This document shows positions 1 to 64,000 of a DNA stretch of 64,000 nt, piece by piece. Where the stretch lies: contig BOLA01000001.1 of the NCBI GenBank assembly GCA_016861265.1, positions 203,569 to 267,568 of the forward strand, given 5' to 3'. This DNA is from Patescibacteria group bacterium (GTDB taxonomy: Bacteria > Patescibacteriota > Dojkabacteria > J137). Position 1 is the stretch's first letter; each line of letters begins with the position of its first letter. Below the pieces are notes generated by a model, which saw nothing but the letters and a program-made list of their open reading frames with translations, was not told the origin of the DNA and made no database searches. Both the position numbers and the translations under genes were made by a program.

Positions 1-72
1 GTAACCCAGCTTGTATCTATAATTTCTTCATTATTTTCTACTTGTGTATCTACAGAAGTTGGATCTGACATA
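1..72 (-). CDS. partial CDS, N-terminus only (reverse-complement reads MSDPTSVDTQVENNEEIIDTSWV...); hypothetical
   Basis: ATG at 70-72 on the minus strand with an open frame running off the window edge; not in the ORF track because it is truncated. Confidence 0.3.
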
Positions 73-94
73 GATTGCTTTTAAAAAGTTAATA

Positions 95-129
95 TAATCA
101 TATTATTTTCTTGTGAGCAGAATTGTCAA
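95..129 (-). promoter_or_regulatory. possible sigma70-like promoter for the minus-strand gene starting at 72
   Basis: minus strand reads TTGACA (plus 124-129), a 17-18 nt spacer, then TAATAT/ATAATA upstream of the ATG. Confidence 0.3.
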
Positions 130-130
130 T

Positions 131-152
131 AAAAAACCTCCCGAAAGGGAGG
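131..152 (-). terminator. rho-independent terminator of the rplU-rpmA operon
   Basis: stem CCTCCC-GAAA-GGGAGG at 137-152; on the minus strand it is followed by TTTTTT (plus 131-136), 25 nt downstream of the rpmA stop. Confidence 0.8.
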
Positions 153-176
153 TTTAAATTCTTAAATCAATTTGGC

Positions 177-470
177 TTATTCAGCCTTTGCCTCTTCTTC
201 TCTAACTGCCTCAGGTAAAATATCTACATATTTCTGAGTTCTCTTATAGCCAGTCATTCTTCTAAAGTGAACATAACCATCTTCTTTTGCGAATATGGTA
301 AAGTCTCTTCCTATTGAAGCATTTTTACCTGGGTAAAATTGTGATCCTCTTTGTCTAACAATAATTTCACCTGCGTTTACTTTTTGACCACCAAATCTTT
401 TAATACCAAGTCTCTTGCCTGGTACATCAACTGTTCTTTTTGCGGAACCTGTAGCTGCGGAATGTGCCAT
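177..470 (-). CDS. rpmA: 50S ribosomal protein L27
   Basis: 97 aa; N-terminal AHSAATGSAKRTVDVPGKRLGIKRFGG and IIVRQRG..GRDFTIFA match the L27 family signature. Confidence 0.95.
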   Translation of the reverse strand: MAHSAATGSAKRTVDVPGKRLGIKRFGGQKVNAGEIIVRQRGSQFYPGKNASIGRDFTIFAKEDGYVHFRRMTGYKRTQKYVDILPEAVREEEAKAE

Positions 471-489
471 ATATTAATAATTAACAGTA

Positions 490-804
490 TTAAAATTTAA
501 TAGATAACACTTTAAACTTTGTTACCTGTTTTCTAAATCCTCTTTTTCTTCTATATCTTGATTTTGCCTTGAAAATTCTACTTGTAACTTTTTCACCCTT
601 TTCATGACTTAAAACCTCAATTTCAACAGCAGCTTTATCTAAAACTGGTGCTCCAACTGAAATATCCGAACCTTCTCCAGCAGCTAAAACATCTGCTAGT
701 TTGATCTTTCCAACTTCAGCACTGAATTTTGGTAATTCATATTCTTTTCCTTCTTCAAGAGTGTATTGACTTCCACCCAATTTTATAATCGCAAATTTAC
801 TCAT
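490..804 (-). CDS. rplU: 50S ribosomal protein L21
   Basis: 104 aa; FAIIKLGGSQY start and the basic RYRRKRGFRKQ C-terminal region are typical of L21; adjacent to rpmA. Confidence 0.9.
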   Translation of the reverse strand: MSKFAIIKLGGSQYTLEEGKEYELPKFSAEVGKIKLADVLAAGEGSDISVGAPVLDKAAVEIEVLSHEKGEKVTSRIFKAKSRYRRKRGFRKQVTKFKVLSIKF

Positions 805-900
805 AATTTCTTAGTTAAAATAGCTCACGAATGATAATATAAAATCGACAAAAGTACAAGTGCAATTGAAAAAAACTTTGCATTAACATAGACTGTATTT

Positions 901-1674
901 ATGAGCAATTCCTACGAAATAGACAGTCTGAAAGACCTACTAAACTTTGACTATAAAACCGAAGATATTTATTCTGTTCAAGGCAGAATGAGAGCCCTAA
1001 TAGAGTACTACAAAATTAACTCGGAATTAGCCTGTTTGCGTGACTTTCTAAAAGTATACTGCCTAGTTACCGAAAAGGTTGTGGATTCAAGATTTCAGCA
1101 AGATAAATACTTCTCAAATGTAAGAGAATTAAATAAATTAGATGTAATCTTTTGCCACTATTACTTTAGAGCAGTAAAAGAATATGTAATGCATGGAGCA
1201 ACAATTTCCCCATGGGTTAATAGCTTTAGAATAAGCAGTGAACATAATGCTCCATTTATTAATGTTTTAATGGGTATAAATTCTCATATAAACGGAGATC
1301 TACCTATTTGTTTACTGGATATGAATTTTAAGAGTAAAGGTGACTTTGATAAAGTAAGTTCAATATTGTATGCAGTAATTCCTAGCGTATTAAGCTATTT
1401 AGCATTCGAACGAATGGACTTTTATGGAGCATTTGGACTGTTGGCAAAGAAATTTATTGAAGATGAGTTTAATACCCTTATAGTCAAATGGAGATCAAAT
1501 GCCTACAATAATTACAATAAATTGAAAAATTCCAAGAATACATCGAAGGATATTAAATTTATTAAAGAATCCACTGAAACCATTTCTGAAAACATATATA
1601 ATATCTTTAAAAATGAAGTTTTAAATCCTATAAATTTAATAAACGATCTAAATAAATTAGAAGTTATCTTATGA
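901..1674 (+). CDS. hypothetical protein
   Basis: 257-aa ORF at host-like codon usage; no motif I recognise. Confidence 0.5.
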   Translation: MSNSYEIDSLKDLLNFDYKTEDIYSVQGRMRALIEYYKINSELACLRDFLKVYCLVTEKVVDSRFQQDKYFSNVRELNKLDVIFCHYYFRAVKEYVMHGATISPWVNSFRISSEHNAPFINVLMGINSHINGDLPICLLDMNFKSKGDFDKVSSILYAVIPSVLSYLAFERMDFYGAFGLLAKKFIEDEFNTLIVKWRSNAYNNYNKLKNSKNTSKDIKFIKESTETISENIYNIFKNEVLNPINLINDLNKLEVIL

Positions 1675-2867
1675 CTTTAAGCCAAGACATACTTAGAAAA
1701 ATGCTGGAGCTACCGCACAGAATGGCGGGTACTACTTACGAACAGAAGGCAGCTGAATACATAAAAAATGTTTACGCCTACTTCGGTGTAACCGCAAAAG
1801 AAGTTCCTTCTTCTACTCTATCTCACAGTTTTCAAAACCACCTAATAATAAGTTTTGCATTAATAATGCTTACAATAGTGGTTAATTTTTTAGGAATAGC
1901 ATTAATAACAATTCCTTTATTTATATTTACAGTTCTTGTTTATTTAAGATTATTTAACTTGCCGTTTAGATTTTTTAAGAAGAGAACACAATCTCAAAAT
2001 ATTTATGCTGAAATACCTGCAAAAGACAAGCAAAAGTACACACTGGTTTTCACTAGTCACTACGATACAAGCGGCGATTTAGGCCCTCTGGTATCGATTT
2101 TAGGGCCAATATATAACTATATGCGTACATCCTCAGGGTTAAATATTCCTGAATACTTAAATAACGTACTAATTTTACCGAACTTATCTTTAGGATTAAC
2201 ATTGTTAGCACTATTCATTCCAGATAATTCCGCTAAGTTTTTCTTCGGCATTTTTGCGGCTATACCACTACTGACAGGGATTTTCTTCTTGAACAAGAGT
2301 AAAAAGAAACCTACACTGGGAGCCTACGATAACGGAGTAGGAACATCGTTATTAGTTGAACTTGCGGCGTTCTTTAATAAAAATCCGCTTGATAATACAA
2401 GACTGATTTTTGCAAATGTTGCAGCAGGAGAAACCTTAACAAGGGGAACTATACCATTGCTCAATTCACTAAACTTGGAAAAGGTTAATACATTTATTGT
2501 AGACCTTGAATGCATAGGTGAGGAACAACTTACACTAGTAAGTAGTGAGCCATCCTACCCTATTGGCTTACCTGTTCCTTTTGATTCAACATTCGAAGTA
2601 ATTGCAGATTTTGCCCAGGATTTTTTTCAGGATGATTTTAAGGTTGTTGACTCTCCATTACCTAGCGCAAACCAGGACCTAATTATAAATGGATATAGAG
2701 TCACGGCTATTGTTACTACTATGCCAAAAAATGGTTATCCTAAAAGGTTTCACTCCTCCAAGGACTATTTTGAGAGTATAAAATGGGATAAAGTAGAAAA
2801 TATTAGAGACTTTATTATCGGTTACTGTAGCTATTTTGATGATGTAAGCAAGGAAGTAATACTTTAA
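1671..2867 (+). CDS. membrane-anchored M28-family-like zinc peptidase (putative)
   Basis: TM helices at the N-terminus; FTSHYDT and AYDNGVGTSLLVELA resemble M28 aminopeptidase metal-binding motifs (H.D ... DNG.G..LLEL); 4-nt overlap with the upstream ORF. Confidence 0.5.
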   Translation: MTLSQDILRKMLELPHRMAGTTYEQKAAEYIKNVYAYFGVTAKEVPSSTLSHSFQNHLIISFALIMLTIVVNFLGIALITIPLFIFTVLVYLRLFNLPFRFFKKRTQSQNIYAEIPAKDKQKYTLVFTSHYDTSGDLGPLVSILGPIYNYMRTSSGLNIPEYLNNVLILPNLSLGLTLLALFIPDNSAKFFFGIFAAIPLLTGIFFLNKSKKKPTLGAYDNGVGTSLLVELAAFFNKNPLDNTRLIFANVAAGETLTRGTIPLLNSLNLEKVNTFIVDLECIGEEQLTLVSSEPSYPIGLPVPFDSTFEVIADFAQDFFQDDFKVVDSPLPSANQDLIINGYRVTAIVTTMPKNGYPKRFHSSKDYFESIKWDKVENIRDFIIGYCSYFDDVSKEVIL

Positions 2868-3847
2868 TATAGCGTTACTAAACAAATTTCCGCATCTGTA
2901 TTAATTCTTAACCTGCTGCCAGAATGTCCAATACCCTGAGATAGTAGCAGCTTTGTATTTTTGTTAATCTGGAATATACCTTTAGTTAACCATCTTCTTT
3001 TAGTAGGCATAGGAAGAACTGCTCCAATTATAGGCATATAAATCTGACCGGAATGATTATGGCCGCTCAGAATTAAATCTATATTGTCATTTTCTGAAAT
3101 AAAATCGATTACATCTGGGTTATGCGATAAAAGTATATTTACGGCGCCTTTCTCTGAACCTTCAAATGCCTTTTCAATATTAAATGTTTTTGAATATAGA
3201 TCAGGAATTCCTGCGATATTTAATTTAGTTCCGCTAATTGTTTGAATTGTATTATTGTTAATTAACAGTTGAATATTTGATTTTGAAAATGCATTAATAA
3301 ATTCTGTTGGAATATTATATTCGACCTTATCTTCTAGATACTCTGCATCGTGATTACCGTAAACTGCATAGACCCTCCCTTTTATATTTTTTAGTTGCTC
3401 TAATAGTTCCGGCTCTATGTCGTGAGTTAAAAAATCTCCTCCTAGCAATACTAAATCCTGATTTTGATTGTTAATTGTCTGAATAATCTTGTTAAGTCTT
3501 TTAGTGTTAGTACTCGCATATTCCTTGCCTACATGAAGATCGCTTACAAACAAGAATTGAACTTCTTTTTTTAGCCCTATATCGATTTTATATTCATTAA
3601 TTTTTATTCTATAAAACTTAATAAAAATGTAATAAAAAAAGAAGAGCTGTAATGAGAATAAAATTACTGAGAGTATAAGCAACTGCGATGAAAGAGAAAA
3701 AGCAAAAGTAATAAAGATTACAAATAACCCAGAAATCAATCCCGAGAAATCAATTGTAGGTCCCATTAACTTACGAAATCTTGCCATTGCACCTTTTCTT
3801 GGCATTAAAACAAGCTTATCTATATTTTCTTTTGAAAATCTATCCAT
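2864..3847 (-). CDS. membrane-anchored calcineurin-like metallophosphoesterase
   Basis: signature motifs DLHVG, GGDF, GNHD and SGHNHSG in order; N-terminal TM segments. Confidence 0.75.
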   Translation of the reverse strand: MDRFSKENIDKLVLMPRKGAMARFRKLMGPTIDFSGLISGLFVIFITFAFSLSSQLLILSVILFSLQLFFFYYIFIKFYRIKINEYKIDIGLKKEVQFLFVSDLHVGKEYASTNTKRLNKIIQTINNQNQDLVLLGGDFLTHDIEPELLEQLKNIKGRVYAVYGNHDAEYLEDKVEYNIPTEFINAFSKSNIQLLINNNTIQTISGTKLNIAGIPDLYSKTFNIEKAFEGSEKGAVNILLSHNPDVIDFISENDNIDLILSGHNHSGQIYMPIIGAVLPMPTKRRWLTKGIFQINKNTKLLLSQGIGHSGSRLRINTDAEICLVTLY

Positions 3848-3940
3848 AGTTTTTAGTGTGAACCAGGATATTTTATAGTTGTTTGAAGTTTATGTAAACA
3901 GAAAGTACATGGCGGGGGTGTTTATTCCCCGCCACATTTG

Positions 3941-3953
3941 CTGAATGAACTAC
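3941..3953. repeat. left 13-bp inverted repeat (CTGAATGAACTAC) at the island boundary; overlaps the stop codon of the 3950-5068 gene
   Basis: exact reverse-complement match to 8274-8286. Confidence 0.7.
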
Positions 3954-5068
3954 TGATTGAAGCAGGAACGAATCTCTGCTTCGCTGGGTAGGTCGTAGAA
4001 GTTGTATGTTAGTACCCCTTGATTTATTGCCCTATCCCGCTGATTCTCCATTCGATCATAAAATCCTACAGCCCACCAGAATGGACCATTGAACCCAAAA
4101 CTTTCGCCAAATTCCTGCATAAATTGACAGGTACCGGCGTAGTAACGAGTCTGTGCTGAGAAATCACGTCTTCCTCCATTGTTACCATTCCATGGTGTAA
4201 TGAAGGAACCAACCCGAGGAGTCACACCTACCTCCGCAAACATTATCGGCATATTGAGCCGATCGTGGTAACTGCGGAGATATGGTAACCACTCTTGCCA
4301 TGCATAGTAAATGTCCGTTGATGTGGCATCGTTGCCAATGCCATGTAGATCAAAGAACGCATCCACCATTAACACGTCAAGAGAAGGTGCAAACCCCGGT
4401 AACTCAGAAACTGGCGTCCAGTTCTTCGCGTATGTTACATTCCCGGAATACACTGCACGAACGCTCGCAATTAGCTGATTCCATCTATCGGTGTACCTTT
4501 GCTGGTCCTTATCAAGAGATTCCATCTCTGCACCGATAATTAACCCTAGCGCGCGTTCTTCTTCCGCTATCGCTGCATATTTAAGGATTAGGGCTCCGTA
4601 ATTGGCGAACCATTCGTCCAGTGCAGCATCGTTAAAATCACCACCCGGTACAATTGCACCTCGCCACGTCCCGGTTCTTTCGTCGTCTATGAGAGGCTTA
4701 AGCCAGACATAGTATCCTCTTGACCTTCCCTCCCGAAGAAAGATACGAATGTTTTCCTCGGATGGTGTAAGCAGAGGATCTTCATACAGAACCGTTGTTG
4801 TGGCTCCGTCTTGAAAGATCGGGAATGTAAAGATAATTGAGTTTACCCCCAATTCCCTACTATCAAGATCATCGAAAAACGCGACTGTATTGCCCTGCAT
4901 GGTAGTATCGTTCCCATACAGAACAACCGATATCCCTTTTTGATAGGGGATTTGCGTCCCGATTGGAATTGGATTGTACTCTTCTGTTGGAGGGCCTTCT
5001 TGGGCATTCACTGGCAATGGAGCCAGTGCGATCACCAGTAGAATTAGAATACTGAGAATCCTAAGCAT
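3950..5068 (-). CDS. secreted protein, putative glycoside hydrolase / polysaccharide-processing enzyme (TIM-barrel-like)
   Basis: cleavable signal peptide MLRILSILILLVIALAPLPVNAQE; aromatic- and acidic-rich; last gene of an operon with the GT2 synthase. The hydrolase call comes from context and composition only. Confidence 0.4.
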   Translation of the reverse strand: MLRILSILILLVIALAPLPVNAQEGPPTEEYNPIPIGTQIPYQKGISVVLYGNDTTMQGNTVAFFDDLDSRELGVNSIIFTFPIFQDGATTTVLYEDPLLTPSEENIRIFLREGRSRGYYVWLKPLIDDERTGTWRGAIVPGGDFNDAALDEWFANYGALILKYAAIAEEERALGLIIGAEMESLDKDQQRYTDRWNQLIASVRAVYSGNVTYAKNWTPVSELPGFAPSLDVLMVDAFFDLHGIGNDATSTDIYYAWQEWLPYLRSYHDRLNMPIMFAEVGVTPRVGSFITPWNGNNGGRRDFSAQTRYYAGTCQFMQEFGESFGFNGPFWWAVGFYDRMENQRDRAINQGVLTYNFYDLPSEAEIRSCFNQ

Positions 5069-5089
5069 TTGACCTCCAGAGGAGGGGTT

Positions 5090-6517
5090 TTACCCCTCCA
5101 TATTATCGCCCTTGTGATGTGTCTTCGACCAGCCTTGTGCAGCCTTGTTGGATTTCAGGAACTGATAGACTGCCACATAACCGGCTATTGAAATCAGCAG
5201 CCAGTAAAGTGGAGCAAACAGTCCCATTATCACATTCGAGTAGTTCTTCGTTCTGAATGCGGCAGTCTTAAGCATGTACACGTACATGTAGTTTCCCGCC
5301 GAGAAACAGAACATTGCCACGTAGAAAATAAGCGGAGGATAGAGCTGCTGAATAAACTCTGAGTGGGTAACAGCATAGATAGCCGTCATTCCCCAAAACA
5401 CAGGGTTTACCAGGTAAAGTACAAGCGGCGCACCAATAACGTACTGAAACCCGACAAAGCCTTTCCAACCAAGTTCTTGCTGAAGCCTGATTGGGTTACG
5501 CATATGTCGGAAGTACGTTTGGATAGCCCCCTTTATCCATCTACTCCGCTGTTTTACCATATCGAAAGCATTCTCGACAGCTTCTTCTGACGTGATCGAG
5601 TCGAGAACCAATGTGCTATAACCGAGTCTCGCAAACTTAACAGCGAGATCCATGTCTTCCGTTACGTTGAGGGAATCCCAACCTCCCACCTCGCGTATTG
5701 CACTAGTGAGAATGTAGTTGGAGGTTCCTCCAAGAGGTGACACCAACCCTAGTCGAGTTAGTCCGGGCAGCATTATTGAGAAATGCTGCAAGTAGTCCAG
5801 ATTCAACATCCTGGTAACCCAGGAACGATTAGCGTTTTGACTGAACGCAAGACGTGCCTGAACGCAGACCAGATGTGGATTATTGACCACTTCTCGGAAG
5901 TAGCTAACCATTGCCTTTCTGGGCTGCAATTTATCGGGCTTGTCTTCACTGTCAAATACGACGGTAAAATCGCTTCGCCAGTGAACGTAACCCTGGTCGA
6001 ACAGGTAGTTCATTGCCGCAGGTTTGGTCTTGGCCCCTCCTTTCGGACGAACAATAACCTTGAAATGCTTTGGAAGAGCAAGCTGAGTATATGCCTCGAT
6101 TGTGGCAAAATCCCCCTCTTCCAATACGATTAGAACCTGCATACGATTCTTCGGATAGTTCAGCTCCCATATGCTTTTAACAATTTGGCGAGCCACTGCT
6201 GGTTCCACATATGACGGAACAATCACGGTGATGTACGGAAATTCGTTAAGAGCTAATGCCTCTGAGTCATCAACTGCCACTAAGCTTCCTTCCTTCATGC
6301 CACTGACAGCGACAATGGAGGAAAATACGAACATTGAAGCGAAGAACAGTGTTGACAACGCTACGAATCCCTGCAAGTACTGTAGGAGTGTTAGCTGTAA
6401 CACCAACCCCAACATCACCGATCCTATACCCAGTGCAACAATGAAGCCCAGTTGAGACTTGCTCATACGAACTTCTGCACCAGGCCCGAATACTGCCCCC
6501 GAATTCAATTGATCCAT
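5090..6517 (-). CDS. processive family-2 glycosyltransferase (cellulose / PNAG / chitin-synthase-like polysaccharide synthase)
   Basis: N-terminal TMs, catalytic core with VVFDSEDKPD (DxD), GGTSNY, VTEDMDLA (TED) and QRSRWIKG (QxxRW), then C-terminal TM helices. Confidence 0.85.
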   Translation of the reverse strand: MDQLNSGAVFGPGAEVRMSKSQLGFIVALGIGSVMLGLVLQLTLLQYLQGFVALSTLFFASMFVFSSIVAVSGMKEGSLVAVDDSEALALNEFPYITVIVPSYVEPAVARQIVKSIWELNYPKNRMQVLIVLEEGDFATIEAYTQLALPKHFKVIVRPKGGAKTKPAAMNYLFDQGYVHWRSDFTVVFDSEDKPDKLQPRKAMVSYFREVVNNPHLVCVQARLAFSQNANRSWVTRMLNLDYLQHFSIMLPGLTRLGLVSPLGGTSNYILTSAIREVGGWDSLNVTEDMDLAVKFARLGYSTLVLDSITSEEAVENAFDMVKQRSRWIKGAIQTYFRHMRNPIRLQQELGWKGFVGFQYVIGAPLVLYLVNPVFWGMTAIYAVTHSEFIQQLYPPLIFYVAMFCFSAGNYMYVYMLKTAAFRTKNYSNVIMGLFAPLYWLLISIAGYVAVYQFLKSNKAAQGWSKTHHKGDNMEG

Positions 6518-6532
6518 GTTGTCTGCCTTGTC

Positions 6533-8233
6533 TTATTGCGCTAACTTGTAGATGTGATAGAGTTCGTTTTCAAAGACCAAGACGTAATGGTCAATGAAAG
6601 ATTGCTGATTCCGAACAGTTGTCCATACACGATCTTCAGCAAAACCGGAGTATGGGCCTCTCATTACAATCCACTCCATCTGATTTGCATATGGAGCGTT
6701 TAGAACTGGTTCCCAAAGTCGATATGTACCCTCGTAAGTTATGTTTCCAAGGTTAATACCGCTTAGGAACTGTAGCTGCTCATTTCCGTAGGCTTCCAAC
6801 AACATTGTCCCGTTATCGTAGTTATCACCCAGCCATTCAGCAGCCTCTATTTGAAGCTGGCTGAACACGTAGGATGATGCACGTTGTGGTTCGATTAGTG
6901 TTGTAATCCCCGGATCCTGAAACAGTGCAAACTGCGAGAAGAGTACACAACCTCCAACAATAACTGCCAGCACTCGGCTTCTCCTAACTAAGTAACCCAC
7001 CATTGGGGCCACAGTCAGAATTATGATGAGTGCAAAGCGAATGTTGTAGAGAGTGTCCTCTGTCTGCATAACCTGCATGGGTCTTTGACCTTTGTAGATC
7101 ATAAACCCGAAGAACGGGATCATCACCAATGGCAGTAACGGAGCAAATGATTCCCTACGCAATCTGGTTGAGACCACGTAAATGAATAGACCTATTACAG
7201 CCAATACAACCACCATGCCAATGGTATCCCAGATCCCCCACCCGTAGGTCAGGAAAGCAACCCTAAGGTTTCCAAACCCGGCTTCTCTTCCCGAAACCCA
7301 ATTGCTGGGTGAGGAATAGGTACCGTTTTGAAACTCCAAAGGGTTACCAAAGATTGTCATATTCCAGACAATCCAGCCTATGACTCCGGCTAGTGCAACA
7401 AAACCCCACTCAGCCAGATGTCCCACTAGGTCCCAGAAGCGCACTCTGTTGCGAAGTAACACGTATGTGTAGATAGCAGCTTCCGCCACCACAATTACCC
7501 ATCCTTCGTAACGGATGGTACACATAATCACGCTTGCTACTCCATTCCAGAAGAGCCACTTATGGTTTGACGGTTCCTTACAAAGTTTCCAGAACGTGTA
7601 CATCGACAGCAATACCCCAAAATACATGGGAATTTCCGTCATTGATGTACTTTGCAGATACAGTACGTTTGGGTTGAGCATCAATACCATCCATGCGATT
7701 ACAGCGGCATATGTGCTATTAGTCAGTTCAAAGACGAACTTGAACATGTAATAGCCCATGACCAAATAGCAGAACATGGATACTGCGATCATTCCCAAGC
7801 CATGCGAGTAAAAGACGTTAGTCCGCAAAACACCCACAGTAAGCAGGTAGAGAGTCGTACAAATACCAATTACCACCCACCGAAACAATACAGTCCAACC
7901 TTTAAGCAGTCGGCGAATTGCAACAATGGACAGAACCAGTCCAAGTGCCAAAAAGATCGATCCGTATATGGTGTTTGACCAGATATCGGAGCAAACCAAT
8001 GGCAGACTTGCCAAATGGGTCAACGGTAGCCATACTGCCCCTAGCTGTGCAAGCCCGGGTGATGTACTATCGCAAACCCTGCGAGCGATCAATAGATGTG
8101 CCTGTGTATCGAAGTGGAGAAATCCCACATCGTTAACAGTCACAAGGGTAAAGCATACTACCGACAGCAGAAATGCAACTGCCATCAGAGTAGGCACGAT
8201 CCTTCTGGGCATTTGCCCAATACCTTCATTCAT
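6533..8233 (-). CDS. polytopic integral membrane protein (about 12-14 TM; possible GT-C-fold glycosyltransferase or polymer export/modification protein)
   Basis: 566 aa with many hydrophobic helices; GGAGG Shine-Dalgarno 8 nt upstream of the ATG; first gene of the island operon. Confidence 0.55.
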   Translation of the reverse strand: MNEGIGQMPRRIVPTLMAVAFLLSVVCFTLVTVNDVGFLHFDTQAHLLIARRVCDSTSPGLAQLGAVWLPLTHLASLPLVCSDIWSNTIYGSIFLALGLVLSIVAIRRLLKGWTVLFRWVVIGICTTLYLLTVGVLRTNVFYSHGLGMIAVSMFCYLVMGYYMFKFVFELTNSTYAAVIAWMVLMLNPNVLYLQSTSMTEIPMYFGVLLSMYTFWKLCKEPSNHKWLFWNGVASVIMCTIRYEGWVIVVAEAAIYTYVLLRNRVRFWDLVGHLAEWGFVALAGVIGWIVWNMTIFGNPLEFQNGTYSSPSNWVSGREAGFGNLRVAFLTYGWGIWDTIGMVVVLAVIGLFIYVVSTRLRRESFAPLLPLVMIPFFGFMIYKGQRPMQVMQTEDTLYNIRFALIIILTVAPMVGYLVRRSRVLAVIVGGCVLFSQFALFQDPGITTLIEPQRASSYVFSQLQIEAAEWLGDNYDNGTMLLEAYGNEQLQFLSGINLGNITYEGTYRLWEPVLNAPYANQMEWIVMRGPYSGFAEDRVWTTVRNQQSFIDHYVLVFENELYHIYKLAQ

Positions 8234-8273
8234 TTTCAGAACCTCCTCAGGTCTGTTTTATGATTTTCTTATG

Positions 8274-8286
8274 TAGTTCATTCAGT
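8274..8286. repeat. right 13-bp inverted repeat (GTAGTTCATTCAG) at the island boundary, about 40 nt upstream of the operon start
   Basis: exact reverse complement of 3941-3953. Confidence 0.7.
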
Positions 8287-8464
8287 TGTAAACGAACCTG
8301 TGATGAACAAGATTCATTCACATTAGCGCTGATTTTACCATAAAACAGGTGTACATTGCTATATAAAAGCTATATAGGATAATTAAAGTACCCCTCCTAT
8401 TTTCTACTTGAAATTACAATACTAAAAGTTAGATAATCACGAGCTTACCCTTTTAAAAACTTTT

Positions 8465-9334
8465 ATGGATACATTAACAATACCCGACGGACTTGAAGTA
8501 GCGAGAGTTAAATCCGAGAAACTATCTGCAGAACCAAACTTTTTAGAGTATCTAGAATTTACCGACAGAAAGATTAATCAAATCTGCTACGAAGTTTTGC
8601 ACAATATTATAAAAGCAGTGGGAGAAGGCCGCACAGTGAATTTAATTGTCCCCTTGAACGGAGGTTTGCTTTTCTATAGAAAACTAATGGAATTGTTCAG
8701 CAATCTCGAACTTTCTACTAATGCATTAAACATTATTTTCTGTGATGAAGACGAAAGTGACAGATTACTTTTTTCACAGGAACCGTTAGATGTTACTAAT
8801 GCATACAACATTGTAATAGACGATATCTGGGATAAAGGAGGTACCGGAAGCGAAATAATCGAGGAGCTAAGAACATTTGGAGCCGTAGATACATTGGATT
8901 ATTTCGCATTCTGCCGAAAAGAAAGCTCTCCAACCCAGAACAATGGTGCCAGATTAGCAAATATGGATTCAGTAACTATATTCGAAGATAGGTGGTTACA
9001 CAACTGGGGAGGAATGAACAGCAGTCTTTTTAAAGATAGACCTAGGGTCACGGCACTAGAACGTACAAGTTTTCTGCCGCTCGTACCTTTACCTGAGTAC
9101 TTACAAGTAAAATTTAATACTCAAGATCCATTTACTGTTGATGCCTATATGGATTTGTTGACACAAACTAATTTAGCTGTAAACGGTGTAATACCTATTG
9201 AGGTATTTAACGATGTATTATTCCTTGAAGAAAACCCAAGTCTTGTAACAAGATTCGACTACATGACCAAACTACATGCAAGAATTGCTCAATCTATTGA
9301 AACTAGTAAAATAAAAGTGGATAGAGAAGGTTAA
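8465..9334 (+). CDS. phosphoribosyltransferase-fold (PRTase type I) domain protein
   Basis: NLIVPLNGGLLF and IVIDDIWDKGGTGSEI match the PRPP-binding loop pattern (V.DD..DTG.T). Confidence 0.5.
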   Translation: MDTLTIPDGLEVARVKSEKLSAEPNFLEYLEFTDRKINQICYEVLHNIIKAVGEGRTVNLIVPLNGGLLFYRKLMELFSNLELSTNALNIIFCDEDESDRLLFSQEPLDVTNAYNIVIDDIWDKGGTGSEIIEELRTFGAVDTLDYFAFCRKESSPTQNNGARLANMDSVTIFEDRWLHNWGGMNSSLFKDRPRVTALERTSFLPLVPLPEYLQVKFNTQDPFTVDAYMDLLTQTNLAVNGVIPIEVFNDVLFLEENPSLVTRFDYMTKLHARIAQSIETSKIKVDREG

Positions 9335-9346
9335 TAATCAAAATTT

Positions 9347-9375
9347 TTGTTAAAATCATTATAGATAAATATATA
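9347..9375 (+). promoter_or_regulatory. possible promoter for proS
   Basis: TTGTTA, 17 nt, TATATA; an AAGGA ribosome-binding site 2 nt before the ATG. Confidence 0.3.
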
Positions 9376-9389
9376 TTAACGACCCAAGG

Positions 9390-11084
9390 ATGAGATATTC
9401 TGCAATGTTTGGCAAAACACAGAAAGATGCACCAAGCGATGCAACACTGAGCTCGCACAAATTACTACATAAAGGAGGCTTTATTAGAGAGTCTACCGCA
9501 GGCAGATATTATATGTTGCCCTTGGGAATAAGAGTGCAGCAAAAAATAATTAATGTAATAAGAGAGGAAATGGATAAATCAGGCGCACAAGAGTTAATTA
9601 CTCCTGTTTTACATCCTTTAGAATTATGGCAAGAAACTAACAGAACAAATACAACAGGATTTGAGTTATCAGTTATTACTGATAGAAGAGGGGCTAAATT
9701 TGCGTTAGGTGGAACTGCAGAAGAGATGATGGTTGACTTAGTTAGGAAGTTTCAAATCAGCTATAAAGATCTACCATTTAACATTTATCAATTTTCTACT
9801 AAATTCAGAGACGAACTAAGAGCAAGAGGAGGACTATTAAGGGTGAGAGAATTTATAATGAAAGACGCGTATTCGTTTAGTACTGATGAAGATCAGTTCA
9901 AAGCTGAATACAAAAATATGTGGGAAACATATTTAAGGATTTATAGAAGATTAGGATTGGAACCATTGGTTGTAGAAGCTGATAATGGTTACATTGGAGG
10001 AGAGTATTGTCATGAATTTCAGGTTGAAAGTGAGATTGGAGAAGGAAAATTTTTTATAAGCGAAGACGGACAATACGTAGCTCATGAAGATGTAGCTAAA
10101 TTTATTGTAGAAGATAAAAATATTAACGAAGATCTAAAAGAGATGCAAGAGGTTGAAGCCATTCGAGGCAACACAATGGAAGATGGAGTAAAGCTACATG
10201 GCTTACCGGATTGGCAACAAATGAAAGATGTAATGTTTACCGATTCGGAAGGAAAACTTTACTTAGCTGTAATCAGAGGCGATTTAGACGTAAATAAAAC
10301 CAAGCTAGAGCACGTATTAAATAAAGTAGGACAACTAGACTCTGCAACTGAAGAACAGATTAGAGAAATAGGCAGCGAGCCTGGATTTATTTCACCAGTG
10401 GGTTTGGAAGGCAAAGTGTTCATAGTTACAGATAAATCAGTTAGAACTGTTCATAACTTTTACGGAGGCTCAAATAAAAAGCATAGAGATATTCTTAATA
10501 TTAATATAGATAGAGATTTTAAAGCTGACCTTGAAGCAGATATTGCATTAGCTCAAAATGGATTTGAATCTATTGATAGCCACGGAAAATTAATTGAGAA
10601 AAGAGGAATTGAAGTTGGAAATATTTTTCAGTTAGGTTATCACTATACTACATTAATGAACAACTCGACTTATACAGATGTAGATGGCGAACAAAAAAAA
10701 TATTATATGGGTTGTTATGGAATTGGAGTAGGTAGAACATTAGCAACAATTGTAGAAAAATACCACGATGATAAAGGTATTATCTGGCCAGAAGAAATAG
10801 CACCTTATACTGTCCATCTTATCGGCTTAAATCTTGAGGATGAAGCCATAAAGAGTAAAGCAGAAGCAATTTACCAAGTATTACAGAAAATGGGAGTAGA
10901 AGTGTTGTTTGACGATAGAACAGATACAATGGCTGGTGAAAAATTTGCAGATTCAGATTTAATAGGAATTCCCTATAGAGTTGTTGTTTCAAAAAGAACT
11001 GGTGAGGGAGTAGAGCTAAAATTAAGAAATCAAAAGGAATCTAAGAATATTTCCCTTGAGGAATTAGTGGAAACACTTAAGTAA
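9390..11084 (+). CDS. proS: prolyl-tRNA synthetase
   Basis: 564 aa; class II aaRS motifs; the N-terminal SHKLLHKGGFIRESTAGRYYMLPLGIRV region is typical of bacterial ProRS. Confidence 0.95.
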   Translation: MRYSAMFGKTQKDAPSDATLSSHKLLHKGGFIRESTAGRYYMLPLGIRVQQKIINVIREEMDKSGAQELITPVLHPLELWQETNRTNTTGFELSVITDRRGAKFALGGTAEEMMVDLVRKFQISYKDLPFNIYQFSTKFRDELRARGGLLRVREFIMKDAYSFSTDEDQFKAEYKNMWETYLRIYRRLGLEPLVVEADNGYIGGEYCHEFQVESEIGEGKFFISEDGQYVAHEDVAKFIVEDKNINEDLKEMQEVEAIRGNTMEDGVKLHGLPDWQQMKDVMFTDSEGKLYLAVIRGDLDVNKTKLEHVLNKVGQLDSATEEQIREIGSEPGFISPVGLEGKVFIVTDKSVRTVHNFYGGSNKKHRDILNINIDRDFKADLEADIALAQNGFESIDSHGKLIEKRGIEVGNIFQLGYHYTTLMNNSTYTDVDGEQKKYYMGCYGIGVGRTLATIVEKYHDDKGIIWPEEIAPYTVHLIGLNLEDEAIKSKAEAIYQVLQKMGVEVLFDDRTDTMAGEKFADSDLIGIPYRVVVSKRTGEGVELKLRNQKESKNISLEELVETLK

Positions 11085-11136
11085 TTGACCAAATTAACCT
11101 AATAAAGTTATTATCAAAGTAATTTAGTTAATACTT

Positions 11137-11616
11137 ATGTCACGCTTACCTGAACCCAAAGATAACATAGACCTATATAGATTTAGCCGGAGTAAATCGG
11201 GGAAATTAATACACACTTATATTGAAGCGGGCTTACTATCTAACGAAGATTTAAATAATCAAGATGTAATTGATTTTATAAATAATTCTGAACTTTGGAC
11301 ACTAACGGGATTATCAGTGGGCGACGAAGTCTTTATAGTTGATGATATTAATCCTAGACAAATGATTAGAGCAAAAGTTGTATACGCGGGAAGCTTTGTT
11401 ACCCTAGCATATAACGACAAGACTCTTGTTAACACCCCAGGAGTCAGCCTAAAGGCTAGACACTCATTTCCTAGAAATTTACTGCAAAGGGGTATACAAG
11501 CAGTACTACCTATGCATATAGACATTATTGATTTAGCCTCAACTCAAAAAATCTTCAGAGTTATAAATGAGGAAGTTGTCGAAAATAATGAGCCAAGATT
11601 TATATTGGAAGCTTAA
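11137..11616 (+). CDS. hypothetical protein
   Basis: 159-aa ORF; no recognisable domain. Confidence 0.45.
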   Translation: MSRLPEPKDNIDLYRFSRSKSGKLIHTYIEAGLLSNEDLNNQDVIDFINNSELWTLTGLSVGDEVFIVDDINPRQMIRAKVVYAGSFVTLAYNDKTLVNTPGVSLKARHSFPRNLLQRGIQAVLPMHIDIIDLASTQKIFRVINEEVVENNEPRFILEA

Positions 11617-13464
11617 TTACTTTCTAAAATTTACTAAAGATTTAGTATCTAATACCTCGAACTTATCCACATAGGTTCTCATCCACATTTCTGTAATAAA
11701 GACTCTCCAGAAGAATAAAACATCTCCCTTAATTTTATTTTCCAGAGCAAGTTTAAAGTTCTGTAGTACTAAGTCAGCCTTCCAAAACGGCCTGGATTTA
11801 AAAGTATCGGATTCGAATACATCTATAAACTTTTGTTGCCTTCGTTCTATCCATTCCCATTCAGGGTTTGTAAAACCAATTTTACTTCGTCTTAATCTGT
11901 TTTTCTCAGGAATTAGGCCTTTCATAGCTTCTCTATAGATATGTCTTGTCCAACCATTCTTTATCTTTTGATCAATAGGCAAATTAAAAATATATTCCAC
12001 AACCATGTGGTCGAAGAAAGGAACCCGGGACTCAAGAGAGTTCGCCATTGAATTCTTGTCTTCATACCTTAAAAGCGATGGTGTAGTCAAGGATGTAACG
12101 TCCTCAAACAATCTTTTATTTAGATTTCTAGTTGCCTGTGGTCTTATGAACTCAGTATTATTTGTATTTACAATCATCTGATTAGGATTGATTGTATTTT
12201 CTTTTTTGAGTTTTTGTATTAACTTATCCACAAAGAATTTAGTGTACAGATCTTTTCCTGCGACTGTTTCTCTGAATGCTTCCAGAACTTTTCCGTTATC
12301 GATTGCACTTTGCAAGTAGGTCATAAAGTAAGGAATATAACCGGCCAGAAGCTCATCGCCGCCTTGACCAGTTAGTAGTACAGTTACATGTTTTCTAGCT
12401 TCCCTCATTACCGTGTAGTAAGCATATGGTGCAGTACTAATTACAGGTTCTTCTTGAAAATATACCCAATTATCCATTTCATTCCAGAAGTTACCCACAT
12501 TTGGAGTCATTTTAATTGATTCAACTCCAGTAGCTTCCACAATATTGTCTATGTATTCTTCCTCGTTTATTGTTTCTCCCGGATGAACTGCGGAAAATGA
12601 GTAAAGTTTTGTATCAGGATGATTCTCTTTATATAATTTTGCTGCAATTGAAGTAATTCCACTTGAATCAAGTCCACCCGATAATGTTACTCCAACAGGT
12701 ACATCTGCTATTAAATGTAACTTTATTGCCTCAATAAAAATATCTCTAAACTCTTTCGAATATTCCGCATCTGATTTTTCTGAAGCAAACTTTGTTGAGT
12801 AAGTCGGATTCCAATACTTCTCTATTTGAAACTCTCCTGTATTATTAATTACCATATAGTGACCTGGCAGTAGTCTCTTTATATTCTTAAAAAATGTATC
12901 TTGATTTGTATCGTGAATTCTAGCAGTTAAAAATTTATACAGTGAATCCTGGTCAACTTCTCGATTAATATTAAATCCAGAGAGTAAACCCTTAATTTCT
13001 GATCCGAATACTACTCTACCGTCCACCTGAGTATAATATAGTGGTTTAATACCGAGTCTATCTCTTGCGATAAAGAGTTCATCCTTTTTCTTATTGTATA
13101 AAACAATCACAAACATTCCTCTTAAATGGTTTACTACTTTTTCACCCCATTCTTCGTACCCATGCGCAATAACTTCAGTATCAGATTCACTACTAAAGTT
13201 ATGGCCTAACTCTTCAAGCTCTTCTCGCAGTGCTTGATAATTATAAATCTCTCCATTATTCATTACCTGAATTGTTTTATCTTCGTTTGTTAGTGGATAT
13301 AGACCCATTGTAAGGTCAATAATTGCAAGTCTTCTATAACCCACCGAAAAATTATCATTCACTACTCTTCCACCGTCATCGGGACCTCGGTGAAATATAG
13401 ATTCAGTCATTTTATCTAGAGTTTGATTATCTGGTTTGCCCGAAAAGCCAACAATTCCGCACAT
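11617..13464 (-). CDS. asnB: asparagine synthetase (glutamine-hydrolysing)
   Basis: MCGIVGF Ntn-amidotransferase start and the SGGLDSS PP-loop. Confidence 0.9.
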   Translation of the reverse strand: MCGIVGFSGKPDNQTLDKMTESIFHRGPDDGGRVVNDNFSVGYRRLAIIDLTMGLYPLTNEDKTIQVMNNGEIYNYQALREELEELGHNFSSESDTEVIAHGYEEWGEKVVNHLRGMFVIVLYNKKKDELFIARDRLGIKPLYYTQVDGRVVFGSEIKGLLSGFNINREVDQDSLYKFLTARIHDTNQDTFFKNIKRLLPGHYMVINNTGEFQIEKYWNPTYSTKFASEKSDAEYSKEFRDIFIEAIKLHLIADVPVGVTLSGGLDSSGITSIAAKLYKENHPDTKLYSFSAVHPGETINEEEYIDNIVEATGVESIKMTPNVGNFWNEMDNWVYFQEEPVISTAPYAYYTVMREARKHVTVLLTGQGGDELLAGYIPYFMTYLQSAIDNGKVLEAFRETVAGKDLYTKFFVDKLIQKLKKENTINPNQMIVNTNNTEFIRPQATRNLNKRLFEDVTSLTTPSLLRYEDKNSMANSLESRVPFFDHMVVEYIFNLPIDQKIKNGWTRHIYREAMKGLIPEKNRLRRSKIGFTNPEWEWIERRQQKFIDVFESDTFKSRPFWKADLVLQNFKLALENKIKGDVLFFWRVFITEMWMRTYVDKFEVLDTKSLVNFRK

Positions 13465-13706
13465 AAAAGAAAGTTAATATTAATATTCCATAATACAATA
13501 TAGTTACTCAACGTGTACACCCTGCGCAATTTCATTCTTACCGGTTCTAAACTTCCAGATGTAGATAACAATTAAGAACCCTACAATAGGAATAATAATA
13601 ACAAGCGGATTAATATTTGAGTTCTGATCCTGTTGTTCTCACTACCCTCTGCGAATCCATTTTGATGAAAATACTTGGCTACAGCTTTATTCGTGATTTA
13701 TAGTAT

Positions 13707-13714
13707 TGTATAAT
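13707..13714 (+). promoter_or_regulatory. extended -10 element (TGTATAAT), candidate thrS promoter
   Basis: TGnTATAAT match about 120 nt upstream of the thrS ATG. Confidence 0.35.
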
Positions 13715-13837
13715 CGAACAAATGAAGAAATTAAGAATTGCCTTCACAACTACTACAACTACAACCCCATAAGGGGGTAAAATATCTACGTATAAAAATT
13801 CTATACACACTCATTTTAATTAACTATTAACCAATAT

Positions 13838-15592
13838 ATGGATAAAGACAATTTATATAAAATAAGGCATTCGGCAGAACACGTATTCGCACAGGCCGTA
13901 AAGGAATTGTATGGAGAGGACGTTCAACTAGCAGTTGCCCATATTTCCGATACAGGTTTTTCTAACGATGCAAAGTGGTCAGTAAAATTATCAGAGGACG
14001 ATTTTCCAAAGATTGAAAAAAAGATGCAAGAAATAATTGATGCTAACCTGCCAATTGTTCAAAAGGAAGTTACACGAGAGGAAGCTAAAGAAATGTTTAA
14101 AAATAATCCTTTCAAGCTAGAATGGATTGAGCAATGGGACGCGGCAGAAAAGACATTAACCGTTTACTGGACCGGAGATAAATATGTAGACTTCTGCAAA
14201 GGTCCACACGTAAATTCAACAGGTGAAATCAAAGCCTTTAAACTTTTAAGCGTTGCTGGAGCATACTGGAGAGGTGATGCAAACAATGAAATGTTAACAA
14301 GAGTTTATGGAACTGCTTTTGGCTCTAAAGCTGAACTAGATGAATACCTAAATTTATTAGAAGAAGCTAAAAATAGAGATCATAGAAAATTAGGAAAAGA
14401 ATTAGGTTTGTTTACATTCTCAGATCTTGTTGGTTCAGGATTACCAATGTTTACACCTAAGGGAACTTTTTTATGGCAAGAACTAGCTAGCTATTCTGAG
14501 TCTTTACAGAAGGCGGCTGGTTTTGAACAGGTAAAAATTCCTCATATAACAAAAACTGATTTATATAAAACTTCAGGACATTGGGATAAATTTGGTGATG
14601 AATTATTTTTAGTAAAAAGCCAGGAAACTGATGACCAGATGGTTTTAAAACCAATGAATTGTCCGCACCACACTCAAATTTATGCAAGTGCAAAAAGAAG
14701 CTATAGAGATTTACCTATTAGATATTACGAAACTACAACCAACTATAGAGACGAAAAAGCAGGTGAATTATCTGGATTATCAAGAGTTAGATCTTTAACT
14801 CAAGACGATGCTCACGTATTTTGTAGAATAGATCAAATTGAAGGTGAATTTACAATTATAATGGGAATGATTAAAAAGATGTATGCATCCTTAGGGCTAG
14901 AATTTAGGGCTAGACTTTCTTTTAGAGATCCTGAAACACCGGAAAAATATTTAGGCGATGAAGAGACTTGGGCAGAAGCACAAAGAACAATCGAAGATAT
15001 TGCTAAAAAATTAGAAGTTGACTACTTTGTAGCAATTGGCGAAGCAGCTATTTATGGGCCTAAAATCGATATTATGGTTAAAGATTCACTAGGGAGAGAA
15101 TGGCAATGTGCTACTGAACAATTGGACTTTATTCAGCCAACAAGATTCGGTCTTAAGTATACCGACTCAGATGGACAGGAAAAGACACCTGTAATGATTC
15201 ATAAAGCATTATTGGGTTCAGTTGAAAGATTCTTATCTGTTTACATTGAGCATACAGCTGGTAACTTTCCTGTATGGTTAAGTTATACACAAGTTGCAGT
15301 ATTACCTATTTCAGCAGAAAAACATGCTGATTATGCATACAAAATTAAAGATACGTTAAGAGCTGCAGGAATTAGAGCCGATGTTGACGATGCCAGCGAA
15401 ACATTAGGCAATAAAATTAGAAAGGCACAATCACAAAAAACACCTTATGTATTTGTTGTGGGAGATAAAGAAGTCGAGAACAATACAGTAAGCGTTAGAG
15501 CCAGAGGAGGAAAAGATTTAGGTGCAATGAGTGTAAATGATATTTCGGAAAGAATAAAACAAAAAATAGAAGACAAGTCCATGGACCTATAA
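13838..15592 (+). CDS. thrS: threonyl-tRNA synthetase (lacks the N-terminal TGS domain)
   Basis: HRKLGKELGLF, the class II core, and editing-domain RHSAEHVFAQAV near the N-terminus. Confidence 0.95.
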   Translation: MDKDNLYKIRHSAEHVFAQAVKELYGEDVQLAVAHISDTGFSNDAKWSVKLSEDDFPKIEKKMQEIIDANLPIVQKEVTREEAKEMFKNNPFKLEWIEQWDAAEKTLTVYWTGDKYVDFCKGPHVNSTGEIKAFKLLSVAGAYWRGDANNEMLTRVYGTAFGSKAELDEYLNLLEEAKNRDHRKLGKELGLFTFSDLVGSGLPMFTPKGTFLWQELASYSESLQKAAGFEQVKIPHITKTDLYKTSGHWDKFGDELFLVKSQETDDQMVLKPMNCPHHTQIYASAKRSYRDLPIRYYETTTNYRDEKAGELSGLSRVRSLTQDDAHVFCRIDQIEGEFTIIMGMIKKMYASLGLEFRARLSFRDPETPEKYLGDEETWAEAQRTIEDIAKKLEVDYFVAIGEAAIYGPKIDIMVKDSLGREWQCATEQLDFIQPTRFGLKYTDSDGQEKTPVMIHKALLGSVERFLSVYIEHTAGNFPVWLSYTQVAVLPISAEKHADYAYKIKDTLRAAGIRADVDDASETLGNKIRKAQSQKTPYVFVVGDKEVENNTVSVRARGGKDLGAMSVNDISERIKQKIEDKSMDL

Positions 15593-15598
15593 TCAAAA

Positions 15599-15622
15599 GG
15601 GCAGCCTAGGCTGCCCTTTTTT
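15599..15622 (+). terminator. rho-independent terminator after thrS (also serves the convergent gene)
   Basis: GGGCAGCCTAGGCTGCCC hairpin followed by TTTTTT. Confidence 0.8.
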
Positions 15623-15631
15623 ATAACTATA

Positions 15632-16255
15632 TTAAGCTTCTTTGGGTATAAGATTATTTAATCTGTACTCCATAAAGTTTCCGGCGTTAACTCTATCTAG
15701 AGTTTCTAAGAAAGCGACCTTTAAGGAATGGTAGTTAAAGTTATGACTTGAAAGATAACTTTCAATATTTAATATCCTACCTTCGGCAACTCCAGCTTTC
15801 AGGCCATTCTGACTCATAGCCTTTTTTGTCTGTGCAATATAGGCTTTCCTAAGCTTTATTATATCTGCCAATAAGTCTTCAATATCGGAACCGGAATATT
15901 GAGACATTAGATAATACCCGCCTCTATTATCTATTATTAATAGTCCTAATCTTCTTAGATAATCAAAAATATCTACATCCAAAGTTGCAATCATGTCAGC
16001 CGCTGACTGAACATCAGGGTTTGTTGTACCAGATGGAGTACCCAAAGCTCTATATTTAGCATTGGCAGCATAATCCATTTCTACTACCTCTGAATCCTTT
16101 ACAAATGTGTCAGCCATAAATATAGCCGAAGATGTTTCATTATCTATTTCGGGAAAGTCAGTGATAGAAAAACGTACAATAGGAGATTGCTCTTGAAAAC
16201 GAAGAATATTAGGTCTTCTTCCGCCACCCAGCTGATTCGGTTGTTCGAATGCCAT
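15632..16255 (-). CDS. hypothetical protein
   Basis: 207-aa ORF. Confidence 0.5.
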   Translation of the reverse strand: MAFEQPNQLGGGRRPNILRFQEQSPIVRFSITDFPEIDNETSSAIFMADTFVKDSEVVEMDYAANAKYRALGTPSGTTNPDVQSAADMIATLDVDIFDYLRRLGLLIIDNRGGYYLMSQYSGSDIEDLLADIIKLRKAYIAQTKKAMSQNGLKAGVAEGRILNIESYLSSHNFNYHSLKVAFLETLDRVNAGNFMEYRLNNLIPKEA

Positions 16256-16288
16256 AATTGTATTAATAACAAAGTTGTTTGGACTATT

Positions 16289-16297
16289 TTGGTATAA
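16289..16297 (+). promoter_or_regulatory. extended -10 (TGGTATAAT) candidate promoter for the dus gene
   Basis: perfect TGnTATAAT about 65 nt upstream of the ATG. Confidence 0.4.
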
Positions 16298-16360
16298 TCA
16301 ACACAGACAATTTTGTTATCAAAATGTACTCAATTATTCAAACAATAACAAATTTAAACA

Positions 16361-17404
16361 ATGATGTCAAACAAGAAAATACTAAATCTGGAATATCCCG
16401 TGTTGGGTCTATCTCCTATGGACGGAGTTACAGACTCTGCATACAGGTACATAACAAAGAAATATGGTAATCCTGACTTGATTTTTACAGAGTTTACAAA
16501 TGTAATTGGGTTGTCAGTTGCGGGACATCATGTGTTAAAGGATTTTCATTACGATAAATCTCAAAAACCTATTGTTGCTCAAATATATGGTAAGGACCCT
16601 GAATATTTCTATCATGCGGCTAAAATTGCTTGCGAGCTAAATTTTGACGCCGTAGATATAAACATGGGTTGCCCCGCTAAGAATGTAGCTTCAAGTGGAA
16701 GCGGTGCTGCATTAATAAAAACGCCTGAACTAGCAAAGGAAATAATTGCAGCCACAAAGGAAGGAGTAAGGCATTGGGTAGAAGACGGAAAATTAACAGG
16801 ACTACCTACTAAAACAAAAAACGCAATTAAGGCCTTGGAAAACGAGATTGGAATTGAACCCCACGAAAGACAAATGATTCCAGTTTCAGTTAAAACAAGG
16901 ATTGGGTTTTCGGAACCAATTACAGAACAATGGATTAGTACTGTTGCATCAATGAATCCGGCATGGATTAGTGTTCACGGAAGAACATTAAAACAAATGT
17001 ATTTGGGAGAAGCTAACTGGCTTGAGATAAAAAAGGCGGTCGAGATAACAGATATACCGGTACTAGCGAATGGGGATATAAAAACATACGATGATTACAA
17101 ACGAATTTTAGAAGTAACCGGAGCATTTGGTGCACTAATTGGAAGAGGATCCTATGGCAATCCCTGGATTTTTAAAGGAAGAAAATTTGAGGATGTTTCA
17201 TTAGAAGAGAAGATTAAAGTTCTAATCGAACATACAAGAAAATTCGTTGAATTGAATCCTGACCCAAAAGCATTTGTACAAATGAGAAAACATTTTGGGT
17301 GGTATATAAAAGGATTTGACGGAGCTAAAGAAACGAGAGAGGAACTAATGAGAGCTAATTCCACTGAAGAAGTTGAGCTTATACTTGGTGAATTTCTACA
17401 TTAA
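16361..17404 (+). CDS. dusB: tRNA-dihydrouridine synthase
   Basis: PMDGVTD and AQIYG...DINMGCPAKNV motifs of the Dus family. Confidence 0.9.
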   Translation: MMSNKKILNLEYPVLGLSPMDGVTDSAYRYITKKYGNPDLIFTEFTNVIGLSVAGHHVLKDFHYDKSQKPIVAQIYGKDPEYFYHAAKIACELNFDAVDINMGCPAKNVASSGSGAALIKTPELAKEIIAATKEGVRHWVEDGKLTGLPTKTKNAIKALENEIGIEPHERQMIPVSVKTRIGFSEPITEQWISTVASMNPAWISVHGRTLKQMYLGEANWLEIKKAVEITDIPVLANGDIKTYDDYKRILEVTGAFGALIGRGSYGNPWIFKGRKFEDVSLEEKIKVLIEHTRKFVELNPDPKAFVQMRKHFGWYIKGFDGAKETREELMRANSTEEVELILGEFLH

Positions 17405-17864
17405 TTTTCTTAAATGCTTCTGAGACCTTATCCCAGGACTTCTCTTCTATAAATTCTCTTATAGTTTTACAAAGTGAACTCTTTAATTCTCTTTCTGTTG
17501 GATTCTCAATTTTTTGAGCAGTATCCTCTAGTAGATTAAGCTGATCCATAATAAATTCGGTCTCAACATTTTCAAGCACCGGATTAAAGATTTTTTCGAA
17601 TGGAAGTTTAAATTCACTAAGCTTAGCTTTTAGTTTTTCCATAAAGCTAGGTAAGTCCTTCGAGGAATCAGCAACTGCATCTTCCAGTTCGCTGTACTGT
17701 GCCTCGCTTAGACTATTTTTTAAATCTCCGTCGAGCATGTCTAATACTGCAGATCTATATATCATACTTTCAATTTGAACTTCATCTTCCTCTGCTAAAT
17801 CAAGACCAACAATTTCAAATAAATCGTAGTCTAAAAGCGTCTTTTGTTGTTCTGAATTTTCCAT
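17379..17864 (-). CDS. hypothetical acidic protein (co-transcribed with the giant ORF)
   Basis: 161 aa; start abuts the stop of the 1312-aa ORF. Confidence 0.5.
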   Translation of the reverse strand: MENSEQQKTLLDYDLFEIVGLDLAEEDEVQIESMIYRSAVLDMLDGDLKNSLSEAQYSELEDAVADSSKDLPSFMEKLKAKLSEFKLPFEKIFNPVLENVETEFIMDQLNLLEDTAQKIENPTERELKSSLCKTIREFIEEKSWDKVSEAFKKINVEIHQV

Positions 17865-17865
17865 A

Positions 17866-20800
17866 TTATGCAGCTAATTTATTAATTTCTTCTTGTAAAG
17901 TAATTGGCAATACTCTTCTTCTTGGTGAAAGACCTCTTACATTCTCCTGATTAAATTTGTGCATGCTTACAATCTCAGCTCTCTTTTCCTTAGGCAATGC
18001 CGAACCTAATTTTGTAATAAAGAAGGTCAATTGCTTTGATATTGATGGGTTTACATACAAGTTAACGTACATTAGAACTCTTGACAAGGCCAATACTAAT
18101 CTATCTTGATCTTCTTCACTACCATTTTTTATTAACTTCTCTATTATTTCAAAGTTAGAGAATAAAATTTCGATTACAGGCTTTATTGCCTCACGAATCT
18201 GCGATGATTTTAATAAATTTACCGAAATTGATGTGGCTACTTTTTGATCTTTATTGCTTACAGCAAAAGGAGATTTCAATTTCTCGAATGCACCAAGCAC
18301 TATTAGACCTGCTGCTTCAATAGACTTTTTCTCACACAAGTCTCGAATTGCTTTAATATCTTTATTGAAAGCATCAAACTTTGCATTACCAGTTAATTGA
18401 GAATAAGATGTAACTCTACTATCTATTTCTTCTAGTATTTCTATATATGTTCTTGATGGTCTAAAGTAAGGCGGTTCAGTTTCAAGTAACTTTTGCATAA
18501 AATCCAAAACCTTCTTAAGATCGATCTCGTCATATCCTCTTTCAACTCCATGAACCAATAAATCAATAAATCTTGGAATCATATCTAGTACTTCAGTCTG
18601 CACCCTAAAGGTTAGTGGAGGATTCATGTTGAATGCATCAATAAATACAATCGAAGCATCAATTGATTTCTTTAGTTTGGTATCTAATTCTGCAACTCTA
18701 TCATTTGTTAGCAATGCTCCTGTTGGATCCACCTCACCGGCTTCGTCTTTAATATCTTCGTAGGCTTGATGGGCAGCGTTTTCTATCTTAACTTGCTGTT
18801 CGACAGTTGCTTTTTCCGCTACAACTGTGTCCACTACATCATAAAAGCCCTTAGCATTAACTCTATTTCGAGTAGCAAGATAGGCCATTATGTAATTTAA
18901 ATTATTAGCGTAATCGTTAGTATTGTTTCGAGTAACAGTATCTCTTAACCCTTCAAACATTTTTCTTGCTCTACCCTTTTTTTCGTTAACTCCCGCAAAT
19001 CTAATTAACTGATCTCTTTGTTCTGCTGGCAGTTGTTGAAATGTTGCACCAATAAAGTTTAATACATCGGCGTTCGCGAATGAATAGTCCACTGAGTCAT
19101 CGGTTTCGGTAGCAAGATCAATTAAGATCTCGTAGCCTGCAGGATCCTGCTTAGACCATAATGTAAGTACTTGAGTACATAGTTTAAATTTAACTCTATT
19201 ACTTACACTATTCCAAATACTCTTATTATCAATTATGAACAAAATAAAATCCTTCTCAGCATCTGATATTTGTAGAAATTTATCAGGATACATAGAATAC
19301 TGGTCAATTGCATACTCAACAATATTTTCAAACTCAGGTTGGGAAGAATAAATATCGAATAAAGGTCTGTTCGTAGAATATAGAGTTACTATCTCTGTTA
19401 AGCACTCCCCTCTTGGGGTAGAAAGTGCCTTGAACTTCTTAGCTAATCTAGATTCATACCATCTCTGCTCTCTTGCTTTTAGTGCGTCTAATCTGACTTC
19501 TATTCCATCTTCAGTCAGTATTTCTTTTTTACTTGCACCATAATTTTCTGATATATCCTCTAATTGATCTAATCTATCCTTCCACATTTCAAGCTTAATA
19601 ACACGAACATGTGGGGGCATAAGTGTTACCAGTTCTACAGAATCTAAAGACAATCTTAGGAAGTCATAGATACTTCTTTCTGTTCCTCTACTAACATCTA
19701 ATTCATCAACGAACTGATATAGTTCTTCAATTAGGTTAGCAACTGTGGCGTATGCTTCTGGATCAGTTTCTACTGCTTTTATAAGGAGTTTTACCGCTAT
19801 AGGATCTTTAATAATATCAGCTAATTTACGTACTCCCTTTTCAATACTTCTTTTGTCCTCACTTTCAACACTTTCTCGAGCTTTTTCTCTCCTTTTTTGA
19901 GCCTTAGTTGGTTCGGAATCAAAAGCAAATAATATTCTATAGTAGATATTCTTCTTTAGATTATTTACCTTTTGCTTCATTCTCTCCGCCTTACCCTCAG
20001 GTCGTAATCTATCAAGCACCAATTCCTTAATTTCTTCTAATTCACTTTCTATTTCCTGAGTTCCAAGTTTCTTTACCAAGTCAATTTGATAAGCTTTTTC
20101 TCTGTAGTATTCAAGCATGGCCGTTTCTCTGAGCAATAGAGTGATGACTAGAGTATCGTTGGCAGAATGGTTCTCAAAGAATTTATCAATAATTGCTTTT
20201 TTTTGTTCCTCAGAAAGTTTAAGTGCCTCTACTAATTCCGCTACTAATTCAATTTTGGCATCCTTATCTTTTTGAAATTCGTAACCATCAGCAGTAAGGT
20301 CTTCTAGATTAACACCTTTTACTTCACCACTATATAGATAGTGCATTAAATTGAATAGGTAGCTATCTTTTGGATCTGTTAAGTATCTTTCAATAAATAG
20401 TTTATAAACTGCAACTCTATCGTCTTTATCAAAGATTGATAGTGGAGCAAATGCTCCAACAGGAACGACCAATCGTACTATTCTCCTTATAGCCTTCTGT
20501 GTATCCTCATTTTGTGAAGTGGCTAATGTTGATTGCAAACCTGCAATTATTCTAGATGTAATACTTTTTAATAATACGTCGGTTAAAACCTCACTGATTA
20601 CAACATTATCTGTTTGTTTTAATCTATCTATGTAGTTTAATATATTAACTTGAATATCAACCCATTCTGTTTGAACAAAGTCAATTCGCAGACTAACTTG
20701 TCCCATGTACTCAACCAATGCGCTTATGTCTTCCTGGTTACCCGAATCTAGCACTCCTTCAATGTAAGGCTCTATGTATACAAAGATTTTTATAAGCTGA

Positions 20801-21804
20801 GCTGAGTTATCAAGTTTACCCGAAATACCCACAAGTTTAGCTACAAATTTAAATCCTCCAATCTTAATGGCAAATTCAATCAAGATTTTCCTATCACTTT
20901 CTGCAGTGGAATCATCTATAATTAAACTTCTCAATTTTGTCTCGAATATATTCTTGTAATGATCAATGTCTAAAGTTTTACCAATTACGGTGTATATTGT
21001 TTCTGCATTTGGTGAGCTTTCAATTCTGGAAATAAATACTATTAGCGTTGATAGCGGAAGACTATCAAGAATTGCCTCTCTTAAGGCGTCAACAATAAAC
21101 TCTGCTAGCCTTCTAGCTTCGATATTCGAAGTTATAATTTCCTTAAAGATTATGGAATATACACCTTCTATAACTGCACTATTTGAATCATCTACAGTTC
21201 TTAGCGTTCTAATAATATTGTGTAAATTATCTGCTCTTAGGCAACTATCTACAATTATCCTTGGCAATGCTGCAGATATTGCGTTTTTAGTGTCAGGATT
21301 AGTACCTAGTTGACTATCAACATTGTTAACCAGAGTTCCTAATATCTTGGTGTTATTACCACGAACAGTTTTTACCTGAAATTGCACAAAGATATCTGTT
21401 AGTACACTTACAAAAGTTGATTCGAAGTTCGGATTAGTTAATAGGACCTGGCAAAGCGGAGTTATTAGATTTGTATTGATAAAATCTGCAAGTTCTTCAC
21501 CTGGATAATCCAGATCAGCCATAAAAGCCGAAAGATTCTTTAATTTGTCTAATGCAGCTTGAACCTTATCAGGATCGCCTGAGCTTAATTCTTCCACAAT
21601 AATACTAAGATACTTTACTGCCGTTTCGTAGTTCTCTGCTTCACTCGGTTCAATAGGTTCATTTGGTTCTAAAGCAGCTTCAGGTTCATCTGCGCCAAAG
21701 CCTACAGGTAAAGCCATTGGCTCTGTCTTTACCGCCTGAATGGTCGGCTGACTTTCATCGGTTGTTTCTTCTGGATCTGGAGTAAAATTTTCTAGTGCGG
21801 CCAT
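17866..21804 (-). CDS. giant (1312 aa) acidic, largely alpha-helical protein of unknown function
   Basis: uninterrupted ORF at host-like composition, in an operon between sufB and the 161-aa ORF. Confidence 0.7.
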   Translation of the reverse strand: MAALENFTPDPEETTDESQPTIQAVKTEPMALPVGFGADEPEAALEPNEPIEPSEAENYETAVKYLSIIVEELSSGDPDKVQAALDKLKNLSAFMADLDYPGEELADFINTNLITPLCQVLLTNPNFESTFVSVLTDIFVQFQVKTVRGNNTKILGTLVNNVDSQLGTNPDTKNAISAALPRIIVDSCLRADNLHNIIRTLRTVDDSNSAVIEGVYSIIFKEIITSNIEARRLAEFIVDALREAILDSLPLSTLIVFISRIESSPNAETIYTVIGKTLDIDHYKNIFETKLRSLIIDDSTAESDRKILIEFAIKIGGFKFVAKLVGISGKLDNSAQLIKIFVYIEPYIEGVLDSGNQEDISALVEYMGQVSLRIDFVQTEWVDIQVNILNYIDRLKQTDNVVISEVLTDVLLKSITSRIIAGLQSTLATSQNEDTQKAIRRIVRLVVPVGAFAPLSIFDKDDRVAVYKLFIERYLTDPKDSYLFNLMHYLYSGEVKGVNLEDLTADGYEFQKDKDAKIELVAELVEALKLSEEQKKAIIDKFFENHSANDTLVITLLLRETAMLEYYREKAYQIDLVKKLGTQEIESELEEIKELVLDRLRPEGKAERMKQKVNNLKKNIYYRILFAFDSEPTKAQKRREKARESVESEDKRSIEKGVRKLADIIKDPIAVKLLIKAVETDPEAYATVANLIEELYQFVDELDVSRGTERSIYDFLRLSLDSVELVTLMPPHVRVIKLEMWKDRLDQLEDISENYGASKKEILTEDGIEVRLDALKAREQRWYESRLAKKFKALSTPRGECLTEIVTLYSTNRPLFDIYSSQPEFENIVEYAIDQYSMYPDKFLQISDAEKDFILFIIDNKSIWNSVSNRVKFKLCTQVLTLWSKQDPAGYEILIDLATETDDSVDYSFANADVLNFIGATFQQLPAEQRDQLIRFAGVNEKKGRARKMFEGLRDTVTRNNTNDYANNLNYIMAYLATRNRVNAKGFYDVVDTVVAEKATVEQQVKIENAAHQAYEDIKDEAGEVDPTGALLTNDRVAELDTKLKKSIDASIVFIDAFNMNPPLTFRVQTEVLDMIPRFIDLLVHGVERGYDEIDLKKVLDFMQKLLETEPPYFRPSRTYIEILEEIDSRVTSYSQLTGNAKFDAFNKDIKAIRDLCEKKSIEAAGLIVLGAFEKLKSPFAVSNKDQKVATSISVNLLKSSQIREAIKPVIEILFSNFEIIEKLIKNGSEEDQDRLVLALSRVLMYVNLYVNPSISKQLTFFITKLGSALPKEKRAEIVSMHKFNQENVRGLSPRRRVLPITLQEEINKLAA

Positions 21805-21824
21805 GTTATAAGAATAATATTATT

Positions 21825-23180
21825 TTAACCAACGCTGCCCTTCATAGACATACGTATAAGATCGTTCATCTCCATAGCATATTCCATTGGCAATTCTTTT
21901 GCAATAGGTTCTACAAAACCCGATACAATAAGACCACCCGCTTCTTCCTCGCTCAAACCTCTAGACATTAAGTAATACAACTGATTCTCCGAAACCTTGC
22001 TTACTGATGCTTCGTGCTCCACCCTAGAAAGTTTTTCATAAATTTCATTATACGGGTAAGTATCAGTTTGCGATATATCATCCATAATAAGGGCATCACA
22101 AACTACTTTTACTTTTGCATTTGTTGCGCCCTTAGTAACCTTAACTAAACCTCTGTAACTTGTTCTTCCACCATTCTTACATATTGATTTAGTAGTTATA
22201 ACTCCACTCGTATTTTTACCAATGTGAATCATTTTTGCACCACTGTCTAAATGTTGTTTTCCATCTGCTAATGCAATAGACAGTACTTCACCTTTCGAAT
22301 TATTGCCAGTTAATAAGACCGATGGGTATTTCATTGTTTTATAGGAGCCTAAATTGCAATCCACCCATTCAATTTTTGCATTTTCATAGGCAATACCTCT
22401 TTGTGTTACAAGGTTATAAACATTTTTAGACCAGTTTTGAATTGTGGTGTATCGTATTCTCGCTCCTTTTAAGGCTACCAACTCTATAACACCTGAATGT
22501 AGAACATCTGTTGAATACGTAGGAGCAGTACAGCCCTCAACGTATTGAACCTCGGCTCCCTCATCAGCAATAATTAATGTTCGTTCAAATTGCCCCAAGT
22601 TTTGAGTTTGTATATAAAAGTATGCCTGTAGCGGAATTTCTACCTTTACTCCTTTTGGAACATAAACAAAACTACCTCCGCTCCAACAAGCAGTGTTTAA
22701 TGCAGCATATTTATTGTCTGTTAAAGGCACTACTTTACCGAACCATTTCTTAAATAGTTCTGGATATTTTTGAATACCACTATCTGTGTCGGTAAAAATA
22801 ACTCCCTGACTCTCCCACTTTTCCTTCATTCGTCCATAAATAACTGAAGAGTCAAATTGAGTTTCGACTCCTGCTAAAAATTTTCTCTCAGCTTCGGGGA
22901 TTCTCAATTCTTCAAAGGTCCTTTTTACATCATCTGGAACCTCACTCCAATCCCTTTTCTTTTTCGATCCGGGAACTGCATAGAATTGAATATTATCATC
23001 CTTTAAATCGTCTAAATCAGCTCCCCATTTTGGTACAGGTCTTTCTATATAATGCTTGTAGGCCTTCAAACGAATCTCAAGCATCCAATCCGGTTCATTT
23101 TTATATTTAGAAATTGCAGTTACAACTTCTTCTGATAAACCAGGCTTCGATAATATTTTTATTGCTTCATCTATAGTCAT
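21825..23180 (-). CDS. sufB: Fe-S cluster assembly protein SufB
   Basis: the C-terminal half aligns to SufB throughout (YPSVLLTGNNSKGE, KMIHIGKNTSG, SYRGLVKV, EHEASVSKVSENQLYYLMSRGLSEEEA). Confidence 0.9.
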   Translation of the reverse strand: MTIDEAIKILSKPGLSEEVVTAISKYKNEPDWMLEIRLKAYKHYIERPVPKWGADLDDLKDDNIQFYAVPGSKKKRDWSEVPDDVKRTFEELRIPEAERKFLAGVETQFDSSVIYGRMKEKWESQGVIFTDTDSGIQKYPELFKKWFGKVVPLTDNKYAALNTACWSGGSFVYVPKGVKVEIPLQAYFYIQTQNLGQFERTLIIADEGAEVQYVEGCTAPTYSTDVLHSGVIELVALKGARIRYTTIQNWSKNVYNLVTQRGIAYENAKIEWVDCNLGSYKTMKYPSVLLTGNNSKGEVLSIALADGKQHLDSGAKMIHIGKNTSGVITTKSICKNGGRTSYRGLVKVTKGATNAKVKVVCDALIMDDISQTDTYPYNEIYEKLSRVEHEASVSKVSENQLYYLMSRGLSEEEAGGLIVSGFVEPIAKELPMEYAMEMNDLIRMSMKGSVG

Positions 23181-23237
23181 TATCCAATTTTACCATGTGG
23201 AATATTACAAAATTTATACTCGTATAAATAATTATAG

Positions 23238-24062
23238 TTACAGAAATCTTATTGGTATTGTTTGCAGAATTACCTCACTACCGTCCTTTGCACTGGAATA
23301 GTAGAATTCCCATGTTCCTGTTAATCCTTGCGCCGAAGATAAGTCATCCATTGAGATATCATAGCTAAAATCAGTAAAGCTAAGAAGCTGATCTGGAATG
23401 GTAATTGAATCAGAATAAATAATATTTCCATCGGAATCTTTTAATCTTATTTGCAATAAACCTTCGAACAATCCTTTTGCTTGTCCTCTAATTGCTAAAT
23501 CATTGCTGAACATTATCTGATTTTTTAATGGTGTGAATAACACAAGATTTTCGGATTCAGAATAACTCTCAAATTTAATGTCAACAGACACTTCGGTGGC
23601 TGGCTCTACGGAGCTAACAATGAGCTTTCCTTTTGTAGTATTCGGTGACATTAATACATCTAGTTGCGTCTGCCAGTTGTTAACTGAATCACTCACAGAT
23701 GTTAAAGAAACAGTACTTGAAGCCAATTTTGCATTTGTTTCGTCAAATAATTCAACTCTAATATTGTTAAATTGATAAGTAGCAGTTCCTTTTACATCGA
23801 TTTGTCCATTTACAATCTGCATCTCAGTTGGTTCACTTAATGTTATAGCAGGTTGAGTTGCAACTAAGCTATTTGGTGTAGAGTCTGTTACAGTTGTATC
23901 GGTTGTATTAACTTTATTGGTTCCTGTTGTTAAGCCTATATAGCCTATTACTACAACAATAAATCCTAAACAAAGAATTATTACTACTCCAATTAAAACG
24001 AGTGTAATAGTTGAGTTTTTATCTCTCGGGGTAATAGTTGGAGTTGTAGTGACATTTTCCAT
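23238..24062 (-). CDS. hypothetical membrane-anchored extracellular protein
   Basis: N-terminal TM followed by a Thr-rich region. Confidence 0.5.
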   Translation of the reverse strand: MENVTTTPTITPRDKNSTITLVLIGVVIILCLGFIVVVIGYIGLTTGTNKVNTTDTTVTDSTPNSLVATQPAITLSEPTEMQIVNGQIDVKGTATYQFNNIRVELFDETNAKLASSTVSLTSVSDSVNNWQTQLDVLMSPNTTKGKLIVSSVEPATEVSVDIKFESYSESENLVLFTPLKNQIMFSNDLAIRGQAKGLFEGLLQIRLKDSDGNIIYSDSITIPDQLLSFTDFSYDISMDDLSSAQGLTGTWEFYYSSAKDGSEVILQTIPIRFL

Positions 24063-24176
24063 AACACTATTTTAAAAGGTACTTAATACAATACTACCAG
24101 AAAAAGCCCTAATTATAAAACAGTCTTTAACAGTAGAATACAAAATGGTAATCTATTTACATATTATTAAAATGTT

Positions 24177-24602
24177 ATGTATATTTTTTACGCTATTCTG
24201 TCGGCCTTCTTTGCTGGATTGGTAACTTTATTTGCAAAATTAGGATTAAAAAACATAGACTCCACACTTGCTACTTCTATTCGAGCAGTTATCATGGCAG
24301 TATTTTTAGTAGGGATAGTGTTAATTACAAATAAAGTAAATATAGAGGGTATAAAAAGCATTGAAACTAAAGAATGGGTTCTAATTGCCTTGTCAGGGAT
24401 AGCAGGAGCCGTGTCGTGGATCTTCTATTTTATTGCCCTACAAAACTCAAAGGATAATACAACTCAGATTGCCGCACTAGACAAACTCAGTCTTGTATTT
24501 GTATTCATATTCTCTCTTTTATTTTTAAAAGAAAAACTAGATATTAAAGTTTTAGCGGGTGTAGTGCTTATGACGATAGGTGCTATACTGACTATTAAAT
24601 AA
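24177..24602 (+). CDS. EamA/DMT-family small membrane transporter (half-size)
   Basis: 141 aa with 4 TM helices and an EamA-like pattern. Confidence 0.55.
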   Translation: MYIFYAILSAFFAGLVTLFAKLGLKNIDSTLATSIRAVIMAVFLVGIVLITNKVNIEGIKSIETKEWVLIALSGIAGAVSWIFYFIALQNSKDNTTQIAALDKLSLVFVFIFSLLFLKEKLDIKVLAGVVLMTIGAILTIK

Positions 24603-24618
24603 AATTTAAAAATAAGTT

Positions 24619-25374
24619 ATGAATATAATTGTTTCTGGTTGGCCGGGAGTGGGACAGTCTACTTTGGCAATAATAATCGCAAAAACACTAAATTATAAAT
24701 TACTTCAAGGCTCTGCAACTTTCCGATACCTGGGGAGTCTAATTAACTTAGAAAACACAGGAGCAGATAGAATAAAAGCCGATGAACTTCTTGAGCCTAA
24801 TTGGGGGCCTATATTTGAGAAATACATGCAATGGATTGCTAACAACGAACAGCATGTTGTAACAGAAACAGACATTTCAGGGTTCTTCACAAAAGGCAAT
24901 AAAAATGTATATTCAGTGTTCCTGCAGGCGCCACAGGAAGTTAGAAAGTTAAGATTAGTCAAAGATGGACGACCCAACGATGTGGACTTTATTCAAAAAA
25001 GAGATGAATCTTTAGCCCAGACATATAAAGATTTATTCGGAGTAGACTTTTTAAATACAGAAAAAATTGAAGAAAATTATTCAAGACCGCTAAATAATTC
25101 GGAATTAACAATTGAACAGGAATTAAAAATTATTTATAAAGACTTATTAGAATTGAAGGCAATTACTGAAGAGGAGTTTAATACCTTGGCTAATAATGCA
25201 AAAGCTGAAGAAGAATTTTTTTGGGCAAACGGTAAGCAAGCTTTCTTGGATATATTAAATGAAAGAAGAAAATTGCCAATTGCTGCTGATATAATAAAAG
25301 ACATTATGCAGGTTTTCCCTAACGAAATACAAAATCTTCCACAGGAACTAAAAGATATACTGGCAAGAATTTAA
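24619..25374 (+). CDS. P-loop nucleotide / nucleoside kinase-like protein
   Basis: GWPGVGQSTL Walker A at the N-terminus. Confidence 0.5.
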   Translation: MNIIVSGWPGVGQSTLAIIIAKTLNYKLLQGSATFRYLGSLINLENTGADRIKADELLEPNWGPIFEKYMQWIANNEQHVVTETDISGFFTKGNKNVYSVFLQAPQEVRKLRLVKDGRPNDVDFIQKRDESLAQTYKDLFGVDFLNTEKIEENYSRPLNNSELTIEQELKIIYKDLLELKAITEEEFNTLANNAKAEEEFFWANGKQAFLDILNERRKLPIAADIIKDIMQVFPNEIQNLPQELKDILARI

Positions 25375-25952
25375 GGCAACTTAAGAAGTTGGCCGGGTAC
25401 AATTAAAGCTTGTTCCCCGTCAGGTAAGGTACCGATAGAATCTTTGTTAACCTCAAGAATTTTTAACCATTGATCGCCGCTTCCGTAATAGGCATTAGCT
25501 ATCTGCCATAAGGTATCTCCTAATTGTACAACATAAGTATTTTCTACAATGTCTCCCTCAGAATATTGTGTTGCATTCCAACTACCGGAATTACTAATGT
25601 ATTCTTGATTCTCTAAAGACTTTTTATAACCTTCTTGTGTATGTCCAGTTCTAACTGTCGAAATAGAAGACGTCATAGGGCCTGGGTTGTTTTCTGAGTT
25701 ATCATTTGTATCTACGGAAGGACTCTGGGGCACCTCTTGTATTGAAACACTAATGTCGTCTATTGGAAAGCTAACAGCAATTTGTGTATCGTCTTTTACT
25801 CTAAATATCGAATAGATTGAGATAAAAATAATGATAGGAAAAACCAAGAAGCCGATAGTAAAAAAAATTATATCCGGCTTTAGTTTTTGTTTAAATTTAC
25901 TATAATTCATACCTGATTTTAACAATAAGTTCTGAATACACAAAGTGAACAT
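25371..25952 (-). CDS. membrane-anchored LysM domain protein
   Basis: C-terminal YVVQLGDTLWQIANAYYG...LIVPGQLL LysM motif; N-terminal TM. Confidence 0.75.
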   Translation of the reverse strand: MFTLCIQNLLLKSGMNYSKFKQKLKPDIIFFTIGFLVFPIIIFISIYSIFRVKDDTQIAVSFPIDDISVSIQEVPQSPSVDTNDNSENNPGPMTSSISTVRTGHTQEGYKKSLENQEYISNSGSWNATQYSEGDIVENTYVVQLGDTLWQIANAYYGSGDQWLKILEVNKDSIGTLPDGEQALIVPGQLLKLP

Positions 25953-26050
25953 CTTAATTGATAGATTTTATAAGGTTTTTAGAGATTTTAACAGTTGAGT
26001 TTTAATCAATCTAATATTAAAATACAAGGATAAATTTATACTTTTTTTAT

Positions 26051-28831
26051 ATGAGTCAATTTAACCCTAAGGAATTTGAAAATAAATGGAAACAACAGTG
26101 GTTAAGTGAGAAACTCTATAAAACACCTACTGATAAAACTAAAAAGAAGTTCTATTCATTATATTCCTTTCCTTATCCATCCGGAGCAGGGCTTCATGTG
26201 GGGCACGTAGAAGGAATGGTGGCAAACGATATTGTAGCAAGATACTATAGAATGAAGGACTACAATGTTACTTTACCAATGGGATGGGATTCCTTTGGAT
26301 TACCTGCCGAAAACTACGCAATTAAAACTGGTATTCACCCTCATGACAGTACAGAGGAAGCCATAAAGACATTCATTGATCAAATCGACAGATTGGGTAT
26401 TTCAGTAGACTGGGACAAAGAAGTGGGAGCACATCGATCCGATTACTATAAATGGACTCAATGGATATTTCTACAGTTGTATAAAGCTGGAATTGCATAT
26501 AAGGCAGTTGCACCTGTAAACTGGTGCCCAAAAGATCAAACAGTACTAGCTAATGAGCAAGTTATTAATGGTCTATGCGAAAGATGCGATACCCCTGTTG
26601 AACAGAAGGAAATGAGTCAATGGTTCTTTAAAATTACTGACTATGCAGACAGACTTTATGATGATTTAGATAAAGTTGATTGGCCTCAAGGTACAAAGCA
26701 AATGCAAAGAAATTGGATAGGACGAAGTGAGGGGACCACCGTTAGATTTGCAGTCAATGCAGGTAGTAAACAAGTTAATAGCTTCGATATTTTTACTACA
26801 AGAGTAGATACAATATTTGGTTGTACATTTACTGGAATTGCACCAGAAAATAAAGTTTTAACTGAGATTAAAGAACATATTACAAACTGGCCGCAAGTCG
26901 AAGAATATATAACTCAAGCCAGAAATAAAACCGATCTTCAAAGACAAACTGAAAAAGATAAATCAGGTGTAAAGTTAGAAGGAGTAGTTGCTATAAATCC
27001 TTTTAATAGTAACGAGGTTCCTATTTATGTGGTTGACTATGTATTGAATACCTATGGAACAGGTTCAATAATGGCTGTTCCAGCACACGACGAAAGAGAC
27101 ATGGAGTTTGCACTTAAATACGATATTCCAATTATTCCAGTACTTAAACCTAAGAGTGAAGAATACATTTCTTATGTTTCAAGAAAGTGGAGTAATGACT
27201 TTAATAAATTCTTAAACCAAATTGCTGAATTTAACCCTATTTACCTTAAAAAAACACAGGAAGAAGTTCTATTTAAATTCAAAGCTGAATTTATAGATAA
27301 ATATATTGACTACGCATCCAAGAGTGTAGAAGGTAAATCTGCTTGGCACGATGCAGTTAGCGAATCCGAGGTTGTTGTAATATTTGGCTCAGACAAGGCT
27401 GAATTTAGTGGTGTAGATATCGCAAGAATTCCTAAGTTTATGTCAGACGAAAATATTTGGATAAAAATGAAAGACTTTGAGGAAAGCATAAGACAATATT
27501 CCAACATCTGGACCATGTATTACAATTCCGAATATAGAGAAAAGATATGCCCTGCTCTTACCGATGGCATTACAATAAACTCTGGTGATTTTAGCGATTT
27601 ATCGGCTGCAGATGCTGCCGTAAAAATGCAGGAATGGCTAAAGAGTAAAGAGCTTGGGAATAAAAAAACAAACTACAAACTAAGAGATTGGCTAGTTTCA
27701 AGACAAAGATACTGGGGTTGCCCTATTCCAATTGTTTACGATCCTGAAGGCAACGCACACGCTATCGATGAGAAAGACTTGCCCCTACTATTACCTACAG
27801 ATGTAGATTTTAAACCTACGGGCGAATCTCCCATTAAAAGCAGCGAAAGTTTTAAGAAACTTGCCGAAGAAAAATACGGAAAGGGATGGTACTTTGAAGC
27901 CGATACCATGGATACATTTGTAGATTCTAGTTGGTACTATTTCAGATTCACATCAACAGATGATCAGAATCAATGGGCTATAAGCGAAGAGATGAATTAC
28001 TGGCTACCAACAGACTTGTATATGATAGGCGCTGAGCATACAGTTCTGCACTTAATGTATTCAAGGTTCTTTACCAAATTCTTCTTTGATCAAGGAGTCA
28101 TAAACTTTGATGAACCTTTCTATAAAATGAGACACATGGGAACCATTTTAGGTCCTGATGGAAGAAAAATGAGTAAGAGATGGGGAAATGTAATAAACCC
28201 TAATGATGAAGTAGAAAAATACGGTGCAGATACCCTTAGAATGTATGAAATGTTCATGGGCCCGCTAGAAGAGCCTAAGCCATGGAACGACAGAACTGAG
28301 AGCGGTGTATTTAGATTCTTGTCGAAAGTATGGAACACCAATGCGAAAGTACAGGAAAATGTTCAGAAATCGGCAGAGCAAGCGAAGATTGTAAATAGAC
28401 TTGTAAAAAAGATTACCGATGACATTGAAATACTATCGTTTAATACTGCAGTAGCAAAATTCATGGAAACATTAAATTCTCTAAATGAATTCGACTCAAT
28501 TGATAAACAAGCATGGTTGACCTATGTAAAGGTATTAGCTCCTTTCGCACCATTTATTACTGAAGAACTATGGAATTTAAATGGTCAGCAAAGTACCATA
28601 CATACTCAATCCTGGCCGGAATATAATGCAGAAATCGATATTGAAGAACAAGTAACAATTGCGGTACAGGTAAATGGCAAATTAAGGGCCACATTTAACA
28701 TTGAATTTGATTCCCAGGAATCCAACGTGGTTGAGAAAGCAATGCAAATGGAGTCTATAAAGAAGTTTGTAACTACAGAACCTAAAAAAGTTATTTACAT
28801 AAAGAATAAACTATTAAATATTGTAGTTTAA
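26051..28831 (+). CDS. leuS: leucyl-tRNA synthetase
   Basis: HIGH motif (HVGH), KMSKR, and CP1 editing-domain motifs TTRVDTIFG and GTGSIMAVPAHDERD. Confidence 0.95.
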   Translation: MSQFNPKEFENKWKQQWLSEKLYKTPTDKTKKKFYSLYSFPYPSGAGLHVGHVEGMVANDIVARYYRMKDYNVTLPMGWDSFGLPAENYAIKTGIHPHDSTEEAIKTFIDQIDRLGISVDWDKEVGAHRSDYYKWTQWIFLQLYKAGIAYKAVAPVNWCPKDQTVLANEQVINGLCERCDTPVEQKEMSQWFFKITDYADRLYDDLDKVDWPQGTKQMQRNWIGRSEGTTVRFAVNAGSKQVNSFDIFTTRVDTIFGCTFTGIAPENKVLTEIKEHITNWPQVEEYITQARNKTDLQRQTEKDKSGVKLEGVVAINPFNSNEVPIYVVDYVLNTYGTGSIMAVPAHDERDMEFALKYDIPIIPVLKPKSEEYISYVSRKWSNDFNKFLNQIAEFNPIYLKKTQEEVLFKFKAEFIDKYIDYASKSVEGKSAWHDAVSESEVVVIFGSDKAEFSGVDIARIPKFMSDENIWIKMKDFEESIRQYSNIWTMYYNSEYREKICPALTDGITINSGDFSDLSAADAAVKMQEWLKSKELGNKKTNYKLRDWLVSRQRYWGCPIPIVYDPEGNAHAIDEKDLPLLLPTDVDFKPTGESPIKSSESFKKLAEEKYGKGWYFEADTMDTFVDSSWYYFRFTSTDDQNQWAISEEMNYWLPTDLYMIGAEHTVLHLMYSRFFTKFFFDQGVINFDEPFYKMRHMGTILGPDGRKMSKRWGNVINPNDEVEKYGADTLRMYEMFMGPLEEPKPWNDRTESGVFRFLSKVWNTNAKVQENVQKSAEQAKIVNRLVKKITDDIEILSFNTAVAKFMETLNSLNEFDSIDKQAWLTYVKVLAPFAPFITEELWNLNGQQSTIHTQSWPEYNAEIDIEEQVTIAVQVNGKLRATFNIEFDSQESNVVEKAMQMESIKKFVTTEPKKVIYIKNKLLNIVV

Positions 28832-28849
28832 TTAGGTTTTTTCAATTCT

Positions 28850-28904
28850 GAACTCGGACTTCACTTTTACTGCAAGTAATATAAGGTGAAGTCCGATTCG
28901 AGTT
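28850..28904 (+). terminator. long imperfect hairpin downstream of leuS (putative terminator or structured element)
   Basis: GAACTCGGACTTCAC pairs with GTGAAGTCCG(ATTC)GAGTT around a 21-nt loop; only a weak U-rich tail follows. Confidence 0.45.
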
Positions 28905-28944
28905 GTTGTATTCCCTTTCTAGCTCAACTTTTGGCCTTCTAGAC

Positions 28945-28969
28945 TTGCAAGTTACAAAAATGGTATAAT
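28945..28969 (+). promoter_or_regulatory. rnpB promoter with an extended -10 (TGGTATAAT)
   Basis: TTGCAA at 28945-28950 and TGGTATAAT at 28961-28969; the predicted start is about 7 nt downstream, matching the rnpB 5' end. Confidence 0.5.
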
Positions 28970-28977
28970 ATTTGTTA

Positions 28978-29442
28978 ACGGGGCCCACTCCAAAGAATCG
29001 CGTTTGGGTCTTAAGGCAACTTAAAAACCCAAATGAGGAAAGTCTGGACTCCATTGCGGTCTCGACTGGCAGTTCTGCTGCCGAGTTCAAGCTGTAAAAA
29101 GCTTTAATTTCGAGATAGACACCCTTAACTAAAAAGTAATTAAAAGGCCATGGTTTAAGAAGTAATTCAAGGGTTTTGGCCCGCTAAGCTTTATAGGTAT
29201 GGGCTGGGAGCAATCTTAGGGAGAAAAGGGCAACAGAGAACAAACAACCGACAGCTAGTTTAGTAATATGTACGTGATATTACTAATGCTAACTGAAGGT
29301 AAAGGTGAAAAGGTGGGGTAAGAGCCCACCGACTTTAGTAGTAATACTAAGGTGCAGGCAACCCCTGTCTGGAGCAACCAAATATTTGGGCAATAGATAA
29401 ATGATTCTTTAAACAGAATCCGGCTTATGGATGGACCCCCGT
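28978..29442 (+). ncRNA. rnpB: RNase P RNA (bacterial type A-like)
   Basis: universal motifs GAGGAAAGTCTGGACTCC (P4 5' strand), GGTGAAAAGGTGGGGTAAGAGCCCACC (P10-P12) and ACAGAATCCGGCTTAT (P4 3' strand) in the correct order; the ends are approximate. Confidence 0.85.
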
Positions 29443-29443
29443 T

Positions 29444-30088
29444 TTATAGACTCCAAAACCTTGTCAATCGCCAAGGAATTTCTAAAGGATAGGTTAATAC
29501 TTCGTATTTTATCTCATTCGCTAAAGTTTCGGCTCTGGCCAATTCAACTAAATCAAGTTTCAACAGTGGCTTAGCCTCAATTAATACTTGATTGAGTATT
29601 TTGTTATATGCCCAAATCCCATATATAACTAGGAATATATTAAGCATTAATACTAAATACCCTGCAGCAAGAATAACTGTTTGTATTGTGGGGAAAACAA
29701 AGAAGAGTATTAAACATAAAATCTGTGACAAGAATACAATAGACTGGTAGCTATAAATATTTCTAACTTCTTTTAATTTAGGATTGGTAAGTTTTAATTG
29801 AAATAATAACACTAGGTTACTGTACAGATCTTTTGCGTAAATTGATTTTTTACTGATAATTATTAGGTTATTCTCAGCAATACAAACATCATTAATTTCA
29901 TCGGAAGCTAAGATGTTTAAATTTGAATGCTTTTGCTGATACGCTTCAAGTATCTTATTAAACTCAATCTGCTCGCCTAGATAATAGCTATATTTCCTCC
30001 TTAAGCTTCTTTTCACACTGGAAGCGAAAATACCCATAAGGATTTGGGTAATTACTAAAAAAACGAATATAGCAAGAAACAGATACAT
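29444..30088 (-). CDS. hypothetical integral membrane protein
   Basis: 214 aa with several TM helices; convergent with rnpB. Confidence 0.5.
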   Translation of the reverse strand: MYLFLAIFVFLVITQILMGIFASSVKRSLRRKYSYYLGEQIEFNKILEAYQQKHSNLNILASDEINDVCIAENNLIIISKKSIYAKDLYSNLVLLFQLKLTNPKLKEVRNIYSYQSIVFLSQILCLILFFVFPTIQTVILAAGYLVLMLNIFLVIYGIWAYNKILNQVLIEAKPLLKLDLVELARAETLANEIKYEVLTYPLEIPWRLTRFWSL

Positions 30089-30128
30089 AAAATAATCTAA
30101 TCAAATCATTTTATCAAAATTTTAGGGA

Positions 30129-30581
30129 TTAAAGAGAAGCGTATTTATCAACAACTTTTTCTATCTCATTTATGTTTACTTCAGAATTGCCTATTACCTT
30201 TCCGTCTTGAACAAAAAGAACTACAGGTGCATACGAAGTAGACATGCTGTTAGCTAATTCACGATTAACTTCGATATCAGTTTCAATGAATTTAATATCT
30301 GAATATTTTTGTGCCGATAATTTGTATAAATTGGACATTGTCTGACAAGGTCCACACCAGCTTGAAGTAAAGAAGATGAAGTTTTTTCCAGATTCAATTT
30401 TATCTGCGATTTTACCTTCAAGTTTTTCGTAATTTGCTGGGATCTCTTTTACTACCGATGATGCAACAATATCTATTTTTAGAATTCCTGTTGCCAATGA
30501 TATTGCCACAATAAATAATCCTAACGCACTCACAATTGCAAAACTTTTTAGTGCAAACTTTCTTTTCTTTTTGGGTAACAT
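30129..30581 (-). CDS. membrane-anchored thioredoxin-family thiol-disulfide oxidoreductase
   Basis: N-terminal TM anchor; WCGPCQ active site. Confidence 0.75.
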   Translation of the reverse strand: MLPKKKRKFALKSFAIVSALGLFIVAISLATGILKIDIVASSVVKEIPANYEKLEGKIADKIESGKNFIFFTSSWCGPCQTMSNLYKLSAQKYSDIKFIETDIEVNRELANSMSTSYAPVVLFVQDGKVIGNSEVNINEIEKVVDKYASL

Positions 30582-30636
30582 TATAAATTTCTAAAATCTG
30601 GTGACATTTATTAGTATACCAGCATCAAGGTAAATA

Positions 30637-31896
30637 TCAAGATTTTTTGTAGAAAGTTGAGAAGAATTCTTTGAATGAAATTCTCTTGCTATACTCCAAT
30701 GCTCCGTACTCAAAGAGCTTAAAGGCAATTATTACAAAAACAATACAATATAACAACAAAGTAACAACTCCTAGAATAATCTCCGGCAATGTTAAAGCAC
30801 CTAGGGCGTTTCTGAATAGAAGCACAAAACTAGCAGTAAATGGAATAAAGCTAAATATTCTTGCAAGATCTCCAGATGGATCCGAAAGAATTATAGTAAT
30901 AAAGTAAATTGGAAATATAGATAAGATTACAAATATTGACGACATACTCTGAGCCTCTTTATATGTTGGACTAGCTGCTCCAACACCTACCATTGTGCAT
31001 GCTAGTATAAAGAAACCAGCGAATGTAAATACAACTCCCAATACAATCTGTCCTATTAACTGACCTAGAGTAATATTCAATGTTCCTAGAGTTGCTCCTA
31101 TGTTGGCAAATGCAGAGCCTTGTCCCCCGAGTAGGGTTGAGGTGGCCGCTAACCCAAGTAATGACAATACAGTCAGTAATAGTACTTGTGTAAATATTAC
31201 ACCTATTAAACCTATAATTTTGCCTAATATTAAATCTCGTGAAGAAATTGATGATAGTACAATCTCCATAACTCTATTTTCTTTTTCCTCGGAAACACTG
31301 AGTAACAAATAGTTAACGGCAAATGTGGTTAGCGTAAAGTAAATAACCAACGAAATTCCAGGAACAAGTAAATCGGATAAACTAAAGTTTGTTTCCTTTC
31401 CTTCTTTGTAGGTTTTAACCTGAAATTCCAGTTCTGAATTGTAGACAGAAATTTTATTAGGATCGCCGAGGTCGGCCAAGATGCTTTGCTTTAATAAATC
31501 CGTAGCTAACTTGTTATAAGATTCGTTAAGGAGTATTCCCTTATCCTGCGAATATATTTGAACACTCTTAGTCGAAACAATATCTGCAGGATAAAAAATT
31601 AATGCATCTGCAGTACCGTTTATAACTTCCGAGATACCTAATTCTAGATCTGTGGCCCTAACTATTTTCTCCGAATATACTTCGGGCTTTATATAATTTG
31701 TACTATCTATTATTAGAACCTTATTTGCATTTGCAGCTTCGTCCTTCAATTTTTCTTCAAGTTGCATTGAAGAATAGCCCGAAATAAAAGACACGACTAC
31801 AATAAATATAGGTAGAAATAATGTAGAAAGCCAAAACGATGGTTTTCTTACAACTTTTATATATTCTCGTTTTGCTACTATTAAACTTTTTTTCAT
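30637..31896 (-). CDS. ABC-2 family transporter permease
   Basis: N-terminal TM, large extracytoplasmic domain, C-terminal 5-6 TM bundle; overlaps the ATPase gene by 4 nt. Confidence 0.7.
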   Translation of the reverse strand: MKKSLIVAKREYIKVVRKPSFWLSTLFLPIFIVVVSFISGYSSMQLEEKLKDEAANANKVLIIDSTNYIKPEVYSEKIVRATDLELGISEVINGTADALIFYPADIVSTKSVQIYSQDKGILLNESYNKLATDLLKQSILADLGDPNKISVYNSELEFQVKTYKEGKETNFSLSDLLVPGISLVIYFTLTTFAVNYLLLSVSEEKENRVMEIVLSSISSRDLILGKIIGLIGVIFTQVLLLTVLSLLGLAATSTLLGGQGSAFANIGATLGTLNITLGQLIGQIVLGVVFTFAGFFILACTMVGVGAASPTYKEAQSMSSIFVILSIFPIYFITIILSDPSGDLARIFSFIPFTASFVLLFRNALGALTLPEIILGVVTLLLYCIVFVIIAFKLFEYGALEYSKRISFKEFFSTFYKKS

Positions 31897-32786
31897 TTGT
31901 TGTTCATAACTTTAATGAATATATCGTTTAACGAAGGAACATTTTCTTCGAGTCTATTTATTCTTATATTATCCGCCAAGTACTTGATTACTTCTTTTTG
32001 AGTCTTGCCGTTTTTAATAAATAATGTTGCCACGTTCTTATTAATTTTTGCAGAAAATAATTCATTCTCTTCTGGTAACTTACCTTCGAAACTAATATGT
32101 ATTGAATTATCAGAATATTTTTCTTTAACTTCAGATAAGTTTCCATATAAGGCAGCTCTACCATCTTTAATCATTAATAATCTGTCAGCAATTTTTTCGA
32201 CTTCTTCCATTTGATGGGTACTGAAGATAATAGTTGAACCAGAATTATTCAAGTCCATTAAAATTGATAGAAGCAATTCTCTATTCACTGGATCTAAACC
32301 TTTTGTAGGCTCATCTAAAATTAGAAGTTTTGGATTATTCATAACAGTTATTCCTAATTGAATTTTTTGCTGCTGTCCTGATGATAGTTTCTTTAACTCT
32401 GATTTTTCTTTATCTTCAAGATCAACCTTTGCCAAGTATTTTTTAGCATTATCTGTGGCCTCAACCTTTGTTAAACCCTTTAGTTGTCCAAAGTATACAA
32501 GTGTTTCTAAAACTCTGGAGGTTAGATACAGACCTCTTTCTTCGGGCAAGTAACCCAGATAAGCTGCCATTTCTGAACTATATACTTTGCCGTTAATTAG
32601 CAACTCTCCTTTATCGGCTTGATAAATATTGAGTAACGTTCTTATCGTTGTAGTTTTTCCACTTCCGTTAGCCCCTAGAAAGGCGAAGATTTCACCTTCA
32701 AATACTTCAAAATTTAAATCATCAATAACTTTCCTGTTACCAAAAGATTTACTAAAATTTTTAACAGAAATAACAGATTTACTCAT
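31893..32786 (-). CDS. ABC transporter ATP-binding protein
   Basis: Walker A GANGSGKTT, signature LSSGQQQK, Walker B LILDEPT. Confidence 0.9.
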   Translation of the reverse strand: MSKSVISVKNFSKSFGNRKVIDDLNFEVFEGEIFAFLGANGSGKTTTIRTLLNIYQADKGELLINGKVYSSEMAAYLGYLPEERGLYLTSRVLETLVYFGQLKGLTKVEATDNAKKYLAKVDLEDKEKSELKKLSSGQQQKIQLGITVMNNPKLLILDEPTKGLDPVNRELLLSILMDLNNSGSTIIFSTHQMEEVEKIADRLLMIKDGRAALYGNLSEVKEKYSDNSIHISFEGKLPEENELFSAKINKNVATLFIKNGKTQKEVIKYLADNIRINRLEENVPSLNDIFIKVMNNK

Positions 32787-32825
32787 AATTAGATTTTAGC
32801 TCTACTAAACAGAAGGGGCAAGATA

Positions 32826-33107
32826 TTAAAGATTTGGTGTCTTTACCACGAAAAATTCATAATTCTTATCTTGTGTTGAATCTACTGTTTTTAATTCTCC
32901 AAAGCCGGAATCGGAAATATATTCTTTAGCATTAATTGTAACCGAGTATACTGCTTTGGGTATATAAAATTTCGCAACTCCTGAACTATTAGTTTTACCA
33001 ATTGCTACAAGTGCTCTATTGCTATCTCTCAATTCAACAAATGCATTGTTTATGCCCGAACCAGATACCTTATCGATAATTTTTATCTTTATAAGCGGTT
33101 GTTCCAT
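32826..33107 (-). CDS. small protein with a carboxypeptidase-regulatory-like (transthyretin-like) beta-sandwich pattern; may be fused to the upstream 65-aa TM ORF through a frameshift
   Basis: KIIDKVSGSGINNAFVEL...SSGVAKFYIPKAVYSV pattern; the 33070-33267 ORF (TM helix) overlaps it by 38 nt in another frame. Confidence 0.4.
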   Translation of the reverse strand: MEQPLIKIKIIDKVSGSGINNAFVELRDSNRALVAIGKTNSSGVAKFYIPKAVYSVTINAKEYISDSGFGELKTVDSTQDKNYEFFVVKTPNL

Positions 33108-33362
33108 AAATTACTCCTTCATAGGACTCATAGAAGTTAAAATATGGCGGAGTAGTTTCGTCTGCTCGTAGACTAATAAAAACTATTGAAGCTACAAGAA
33201 AAAATAGAATAACCGAAACTATTTTTAAAGAAATTCTATTAATTTTTGAAGAAACTAATAAACCCATTTACACAATATAGTGAAATTTATTTAACATATC
33301 AATAAATTTATGTGTGTGCATAACTATGCTATATTAAAGAAAATAAATTTTAATAATTATTT

Positions 33363-33920
33363 ATGAAATTAATATTTGCAACATCTAATCAAAATAAAAT
33401 AAATGAAGTAAGCAGAATTCTTGGAAATAATCTTGAGATCGAAGGAACATCTTTAGAGATTGATGAAATTCAATCTATTGATCCCGTAAAAGTTGCAGAA
33501 GCAAAAGCAAAGGCATACTTTAATCAATTAAAGACACCATTAATTGTTGAGGATACATCTTTAAGTTTTAATGGTCTCAACGGCTTACCAGGTCCATACA
33601 TTAACGATTTTTCCAAAGCTCTAAGTAACAAAGGATTAATTGATCTTCTTTCAAGCACTGATAACAGACGAGCCGTAGCTCAAGTTACTTTCTGTTTGAT
33701 AGTTGATGAAAATAATATTCATACGTTTGAAGGAAAAGTTGAAGGAACTATTGCTAATCAGGAAAAAGGCACTAATGGTTTTGGTTGGGACCCAATATTT
33801 ATTCCGCTAGGACAGGAAAAAACATTTGCAGAAATGCAGGATTCAGAAAAAGACAACTACTCAATGCGGGCTAAAGCGTTATCTTTGTTGCAGCAGTATA
33901 TAAGCGCAAATCCGTTCTAA
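33363..33920 (+). CDS. rdgB: non-canonical purine NTP pyrophosphatase (RdgB/Ham1 family)
   Basis: MKLIFATSNQNKINE start and the GFGWDPIFIP motif. Confidence 0.9.
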   Translation: MKLIFATSNQNKINEVSRILGNNLEIEGTSLEIDEIQSIDPVKVAEAKAKAYFNQLKTPLIVEDTSLSFNGLNGLPGPYINDFSKALSNKGLIDLLSSTDNRRAVAQVTFCLIVDENNIHTFEGKVEGTIANQEKGTNGFGWDPIFIPLGQEKTFAEMQDSEKDNYSMRAKALSLLQQYISANPF

Positions 33921-33926
33921 CAAAAA

Positions 33927-33942
33927 CCCTCCTTTCGGAGGG
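33927..33942. terminator. bidirectional hairpin terminator CCCTCC-TTTC-GGAGGG between convergent genes
   Basis: perfect 6-bp GC-rich stem; a T-run on the minus-strand side (AAAAA at 33922-33926 on plus). Confidence 0.7.
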
Positions 33943-33947
33943 TTAAT

Positions 33948-34739
33948 CTACTCTATTCCAAAAATAACATTCAAATTTATCGATAACTCTAATTCTCCAG
34001 TTGATAGGCTGGTTGACTTAACACTATCAAATGATGCGCCTTCAGCATTATATGTAACAGGAGCCACTACACCAGTATTTACTGAGTAATCTGTAATACT
34101 AACGGGCTTAAGTAGTCTCACACCGGACAACCTGGATAATTCATCGGCCTTTTGTTTTGCTTTATTGTAGGCAAGTTCCCTCGCTTGATTGTATGCTTCT
34201 TCTTTGTTCTCGAGATCAAAACTAATAGATCCCATCTGAACTTTTTCAACAACAGAAACTTCGTCTATAATTTTTGTGGCCTTGGACGCCTTCTCATCTA
34301 ACCCCTTAATTTTTACAGTAACACCAATACTTGCTCTCTGACCTTTTATTTTACTACCTCCATTTACTGAATAGTCGTACTCAGGATAAATATTAAACTG
34401 TGATGTTTGAATATCTTTATCTTCTATACTATTTGCTCTAAGTATCCCTAGAACTTGGTTCATACGTTCGTTGACTTGTTGCAGAGCGATTGCAGAAGTA
34501 TCTGCAATTTCACTTACTGCGAATGTAATGGTTGCCATATCCGGAGTAACACTTACTCGCCCATCACCTGCAACTGTTATTGTATTTACTATTGCGCCAT
34601 TCTGTTCAACCGAAGTCCCCATATTACGGATATAAATAGGAGTGTTTAACAGTATTACTGCTAAAGCTACTACAGTTAAAACTGCAGCAAAAATTCCAAA
34701 GACAGCTATCAACTGACTTTTGGTTAACGACTGATTCAT
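33948..34739 (-). CDS. SIMPL / DUF541-family periplasmic protein (26-kDa immunogenic protein-like)
   Basis: ITVAGDGRVSVTPDMATITFAVSE near the N-terminus after a TM anchor. Confidence 0.75.
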   Translation of the reverse strand: MNQSLTKSQLIAVFGIFAAVLTVVALAVILLNTPIYIRNMGTSVEQNGAIVNTITVAGDGRVSVTPDMATITFAVSEIADTSAIALQQVNERMNQVLGILRANSIEDKDIQTSQFNIYPEYDYSVNGGSKIKGQRASIGVTVKIKGLDEKASKATKIIDEVSVVEKVQMGSISFDLENKEEAYNQARELAYNKAKQKADELSRLSGVRLLKPVSITDYSVNTGVVAPVTYNAEGASFDSVKSTSLSTGELELSINLNVIFGIE

Positions 34740-34756
34740 TTAATTAATAATAAAAA

Positions 34757-35440
34757 TTAATTCAACGCCGATTTTGCAATTTGATCTGCTTCATCCAGTA
34801 AGTCTACATCACCTGTTTCGATTGTTGCTGTACTTGCGCCGTCGGTTCCAAAACCTGGAAAGAACGAACCTACACATACCGAAAAGCTTGCAACTTCTTC
34901 TACAGTGAAGAATGGTTCACCTAAGTCTGAACAGTCAACACTAGATACATATCGCCAATTATTCTCTCCTTTTTCGGAATATCTTACCAAGTTAGTTCCC
35001 GAAATCTCCTTCCAGTCATGAGTCGATGCTTTTAAACCGTTAGGGAACCCATCCACTCCACCTAAAATTCTTGTGAATTTTAATGCCACACCGCTTTTTC
35101 TTAACGTATATTCATATTTAGATATTACCTTTCCATACTCGGGCTCATAGGCAAAGTCAGTACTCAATTTTGTATTTAACACGCCTACCCATGTGTTAGG
35201 GTATCTAATTTCGATTGATTGACCGTCATCTTTAAAGGTACTATCCGTGGAAGTTGTTGTTGGGACTTCAGGACAGGTTGGTGCTTCTTCAGCTACATTT
35301 GCCATACATGCAGACAGCTCTACATTCTTGATTTTTATTTCGTTCTGAGAGTTCATGTATAGTACTGCAAAGGTCGTTGTGGAAATTATCCCCGCCAAAA
35401 ATAAAATTCCTATACAACCTAATATAAGTATTCGCTTCAT
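34757..35440 (-). CDS. hypothetical secreted / membrane-anchored protein
   Basis: 227 aa with an N-terminal TM. Confidence 0.5.
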   Translation of the reverse strand: MKRILILGCIGILFLAGIISTTTFAVLYMNSQNEIKIKNVELSACMANVAEEAPTCPEVPTTTSTDSTFKDDGQSIEIRYPNTWVGVLNTKLSTDFAYEPEYGKVISKYEYTLRKSGVALKFTRILGGVDGFPNGLKASTHDWKEISGTNLVRYSEKGENNWRYVSSVDCSDLGEPFFTVEEVASFSVCVGSFFPGFGTDGASTATIETGDVDLLDEADQIAKSALN

Positions 35441-35505
35441 AATAAGACGTAAAAATTTAATCTTAATAGAAGTTTATGCGAAAGTTTGGGTAAAGTCCAA
35501 GGAAT

Positions 35506-36183
35506 TTAGTTTGAAGACACAGTCTGAAGTTCGTAGCTGCCTGGATTTATTATTCCAAATTTATTCAAAGGCCAGAGTCGGAAAATTACCTTACCTTGCA
35601 ACCACTCACGCTTTATAAAACCAATGTATCTGGAATCATTGCTTACTGCTCTATTATCCCCCATTACAAAGAATACATCTTGGTCTATTATTTTGTACCC
35701 ATTTACATCGGTCTCTTCCATTTGAACCTTATATTCTTGTCCTTCTTTTAAATTACCTGACTTTGTAAAAGTATTGTCTGGCAAATAATCTTCTACAAGA
35801 AGTTGCCCGTTAACGTATATTCTACCCTTTTCAATTTTAATTGTATCTCCTGGTAATCCGATTATTCTTTTTATCAAGGAACTACCCATGGTAGGCTTAA
35901 AGAAGACAATAACATCTCCTCTGTTATAGCCTAGGCCAAGTGACTTACCAATATCTGATTTGCTGAACCATTGCGGTAATCTATTTGTATACACTCTTTC
36001 GGTATTGTAAAACGTTGGCTCCATTGATGGTCCGTCTACCTCGCTAGGGGTTACAATGCTAAAAATTATAAATGAAAAAATAATAGCCAAAGTAACTGAT
36101 TGCAAGAAATCAATTAAGGCAGATTTTTCCTTTTTTTCACTGAATTCAGATTCAGCCTTATTTCCTTTGAATGGATTCTTCAT
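35506..36183 (-). CDS. lepB: signal peptidase I (paralog 2)
   Basis: S26 motifs DGPSMEPTF (catalytic Ser box), RIIGLPGD and GDNRAVSNDSRY. Confidence 0.85.
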   Translation of the reverse strand: MKNPFKGNKAESEFSEKKEKSALIDFLQSVTLAIIFSFIIFSIVTPSEVDGPSMEPTFYNTERVYTNRLPQWFSKSDIGKSLGLGYNRGDVIVFFKPTMGSSLIKRIIGLPGDTIKIEKGRIYVNGQLLVEDYLPDNTFTKSGNLKEGQEYKVQMEETDVNGYKIIDQDVFFVMGDNRAVSNDSRYIGFIKREWLQGKVIFRLWPLNKFGIINPGSYELQTVSSN

Positions 36184-36800
36184 TATTGATTATAGTTTAT
36201 TGTACCTGTCGGAATTAATCCGAATGTATCGAGTGGAAAGACTCTCAAGAAGACTTTACCCTTTAACCAGTCATTTCTAATAAAACCTAGGTATCTGGAA
36301 TCGTAACTCACAGGTCTATTGTCCCCCATCACAAAAACCGCACCTGGTGGGACTATCTGTGCTTCTCCTCCATCTTCTAAAAAATCACCTCCTTTAGTAT
36401 ACAATGCTGGAGGTAAATAGTCTTCAGAAATTAGTTGATCATTTAAGTAGACCTGACCGTCTCGGATTGCGATTTTATCTCCTGGCAAGGCAACTATTCT
36501 TTTAATAAATGCCGGGTAGTTTGGGATTTGCAGAACTACAACATCGCCTCTGTGGTATTCAAATCCGGTTGTTTTACCTATAGGAGTACCATTAAGCCAT
36601 TGAACCACTCTATTTGCGAAGTAAATTTGCTTAGTATAAAAATTAGGTTCCATCGATGGACCATCGACCTCGTTTGGGGAAATCACGAATAGATATAGAA
36701 TTATCCCAATCGATGTAAGTATTACCAATGATTGTAGTATTATAATAAACCAATTTTTTGGCTTTGGAGCAGGTTTTTCAAAGAAAGGATTTCCTTCCAT
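36183..36800 (-). CDS. lepB: signal peptidase I (paralog 1)
   Basis: DGPSMEPNF, RIVALPGD, GDNRPVSYDSRY; directly upstream of the second paralog. Confidence 0.85.
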   Translation of the reverse strand: MEGNPFFEKPAPKPKNWFIIILQSLVILTSIGIILYLFVISPNEVDGPSMEPNFYTKQIYFANRVVQWLNGTPIGKTTGFEYHRGDVVVLQIPNYPAFIKRIVALPGDKIAIRDGQVYLNDQLISEDYLPPALYTKGGDFLEDGGEAQIVPPGAVFVMGDNRPVSYDSRYLGFIRNDWLKGKVFLRVFPLDTFGLIPTGTINYNQ

Positions 36801-36900
36801 TTAATAGTAGTTAAAAGTGCTAATCTACTAACAATATCATAAAGATTTTTACAATTCTACACAACATTACTGGACTTGTGTGAATTTAAAGTAAACATAA

Positions 36901-36920
36901 AGGCACCCTTCGGGTGCCTT
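36901..36920 (-). terminator. hairpin terminator downstream of the FKBP gene
   Basis: AGGCACCC-TTCG-GGGTGCCT stem-loop 19 nt past the stop. Confidence 0.6.
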
Positions 36921-36938
36921 TAAAAATTTAAAGAAATC

Positions 36939-37394
36939 TTAGTTCTTGAATTCTAGTAATTCGATTTCAAAGTATAAATCTGAATTTGCTGGAATTGAAC
37001 CATAATCTTGTGAGCCATATCCTAATGTTGGAGGTACAGAAAGCTTTCTAACCTCTCCTACCTTCATACCTAATACGCCTTGACTCCAACCTTCAATCAC
37101 TCCCTGACCAACTGTAAATTCAAATGGGGTTCCTCTATCTCTAGAGCTGTCAAATTTAGAGCCATCTGCAAATGTACCCACATAATGTACACTAATCTTA
37201 TCACCTGTCTGAACCTGTCTATCCCCTGTACCCTGAGTTACTGTTTCTGACTTTAGTTCACTTAGATTAGATGTGGATGTAGTTGTTGTATCGTTTTGAA
37301 TTCTTGAATTTTCCACTGGTTTTCCTGTAAAAAATAATATACCAACTAAAAATACTATTACTATTAATGCTGCGACAATTGATTTATTTTCCAT
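36939..37394 (-). CDS. FKBP-type peptidyl-prolyl cis-trans isomerase, membrane-anchored
   Basis: [63 protein letters not shown] core. Confidence 0.85.
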
Positions 37395-37601
37395 AAAAAT
37401 ATTCTTAAAATAGTCAAAATATAATAATTTGAAAGTTCGATTTGGGCAAGAGGAATTTTAGTAGAGCTAGAATACTGCCGCGCACAGCTATAGAGCAGAT
37501 ATATATTTAACCCAGACTTTTCAAATCTCAAAGTATAAATCTGTATTAGAAAACCTTTGATTTCTGTGGTAAAATTCCAAGTCATTTTTAAAAGAAGAAT
37601 T

Positions 37602-39500
37602 ATGTATATAAAGCCCGAACAATCAAAGATAAGAAACATTGCAATAATCGCTCACGTTGACCATGGAAAGACAACCCTTGTAGATGCTTTTCTTAAACAA
37701 ACACATGTTTTTAGAGATAATCAGGAAGAAATGGGACAGGAAATGATCCTTGATTCTGGTGATCTTGAAAGAGAAAAAGGCATTACTATTAAGGCAAAAA
37801 ATATATCAATCAGGTATAGAGGCTATAAAATTAATATTATCGATACTCCTGGTCACGCTGATTTTGGAGGTGAAGTTGAAAGAACACTTAACATGGCGGA
37901 TGGATGCCTACTTTTAGTAGATGCCCAGGAAGGCCCAAAACCTCAAACTAAATTTGTGCTTAAAAAGGCCCTAGAAATGGGTTTAAAGCCAATGGTTGTA
38001 ATTAATAAAATTGACAAGAAATTTAGCGACCCTCAAAAGGTTTTAGACAAGGTTCAAGATTTATTCCTACTTTTAGCTACTGAAGACAGCCAGCTGGAAT
38101 TTCCAGTATTCTATGCAATAGGAAGAGAGGGAAAAGTATTTACCCAATTACCCGAAGGCGACCTTACCGTGGCAAATTCAATAGAAGGAGACATGACTCC
38201 AATTCTTGACGCAATCGTAAACGATTTCCCGGCACCACAAGGTGACGAAAAGGAGCCTTTACAGATGCTTGTTACCAGTTTAGATTACGACCAACATTTG
38301 GGCCGACTGCTAGTAGGCAAAATAAAAAGAGGAACTGTAAAAATTGACGATTCAATTGTGATTCTTCACAACGATACTGCAGAATCCGGAAAAGACACAG
38401 GGAAGATAAAAGGAATAAAGGTAAAGGAAGGTTTAAGTTACGAGGATGTACAAACTGCATCTGCCGGTGAAATTGTTGCAATATCTGGTATCGAGTCAAC
38501 GGCAATAGGAGGAACGCTATGTATATCTAGTCACGTAGAAAGCTTGCCTACTATAAAGATTACTAATCCTTCAGTTCAAATTAAATTCGAAGCCAATACC
38601 TCTCCATTTATGGGTAAGGAAGGTAAATTTGTAACTGCTAAACAATTACAAACAAGAATAGAAAAGGAAGCCGAATTGAATATTTCCCTAAAAATTACGA
38701 AAGGCGATGCGGGAAGTTACTATGTTGCAGGAAGAGGTGAACTACAGCTTGCAATTTTAATAGAAACAATGAGACGAGAAGGTTATGAATTTCAAATTAG
38801 AAAACCTGAAGTGGTTTTTGCTGAAAAAGATGGTGTAAAACAAGAGCCTTTAGAAGAAGTTATAATTGAAGTTCCAGACACATATCAAGGAACAGTACAA
38901 TCCGCACTTAGCGAAAGAAAAGCTGAGCTACAAGATATGGAAGTTGAAAATGGGCAGGTTAAATTCACTTACAAGATTCTAACCAGAAAATTGCTTGGTT
39001 TAAGAAATCAATTATTAACAGCTACCAAAGGTAATATTGTAATGAATAACTATCTTGTTGATTATGTTCCTGTTACTACTATTGAACCAAACTATAGAAG
39101 AGGAGTTTTAATCTCTATGGAAACAGGTACAGCAATGGGATATTCATTAAATACAATTCAAGAAAGAGGTGACTTGTTTATAGAACCCGGAACAAAAGTC
39201 TACGAAGGTATGATTATTGGTCTAAATAAATTTGATTTAGATCTAGAAGTTAACCCTGTTAAGGAGAGACAAAAGTCAGCCGTTAGAATGAAGCACGATG
39301 AAATAACCCAGACTGTACTAAAAGCTATAAAACCCGTTACATTAGAATATGCCTTATTATTCTTAAATGACGATGAATTACTTGAAGTAACTCCAGAAAA
39401 TTTAAGATTGAGAAAACAATATCTTACTAAGACTCAAAGAGATTGGTCAAAAAGAAAGAACCTAAACGACGTTGCAAAACGAGAAATGGGTTTAATATAA
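37602..39500 (+). CDS. typA: translational GTPase TypA/BipA
   Basis: IRNIAIIAHVDHGKTTLVD G1 motif and BipA-specific C-terminal region; the conserved N-terminus begins at the second Met, so the track's 37557 start is probably a 15-codon over-extension. Confidence 0.9.
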   Translation: MYIKPEQSKIRNIAIIAHVDHGKTTLVDAFLKQTHVFRDNQEEMGQEMILDSGDLEREKGITIKAKNISIRYRGYKINIIDTPGHADFGGEVERTLNMADGCLLLVDAQEGPKPQTKFVLKKALEMGLKPMVVINKIDKKFSDPQKVLDKVQDLFLLLATEDSQLEFPVFYAIGREGKVFTQLPEGDLTVANSIEGDMTPILDAIVNDFPAPQGDEKEPLQMLVTSLDYDQHLGRLLVGKIKRGTVKIDDSIVILHNDTAESGKDTGKIKGIKVKEGLSYEDVQTASAGEIVAISGIESTAIGGTLCISSHVESLPTIKITNPSVQIKFEANTSPFMGKEGKFVTAKQLQTRIEKEAELNISLKITKGDAGSYYVAGRGELQLAILIETMRREGYEFQIRKPEVVFAEKDGVKQEPLEEVIIEVPDTYQGTVQSALSERKAELQDMEVENGQVKFTYKILTRKLLGLRNQLLTATKGNIVMNNYLVDYVPVTTIEPNYRRGVLISMETGTAMGYSLNTIQERGDLFIEPGTKVYEGMIIGLNKFDLDLEVNPVKERQKSAVRMKHDEITQTVLKAIKPVTLEYALLFLNDDELLEVTPENLRLRKQYLTKTQRDWSKRKNLNDVAKREMGLI

Positions 39501-39527
39501 AAATAAAATTATAATAGTGTTCAAAGG

Positions 39528-39560
39528 GCTCCAGCCGTAGGCTGGAGCTCTTTATTTATT
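39528..39560 (+). terminator. rho-independent terminator after typA
   Basis: GCTCCAGCC-GTAG-GCTGGAGC followed by TCTTTATTTATT. Confidence 0.8.
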
Positions 39561-39650
39561 GCAATATTAAACAATAATAACTTATAGTAAAAATCTTCTT
39601 TTTTTGTATAAATTTAGGAATATAATCAATTTATTCCTACTTTTTATAGC

Positions 39651-40229
39651 GTGGTTATGGCTAATATTGCTCCAGAACTGGAAATGCAATCACCTTTATC
39701 AGAAGATTTAGATCAGATAAGCCCGGAAACCTTAGTACAAATGCTTACTAACTTTGACGATACAACTCTAGGTGCAACACTTACTCCATTGGCAGGTAGA
39801 TTAGCCGAGAGTCCCGAGATAGCAGCACAATTTATAGATAGTATTATCAAAGAGGCCATAAATTTAGGCATAGATTTATCTCCAACACTCGGTGTGCTAT
39901 TGGAACAAAGACTAATGCAAGTAAAGCTGCCTAATAACAGCATTGAGGAAATTTTAAACGAATTAGCACAAAATCAAGACGATTTAATCCAATTCTTCAA
40001 ACAACTTGATGTAGAGGTTCAAAGACAAATGGGTGCGTTGTATATATACCTGCAAATTAATAGAGGCATTAGCGTAGATGATTACTTTCAGATTGCAAAA
40101 AAACTTAACCTACCCAAATTGCCTAGACAATTATGGGATGTTAGGCGATTTGGAGTATCAAATATGGGAAAAATGAATAGTGAGGTTCCAGCTAATTTAG
40201 ATTACACACCAGACATTCGCGAGGCTTAA
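39651..40229 (+). CDS. hypothetical acidic protein
   Basis: 192-aa ORF. Confidence 0.45.
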   Translation: MVMANIAPELEMQSPLSEDLDQISPETLVQMLTNFDDTTLGATLTPLAGRLAESPEIAAQFIDSIIKEAINLGIDLSPTLGVLLEQRLMQVKLPNNSIEEILNELAQNQDDLIQFFKQLDVEVQRQMGALYIYLQINRGISVDDYFQIAKKLNLPKLPRQLWDVRRFGVSNMGKMNSEVPANLDYTPDIREA

Positions 40230-40281
40230 TTGTCAATTTTAGAATTTACTAATATACTTTAATAGCTATTAGTAAATTCTA

Positions 40282-40713
40282 ATGTTTAAGAATGGAGTCA
40301 GTAAAGACTACCAAACGACAGAAGAATCGGTAATTAGTTTTATAGTTACCCGCTTTAGCGACCCCGAACCCAACTTTCCTCTTAGCAGAAACGTAATTCT
40401 TAATATATTTAATAAAGAATTTTTATATAAACTAATTGCATATTCGCTTGAAATTGCTGAAGGTTACAGACCTAGTAAAGAGTCAATATTAGAAGTATTA
40501 GACAAATGGTCTGTACCGATAATGTCTATTTACTATTTGCTTGGAATGATTGCTAGTTATAAAAAAGGCTTAAGAGTTGAGCTAACTGATATAGAAAAAT
40601 TTAACTTAGGCTATGACTATATTCCAACCTATTTTAAATCTGAAGAATACAGGCACTTAGAATTAATAAAGAGTTGCTTAACACGGCTTACCAATTATTT
40701 ATTTGAATTATAA
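40282..40713 (+). CDS. hypothetical protein
   Basis: 143-aa ORF. Confidence 0.45.
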   Translation: MFKNGVSKDYQTTEESVISFIVTRFSDPEPNFPLSRNVILNIFNKEFLYKLIAYSLEIAEGYRPSKESILEVLDKWSVPIMSIYYLLGMIASYKKGLRVELTDIEKFNLGYDYIPTYFKSEEYRHLELIKSCLTRLTNYLFEL

Positions 40714-41007
40714 TTAAACAAGAGTAACTTCAAATGCCCCGTCTTGGCCATTAAAATAGCCGGCTTGCTTGAATTCTTTAACTTCCCTACTCTTTTTTAA
40801 TAATTTACTTACCAAAGGCCTTACTACATAGCCCTTGCCAGTAACAATTAAAATTCTTTTGTAACCAAGAAAGTTACAATCCTGAATAAACTCTATTAAA
40901 TATTTCTCAATTTCATACGGATTTAACACTCCCAGATTATGATAATCAAAAGTGGCTTGAGGTAAAAAATCATTCTCAAATTTTATATGGTTACTAGCCT
41001 TTTTCAT
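40714..41007 (-). CDS. Smr-domain protein
   Basis: DYHNLGVL...RILIVTGKGY...KLLK pattern of the Smr / MutS2 C-terminal nuclease domain. Confidence 0.65.
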   Translation of the reverse strand: MKKASNHIKFENDFLPQATFDYHNLGVLNPYEIEKYLIEFIQDCNFLGYKRILIVTGKGYVVRPLVSKLLKKSREVKEFKQAGYFNGQDGAFEVTLV

Positions 41008-41063
41008 TAATTAAATTCTTAATGATATACTCAAGTTATACAAATAAATTTTAACAAAAGATT

Positions 41064-41318
41064 ATGCCACAAATTCATCCCGATGAAGAGACAAAAAATA
41101 GAATAAAAAACCTAAGTATTGTAGGTAAGGCATTAGGTGAGGAAACAAACGAAAACAAAGGAACTACTAACGCCTTTTTAGCAAAGACTTCACTTAATGA
41201 GTTCGAAGCTGGAATAAAAAAACTAGACTTAGATCCTCAAAGCATGGATGGAATGCAGCATTTAATAAGGCTATTGCATAAATTAATTGATCAGAAAATG
41301 GGACAAATATCTGCATGA
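41064..41318 (+). CDS. small hypothetical protein (overlaps the response regulator by 4 nt)
   Basis: 84-aa ORF translationally coupled to the response regulator. Confidence 0.4.
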   Translation: MPQIHPDEETKNRIKNLSIVGKALGEETNENKGTTNAFLAKTSLNEFEAGIKKLDLDPQSMDGMQHLIRLLHKLIDQKMGQISA

Positions 41319-41986
41319 ACATATTGGTTGTTGAAGATGAAAATTCAATTAGAGAAATAGAGACTGCTTATCTAAAAAAAGCTGGTTTTAATGTATTCGA
41401 GGCTGAAAATGGAGCAAAAGCTTTAAGTCTATTCGAGAAATTAAATATTGAACTGGTAGTGTTAGACATAAATATACCAGGTATCGACGGCATTACCGTA
41501 TGTAAAAGAATTCGTTCCAAATCAAATATACCTATAATTATGGTTACGGCCAGGGTTGAAGATCAAGATGAACTAATTGGACTCGAGTGCGGAGCCGATG
41601 ACTACCTTAAGAAACCATTTAATCCTGCAATATTGGTAGCCAGAGTGAAATCATTATTAAAGAGAACTTCAAATGCCGTTTTAGCTAACAAGTATATGCA
41701 AATAGACGAAGAAAAGCAGCAGGTAAAAGTAATGGAAAAACTAATTGAACTAACAACAACCGAATTTAATATACTCACCACCTTATTTAAAAATCCTGGG
41801 AAGGTATTTGATAGAGAGAACATAATTCTAAAAGCCTACAATGATTTTGGGAGTAGCGATATTTTAGATAGAACAGTCGATGTTCATATAAAAAATATTA
41901 GAAAAAAGCTAAAGGTAACAGAAGACCTACCTGAATTTATACTTACTGTAATTGGTAAGGGCTATAAATTTAATGATTCATTATGA
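41315..41986 (+). CDS. OmpR/PhoB-family response regulator
   Basis: receiver motifs (VVEDE ... VLDINIPGIDG ... K) and a winged-helix C-terminus. Confidence 0.9.
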   Translation: MNILVVEDENSIREIETAYLKKAGFNVFEAENGAKALSLFEKLNIELVVLDINIPGIDGITVCKRIRSKSNIPIIMVTARVEDQDELIGLECGADDYLKKPFNPAILVARVKSLLKRTSNAVLANKYMQIDEEKQQVKVMEKLIELTTTEFNILTTLFKNPGKVFDRENIILKAYNDFGSSDILDRTVDVHIKNIRKKLKVTEDLPEFILTVIGKGYKFNDSL

Positions 41987-43092
41987 ATATAAAATCGGGA
42001 GTTAAAAGAGTAACCTCAAAAACTTCAGTTAAAATATTTGCCGGTATTTTTCTTATTACTGCTATTGTACTTGCATATATTAGTATATTTGCAATTACCA
42101 CAGCTCAGAGCGAGTTCCAAAGTGCAACAATACGTTTTATTGACGGAAATCTGTTCCTAGTAAAACAATCTCCCGTAGCACCAGTTGAAGTAATCAGGAA
42201 ACAATTTAATGATTCACTATTTAATACATTATTTTTTGCTGGGGCATTAGGACTACTTATGTCTCTAATAGCAGGAACAATCTTCTCGATAATAATTACC
42301 CAGCCTTTAAGAGAATTAAGAGTTGGAATTGAGAATTTAAAGAAAAGTAGATTCAAAGATAAGCTGGTCAAGACTGGTGAAAGCGAGTTTGACCAGGTAA
42401 TAGAAGAATTTAACGACCTTGCAACTGAATTGGAATACCAAGAAATACTAAGGAAGGATCTGATCTCTGATGTGGCTCACGAGTTAAAAACACCAATTAC
42501 CGCTTTAAGTGGGCAAATACAAGGCATGATAGACGGAGTCTTTGAACCTGATGCAAAGAGATTAAATACTACCCTTGAGGAAGTTCAAAGATTGAACAAT
42601 CTTATTGATATGTTGTACGAATACACCAAACTACGCACCAAGCTACCAAACAAGAAGGATGAAGAGGTTAATCTACACGATCTTGTAGAGGAAGCAAGAA
42701 CAACCATAGGAAGTAAGTTAGATGATAATAAAATTAAATTGGTAAATAATATTGAAGAAAAGGAGGTCATAAAGACAGATAAATACTTAATGCATAGGGT
42801 TTTAATAAATATTATTGATAATGCAGTAAAATATTCTAAGGGTACTGAAATTGTAATAAATAGGGACGGTAATAAAATAACCATTAATGACAACGGAATT
42901 GGAATTCCTAAAGAAGATATTAAAAAGATTTTTGAAAGGTTTTATAGAGTTGAGAAATCTCGAAATCGATCAACCGGCGGACTTGGTTTGGGACTTGCGA
43001 TAGTTAAGGAAATAATTGAGGTGCTAGGAGGAGATATTGAGGCAAAAAATAATGAGAATGGTAAAGGTGTAAGTTTTATTATTAAAATTTAG
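41983..43092 (+). CDS. sensor histidine kinase
   Basis: two N-terminal TMs, H-box HELKTPIT, N-box NAVKYS, G1 DNGIGIP, G2 GGLGLGLAIVK. Confidence 0.9.
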   Translation: MNIKSGVKRVTSKTSVKIFAGIFLITAIVLAYISIFAITTAQSEFQSATIRFIDGNLFLVKQSPVAPVEVIRKQFNDSLFNTLFFAGALGLLMSLIAGTIFSIIITQPLRELRVGIENLKKSRFKDKLVKTGESEFDQVIEEFNDLATELEYQEILRKDLISDVAHELKTPITALSGQIQGMIDGVFEPDAKRLNTTLEEVQRLNNLIDMLYEYTKLRTKLPNKKDEEVNLHDLVEEARTTIGSKLDDNKIKLVNNIEEKEVIKTDKYLMHRVLINIIDNAVKYSKGTEIVINRDGNKITINDNGIGIPKEDIKKIFERFYRVEKSRNRSTGGLGLGLAIVKEIIEVLGGDIEAKNNENGKGVSFIIKI

Positions 43093-43228
43093 ATAGATTC
43101 TTCACACATTCTTCATAGAACTTCACTATGATTTAATTAATGGAATATTGTACCTTTACTCTACCTGAGGTTATCAGGAATTAATTAAATACAAAAATAA
43201 AAGGTTACCTTTCCAGAAAAGTTTATTT

Positions 43229-43531
43229 TTGAACTTTTTAACTATGAAGAAAAGACAAATTATTGTAACAACGGCTGTAGCAGCGACTGCTGCAGTTTCA
43301 TCTGTATTACCTATATATTCAGTAGCTGCTCAGGCTAACGTCAACACTATTGAAAAAGCGGCCGACTATTTGGGTGTTGAATCCAAAGAACTTCTAGATG
43401 CTTTCAAGAGAGCGAGAATAGAGGTAGTTGAGGATAAAATAAAAAATGGATTAATAGATTCCAAAGCTGGTATTGAGTTAATTCACAAAATAGAAGATGC
43501 TGATGACTTCTATGTACTTCCAAAAGTATAA
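43229..43531 (+). CDS. small secreted hypothetical protein
   Basis: 100 aa with a signal peptide. Confidence 0.45.
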   Translation: MNFLTMKKRQIIVTTAVAATAAVSSVLPIYSVAAQANVNTIEKAADYLGVESKELLDAFKRARIEVVEDKIKNGLIDSKAGIELIHKIEDADDFYVLPKV

Positions 43532-43540
43532 CGTTTAATA

Positions 43541-43565
43541 AAGCAGCCCAAAGGGCTGCTTTATT
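43541..43565. terminator. bidirectional hairpin terminator
   Basis: AAGCAGCCC-AAA-GGGCTGCTT with T-runs on both strands. Confidence 0.75.
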
Positions 43566-43567
43566 AG

Positions 43568-44350
43568 CTAAAACTTTATTGAGGAAGCAATTCTTTCTAT
43601 AATACTTTTTGCAGTTTCTTCTCTATATTCACCTTGTGGTATTAAAGTTATCTTGCTGAAGTTTCTATTCTTAGTCTTTGATATATACAATACCAAACTC
43701 TTTTTTTGACCAAATACTCTTGCATTTCCACTATCGGCTGTAATTTCATTCATATTAAGTAAGAGAGTTGCCTGTACGTTATTACTTAGGGTAAAACTTT
43801 CTGATTTTACATTCAATGAATCCTCAGGCTTTAGAAAGTCTAATTCCTTCTGTATCCAAGATTTTAAGTCTTCTGGTTCACCTCCAGGGTAGTTAGTAAA
43901 TAAAGGGAATCCTAACTGCAGCTTATAGCTTTCTCCCATTTCATCACCCGAAAAGATGGTAATACCATCAGAAGCTCCTACAGTAGTTTCAATAAACGCC
44001 GATGGTAACTGCAGACTCCATACAACATTGTTATTAATCTTTATTTCCCTTAGTGCCCATTTGGACTGAATCGTATCTGTGTCGCTTACTTCTACAGTAT
44101 CGTTGGGTGTATTTGTTGTATTACTAACTTGAGAAAGCTTTTGTAACTGAGAAAGGGATATTAAGACATATACAATTATTCCTGTTGCAAGAATAACAAA
44201 TACACTTGTAGCCAAATAAAAGAAGTTATTCTCCTTTTTTGGCGAGTAAACCATCGTCTTAATCCTCTTATTCTGAATAGAATTTGTTGTTGATTTAGGC
44301 AAGGAAAATGGACTCGTTTTGGTTTCAATTTTTCTTGGTAAGTGATCCAT
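43568..44350 (-). CDS. hypothetical membrane-anchored protein
   Basis: 260 aa with an N-proximal TM. Confidence 0.5.
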   Translation of the reverse strand: MDHLPRKIETKTSPFSLPKSTTNSIQNKRIKTMVYSPKKENNFFYLATSVFVILATGIIVYVLISLSQLQKLSQVSNTTNTPNDTVEVSDTDTIQSKWALREIKINNNVVWSLQLPSAFIETTVGASDGITIFSGDEMGESYKLQLGFPLFTNYPGGEPEDLKSWIQKELDFLKPEDSLNVKSESFTLSNNVQATLLLNMNEITADSGNARVFGQKKSLVLYISKTKNRNFSKITLIPQGEYREETAKSIIERIASSIKF

Positions 44351-44444
44351 AACTTTGAAAACTTTATTACATTACATTATTATTTAATCTATCAGAAAAG
44401 TAAATCATATAAAATTTTACTTTAAATGATAGAATCGTAAGAAT

Positions 44445-45201
44445 ATGCGATCAAACAATACCAAAGGAATAATTTATAGAATTTATAGTTCTGGGCAATC
44501 CGATAAAATAATCCATTTAATTGATAGTGAGGGTGCCAAAAATACTCTTCTCGCTAAAGGTGCCAAGAAAAGTACCAGTAGAAAATCTCATTCAATTGAG
44601 CTCTGTAATCAAGTAGAAGCCAAGTCTTTAGAGGGTTATCAAATTCCTATCATTACCGAAATAAAGGTTATTAATGAGTTTCTTCGGTGGAAGAAAGATA
44701 ATCTCGGAATGCTAGTAATTCAGCTATTTTGTGAAGTTATTGATAAACTCTGCTACGAAAACAATAAAGATAAAGATTTATTCTATATTTTTTTTAATGC
44801 TTTAAGTAACTACAATTCCAACCTATTACTTGTAACTAATGCCTTTTTGCTTAAAGCTATATGGCATACAGGCAGTATTGCGTCTATAAATACCAATGCG
44901 CTTACCGGCCAGCCCTTGAGCCCTGATAATATATTCTACTGCCACCAGCTGCGGATATGTAGCCAAAGAGGACTTGGCTAGAAATATAGAGCTAATTGGT
45001 GAATCGGTCTCGGCTAAAATTGCTAAAGGACAGAAATACCTAATCGAACACCCAATTGCCGACAGCAATAATCTAATAATGGAACCATCGGAATTATTAA
45101 AAATGCTTCAAATTAACCTTGATTGGTTTGAAATTATTACGGAACAAAGGTTAAAATCAAAAGGTATAATATTAAGTTTAGTTGGCAAATTACATAAATA
45201 A
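44445..45201 (+). pseudogene. recO: DNA repair protein RecO, split by an apparent +1 frameshift near 44975 (178-aa N-terminal ORF plus 75-aa C-terminal ORF)
   Basis: N-terminal OB-fold region GIIYRIYSSGQSDKIIHLIDSEGAKNTLLAKGAKKSTSRKS matches the RecO family; the two ORFs overlap by 8 nt in different frames and together span a RecO-like length. Confidence 0.55.
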
Positions 45202-45203
45202 AT

Positions 45204-47147
45204 ATGAAAGTTCTATACTCCCAGTTAAAGAAGTACTTACCTGAATTATCAGCATCCGCAAAGGATGTTGCCAACGTATTTACAATGACTGGTTTTATGC
45301 TGGATAAATTCATAGAAGTCGACTACAACGGGCAAAAAGACTACTTTCTTGATCTTGAAGTTAGACAAAACAGAGCCGATTCCTTTGGTGTATTGGGACT
45401 AGCAAGGGAACTTTCCGCTTATTACAAAATACCTCTAAAATACCCTGAATATAATATAAGCCTTGGAGGGAACACCTATAAATTACCTATTACAATTAGC
45501 GCAAAGGAAGCTGTAAAAAGAGTTCAGGCTGTAAAGCTTATAGACCTAGAAATAAAAGAATCTCCTGAATGGTTAAAAGATTACCTAAGTCTATACGATA
45601 TTAACAGTATTAATAATTTAGTAGATCTAACCAACTATGTAATGATTGAAACCGGACATGCTTCTCATGTGTTTGATACTGACTTGGTAGGTGATGCCCT
45701 TACGTGGGAAGTTAATAACGGTAAATACCCTAAAATGACTACTTTAAACGGTCAAGAAGTAGAACTTACAGCCGATAGTCTGCTAATTACAGACGGGAAA
45801 AGACCTCTATCGCTTAGCTTTATTGGTGGAAAAGACGATGCCGTTACAAATAGTACAAAAAAGGTGATTATTGAAATGGCAGTCTATAACGGTACATTGG
45901 TAAGACGAAATGCAAGAGACCTAAAAATAGTAACTGAGGCAGGTACAAGATTAGAGAAATTCATGGATCCTAACTCAATACCGCAGGCATTCGAATGGTT
46001 AATAAGTTTAATACTTGAAAATTGCGGAGGGACTATTGTTTCTGAATTATTTGATGAATACATTCAAATTACTCCTGAAATTGAAATTAACGTAGACTTG
46101 GACAAGGTTCAACAGGTGGCCGGCATTCCCATTACTTACACTGAATCCAAGGAATACTTAAAAAATTTAGGATTTAAAATAATAGCTGACAATAATAATT
46201 CTGTAAAAGTACTAAGACCGGTTAATAGGCTCGATATTGAAACACAACAGGATGCATTCGAAGAAATTATTAGAATGAAAGGCTTCAATAATATTCCGTC
46301 AAATTATTTAACAACGCAAGTGGTAAAAGATATTACACCTACAAGAATTTACTTAATGGATAATATAACCAATTGTTTAGCAACCAACGGTCTAGACGAA
46401 GTAAGATCGTGGGTCTTAGTAGACCAAAAATCCAATGATCTAACAAGATTTATAGATTGGGATGCTATAAGAGTTACAAACTCAATAAACGAAGAAGTAC
46501 CTTTTTTAAGACAATCTATTGCCGTAAGCTTATTAGGACAAGCCCAAACATATATAAAAAATAATATTGCTCCTATTGAATTATTCGAAATAGGAAAAAT
46601 ATTTGGTAAAAAGGAAGGAACTTATACGGAAATAAACTCACTGGGTATGTTAATAGCTAATAATAATATTAACTACTTAAAGCTTAAACTTGAAAGTCTT
46701 ATACGTTACCTGGGAATGGATAAAATTGAGTATATAAAAGATGCTAATCCTCCAAGATCTTCACACCCGTTAACTAGTTGGCAAATTAGAATTGAGAACC
46801 AGGTTGTGGGAGTTATTTATATTACAAACAAGAATGAGTTCGTAGAAGCAAGTGTAGCTGAAATTAATATTGATTTAATAGATTCCATAATTAATAAGAA
46901 CAAAAAAAGCTCAACTCAAGAAGTAACTCAAAAGATTGTAACTCTAGATGCTAATGTTAATTTGGCACAAGATGTGGATGTTAACTCATTTGTGCTTAAC
47001 AAATTAGAATCGGTAGGGGCTCATCTGTGGTCATGGGAATTGATTGATCAATTCAAATCGGACTCAGACATAAAATATACAGTAAGAGTCAGTTATGTTA
47101 ATCTAAGCGACACCTCCGCCAAAGAGCTGCACGCTAAACTATTCTAA
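45204..47147 (+). CDS. pheT: phenylalanyl-tRNA synthetase beta subunit (short form without the N-terminal tRNA-binding domain)
   Basis: B3/4 and B5 region SPEWLKDYLSLYDINSINNLVDLTNYVMIETGHASHVFD is characteristic of PheT. Confidence 0.8.
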   Translation: MKVLYSQLKKYLPELSASAKDVANVFTMTGFMLDKFIEVDYNGQKDYFLDLEVRQNRADSFGVLGLARELSAYYKIPLKYPEYNISLGGNTYKLPITISAKEAVKRVQAVKLIDLEIKESPEWLKDYLSLYDINSINNLVDLTNYVMIETGHASHVFDTDLVGDALTWEVNNGKYPKMTTLNGQEVELTADSLLITDGKRPLSLSFIGGKDDAVTNSTKKVIIEMAVYNGTLVRRNARDLKIVTEAGTRLEKFMDPNSIPQAFEWLISLILENCGGTIVSELFDEYIQITPEIEINVDLDKVQQVAGIPITYTESKEYLKNLGFKIIADNNNSVKVLRPVNRLDIETQQDAFEEIIRMKGFNNIPSNYLTTQVVKDITPTRIYLMDNITNCLATNGLDEVRSWVLVDQKSNDLTRFIDWDAIRVTNSINEEVPFLRQSIAVSLLGQAQTYIKNNIAPIELFEIGKIFGKKEGTYTEINSLGMLIANNNINYLKLKLESLIRYLGMDKIEYIKDANPPRSSHPLTSWQIRIENQVVGVIYITNKNEFVEASVAEINIDLIDSIINKNKKSSTQEVTQKIVTLDANVNLAQDVDVNSFVLNKLESVGAHLWSWELIDQFKSDSDIKYTVRVSYVNLSDTSAKELHAKLF

Positions 47148-47160
47148 ATATTTAAACAAA

Positions 47161-47185
47161 AAAGGGATCTTTCGATCCCTTTTTT
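47161..47185. terminator. bidirectional rho-independent terminator
   Basis: GGGATC-TTTC-GATCCC flanked by A-run and T-run. Confidence 0.85.
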
Positions 47186-47199
47186 GTTAGTTCTTACTA

Positions 47200-48516
47200 T
47201 TAATTTTTAATAGTAACACTAATAGTTCCCGTTTGATTGTCAGGAGTTTTATCTACCCATAATTTGTAATCTGTTTTCTTGCTTAATTCTAATCTGTATT
47301 TTGCTGTTCCATTCTCAAAGGAAAGTAAATCTACTTTAACAAGTGTAGCTCCGGCAGTTGTGGCTCCAGTTTTTGCCTCAATATCATCCAGCGTAAGAGA
47401 AGTCTTGTTATTTGCAGTCATAACTTCCTGGGTTAAGTTAGAAACCTCTACCATTAAGTACGTTTTGCCTGCAGTTGTTGTATCGTAATATGCAGTAGCA
47501 TTTGGTACATTATTATCTCCAATTACACCGGTTTGTGCCCATGAAAATTCATATGAACTTCCATAATTATCAAAATAATAAACATTATGTGCAAGCTTAT
47601 TGTCTGTAACTGAGCTAACTACGTATTGTTTATTCTGAGAAAATTCATTATTCAAATGAGGTGCCTTTGGTTTATCTACATTAGTAGTTGAGTTGTTTGT
47701 GGTTGTCGAATTATTGGTAGTTGTAGTCGTGTTTGTAGTTGTTGTAGGCGTGGTTGTTGTTTCTGGTTTAGCTAACTCTGTATTAGTTTTAAAGTCAAAT
47801 ACAAGGTTATCTCCATCTTTTTTAACAGAATACTTAACACCATCTTTAAACATAACTACAAAGCTATTGTTAGTCGAAACGTATCTTATTTCTGAAACAA
47901 TATCGTTTATAGTCTCATCTTCTTTTAATGTTTCTGCAACACTGCCTAGTGTTTCAAATGCTATGGTTAATTTATTTCCTACTGAATCAAAATTTACTGT
48001 AGTTTTTGGTAATTTTTTATCCGAAGTATTTAAATCGAAAGTTAATCTAGCAAATGTTGCATATCTTAAATAAGAGATCTTATCTAGAGATGTCTGCTCT
48101 TCTGTCGCAGTGGAGTCTCCTAAAGTAACAATTGCTGAATCAACATAATCTGCGTTTTTAACTACATTTACCGCAGAAGAATCTGCTAAAGGTGATACCG
48201 AAACAATATATGCACTAGAAATAGTTTCTGTTGTAGTATTAGTTGTATTTGTTTCGTTGGTAGTACTATTCTGATTCATCACAGAATTCCTTACTAATAA
48301 TGCAGCTACTACACCGATTACAATAATAACTGCAATAAATATAATAATTCGCAATGAATTTCCGTCACCTTCCATATCTCGTATTTCAGTGAATCGGGTT
48401 CTATCCAGCTTAGCTGGATCGACAGTACTTGTTCGTACCGGTCTTGCTGCCAGCAATGGTGATTCCTCTATCATAGAGTCATCCATTGGCATTTCTTTCT
48501 TTCGAGGTGCCATCAT
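47200..48516 (-). CDS. membrane-anchored surface protein with a Thr/Asn-rich low-complexity linker
   Basis: N-terminal TM; TTTPTTTTNTTTTTNNSTTTNNSTTN tract. Confidence 0.55.
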   Translation of the reverse strand: MMAPRKKEMPMDDSMIEESPLLAARPVRTSTVDPAKLDRTRFTEIRDMEGDGNSLRIIIFIAVIIVIGVVAALLVRNSVMNQNSTTNETNTTNTTTETISSAYIVSVSPLADSSAVNVVKNADYVDSAIVTLGDSTATEEQTSLDKISYLRYATFARLTFDLNTSDKKLPKTTVNFDSVGNKLTIAFETLGSVAETLKEDETINDIVSEIRYVSTNNSFVVMFKDGVKYSVKKDGDNLVFDFKTNTELAKPETTTTPTTTTNTTTTTNNSTTTNNSTTNVDKPKAPHLNNEFSQNKQYVVSSVTDNKLAHNVYYFDNYGSSYEFSWAQTGVIGDNNVPNATAYYDTTTAGKTYLMVEVSNLTQEVMTANNKTSLTLDDIEAKTGATTAGATLVKVDLLSFENGTAKYRLELSKKTDYKLWVDKTPDNQTGTISVTIKN

Positions 48517-48609
48517 ATAGATACAGTAAAAAAATTAATTAACCCCTTTTTTAGGGTAAGCCTTTGGCTTAAAGTGCTAAAAACAGTATAGAGTCCCTTA
48601 ATACTCAAA

Positions 48610-49365
48610 TCAAGTATTTGATTTAATTAAGTTACCGCCACTCATTTCATGAACAAATGTTGGGTTCAAGTATTCCAATGCTCTATCATAATGTGTGATT
48701 ATCACTAATGCGCAATTAGGATTCATTTCCTTAAAAGTAGCTATACCTTCAAATACTTCTTTTACGGAATTCCTATCTAGCCCAGAATCTATTTCGTCAA
48801 GAAAAACATATTTGGGTTCGATTACCAGCATTTGTAAAATCTCGGTCTTCTTTTTTTCTCCTCCTGAAAAACCCTCATTTAAATTTCTAGATAGTAAATG
48901 TTTTGGGTAATTAATAATGTTTGCTTTTTCCTCTAATAATTTTTTAAATTTAAATACACTAATTTGCTCCTCCTTAGGTAGTCGTGAATTATAAATAAGT
49001 CTAAGATAATTTGTTAATGCTACTCCCGGAATTTCAACGGGATATTGATTTGCTAAAAACAATCCTAATAAAGATCTCTGGTCAGTATCCATTTCGGTTA
49101 AGTCAAATATATTATCTTCTAGTAATTCGGAATCAATTTTACTCAAAATATATTCGGAATAGATTTCGTTTTTTATTTGAACTTTACCACTTGTAATAGA
49201 AAACATAGGATTTCCCATCAATGTGTTTACCAAGGTACTTTTACCCGAGCCATTATTCCCGTTCAATAAATGAATTTCTCCTGGATTAATTGTTAAGTTC
49301 AATCCGTGTATTATCTCCTTATTGCCATCAGTTAGGGCAACCTTTAAGTCCTGTATATTAAGCAT
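48610..49365 (-). CDS. sufC: Fe-S cluster assembly ATPase SufC
   Basis: GNNGSGKSTL Walker A and SufC-type signature LSGGEKKKTEILQMLVIEPKYVFLDEIDSGLD. Confidence 0.9.
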   Translation of the reverse strand: MLNIQDLKVALTDGNKEIIHGLNLTINPGEIHLLNGNNGSGKSTLVNTLMGNPMFSITSGKVQIKNEIYSEYILSKIDSELLEDNIFDLTEMDTDQRSLLGLFLANQYPVEIPGVALTNYLRLIYNSRLPKEEQISVFKFKKLLEEKANIINYPKHLLSRNLNEGFSGGEKKKTEILQMLVIEPKYVFLDEIDSGLDRNSVKEVFEGIATFKEMNPNCALVIITHYDRALEYLNPTFVHEMSGGNLIKSNT

Positions 49366-49532
49366 TTTTTATAATTTTAAACAGATAATTTTAGCAATAA
49401 ATCGAGTTTTAGCCCAATTTATATAAATACTACATGAGTAATAAGTTCTGCAACCCTTTATAGATCTATTTAGGGCTCTTTGACACGTCTTATAATTTCT
49501 GCAATACTGTGAAGAGTTTAAACTAATAATAA

Positions 49533-50699
49533 ATGACTAAGAATAGAAAACTGCTAATAGCAATTCTTATTATTGCCACTATAGTATTGGCTGGAATAAG
49601 CATAGTAATTAGTACGGCAATTAATAATAATAACCTTCAAAGCCAGACTGGAGCACAGACCAATCCAATTCTTGCCAACTGCAATAGCTCTACCAATACT
49701 TGTACCATACCATCGGGAGTATGTAACCCATCTAAGGTTTATGTCCACTTTTGCAGTGAACTGAAAAAAGATAACGAAAAGTGTGTGTCTACTAATCCAA
49801 TCGAAATACCAGTGAGTCCAGTGGCCTCCGGAAGTGCAGTAAATTTAAATGACTACCTTGGTAACGTAACTTGTGGAACAGTACAAATGTATCTTGAGCT
49901 TGAGAATTCAGGAGTAAACTCACTAGGGGCATGCGGCACAACTGTAAAGAAGTTTTCAGCAGCTTGCGGAGCTGGAACAAATACACCTGTATCGTTCCCA
50001 GCTTCATTTCCAAATGGAACAAACAACACTGGTACTAACACAGGAACAAATACTAATACCGGAAATAATACAAATAATAATGGGACCACCCAATTGGCTG
50101 ACCCTCAATTTAGAATTACAAATTCATATGCTGCGACCTGCGAAGCTTCTGGGGACGCTCTGTTAAAATATACAATCAGTATTAGTAATATTAGTACAGT
50201 TAGCGGAACAATTACTAAAGTGGAAGAAGTCATTGATACAAGTTTAATTTCTAATGGAATCATTCCAACTAATGTAAGTAATAACGGAACGACTGCAAGC
50301 AATAAAATTACATGGGCAGAAACTTCAGCAGAAAGAACGTATAATGCTAACCAAACAAAGACACTAAACTACGAAATTCGAATTCCTAAAGCCAAATTAG
50401 CAACATTTCAAAATGGAACAAGTTCAAACGCCACTGTAACATACAATACAAGCAACACCACTGGCAATACAAATACATTCGCATTACTTTCAAAACATTC
50501 ATGCGTAATTCAGACAACAAATACAAATACACCTAGTCAAAACACTAATACACTGCCTAATACTGCACTTGTCGATGATTTTAAGCTATTACTAATTGGT
50601 GCAGCGTTCATATTAGTTGCAATTCTGATTTTTAGATTTCAAATTGGAGAGGATATGGTAGCAAATTTACTAGGAAGCAAATATAGAAGAAAAAATTAA
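49533..50699 (+). CDS. surface protein, paralog A: signal anchor, Cys-containing N-domain, Asn/Thr-rich repeat-like region, C-terminal LPNTA motif plus TM plus basic tail
   Basis: N-terminal KLLIAILIIATIVLAGISIV; C-terminal LPNTALVDDFKLLLIGAAFILVAILIFRFQ...RRKN. Confidence 0.6.
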   Translation: MTKNRKLLIAILIIATIVLAGISIVISTAINNNNLQSQTGAQTNPILANCNSSTNTCTIPSGVCNPSKVYVHFCSELKKDNEKCVSTNPIEIPVSPVASGSAVNLNDYLGNVTCGTVQMYLELENSGVNSLGACGTTVKKFSAACGAGTNTPVSFPASFPNGTNNTGTNTGTNTNTGNNTNNNGTTQLADPQFRITNSYAATCEASGDALLKYTISISNISTVSGTITKVEEVIDTSLISNGIIPTNVSNNGTTASNKITWAETSAERTYNANQTKTLNYEIRIPKAKLATFQNGTSSNATVTYNTSNTTGNTNTFALLSKHSCVIQTTNTNTPSQNTNTLPNTALVDDFKLLLIGAAFILVAILIFRFQIGEDMVANLLGSKYRRKN

Positions 50700-50756
50700 T
50701 ACTTCAAATTGACATACCTTATAAATTTTGAAATACTGACTTAAATTAACTTTACA

Positions 50757-53090
50757 GTGGACCAACCTATGTCGAACAGAAAAAAGATTACCTTAGCAAT
50801 ATTGATTTTTCTTACTGCGATTCTCGCAGGTGTAAGTATTTATGTAACTGTAAAGTTACAAGAAAGCCAGGCTCCCACCGAAACAGGAGCATTTACTGGT
50901 GCTGGATTTACTAATTGTTGCGGTACCGGAATTGGTTGTTCGGGTGGAGGTTCTACCTGTCCTGCACATAAATGTAGCGGAACAAGTTGTAGTGGTTCGG
51001 CTGTAAAAATGTTTAAGTGTACTGGAAGACATAATGAATGTGGAGGTGGAGGTGCTACACCATTCTGGGAAAACAATGGATTCACAGGTGGAGAATCTGT
51101 TCCTACTGGAGAATGCGGAATTACTGTACAAATCGATGTGTTTAATAGTGCATCATACGGTAGCGGTATGATTGACTACATTGTTTACTACACTGGGGAT
51201 TGTAATCAAACTACTCCAAAATATAAATGTAGCAATAACTCTTGCGTAAGAGACGATGCAAATGGAACATATACAAGTTCAAATTGTAATAATCAATGTA
51301 GTGCACCTAAGAAAGTTGCATGCGGAGAAAGATGCAATACGGATGCAGATTGTAAAGGAGCTGCAAATGGAGGAACAACAGTTTGTAGAGATGAAGGTGG
51401 TGGTGTAAAAAAATGTGCAAATGTATTCTGCCCTGTGGGAAAAACAATACCTGGAGCAAACTGTGATTGTTCGGCAGGAAGAGTCTGCGGACAAACATGC
51501 AATGCTAGCGTAGGTTTATGTGCAGATGGAAAATCGACTTGTAGATACATAGTTGGTCCATCATGTACAACCTCAAGACCTAATGTTGCAGATACTACCT
51601 ATTGCGTACCGACATCTGGAGCTGGTGCCAGCCAATTAACTACTGCAAAATGTGTAGACAGAGATCAATACAATAGTTATGTGCTATTAAATGGACAAAA
51701 TCCAACACCTGCACAAATTCAACAATTATGTAATTTAACAATACAAACTACTTGCTATAAATGTACTGACCCTACAAATGATGGAAATACTTGTACTAGT
51801 CAAACAGTAAGCGGAACATCTTGTCCTACAGGATGGACTACAAATTCAGTTTGTTCGGCAGCTGCTCCTGGCGGTGCATGTCCTGTCGAAATACCAAAGA
51901 TTACATGTTATCGATGTACAACTGGAACATTAGATGGTAATGCCTGTGAAAATCAGCAATTTGATGGAACATCTTGCCCAACAGGCTGGACTAATAACTC
52001 AAATTGCGGTGCTGCAGCTACAGGTGGCGCATGTCCTGTCGAGACTCCTACAGTAAGTGCTGCTGCTGCTTGTGTTAGTAATACTAATCAAGTAACAGTT
52101 ACATGGAATGCTGTAACTGGTGACAATAGTCAATATGTAGTAGATATTAGTGATTCAAACACATTTGCAACAAATTTTTATCATAAAGCAGTAACATCTG
52201 GTACAACTACAACAGCACCTAATGGATTTACTGCTGCTACTGGCGGTACTGGAGCTCCATTAACAACACTTGACCCTGCAAAGACTTACTATGTAAGAGT
52301 TGCTTATACTGCAATAAATAATTTATATAGTAATACAGCTACAGTATCTACATTAACTTGTACTGAACCCACAATTCAATGTTATAGATGTACAGTAGGT
52401 GCAACAGATGCAAATGCCTGTGAAAATCAACAATTCAACGGAACATCTTGCCCAACGGGTTGGACTTCGAATTCAAACTGTGCTGCTGCAGCCACGGGAG
52501 GTGCTTGCCCTGTAGAAGTAGCTTGCGGTGCAACTTGTAACGATACAAATAATTTATGTCCTCAAGGTCATACTTGTAATGCAGGAGTGTGTAAGCTTAA
52601 CACTTGCTTAACACCAGGGAATTGTTCCGATAATACATGTACGCCAACTGTCCCTGTTTGCGGATCAACATGTTCAACAAATGCCCAGTGTCCAAATAAT
52701 CATAGTTGTACTGCGGGTAAGTGTGTACTAAACGGATGCACAAGTTCTACATGTACAAATGGTTGTGTACCGTTATGTGGCGGTCCATGCGGAACAAACA
52801 ATGATTGTCCAAATAATCATAGTTGTACTGCCGGTAAATGTGTACTAAACGGATGTACAGCAACAACTTGTACAAATGGTTGTAGTGTAATTCCAGTAAT
52901 TCCTGAGACTGCAATTGAAGATGACGCTAGATTATTACTAATAGGAGCTCTATTTATAATCGGAGGTTACCTATCAATGAAATTTGGATTAGGAAGTAAA
53001 ACTAATTTCTTAACAAATATGTATAGTAGTATGACATCTAGCTATGAAGATAAGGCTGAAAGAAAATTGAAAGAAAAAGCTGAGAAGTAA
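50757..53090 (+). CDS. large Cys-rich modular surface protein, paralog B: 3x 46-aa six-Cys repeat, FN3-like insert, 2x 26-aa Cys repeat, C-terminal IPETA motif plus TM plus basic tail
   Basis: N-terminal anchor nearly identical to paralog A; nucleotide-level direct repeats inside the gene; C-terminal IPETAIEDDARLLLIGALFIIGGYLSMKFG. Confidence 0.7.
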   Translation: MDQPMSNRKKITLAILIFLTAILAGVSIYVTVKLQESQAPTETGAFTGAGFTNCCGTGIGCSGGGSTCPAHKCSGTSCSGSAVKMFKCTGRHNECGGGGATPFWENNGFTGGESVPTGECGITVQIDVFNSASYGSGMIDYIVYYTGDCNQTTPKYKCSNNSCVRDDANGTYTSSNCNNQCSAPKKVACGERCNTDADCKGAANGGTTVCRDEGGGVKKCANVFCPVGKTIPGANCDCSAGRVCGQTCNASVGLCADGKSTCRYIVGPSCTTSRPNVADTTYCVPTSGAGASQLTTAKCVDRDQYNSYVLLNGQNPTPAQIQQLCNLTIQTTCYKCTDPTNDGNTCTSQTVSGTSCPTGWTTNSVCSAAAPGGACPVEIPKITCYRCTTGTLDGNACENQQFDGTSCPTGWTNNSNCGAAATGGACPVETPTVSAAAACVSNTNQVTVTWNAVTGDNSQYVVDISDSNTFATNFYHKAVTSGTTTTAPNGFTAATGGTGAPLTTLDPAKTYYVRVAYTAINNLYSNTATVSTLTCTEPTIQCYRCTVGATDANACENQQFNGTSCPTGWTSNSNCAAAATGGACPVEVACGATCNDTNNLCPQGHTCNAGVCKLNTCLTPGNCSDNTCTPTVPVCGSTCSTNAQCPNNHSCTAGKCVLNGCTSSTCTNGCVPLCGGPCGTNNDCPNNHSCTAGKCVLNGCTATTCTNGCSVIPVIPETAIEDDARLLLIGALFIIGGYLSMKFGLGSKTNFLTNMYSSMTSSYEDKAERKLKEKAEK
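51753..52518 (+). repeat. three copies of a 138-nt (46-aa) intragenic module, C[YK][KR]CT..G..D.NACENQQF.GTSCPTGWT.NS.C.AAA.GGACPVE
   Basis: copies at about 51753-51890, 51906-52043 and 52381-52518, roughly 80-85% nucleotide identity by eye. Confidence 0.75.
52689..52883 (+). repeat. two copies of a 78-nt (26-aa) module, CPNNHSCTAGKCVLNGCT..TCTNGC
   Basis: 52689-52766 and 52806-52883, near-identical. Confidence 0.75.
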
Positions 53091-53094
53091 AACT

Positions 53095-53119
53095 AAACCC
53101 TCCGAAAGGAGGGTTTTTT
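53095..53119. terminator. strong bidirectional rho-independent terminator
   Basis: AAA-CCCTCC-GAAA-GGAGGG-TTTTTT; the same stem as the 33927 terminator in the opposite orientation. Confidence 0.9.
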
Positions 53120-53591
53120 AATCTACCTTAAGAGAATTCCCATTGACTCTAAGCCAATTCCTGTATGTTAAGTAGTCAGGCATTACTTTTTGTACAACAA
53201 GCCAAAATGCTTTCGAGTGATTCATTTCCACTGTGTGAGATAATTCATGTACAATTACGTAATCTAATACCTTTTGGGGACCAAGAATTAATTTCCAATT
53301 AAAGTTTAGATTCTTCTCACTTGAGCAACTCCCCCATCTAGTGCTCTGCTCTCTAATACTTATTTTCTTGAATTCAAAGTTATTTTCTTTAGCCAACATT
53401 TTGGTTCTGTCGGTTATTATCTTGCGGGAATATTCCTTAAGCCAATCCTCAAAAATTGTTTTGGGATGCTTTCTACTGTCCTCAGCCTGAAAAATTGTAA
53501 TAGAATTACTTCCTATAACCACCTTATCCTTTATAAATCTTTTGGGCGAAACGACAACGCTATATTGCTTCTCTAAAATTGATACTTGCAT
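53118..53591 (-). CDS. YgjP-like / DUF45 (M48-related) zinc metallohydrolase
   Basis: HELSHTVEMNHSKAFWLVVQKVMPDY matches the DUF45 HExxH...NHS..FW motif. Confidence 0.75.
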   Translation of the reverse strand: MQVSILEKQYSVVVSPKRFIKDKVVIGSNSITIFQAEDSRKHPKTIFEDWLKEYSRKIITDRTKMLAKENNFEFKKISIREQSTRWGSCSSEKNLNFNWKLILGPQKVLDYVIVHELSHTVEMNHSKAFWLVVQKVMPDYLTYRNWLRVNGNSLKVD

Positions 53592-53593
53592 GG

Positions 53594-55591
53594 CTAATAT
53601 TTTATCACGGGTTTACCAAATAAATTTATCTTACTTAACTTCTTTTTTAATGACTTGTGAATTGCCTTCCTAGCCCTAATGACTTCTGTAATTAGTACAA
53701 TCAAAATAACTAAATAACCAAGTAATATTAGATAAGTTCTCGATTCATCAGTTGGGTACTGCTTAGGCAATAACGAACTGTCCTTTTGAGGGAATGAAGT
53801 CGGATAACTTACTGCCATGAATTCCGAAAGCACGTTTGGAAAGTAATATTCATTGGCAATGACTCTGAATGCGCCTCTATAATAGTCAACTACCCCTATT
53901 ATATTTAGTATTGTGCCCTTTTTAAGCTCTATTAAATTTGCTGGACCATAAAAATAAACACTAAAAGTGTCATTGCTTAACCTCACCCTTACTCTATTCG
54001 AATAAACCTGATCTACTACTGCAGAAATGGCTACAAGTTTACCGATATCACTTGTCTCGGGATTAAACAAATTTAAAGCTACTGGTGCAGGGTCTATATA
54101 ATCGATTATCTCAATATTAGCAGGATTAATTTCAATATTTTTAGCACCATTTTTAGTTACAACTTTAGCCTTAATTAGCGAGAATGTATTTAATAAATCT
54201 CGATCGAGCATTGTAGTTAATTTTGCTTTTATTCTCATGGTGTTATCTTCAAGGAATGCATATTTATCGACTGAACCAATTATATTTGCCTTGAGCATAA
54301 ATTCAGTTCCTCCCTGTAAGGAATTAATATCCAAAATAGTATAGAACGGAAATTCAAGATTGTTCTTTGAATTTACAAAACGATTTTCTCCCTTTGGAGT
54401 CGGAGACATTAAAATAAAAGTTTCTTCTGAAAATACTCCATTCTCAAATTTCCTACCAACGGATTGAGACGTACTAACTTGTGTATAAGAGAATTTATTG
54501 ATCTGATTACCGTTTATATCAAATAAATAAATCGAATCTCCGGAATTATTTAAGCTTATTGTAAGATCCTCTTCGTAAACTACATAGTACTCCCTTGGAG
54601 CGATTGTTACATCGGGCAGAAGCGATTTCCGATTAGTTACACCAGTGGATGTTTTTTCTTCTATTACATAATCTTTTAGATTAATAGAATGAGAATCATT
54701 ATTATAAATTTCAATCCACTCGTCGTCTCCACTTTCAGGACTCGGGTAAACTTCAGTAATAACAACTTTATTTGTAATATTGTTTTGAATATTTATCCTC
54801 ATACTTTCAGAATTTATTGTTTGGTCATCGTATTTTAATTCTAATTTAACTGAATCTGAGTAGACTGTATTAAACTTATGAGGTGAACTAATTGGATTAT
54901 TATTCTTATCTGTCCATTTTTCGGATATAGGAGATTGAGTTATGGTAGGAATAAATCTAAAGTAGATATCCTTACCTATGAATGATGATAATGTATCGGT
55001 CCATACCACTGAGTCTAGTGAAAATTCGATTCTCGGAGGATTTATTGGGATAACTGTATAAGAAATAGGAATATTAAAACAGGTGCTTATACTAACTGAA
55101 TTGTATAGCCCAACCGTGTTGTAAATGGAGCTCAATAAGTTTCCACACAAAGGTCCATCTAATTCCCAAGCCACACCCTCTTTTGAATCTCCATAGCTTA
55201 ATTCATAAACTAATACTCCATTGTTAAATAACTGTAATTTTCCATAATCATTGAAAAGAGCAAGTTTTCCATTCCCAATAGAAATACCATTACTTATTTG
55301 TAGGGTAGTCAAGTCTTCTGCTATAACAAAATACGAATTGGGATTTATTTGGCTATCTGGAATAATAATTTTCTTACTGCTACCACTCTGAGAAGTATTT
55401 ATAAAATAGGCATTAACTAATTGAGCTGCCGAACTGCTTGTATTATAAATTTCAATGTATTCTTTTCCCGTGTCAGTACCTACTGCATCTGGCAACAATT
55501 CATTAATAATTAGATTAGTGTCAGCACTTAAATGTATAGAAAAAAGATAAGGGATTAAAATAAAAATAGAAAAAAGAAAGGTAGCCTTCAT
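53594..55591 (-). CDS. secreted protein with two lamin-tail domains (LTD) and a C-terminal TM anchor
   Basis: signal peptide; LIINELLPDAVGTDTGKEYIEIYN and VVITEVYPSPESGDDEWIEIYNN LTD signatures; C-terminal YPTDESRTYLILLGYLVILIVLI followed by a basic tail. Confidence 0.65.
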   Translation of the reverse strand: MKATFLFSIFILIPYLFSIHLSADTNLIINELLPDAVGTDTGKEYIEIYNTSSSAAQLVNAYFINTSQSGSSKKIIIPDSQINPNSYFVIAEDLTTLQISNGISIGNGKLALFNDYGKLQLFNNGVLVYELSYGDSKEGVAWELDGPLCGNLLSSIYNTVGLYNSVSISTCFNIPISYTVIPINPPRIEFSLDSVVWTDTLSSFIGKDIYFRFIPTITQSPISEKWTDKNNNPISSPHKFNTVYSDSVKLELKYDDQTINSESMRINIQNNITNKVVITEVYPSPESGDDEWIEIYNNDSHSINLKDYVIEEKTSTGVTNRKSLLPDVTIAPREYYVVYEEDLTISLNNSGDSIYLFDINGNQINKFSYTQVSTSQSVGRKFENGVFSEETFILMSPTPKGENRFVNSKNNLEFPFYTILDINSLQGGTEFMLKANIIGSVDKYAFLEDNTMRIKAKLTTMLDRDLLNTFSLIKAKVVTKNGAKNIEINPANIEIIDYIDPAPVALNLFNPETSDIGKLVAISAVVDQVYSNRVRVRLSNDTFSVYFYGPANLIELKKGTILNIIGVVDYYRGAFRVIANEYYFPNVLSEFMAVSYPTSFPQKDSSLLPKQYPTDESRTYLILLGYLVILIVLITEVIRARKAIHKSLKKKLSKINLFGKPVIKY

Positions 55592-55651
55592 AAAGTTTTT
55601 TTAATAATTTACTTTAAGAATGCTACCTATAAATTCTTACAAAATTCTGAC

Positions 55652-56158
55652 TTATTTCTTTAAGAATGCAACAACCTTGTCAAGCTGAACTCTAACTGAT
55701 GCAGGTAATTTATCAGGTGTATAATAAACCTGAATAACTCCACCAACAGTGTTCCAAATAACCATTCCTACAACACCCCATACAAATGCACCAATAAACC
55801 AACCTATATAATCAGCTAAACCTGGGGTATAGTAAACTCCAAAAAAGCTTACTCTAGCAAATAGTAATCCATTCAATACGGATGCTACGCCGCCTCCAAA
55901 TCCGGATACTAAGCCAGCTATTACTCCTGTTACTACAGTATGTTTTATTACATCAGGTAATTTCTCTTTACTTCCACCCACTGTTGATACTACAACATAA
56001 CCTGAGGCTACACCTACTACCCAGTTTAATAAGCTGAAGAAAATACCTAAAATAGGAATTACTCCTAAAAGGTTCAATACAGCAGATGCTGCACCAAAAA
56101 CGAATCCTGCTTTTACGACAGGCTTAGGGAAAAGCTCTGAAGACTTTGCTTCGTTCAT
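55652..56158 (-). CDS. small Gly-rich 4-TM membrane protein
   Basis: 168-aa ORF, first gene of a minus-strand three-gene operon. Confidence 0.5.
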   Translation of the reverse strand: MNEAKSSELFPKPVVKAGFVFGAASAVLNLLGVIPILGIFFSLLNWVVGVASGYVVVSTVGGSKEKLPDVIKHTVVTGVIAGLVSGFGGGVASVLNGLLFARVSFFGVYYTPGLADYIGWFIGAFVWGVVGMVIWNTVGGVIQVYYTPDKLPASVRVQLDKVVAFLKK

Positions 56159-56289
56159 ATTTTGCTAGTAATAATTTAAGTTAATCTGAGTTTAAATCTT
56201 ATTGAATATCAAGTCAACCAGGAATATCTATAGCTGATAAATAAAACCTGGTGTTATAATTTACTAAATGAAGAATTTAGGGGGCTATA

Positions 56290-56568
56290 ATGATTATCCG
56301 ATCACTCAAGTATCTAATTCTTCTGGCTCTTACTCTGGGGTGGTTCTACATGAGCCTTCCATCAATGATGTTGCTGGTTATTGGACCTTACTACGTAATC
56401 AACAACTGGATGGGAGGCAGTATACCGCTCACAATTCTGTTCTTTGATGGTTGGGTAGCAGCAATGTTACTGCTTGTAAAACCTCTATTGCGAGCAGATG
56501 CAAAGGTAAGAGCAATCAATGAAGCGGCAAGAAAACGCACCGAAAAAGGTGCTCTTGCCAAGAACTAG
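56290..56568 (+). CDS. small membrane protein (somewhat higher GC)
   Basis: 92 aa with 2-3 TM helices. Confidence 0.4.
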   Translation: MIIRSLKYLILLALTLGWFYMSLPSMMLLVIGPYYVINNWMGGSIPLTILFFDGWVAAMLLLVKPLLRADAKVRAINEAARKRTEKGALAKN

Positions 56569-56583
56569 GGGGCGCATGCCCCC
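56568..56583. terminator. GC hairpin (GGGGGC-GCAT-GCCCCC) between convergent genes
   Basis: 6-bp GC stem with weak U-tracts. Confidence 0.4.
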
Positions 56584-56596
56584 ATTCCTTCTATAT

Positions 56597-56995
56597 TCAA
56601 TCTACAAAGTTTTTACTTGCTTCCTGAAACATGGCATCGTGAGCTTTTTCTCTCATCATTGCGGTTTCAAAAGCTTTAATTGCTTTGTGTCTTTCTTCTT
56701 CAGACAGTTCAGTATCTGCTTTGGCTTCTTCAATCATTCTTGGATACATTTCATCTATTTCATCTTGTTCACCTGATGCAGCTGCATCAATATTTTCCTT
56801 TGTACTCTTTACAAATCCCATAGCCAATAAATGGTTAATACCATGAATTGTTTCCGCTCCTGCAGCTTCCTCAAATAATTGCGCTACTTCTGGATGGCCT
56901 TGTTCCATAGCTCTTTGGGCAAAAGCCATGTACTTTAACCTGGCAAAAGCCTCGCCCTGTGCAGCTTTCATTAAATTATCTGCTGTTTTTGACAT
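56597..56995 (-). CDS. rubrerythrin / ferritin-like diiron four-helix-bundle protein
   Basis: paired E...E..H motifs (EAFARLKY ... EAAGAETIHGINHL ... E.E.H). Confidence 0.65.
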   Translation of the reverse strand: MSKTADNLMKAAQGEAFARLKYMAFAQRAMEQGHPEVAQLFEEAAGAETIHGINHLLAMGFVKSTKENIDAAASGEQDEIDEMYPRMIEEAKADTELSEEERHKAIKAFETAMMREKAHDAMFQEASKNFVD

Positions 56996-57042
56996 AATAG
57001 AAAAGTAAGAATTATTAACTCATTATACATCTGTAGCATTAA

Positions 57043-58197
57043 TTGTATAATTCTTACATGAAAGATCTAAATATATACTTCCACATACCATACTGCAAAG
57101 CAAAGTGCCGATTCTGCAGTTTTTATGTAATTCCCGGTAGAAAATCCAGACTAGAGGAATACTTTAAAGCTCTTCAAAAAGAAATAGTTGATCATAAGCA
57201 TACATTACAAAATTATAATATTAGAACTATATATGTTGGAGGAGGAACACCCTCCTTAGTAGACTCACCTTATGTAGTAGAAGTTATAAATACAATAAAA
57301 AGTAATTTTAATATTGATTCGTTTTGTGAAATCTCTATTGAAACAAATCCAGAAACAATAACTCTGGAAAAGATTGAAGACTACCTATCAGTCGGCGTGA
57401 ACAGAATTAGCATTGGACTACAGTCAACAGATGATCAGATTTTAAAATTTATGGGAAGGCTGTATACCTTTGACGAATTTAAAGAAAGATACGAAATAGT
57501 AAAAAATAGTGCTATTAGCAATATAAATCTAGATTTAATATTTGGTATACCGGGACTGACACTGGAACTGTGGCAACAGACACTCGAAAAAACAATTGAA
57601 CTTGAACCGAAACATATTTCTACTTACTCTTTAGAAATTGATCCGGATTCTATTTTCGGTTATCTAGAAAAACGTGGAAGATTCAAAAGAATGGACGATA
57701 ACCTTGACAGGAAAATGTATAAACTTTCTAAGAAAGTCTTGAACAATAGTGAATTCTTTCAATACGAAATTTCGAATTTTGCAGCTAATGGTTATGAATG
57801 CAAACATAACTTAAATATATGGAAAGGACAAGACTATATAGGTTTTGGAGCGTCATCACACTCAAGAATAAACAATATGAGATACAATAATATTAACAGT
57901 CTTGAAAAATATATTGATTTAATTAATACAGGTCAAAGTCCTAAGGAAAATATTAGTGAGTTGAGCACTAACGATTTATTGAACGAAAGAATTATTTTAA
58001 ATTTAAGAACTAATCGAGGTATTAACCTTGATCAAATAAATAGTGAATTTGACTCAGAAATTACTTCAAATTTAAACTCAAATATAGATGGACTTTTACA
58101 ACAAAAATTAATTAAAATAGAAAAGAATTATTTATCTCTGACTTCAAAAGGTCAGGATTTAGAAAATTATGTTAATTTGCAGCTAGTAAACATATGA
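57043..58197 (+). CDS. hemW: radical SAM HemW/HemN-like protein (heme chaperone / coproporphyrinogen oxidase family)
   Basis: YCKAKCRFCSF CxxxCxxC motif near the N-terminus and the HemN C-terminal domain. Confidence 0.85.
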   Translation: MYNSYMKDLNIYFHIPYCKAKCRFCSFYVIPGRKSRLEEYFKALQKEIVDHKHTLQNYNIRTIYVGGGTPSLVDSPYVVEVINTIKSNFNIDSFCEISIETNPETITLEKIEDYLSVGVNRISIGLQSTDDQILKFMGRLYTFDEFKERYEIVKNSAISNINLDLIFGIPGLTLELWQQTLEKTIELEPKHISTYSLEIDPDSIFGYLEKRGRFKRMDDNLDRKMYKLSKKVLNNSEFFQYEISNFAANGYECKHNLNIWKGQDYIGFGASSHSRINNMRYNNINSLEKYIDLINTGQSPKENISELSTNDLLNERIILNLRTNRGINLDQINSEFDSEITSNLNSNIDGLLQQKLIKIEKNYLSLTSKGQDLENYVNLQLVNI

Positions 58198-59759
58198 CAC
58201 AAGATCCTATTCTGGATATTTTTAGAGAATACGAATACGAAGATGAGATTGAAGCCCTAGCAGCCATTGGAGAATCTACTGCGAATATGGCTTATTTTAA
58301 GAGGGAAAGCAGGCGAACCGAGGAAGATGTTGCATTTACCAGAGCTTTGTATAGTGCAGCAGATGCTCGAAGGGTTCTAAAATATTCTGCTGAAAATCTT
58401 CAGAATGCAGCGTTCAGGAATTTAAAACCAATCGCAGAATCAGAGTCAATAACCGATTTTGTGATAGAAAGAGTTTCTGCACTTAATCCTGTACACAAAA
58501 GATTATTCGAAACCAAACAAGAGCTTCAGCAACTGGATGCAAAAATTATTTCAGAATTAAATTTCTCCGCGAAAGATTTTATAGAAACATTTTTCCGTGA
58601 AGAAAGAGATCCTTCGAAGATTGTTAACGCAATTAAATTAGTTCTTGAGAACAATAATTTAGATACTAGCTCACCTGAGGTTAAACAGATAAAATACAAA
58701 AATGAAGGAAGAAGAATATTCAGTTCCCCTCTGCTTCAGGAATTTATAAAGATCTATCTAGAATATCTGGCCCTAGAGGACTTAATTAAAGTTGTAATCA
58801 GTCAGACACTAGATTCATTAAAGGTGGGTGCATCCTTAGATGAGCAGTTAATATATATTGACCTAGTTTTTGACTATTTAACTGACCCAACCGATCCTCA
58901 ACCTGTACTACCAGAAACAATTGATTACGTTTTAGATATATTCTTGGATTATGTAAAAGATGCCAAATTCATTTATAACCCTGATCTTACAATTGATCCC
59001 ACACCTGCTGGAAATATTGTATATGCCACACTAAGAGGCAACGAAGAAAGATTACTAGCCTACGAACAACGATTCGGTGAGTTGAATTTAAATTTGTTTG
59101 TAAAATTAAAAAGAATTGAATCTCTAATTAAAAACACCGACGAAAACAAACAACTGGCAGAAAGACGAAGAAAAGCTGAAAACATGGAAGCCACAATGTC
59201 GGAAATAGAGATGATCTTTACAACCATTGGACTCTCTACCGATAGAATGGAAAAGATATTTAAATCAATTCCTGCTAACCGATTAAAAAATGAAGTTGAT
59301 AGTTTTCAAAGAATAAGCGATTATAGAGATTTAATAACCTTTACTACATATTTACTGAGCTTTATGGAAGGAAAATTCGAATACTTTCATGCATTTGACC
59401 GCCACAGTCAATCAGTAAGCCAAACCAAAATGCTTAACCTATTTGCAAGAGACGCTACCAGAACAGTGCATGGAATTTTCTCTGATGACCTTTTTATGGG
59501 AAGAGCATTTGTTTCTAGTCGAGAAAGACTATTAGAGATATTAAGTGCCAAAATTGATCGTTCTAAGCCCTACTCTGACTATATAGATATTGAATTCCCC
59601 GAAGAAGTCGGTGATGTATACAAAAGATATAGAGACAAATCAGGAAATGATAGGATAGTTAAGGTAGGTAGAACTAAGAAAGTTAGGATTTCCATTAACC
59701 ATGTACCTGGCTGGACTCCAAAGCAGTCCATTATTAGCATTTACCCACTAGGAGAATAA
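58194..59759 (+). CDS. hypothetical protein (start overlaps the hemW-like gene by 4 nt)
   Basis: 521-aa ORF. Confidence 0.5.
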   Translation: MTQDPILDIFREYEYEDEIEALAAIGESTANMAYFKRESRRTEEDVAFTRALYSAADARRVLKYSAENLQNAAFRNLKPIAESESITDFVIERVSALNPVHKRLFETKQELQQLDAKIISELNFSAKDFIETFFREERDPSKIVNAIKLVLENNNLDTSSPEVKQIKYKNEGRRIFSSPLLQEFIKIYLEYLALEDLIKVVISQTLDSLKVGASLDEQLIYIDLVFDYLTDPTDPQPVLPETIDYVLDIFLDYVKDAKFIYNPDLTIDPTPAGNIVYATLRGNEERLLAYEQRFGELNLNLFVKLKRIESLIKNTDENKQLAERRRKAENMEATMSEIEMIFTTIGLSTDRMEKIFKSIPANRLKNEVDSFQRISDYRDLITFTTYLLSFMEGKFEYFHAFDRHSQSVSQTKMLNLFARDATRTVHGIFSDDLFMGRAFVSSRERLLEILSAKIDRSKPYSDYIDIEFPEEVGDVYKRYRDKSGNDRIVKVGRTKKVRISINHVPGWTPKQSIISIYPLGE

Positions 59760-59778
59760 TAGATGTTATAATTATTAT

Positions 59779-60174
59779 ATGTTTACAGATTTAAATACAA
59801 TGACAGATGATTCAGAGGGAGTTGTTTTAGAACATTTCACTAATAGGAATTCATTAAACCAGATAATAAGCCGTCTAGCAATATTATCGGGAGGATCCTA
59901 CGATGATTTCATAGCTACAGAGGTAGCCAGAATACTTGAAGACACCCAAGCCAGAGATAGTCTATTGCAGGATCTTAAGGGAATTATTGACTCTTCCGAG
60001 AGATATGGTCTTACATATTTAATAGGTAGACTTGAGGACTTCCCTGGTATTGAGACGGGTTTTGAAACCACACCAAACATTCAAATTAACCCTACTGATT
60101 CAGCAGAAAATAATAGAGCTAGGGTTGTTTATCAGCTTGTTTTGGATTTATATCAAAGACTGTCTGTTTCCTGA
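59779..60174 (+). CDS. hypothetical protein
   Basis: 131-aa ORF. Confidence 0.45.
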   Translation: MFTDLNTMTDDSEGVVLEHFTNRNSLNQIISRLAILSGGSYDDFIATEVARILEDTQARDSLLQDLKGIIDSSERYGLTYLIGRLEDFPGIETGFETTPNIQINPTDSAENNRARVVYQLVLDLYQRLSVS

Positions 60175-61076
60175 AACCAATTCTTGGGCACAGCTTTGAA
60201 GACAAGTTCCTCTCCACTCATATTCTTAATCTTAAGTGTGTGGGAATGTAGAAGCACTCTATTATATGGCACTCCATTATATAAGGTATCGCCTACTATA
60301 GGATATCCTAAACTTGCCAAGTGCACTCTAATTTGGTGAGTTCTTCCTGTATGTGGAATAACTCTTAGCTGGCTAAATTCATATTCGCCCATTTGTAAGT
60401 TTTTCTGGAAGAAAATATCAGTTTCGGCATACTCATTTTTTAATGAGTCTATTGCAACCCTATACCTAAAACCTTCCGGACTCTTGCCTATAAAACCACT
60501 AATTTTAATAAATGTCTGGCCTCTTAACTCATCATTAAAGTCACCTTTAACAACTGCCCAATACTCTTTAGCTACCTCTCTTTTCTTGAATTGCCTTGAA
60601 TAGAAGTTATGACTTTCAAGATTTTTACTGAATAGAATTACACCCGAAGTCTCTTTATCTAATCTATTCACTGGCCTTATTCTACTAAACGGGCTATCAC
60701 TATTTTGAATATGATATATTAGCCCATTCATTAAAGTATCGTTTAGATGATTATAGGATGGGTGTACTACTACGCCCTCCGCTTTATTAACCACAATGAT
60801 ATCGTCATCTTCGAATAGAATGTCTAATTCCATTTTTACAGGCTCAATCTCTGTAATTGTTGTCTGCGCTATATAATCCTTTAGCGCCTGTTCGTCAAAG
60901 GTTATTAGATCGCCTTCAACTAATATCTTATTGAATTTTGTGAATTCCCCGTTGACCTTTACTACCTTACTTAAGATAAGTTTTTTGACTGTGGATCTAG
61001 ATAAGGTCGGATAAACAATGCCAATATAAGAATCTAGTCTAGTTCTTTTTTTTAGATTTTCTGCTTTAATTTCCAT
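60153..61076 (-). CDS. rluD: RluA-family 23S rRNA pseudouridine synthase (RluD-like)
   Basis: N-terminal S4 domain and the HRLDKETSGVILFSK catalytic-Asp motif. Confidence 0.9.
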   Translation of the reverse strand: MEIKAENLKKRTRLDSYIGIVYPTLSRSTVKKLILSKVVKVNGEFTKFNKILVEGDLITFDEQALKDYIAQTTITEIEPVKMELDILFEDDDIIVVNKAEGVVVHPSYNHLNDTLMNGLIYHIQNSDSPFSRIRPVNRLDKETSGVILFSKNLESHNFYSRQFKKREVAKEYWAVVKGDFNDELRGQTFIKISGFIGKSPEGFRYRVAIDSLKNEYAETDIFFQKNLQMGEYEFSQLRVIPHTGRTHQIRVHLASLGYPIVGDTLYNGVPYNRVLLHSHTLKIKNMSGEELVFKAVPKNWFQETDSL

Positions 61077-61155
61077 AATCGAATTATACTATTAACTGGC
61101 AATGTACACCTAAATTTACTATAGTATAAATATTTAATTTATTTGTCCTTATATC

Positions 61156-62376
61156 ATGGATATTCAACAGAATACTGGTTCATTGGCACAACCGGTTACA
61201 ACTACACCCGAAGTAGAAGTAAAAATGCCTAAACGAAGAAATAAAGCCTGGATTTATGTAGGTATTACTGCAGGATTAATTGCATTAATAGCCCTTACCG
61301 TAGCCATAACTATATTATTAACTGGTAAAAAAGATTCTACAAACGGGACGGTTGATCAAAATATTGTAAGCTCTCCTAACCAAGAAACGTTACCTGAACA
61401 AGAAACTCCTGCTGAAAAGACTAAGGATATTAGCTTTGATATTAATACCTCAGTTTGGAATGGGAGTAAATCAATTAATGTAAATTTAGTAGTACCTGAA
61501 GACAGTACATATATTCAGGAAAATTCTAGTCATATACTTGGCTATAGAATAATTAACGGCGCTAACTCAATGTATGTGTTTATCCCTTACGAATCTATGC
61601 CTACAGCCTATACATCACTTACGGTTGTTGGGGCAAATTCACAATTTGGGACAATATCAAGATTTACAACATCTGTAGAAACAGATAAGAATACATATAT
61701 GTATACTACAAATGATAACTTAAATGGTATATGTAAGTCGCCAGAGGGAATGTATGGCTACAGTGAACCTTGTGGAGAAAGATTTATGGGAACTGCAAAT
61801 GGAGAATATATATTTATAAGCTGTCCAACTACTTCTAAAGACTTTTGCGATAAGGCAGTTCTAAGCATTAATGTTAAAACAACTGTAGTTGAGGAAAGTA
61901 CAAAATCAATTTCAGCCGAAATCGACTTTGGGGAATGGATGTCGCAGACAGTTCAAAAATTCGAAGTTGCTAACGTTCCGATGAATGCAACGTATACCCA
62001 AGTAAGTGAACAAGGGAACAGAGTAAAGGGTTATAGAATTCAAAATGAAAATTTTAGTTTACTATTATATTATCCATACGAAAGCTTTCCAGGACAAATT
62101 CTTTCTGAAGAAGGTAATATTACTAACGAACAATTTGGCACTATAAAAAGACTTAAGTTCAAAGATGCTGGTGATAATAGTTACTATGTAAACCAGACCA
62201 ATTATTTTGATTGCAGCGAGATAAATGTAAGCGGCTGGGAAGGCAAATGTGCCGGCTTCTTTATGAAAGAAAGCGATGGAACAAATGGTGAACATATATT
62301 TGCGATTTGTGAAAAAGGTTTCGAAACTTGCGACAAGATTATCGCTACATTAAAAGTCTCTTCCAGACAATTGTAA
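61156..62376 (+). CDS. membrane-anchored extracellular protein with two tandem roughly 130-aa Cys-containing repeat domains
   Basis: internal duplication GYRI.N.......PYES.P ... QFGTI.R ... C ... GE.IF..C...F..CDK. Confidence 0.55.
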   Translation: MDIQQNTGSLAQPVTTTPEVEVKMPKRRNKAWIYVGITAGLIALIALTVAITILLTGKKDSTNGTVDQNIVSSPNQETLPEQETPAEKTKDISFDINTSVWNGSKSINVNLVVPEDSTYIQENSSHILGYRIINGANSMYVFIPYESMPTAYTSLTVVGANSQFGTISRFTTSVETDKNTYMYTTNDNLNGICKSPEGMYGYSEPCGERFMGTANGEYIFISCPTTSKDFCDKAVLSINVKTTVVEESTKSISAEIDFGEWMSQTVQKFEVANVPMNATYTQVSEQGNRVKGYRIQNENFSLLLYYPYESFPGQILSEEGNITNEQFGTIKRLKFKDAGDNSYYVNQTNYFDCSEINVSGWEGKCAGFFMKESDGTNGEHIFAICEKGFETCDKIIATLKVSSRQL

Positions 62377-62385
62377 TTACCAAGG

Positions 62386-63840
62386 CTAGAGTCTTCTTCG
62401 GATTCTAGCCTTTGTTTCTGTCATAAATGCATGTTTTAGCCAGTCAAGACTAACATTATCTTTCTTTTGAATTATTATTTCGACAACATCTCCAGTTTGT
62501 AAGACATAATCCATACTTACCATTTTACCGTTGACCTTTGCACCTATGTATTTATAGCCAATATCTGTATGTATTCTGAATGCAAAATCAATTGGGGTTG
62601 ATCCTTTGTCGAGTCTAATAACCAATCCTTTAGGCGTGAATACAAAAACACTATCTGCAAATAGTTTTATTCTATATTTATCATTACCCTTTTCCTGCCA
62701 CTTTAATAGATCCTCTGTTAGTGTAAAATTACCATTTTCACCTTTTGACTTTAGTTTATATAAAACATGACTTGCCGGTCCATATTCATTGTACTCGTGC
62801 ATTTCCATGGTCCTTATCTGAAGCTCAAGAGTAGTATCCATGTAATTAAGTAGTAAATGTATTGACTTATAACCGTTTGGTTTTGGGTTTGAGATATAGT
62901 CATTAAATTCTTCTGGTTTAATACCGTATTTAGACTGTACTAAGCCCAATACCATATAACATTCCTCTACCGTATTGACTATTACCCTTGCTGCGTAAAT
63001 ATCGAATAGATTCCTAACTAGTTCAGGTGTGAGTTCAGTATTATCTGTTAAGAATTTCCTTTTAATCTTTAGATATGCACTGTAGATTCCTTTTTTTCTA
63101 ACCTGTATAGGGTGACAGTTAATATTATATTGCTTAAGCATGTTAGTAATTTCCTGTTCAAATGTACTAAAGATATTCTGCGAACTCTTAAAATAATTCT
63201 CTATTTGATCGGTAATTATTTTATATTCCTTTGGTTTTAATATTTTGAAGGCTTGTTCCTCTATTAATGACTGCACTATTCCTAATCCTAGGTATTCAGC
63301 TAAAGGTCCATATATCTTTAGTGCTCTTTCGGCTGCTCTTTTTTGTTTTTCTTCAGATAAAGAACTTATATTTAGTAGACTGTGAAGCTTTTCAAGTAGT
63401 CTTACTATTAAAATTCTCACATCTTCTGTTGCATTAAAGATAAGCTTCTTAAAATTCTCCATATCCAGGTGCTCATCGTCAATTTCTACATTTTGTGAAA
63501 GTTTTCTAATATGGGACAGTCCATCTACAATAAAGGCAACGTCTGTACCAAATTGCTTATCGATTTCATTCATAGAAACAGGAGATCGCTCCAGAACATC
63601 GTGAAGTATTGCAGCAACTACCGATACTACATCTAAATTCAGCTCTGCTACATATTTTGCAACTGTAAGAACATGTGAAATTTGAGTTTCTCCAGATATT
63701 CTTAGTGAATCTGTATGTACACTAAGTGCGTATTTATAAGCCGCAGTAATTAAATCCATTTCCTTTGGATCCAAGTCTTTTGGAAGAAAACTCTTAAGCT
63801 CCTCCAGTGTATTTATGGCCGTAAGATCAAAATTATGCAT
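62386..63840 (-). CDS. rel: RelA/SpoT-family (p)ppGpp synthetase/hydrolase (short form: HD, synthetase and TGS domains, no ACT)
   Basis: HD motif AAILHDVLE, synthetase YKSIHLLLNY...ELQIRTMEMHEYNEYGPASH, and a TGS domain. Confidence 0.9.
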   Translation of the reverse strand: MHNFDLTAINTLEELKSFLPKDLDPKEMDLITAAYKYALSVHTDSLRISGETQISHVLTVAKYVAELNLDVVSVVAAILHDVLERSPVSMNEIDKQFGTDVAFIVDGLSHIRKLSQNVEIDDEHLDMENFKKLIFNATEDVRILIVRLLEKLHSLLNISSLSEEKQKRAAERALKIYGPLAEYLGLGIVQSLIEEQAFKILKPKEYKIITDQIENYFKSSQNIFSTFEQEITNMLKQYNINCHPIQVRKKGIYSAYLKIKRKFLTDNTELTPELVRNLFDIYAARVIVNTVEECYMVLGLVQSKYGIKPEEFNDYISNPKPNGYKSIHLLLNYMDTTLELQIRTMEMHEYNEYGPASHVLYKLKSKGENGNFTLTEDLLKWQEKGNDKYRIKLFADSVFVFTPKGLVIRLDKGSTPIDFAFRIHTDIGYKYIGAKVNGKMVSMDYVLQTGDVVEIIIQKKDNVSLDWLKHAFMTETKARIRRRL

Positions 63841-63879
63841 GCCCTATAATTACAAGTACACTTATTTTAACAGAACTAG

Positions 63880-64000
63880 TCAATTAGTCTGAGTCTCTTT
63901 TGAAAATTTTACGAATACGAAATAAAGAAGTACAGGCAGAGCCGCTATCGAAGTAATTGAGAAGGCGATACTTGAATTGAACCTATCGATTAAAGCTCCC
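63880..64000 (-). CDS. partial CDS, C-terminus only (...LPVLLYFVFVKFSKETQTN*); hydrophobic
   Basis: open minus-strand frame from the window edge to a TGA at plus 63880-63882. Confidence 0.3.
   Translation of the reverse strand, partial: GALIDRFNSSIAFSITSIAALPVLLYFVFVKFSKETQTN

What the first reader, a model, noticed from the sequence alone, without database searches (positions are those of the whole stretch)
50757..53090. Extremely cysteine-rich modular extracellular protein built from novel six-Cys repeats
The 777-aa protein has a Cys- and Gly-rich N-terminal region (CCGTGIGCSGGGSTCPAHKCSGTSCSG...). It carries three copies of a 46-aa module with six conserved Cys (C.RCT..G..D.NACENQQF.GTSCPTGWT.NS.C.AAA.GGACPVE) that are also clearly repeated at the nucleotide level. 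An FN3-like beta-sandwich segment (SQYVVDISDS...KTYYVRVAYT) sits between modules 2 and 3, and two near-identical 26-aa modules (CPNNHSCTAGKCVLNGCT..TCTNGC) come before the anchor. I do not recognise this as any standard adhesin repeat such as EGF, DUF11 or cadherin. A disulfide-stabilised repeat ectodomain on a minimal bacterium suggests a host- or partner-recognition protein. The repeats could also drive recombination-based variation.
Basis: seen in the sequence. Interest (0 to 1): 0.7.

Follow-up and report, generated by a model that had tools for sequence, protein, structure and literature searches.

The report
Cysteine-rich modular surface protein, Dojkabacteria
This gene encodes a real, strongly conserved cell-surface protein of an ultra-small (CPR/Dojkabacteria-type) bacterium, built from disulfide-rich modules; one of them, a 48-residue six-cysteine unit, belongs to no described domain family, but the protein as a whole fits the already known class of cysteine-rich surface proteins of these bacteria.

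Summary
ORF 50757-53090 is real, though the true start is probably ATG 50769 (773 aa). It has 74 Cys (9.5%), against 0-2.8% in every other ORF of the window.

It contains three copies of a 48-aa six-Cys module and an FN3 domain. The C-terminus carries IPETA, a membrane helix and a charged tail.

Best reading: a Sec-exported, disulfide-bonded protein with a sortase-type anchor, in which a rigid stalk presents an N-terminal head. Partner contact is inferred, not shown, and no sortase gene was found in the sequence available.

The idea of repeat-driven variation is not supported. Module copies keep positional orthology, their synonymous sites are scrambled, copy number is stable among strains, and dN/dS is 0.02.

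This is a new domain family inside a known kind of protein; interest is moderate.

The parts
50709..50737 (+). Promoter-like element TTGACA-N17-(TG)AATACT upstream of the gene
   Evidence: 10 of 12 matches with a TG extension. The same element, with conserved spacer bases, sits upstream of the neighbouring surface-protein gene at 49480-49508. This is a consensus match only; function is not shown.
50769..53090 (+). Coding sequence of the Cys-rich surface protein (773 aa from ATG 50769; the mechanical ORF starts at GTG 50757)
50769..50876 (+). N-terminal export signal or signal-anchor: MSNRKK, a 22-aa hydrophobic segment, then RLQESQAP
   Evidence: Read from the sequence. It is 87% identical among orthologs. 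The QxQAP motif co-occurs with the C-terminal LPxTA signal in other Dojkabacteria proteins. Cleavage has not been tested.
50892..51212 (+). Head domain 1: a Cys/Gly-rich stretch followed by a beta domain (CGITVQIDVF...DYIVYYTGDC)
   Evidence: Found only in orthologs and paralogs P0001-P0011. AlphaFold pLDDT is about 80-88 for residues 65-145. No Pfam hit.
51213..51314 (+). 34-aa four-Cys mini-module (YKCSNNSCVRDDANGTYTSSNCNNQC)
   Evidence: Absent from orthologs P0006 and P0009, and present in tandem in the unrelated protein P0021. No Pfam hit.
51315..51740 (+). 'domX': a ~140-aa Cys-rich domain shared with differently built proteins
   Evidence: It is 55-72% identical to P0012-P0015. It is also present in P0016-22, P0045, 46, 48, 52, 57 and 70, often directly upstream of six-Cys modules. 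Its profile has no Pfam or PDB match.
51747..51890 (+). Six-Cys module, copy 1 (TTCYKCTDPTNDGNTCTSQTVSGTSCPTGWTTNSVCSAAAPGGACPVE)
51900..52043 (+). Six-Cys module, copy 2 (ITCYRCTTGTLDGNACENQQFDGTSCPTGWTNNSNCGAAATGGACPVE)
   Evidence: AlphaFold model pLDDT 88.4, with a beta-hairpin plus a short helix. No PDB neighbour.
52053..52364 (+). FN3-type beta-sandwich domain
   Evidence: Pfam fn3 E 4e-5, 24.1 bits against a cut-off of 25. pLDDT 84-89. The Foldseek top hits are all FN3 domains. It is the least conserved region: 47% mean identity and dN/dS 0.19-0.31.
52374..52517 (+). Six-Cys module, copy 3 (IQCYRCTVGATDANACENQQFNGTSCPTGWTSNSNCAAAATGGACPVE)
52524..52640 (+). Eight-Cys unit 1 (CGATCNDTNNLCPQGHTCNAGVCKLNTCLTPGNCSDNTC)
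52659..52766 (+). Eight-Cys unit 2 (CGSTCSTNAQCPNNHSCTAGKCVLNGCTSSTCTNGC)
   Evidence: Sub-threshold hits to EB, DPY and DUF7107.
52776..52883 (+). Eight-Cys unit 3 (CGGPCGTNNDCPNNHSCTAGKCVLNGCTATTCTNGC)
52899..52913 (+). IPETA: an LPXTG-like (LPxTA-type) sorting pentapeptide, followed by IEDD
   Evidence: The pattern [LI]PxT[AGS][IL]xDD is conserved in 38 proteins that carry these modules. LPNTA is the motif cleaved by the class D sortase SrtC of B. anthracis (PMC3208642). Cleavage here has not been tested.
52926..52979 (+). C-terminal hydrophobic (membrane-spanning) segment ARLLLIGALFIIGGYLSM
   Evidence: predicted helix
52980..53087 (+). 36-aa charged tail with the distal motif SYEDKAERKLKEKAEK ([FY]ExK)
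   Evidence: The distal [FY]ExK motif is seen in most of the 32 aligned C-termini (my count from the printed alignment: about 24). The tail is much longer than that of classical LPXTG signals.
53095..53116 (.). Bidirectional terminator-like hairpin just after the stop codon
   Evidence: 9-bp stem, 5 GC pairs, T runs on both strands
49533..50699 (+). Upstream neighbour: a 388-aa surface protein with the same kind of N-terminal signal and an LPNTA-LVDD + TM + basic-tail C-terminus
   Evidence: Synteny is conserved in the orthologous loci.

Best explanation
**What it is.** The gene encodes an exported, disulfide-cross-linked, modular cell-surface protein of a Dojkabacteria-like CPR bacterium.

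**Proposed mechanism**
- The N-terminal hydrophobic signal takes the chain through Sec (inferred).
- The 74 cysteines form about 37 disulfides outside the cytoplasm (inferred). This probably needs a membrane-bound thiol-disulfide oxidoreductase of the kind enriched in CPR genomes.
- The C-terminal IPETA + hydrophobic + charged signal retains the protein at the membrane. Most likely a sortase-type transpeptidase then links it to the wall (inferred from the motif; no sortase gene was seen).
- The C-terminal half acts as a rigid, protease-resistant stalk (inferred). It comprises three 48-aa six-Cys modules, one FN3 domain and three eight-Cys hairpin units.
- The stalk holds out the N-terminal head (head domain 1, the four-Cys mini-module and domX), which is the candidate contact surface for a partner cell or ligand (inferred).

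**Repeats.** They are old, stable structural modules and not a variation device (shown).

**Six-Cys module.** It is a lineage-restricted domain family that has not been described (shown, within the limits of the databases searched).
For: **Export and surface topology**
- The N-terminus is RKK plus a 22-aa hydrophobic segment. The C-terminus is IPETA-IEDD plus an 18-aa hydrophobic segment and a Lys/Arg/Glu-rich tail.
- The same paired N- and C-terminal signals occur in 38 module-carrying proteins and in the adjacent gene.
- LPNTA, the neighbour's motif, is a proven class D sortase substrate motif (PMC3208642).
- Sortases occur in more than half of CPR genomes, and MdbA-like oxidoreductases are enriched there (PMC6744442).

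**Disulfides**
- Cys is 9.5% here against at most 2.8% in all other ORFs of the window.
- The Cys count is even in all 11 orthologs and paralogs, and in 40 of 51 Cys-rich carriers.
- 143 of 146 module copies have exactly six Cys. The two four-Cys copies have both lost Cys1 and Cys4 together.
- An exported, membrane-anchored thioredoxin-fold protein (WCGPC) lies at 30129-30581.

**Modular stalk**
- The module is predicted with pLDDT 88 as a hairpin plus helix.
- FN3 is supported by fold.
- Each eight-Cys unit is modelled with a beta-hairpin and resembles DPY/EB hairpin modules.

**Head versus stalk**
- Mean ortholog identity is 0.80-0.83 for the eight-Cys units and 0.71-0.75 for the six-Cys modules. 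It is 0.55-0.60 for the head parts and 0.47 for FN3.
- domX and the mini-module are shuffled among different architectures.

**Stability and constraint**.

**Rarity and novelty of the module**.
Against: - No sortase, DsbA or VKOR gene lies in the 64-kb window, nor in about 230 kb of related loci. Anchoring and oxidation partners are therefore unproven.
- The Pfam Gram_pos_anchor and NCBIfam LPXTG models do not hit this protein.
- The C-terminal tail is long (36 aa) and conserved, with a distal [FY]ExK motif. That is atypical for sortase signals and hints at another fate for the C-terminus.
- The very low dN/dS (0.02) is unusual for an adhesin facing a changing partner. It fits a structural envelope component equally well.
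- The head domains have no recognisable binding fold.
- No expression or localisation data exist.
Confidence: 0.6

Rival explanations
1. The protein is not cleaved by a sortase. It stays as a membrane protein held by its C-terminal helix, and perhaps also by the uncleaved N-terminal helix. The conserved cytoplasmic tail ([FY]ExK motif) would then be recognised by a lineage-specific sorting, retention or signalling partner. The [LI]PxTA-DD motif would be part of a distinct sorting domain specific to Dojkabacteria.
For: - The tail after the membrane helix is 10-55 aa long and carries a conserved distal [FY]ExK[hydrophobic]xK motif in most of the 32 aligned C-termini (about 24 by my count of the printed alignment).
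- Classical LPXTG tails are short and not conserved (established knowledge).
- The N-terminal helix is unusually conserved (87% identity). It is followed by QxQAP, with Pro after the Ala, which would disfavour signal peptidase I cleavage at that bond (established rule; inference).
- The LPXTG models do not hit.
- No sortase was found in the sequence available.
Against: - The pentapeptide, acidic residues, hydrophobic segment and basic residue immediately after the helix are exactly the layout of sortase signals.
- LPNTA is a proven sortase motif.
- Sortases are common in CPR.
- Only 64 kb of this genome was available.
- A [ST]xA site a few residues after QAP (TGA|F here, SSA|A in relatives) could still be a signal peptidase site.
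Confidence: 0.2
2. It is a structural envelope component, such as a wall-spanning strut or part of a surface layer. On this reading it is not a partner-recognition adhesin, and its conservation reflects architecture.
For: - dN/dS is 0.024, lower than the flanking genes at 0.06.
- The synteny with housekeeping genes (RecO, PheT, YgjP) is conserved across orthologs that share only 57-85% identity.
- It has its own strong promoter-like element, shared with the adjacent surface-protein gene.
- There is one copy per genome locus.
Against: - The head parts and FN3 diverge faster than the stalk, and whole domains are swapped or deleted between orthologs. domX is replaced in P0007 and P0008, and the mini-module is lost in P0006 and P0009. 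That is more typical of interaction proteins.
- There are no S-layer-type domains or self-assembly features.
Confidence: 0.15
3. The cysteines bind metal (zinc-ribbon-like or metallothionein-like modules) instead of forming disulfides.
For: - Each six-Cys module starts with a CxxC (CYRC) on a beta-hairpin.
- There are weak, scattered hits to zinc-finger families.
Against: - There is only one CxxC per module.
- The protein has export and anchor signals, so the modules sit outside the cytoplasm.
- Cys counts are even, and Cys1 and Cys4 are lost together.
- No His or Asp ligands are conserved.
- The zinc-finger hits are inconsistent: at most 5 of 144 members for any family, with E around 0.1.
Confidence: 0.03
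4. The repeats are a device for recombination-based copy-number or antigenic variation.
For: - DNA-level repeats exist.
- Over long evolutionary distances copy number ranges from 1 to 13 among carriers.
- dS is patchy along the gene between two strains, 0.07 to 0.58, which hints at inter-strain recombination.
Against: - Positional orthology of the copies is kept.
- Third-position identity is 48-58% between module copies and 64% between the eight-Cys units. The longest identical runs are 12-26 nt.
- Length and unit count are identical across independent assemblies and strains.
- dN/dS is 0.02.
- There is no DGR-like template repeat in the window.
Confidence: 0.02

Closest known systems
Large cysteine-rich extracellular proteins of CPR bacteria (Peribacteria; Anantharaman et al. 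2016, PMC4736985)
   Same: - A CPR host.
- A signal peptide and predicted extracellular location.
- Very high Cys content (7.2% there, 9.5% here).
- No functional annotation; attachment to other cells was proposed there.
- A sortase is present in those genomes.
   Different: - Those proteins are much larger (mean 1,655 aa), lie in a 14-gene cluster, and show weak similarity to Myxococcus Cys-rich repeats.
- This one is 773 aa, a single conserved locus, and built from different modules. It has no DUF4215 or Myxococcus-repeat hit.
- No sequence relationship between the two was tested directly.
LPXTG-type sortase substrates of Gram-positive bacteria, especially LPNTA/LPxTA substrates of class D sortases (B. 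anthracis BasH and BasI; PMC3208642)
   Same: - An N-terminal export signal.
- A stalk of repeated domains, including an FN3/Ig-like domain.
- A C-terminal pentapeptide [LI]PxTA followed by acidic residues, a hydrophobic segment and basic residues.
   Different: - Ile replaces Leu at position 1 in this protein.
- The tail is 36 aa long and conserved, with a distal [FY]ExK motif.
- The Pfam and NCBIfam anchor models do not hit.
- No sortase gene was seen in the available sequence.
- The stalk is stabilised by disulfides. In many Gram-positive adhesins isopeptide bonds or plain Ig folds play that part (established knowledge).
Dumpy DPY module (PF21164, PDB 1oig), nematode EB module (PF01683) and DUF7107 (PF23416)
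   Same: The eight-Cys units contain the C-x5-C-P-x4-C-x4-C hairpin core (e.g. CSTNAQCPNNHSCTAGKC versus Dumpy CVLNSDCPSNQACVNQKC). They are modelled as a beta-hairpin, and 7-15 of 25 units give weak hits to these families.
   Different: - All hits are below the curated cut-offs (best 19.8 bits against 27 for DPY; 16.7 against 24.3 for EB).
- The bacterial unit is longer, has eight Cys and starts with CGxxC.
- The known families are eukaryotic extracellular-matrix modules.
- The similarity may be convergence on a small disulfide hairpin.
Fibronectin type III domains in bacterial surface proteins and glycoside hydrolases
   Same: The segment at aa 433-536 has the FN3 fold according to the model and Foldseek, and a near-threshold Pfam score. 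It sits as a spacer between other modules.
   Different: It is highly diverged (24.1 bits against a cut-off of 25) and is bracketed by Cys439 and Cys535. It is the fastest-evolving part of the protein.
Cys-rich periodic surface coats of protists (e.g. Giardia variant surface proteins), recalled from general knowledge as an analogy only
   Same: An ectodomain with about 10% Cys in regular spacing, including CxxC. A conserved C-terminal membrane helix with a short conserved cytoplasmic motif.
   Different: There is no sequence relationship. The Giardia proteins are a large, switching gene family, whereas this is a single, strongly conserved gene with no sign of switching. Nothing about this analogy was tested here.

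Membership tests
Fibronectin type III (PF00041) | Sequence score at or above the Pfam gathering cut-off (25 bits) | tested here: inconclusive
   18.6 bits in the whole protein and 24.1 bits, E 4e-5, for the isolated segment. Both are just under the cut-off.
Fibronectin type III (PF00041) | A seven-stranded beta-sandwich of about 90-100 aa that superposes on solved FN3 domains | tested here: met
   AlphaFold pLDDT is 84-89 with seven strands over residues 429-526. The top 50 Foldseek PDB hits are dominated by FN3 domains and monobodies, with TM 0.55-0.65 on target length and probability about 1.0. E-values are only 2e-3 to 4e-2, because the query was the whole 773-aa model.
LPXTG-type sortase substrate | N-terminal export signal | tested here: met
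   MSNRKK plus a 22-aa hydrophobic segment. No signal-peptide predictor was available, so cleavage is not established.
LPXTG-type sortase substrate | An LPXTG-like pentapeptide 30-65 aa from the C-terminus, followed by a hydrophobic segment and a positively charged tail | tested here: met
   IPETA lies 63 aa from the end, followed by IEDD, an 18-aa hydrophobic segment and K/R residues. The variant motif [LI]PxT[AGS] is conserved in 38 related proteins. The tail is atypically long.
LPXTG-type sortase substrate | Recognition by the curated anchor models (Pfam Gram_pos_anchor PF00746; NCBIfam LPXTG models) | tested here: not met
   This protein has no hit at E<=1. The neighbouring gene gives only E 0.087 (Pfam) and 0.016 (NF053819), both far below the cut-offs.
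LPXTG-type sortase substrate | A sortase encoded in the same genome | not testable with these tools
   None was found in the 64-kb window: all ORFs of at least 120 aa were scanned. None was found in loci L001-L012 by motif or phmmer search or in the precomputed Pfam annotation. The rest of the genome is not available. In the literature, sortases occur in more than half of CPR genomes.
Dumpy DPY (PF21164) / EB module (PF01683) / DUF7107 (PF23416) | Score at or above the curated cut-off | tested here: not met
   The best scores are DPY 19.8 bits against 27, DUF7107 16.8 against 24.6, and EB 16.7 against 24.3. The hits are consistent but sub-threshold in 7-15 of 25 units.
EGF, DUF11, cadherin, Myxococcus Cys-rich repeat / DUF4215 | Any profile match to the six-Cys module or to the protein | tested here: not met
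   There is no such hit at E<=1 for the protein or at E<=10 for the isolated parts. Among 144 module copies only single, scattered EGF-type hits appear (1 of 144 each).
CPR cysteine-rich extracellular proteins (descriptive class, PMC4736985) | Encoded by a CPR genome; export signal; Cys content several-fold above the proteome; no known function | tested here: met
   The closest genomes are Dojkabacteria or 'Saccharibacteria' MAGs. Cys is 9.5% against 0-2.8% elsewhere in the window. There is an export signal and no annotation.
Zinc-ribbon / metal-binding Cys modules | Two CxxC (or CxxH) knuckles per module | tested here: not met
   There is one CxxC per six-Cys module and none in the eight-Cys units apart from CGxxC.
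Diversity-generating retroelement target | A nearby template repeat with adenine-specific mismatches and a reverse transcriptase | tested here: not met
   No repeat links the gene to any other place in the window. No reverse transcriptase is among the ORFs scanned.

The most novel reading that the evidence does not exclude
The 48-aa six-Cys module would be a truly new small disulfide fold confined to Dojkabacteria. It would travel together with a lineage-specific two-ended sorting system: an N-terminal helix plus QxQAP, and a C-terminal [LI]PxTA-DD plus helix plus a long tail ending in [FY]ExK. That system would not be classical sortase anchoring, and it would define how these episymbionts build their contact surface.
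Probability: 0.2. Interest if true: 0.6.

Novelty: new variant of a known kind. Interest (0 to 1): 0.4.

Why it matters
CPR/Patescibacteria live attached to other cells, yet almost nothing is known about the proteins that form their contact surface.

- **A defined domain family.** The work defines a clean, confidently modelled and extremely rare domain. It occurs in 59 cluster representatives out of 1.84 billion proteins. Together with two companion Cys-rich modules and a recurrent pair of N- and C-terminal sorting signals, it marks a set of Dojkabacteria surface proteins.
- **Candidates for experiments.** That set gives concrete candidates for cryo-ET labelling, recombinant binding studies and structural work.
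- **Possible scaffold.** The small three-disulfide module might also interest protein engineers as a scaffold.
- **A note of caution.** The strong purifying selection shows that not every repeat-rich surface protein of a symbiont is a variation device.

It does not change any general picture, because cysteine-rich surface proteins and sortases in CPR were already described.

Tried and rejected
**Dead ends**
- A profile of the C-terminal sorting region (A6) searched against 5.8 billion proteins gave one hit, which was already known.
- A profile of the eight-Cys unit (A7) in the same search gave no hit. Short profiles plus the word index make that tool unsuitable here, so the wider distribution of both features remains unknown.
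- The Foldseek afdb50 library was not available, so the module model could be compared only with the PDB.
- The window's own 773-aa protein is not on record by exact sequence. The 99%-identical P0001 was used instead.

**Searches that found nothing**
- Sortase was looked for in three ways: a TLxTC-type motif search plus phmmer with S. aureus SrtA (sequence recalled from memory) over six-frame ORFs of the window and loci L001-L010; the precomputed Pfam annotation around P0006, P0010 and P0022; and Pfam scans of every window ORF of at least 120 aa. None was found.
- For Dsb/VKOR, only one extracytoplasmic CxxC protein exists in the window, the WCGPC thioredoxin at 30129-30581. The adjacent 214-aa membrane protein is not CcdA-like.

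**Ideas rejected**
- DGR or template repeat: rejected.
- The six-Cys module and the eight-Cys unit being versions of one module: rejected (hhalign probability 11%).
- A collagen IV NC1 'CPSGWS' resemblance (E 0.2, no stretch passing) and a hydrophobin resemblance: judged chance matches.
- A metal-binding reading: rejected on parity, location and motif grounds.

**Could not be done**
- The disulfide connectivity could not be read from the model, because coordinates are not returned. Only the Cys1-Cys4 pairing is suggested, by their joint loss in two related degenerate copies.

Full report
**1. The observation**

The ORF 50757..53090 (+) is present and translates to 777 aa from a GTG. All nine full-length orthologs start at MSNRKK. 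Gene calls on three independent assemblies of a 99%-identical allele give 773 aa. The real start is therefore almost certainly ATG 50769.

A promoter-like TTGACA-N17-TGnAATACT lies at 50709-50737. A bidirectional hairpin terminator lies at 53095-53116, directly after the stop codon.

The protein has 74 Cys (9.5%), Thr 14% and Gly 11%. Every other ORF of at least 120 aa in the window has 0-2.8% Cys.

- The Cys/Gly-rich N-terminal stretch is present.
- Three six-Cys modules are present. At DNA level they are three 150-nt copies with 65-77% identity.
- An FN3-like segment lies between modules 2 and 3.
- Two near-identical short Cys modules are present (98-nt copies, 82% identity).
- A C-terminal hydrophobic anchor is present.

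Two corrections are needed. The true module is 48 aa, xTCYRCTxxxxDGNxCExxxxxGxxCPxGxxxxxxxCAxAxGGxCPxx. The '26-aa modules' are the core of a 36-39-aa eight-Cys unit that occurs three times, at aa 590-628, 635-670 and 674-709.

**2. Whose gene it is**

The window is 31-37% GC apart from one island. It carries a bacterial RNase P RNA and housekeeping genes: several aminoacyl-tRNA synthetases, SufBD, RecO, BipA and RelA/SpoT.

The protein has only 22 relatives in a 5.8-billion-protein collection, and none has a Pfam annotation. The genomes that encode them are MAGs labelled Candidatus Dojkabacteria or 'uncultured Candidatus Saccharibacteria'. The few named cluster members are all Dojkabacteria hypothetical proteins.

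The gene order is conserved in orthologous loci: RecO, PheT, a hypothetical gene, an ABC ATPase, a 388-394-aa surface protein, the Cys-rich protein, YgjP and an LTD protein. The 'minimal bacterium' context is therefore right.

**3. Anatomy**

Local iterative searches and alignments split the protein into parts. Numbering is from the GTG (777 aa).

| Residues | Part |
|---|---|
| 5-40 | Export signal or signal-anchor ending in RLQESQAP |
| 46-152 | Head domain 1: Cys/Gly-rich stretch plus a beta domain; found only in orthologs and paralogs |
| 153-186 | 34-aa four-Cys mini-module; missing in two orthologs and duplicated in an unrelated protein |
| 187-328 | 'domX', a ~140-aa Cys-rich domain. 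It is 55-72% identical to proteins of quite different build (P0012-15). In several carriers it sits directly upstream of six-Cys modules |
| 331-378, 382-429 | Six-Cys modules 1 and 2 |
| 433-536 | FN3 |
| 540-587 | Six-Cys module 3 |
| 590-709 | Three eight-Cys units |
| 715-719 | IPETA, followed by IEDD |
| 724-741 | Hydrophobic segment |
| 742-777 | Charged tail |

**4. Tests of each module against what is known**

*Six-Cys module*
- It has no Pfam hit at E<=10.
- Among 144 distinct copies scanned one by one, no family is hit by more than 5 copies, and the best E-values are around 0.1.
- It has no NCBIfam hit.
- A profile search of PDB sequences gives nothing significant. A 'CPSGWS' match to collagen IV NC1 at E 0.2 is chance.
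- A profile of 27 copies scored against every one of 1.84 billion representative proteins found 59 proteins at E<=0.001, with 1 to 13 copies each.
- 143 of 146 full copies have exactly six Cys.
- AlphaFold2 with the 144-copy alignment gives pLDDT 88.4. The model has a beta-hairpin (residues 2-6 and 16-20) and a short helix (36-39).
- A caveat applies: 48-residue domains are hard cases for both programs, and AFDB could not be searched.

*Eight-Cys unit*
- It gives consistent but sub-threshold hits to DUF7107 (15 of 25 units), EB (14 of 25), Dumpy DPY (7 of 25) and Dickkopf_N (6 of 25).
- The Dumpy structure 1oig aligns at E 0.5.
- Each unit is modelled with a hairpin.
- It is unrelated to the six-Cys module (hhalign probability 11%).

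*FN3*
- The Pfam score is just under the cut-off, but the fold is supported.

*domX*
- No Pfam or PDB match.

**5. Export, oxidation and anchoring**

The two ends look like a Gram-positive surface-protein precursor. In the 38 proteins of the collected set that have a C-terminal signal, the signal reads [LI]-P-x-T-[AGS]-[IL]-x-D-D. This is followed by a hydrophobic segment with a conserved Gly and then [YF][RK]. The adjacent gene (49533-50699) ends in LPNTA-LVDD, a hydrophobic segment and a basic tail.

LPNTA is the motif cleaved by the class D sortase SrtC of Bacillus anthracis (PMC3208642). More than half of CPR genomes encode a sortase, and an MdbA-like membrane thiol-disulfide oxidoreductase, often found next to VKOR, is enriched in CPR (PMC6744442).

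Three points argue against a simple sortase reading:
- The curated LPXTG models do not hit.
- No sortase, DsbA or VKOR lies in the window or in the related loci held.
- The tail is long and carries a conserved distal [FY]ExK motif in most of the 32 aligned C-termini, about 24 by my count of the printed alignment. That is not a feature of classical sorting signals.

The only extracytoplasmic redox candidate in the window is a membrane-anchored thioredoxin-fold protein with WCGPC at 30129-30581.

Disulfide bonding itself is supported indirectly:
- Cys counts are even in all 11 orthologs and paralogs, and in 40 of 51 Cys-rich carriers.
- The number of Cys per module is fixed.
- Cys1 and Cys4 are lost together in the two four-Cys copies.
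- The modules lie between export and anchor signals.

**6. Are the repeats a variation device?**

No, for four reasons.
- In the window protein and its four closest orthologs, module 1 is most similar to module 1 of the other genomes, and likewise for modules 2 and 3. The duplications therefore predate these species and the copies are not being homogenised.
- Between copies in this gene, third codon positions are only 48-58% identical (64% for the eight-Cys units). The longest identical runs are 12-17 nt for modules and 26 nt for the eight-Cys units.
- Eleven of the 12 members of the P0006 cluster are 738 aa (the twelfth is a partial sequence) with the same units. The three run assemblies of P0001 are all 773 aa.
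- Against P0001 the gene has dS 0.31 but dN 0.007, giving dN/dS 0.024. That is lower than the two flanking genes at 0.06.

By region, the FN3 domain is the least constrained (dN/dS 0.19-0.31). The six-Cys modules are the most constrained (0.01-0.03 against the two closest alleles).

No template-like repeat links the gene to any other place in the window. Over deep time, modules clearly are gained, lost and shuffled: carriers have 1-13 copies, and domX is replaced in P0007 and P0008.

**7. Most likely mechanism**

*Shown*
- The modular anatomy.
- The rarity of the six-Cys module and the lack of any described family for it.
- The FN3 fold.
- The conserved paired end signals.
- The strong constraint, and the stability of the repeats.

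*Inferred*
- Sec export.
- Formation of about 37 disulfides.
- Retention by the C-terminal signal and probable sortase-type attachment to the wall.
- A rigid C-terminal stalk (eight-Cys units nearest the wall, then a module, FN3 and two modules) that holds out the N-terminal head as the interaction surface.

The conservation gradient agrees with a structural stalk and a more adaptable distal part. Mean identity is 0.80-0.83 for the wall-proximal units, 0.71-0.75 for the modules, 0.55-0.60 for the head and 0.47 for FN3. It does not prove binding.

The main rivals are listed here; each is set out in full under the rival explanations.
- (a) Membrane retention through a lineage-specific sorting system that reads the long tail.
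- (b) A purely structural envelope role.
- Metal binding and repeat-driven variation are unlikely.

**8. Comparison with known systems, and novelty**

As a kind of object this is known. Large, very cysteine-rich extracellular proteins were described in CPR Peribacteria and proposed to mediate attachment (PMC4736985). Sortases and disulfide machinery are recognised CPR traits.

Three things are new here:
- A well-defined 48-aa, three-disulfide module family confined, as far as named members show, to Dojkabacteria.
- Its companion modules.
- The recurrent N-terminal QxQAP and C-terminal LPxTA...[FY]ExK pair.

Full-text searches found no paper describing any of these.

I rate it a new variant of a known kind, of moderate interest.

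Noticed in passing
window 49533-50699 (+), with 49480-49508: The upstream neighbour is a 388-aa Thr/Asn-rich protein. It has the same type of N-terminal signal and a C-terminal LPNTA-LVDD + helix + basic tail. Its promoter-like element is nearly identical to that of the Cys-rich gene (TTGACAnnnCTTATAAnTTnTGnAATACTG). The pair is syntenic in all the orthologous loci examined.
   Followed up: partly
N- and C-termini of P0001-P0011, P0018, P0031, P0037, P0039, P0044, P0065, P0067, P0069 and others; window 50769-50876 and 52899-53087: A matched pair of end signals recurs in Dojkabacteria surface proteins. The N-terminal one is basic residues, a ~22-aa helix and [RK][LI]xQxQAP[DT][DE]xxA. The C-terminal one is [LI]PxT[AGS][IL]xDD, a helix, [YF][RK] and a 10-55-aa tail ending in [FY]ExK[hydrophobic]xK. 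The long conserved tail is not typical of sortase signals. Its distribution beyond this set could not be determined.
   Followed up: partly
window 51315-51740 (aa 187-328): 'domX' is a ~140-aa domain with about 18 Cys. It is 55-72% identical to the N-terminal part of 930-960-aa proteins that are otherwise Cys-poor and differently built (P0012-15). It also occurs in about 20 other architectures, which suggests recent domain shuffling. It has no Pfam or PDB match.
   Followed up: partly
window 30129-30581 (-): A membrane-anchored thioredoxin-fold protein with a WCGPC active site is the only extracytoplasmic CxxC protein in the window. It is a candidate disulfide isomerase, reductase or oxidase for exported Cys-rich proteins. 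The adjacent 214-aa membrane protein (29444-30088) is not CcdA-like.
   Followed up: partly
window 35506-37394 (-): A secretion and folding cluster: two tandem signal peptidase I (S26) genes that share a 122-nt DNA repeat at 71% identity, followed by a membrane-anchored FKBP peptidyl-prolyl isomerase. A SIMPL/DUF541 protein lies at 33948-34739.
   Followed up: no
window ~4000-8300: A GC-rich island (46-47% GC against 31-37% elsewhere) encodes a GH113 glycoside hydrolase, a family-2 glycosyltransferase and a PMT-like (protein O-mannosyltransferase-like) membrane protein. It may have been acquired horizontally, and it could be relevant to glycosylation of Thr-rich surface proteins.
   Followed up: partly
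window 53594-55591 (-): A 665-aa protein with two lamin-tail domains (LTD, E 5e-28), an N-terminal signal and a C-terminal membrane helix. It is conserved in synteny next to YgjP and the Cys-rich gene, so it is another surface protein of the same neighbourhood.
   Followed up: partly
window 17866-21804 (-): A 1,312-aa ORF with no Pfam match at E<=1e-4. It lies directly upstream of SufBD on the same strand.
   Followed up: no
window 50769-53087 versus L013 2001-4319: Synonymous divergence from the 99%-identical allele is very uneven along the gene. dS is 0.07 in FN3, 0.17-0.22 in the mini-module, the six-Cys modules and the C-terminus, and 0.42-0.58 in domX, head domain 1 and the eight-Cys units. 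This suggests a mosaic history, that is, recombination between strains.
   Followed up: partly
L012 7739-11488: In a related genome, the P0022 protein shares the window protein's N-terminal region, including domX (BLASTP query residues 39-321). It lies just downstream of a PilN-like gene and three small ORFs, which hints at a link between domX proteins and type IV pilus genes in some lineages.
   Followed up: no
window 28980-29443 (+) and the whole window: The RNase P RNA match spans 464 nt against a 367-position model, so it probably carries insertions. No tRNA gene was found anywhere in the 64 kb.
   Followed up: no
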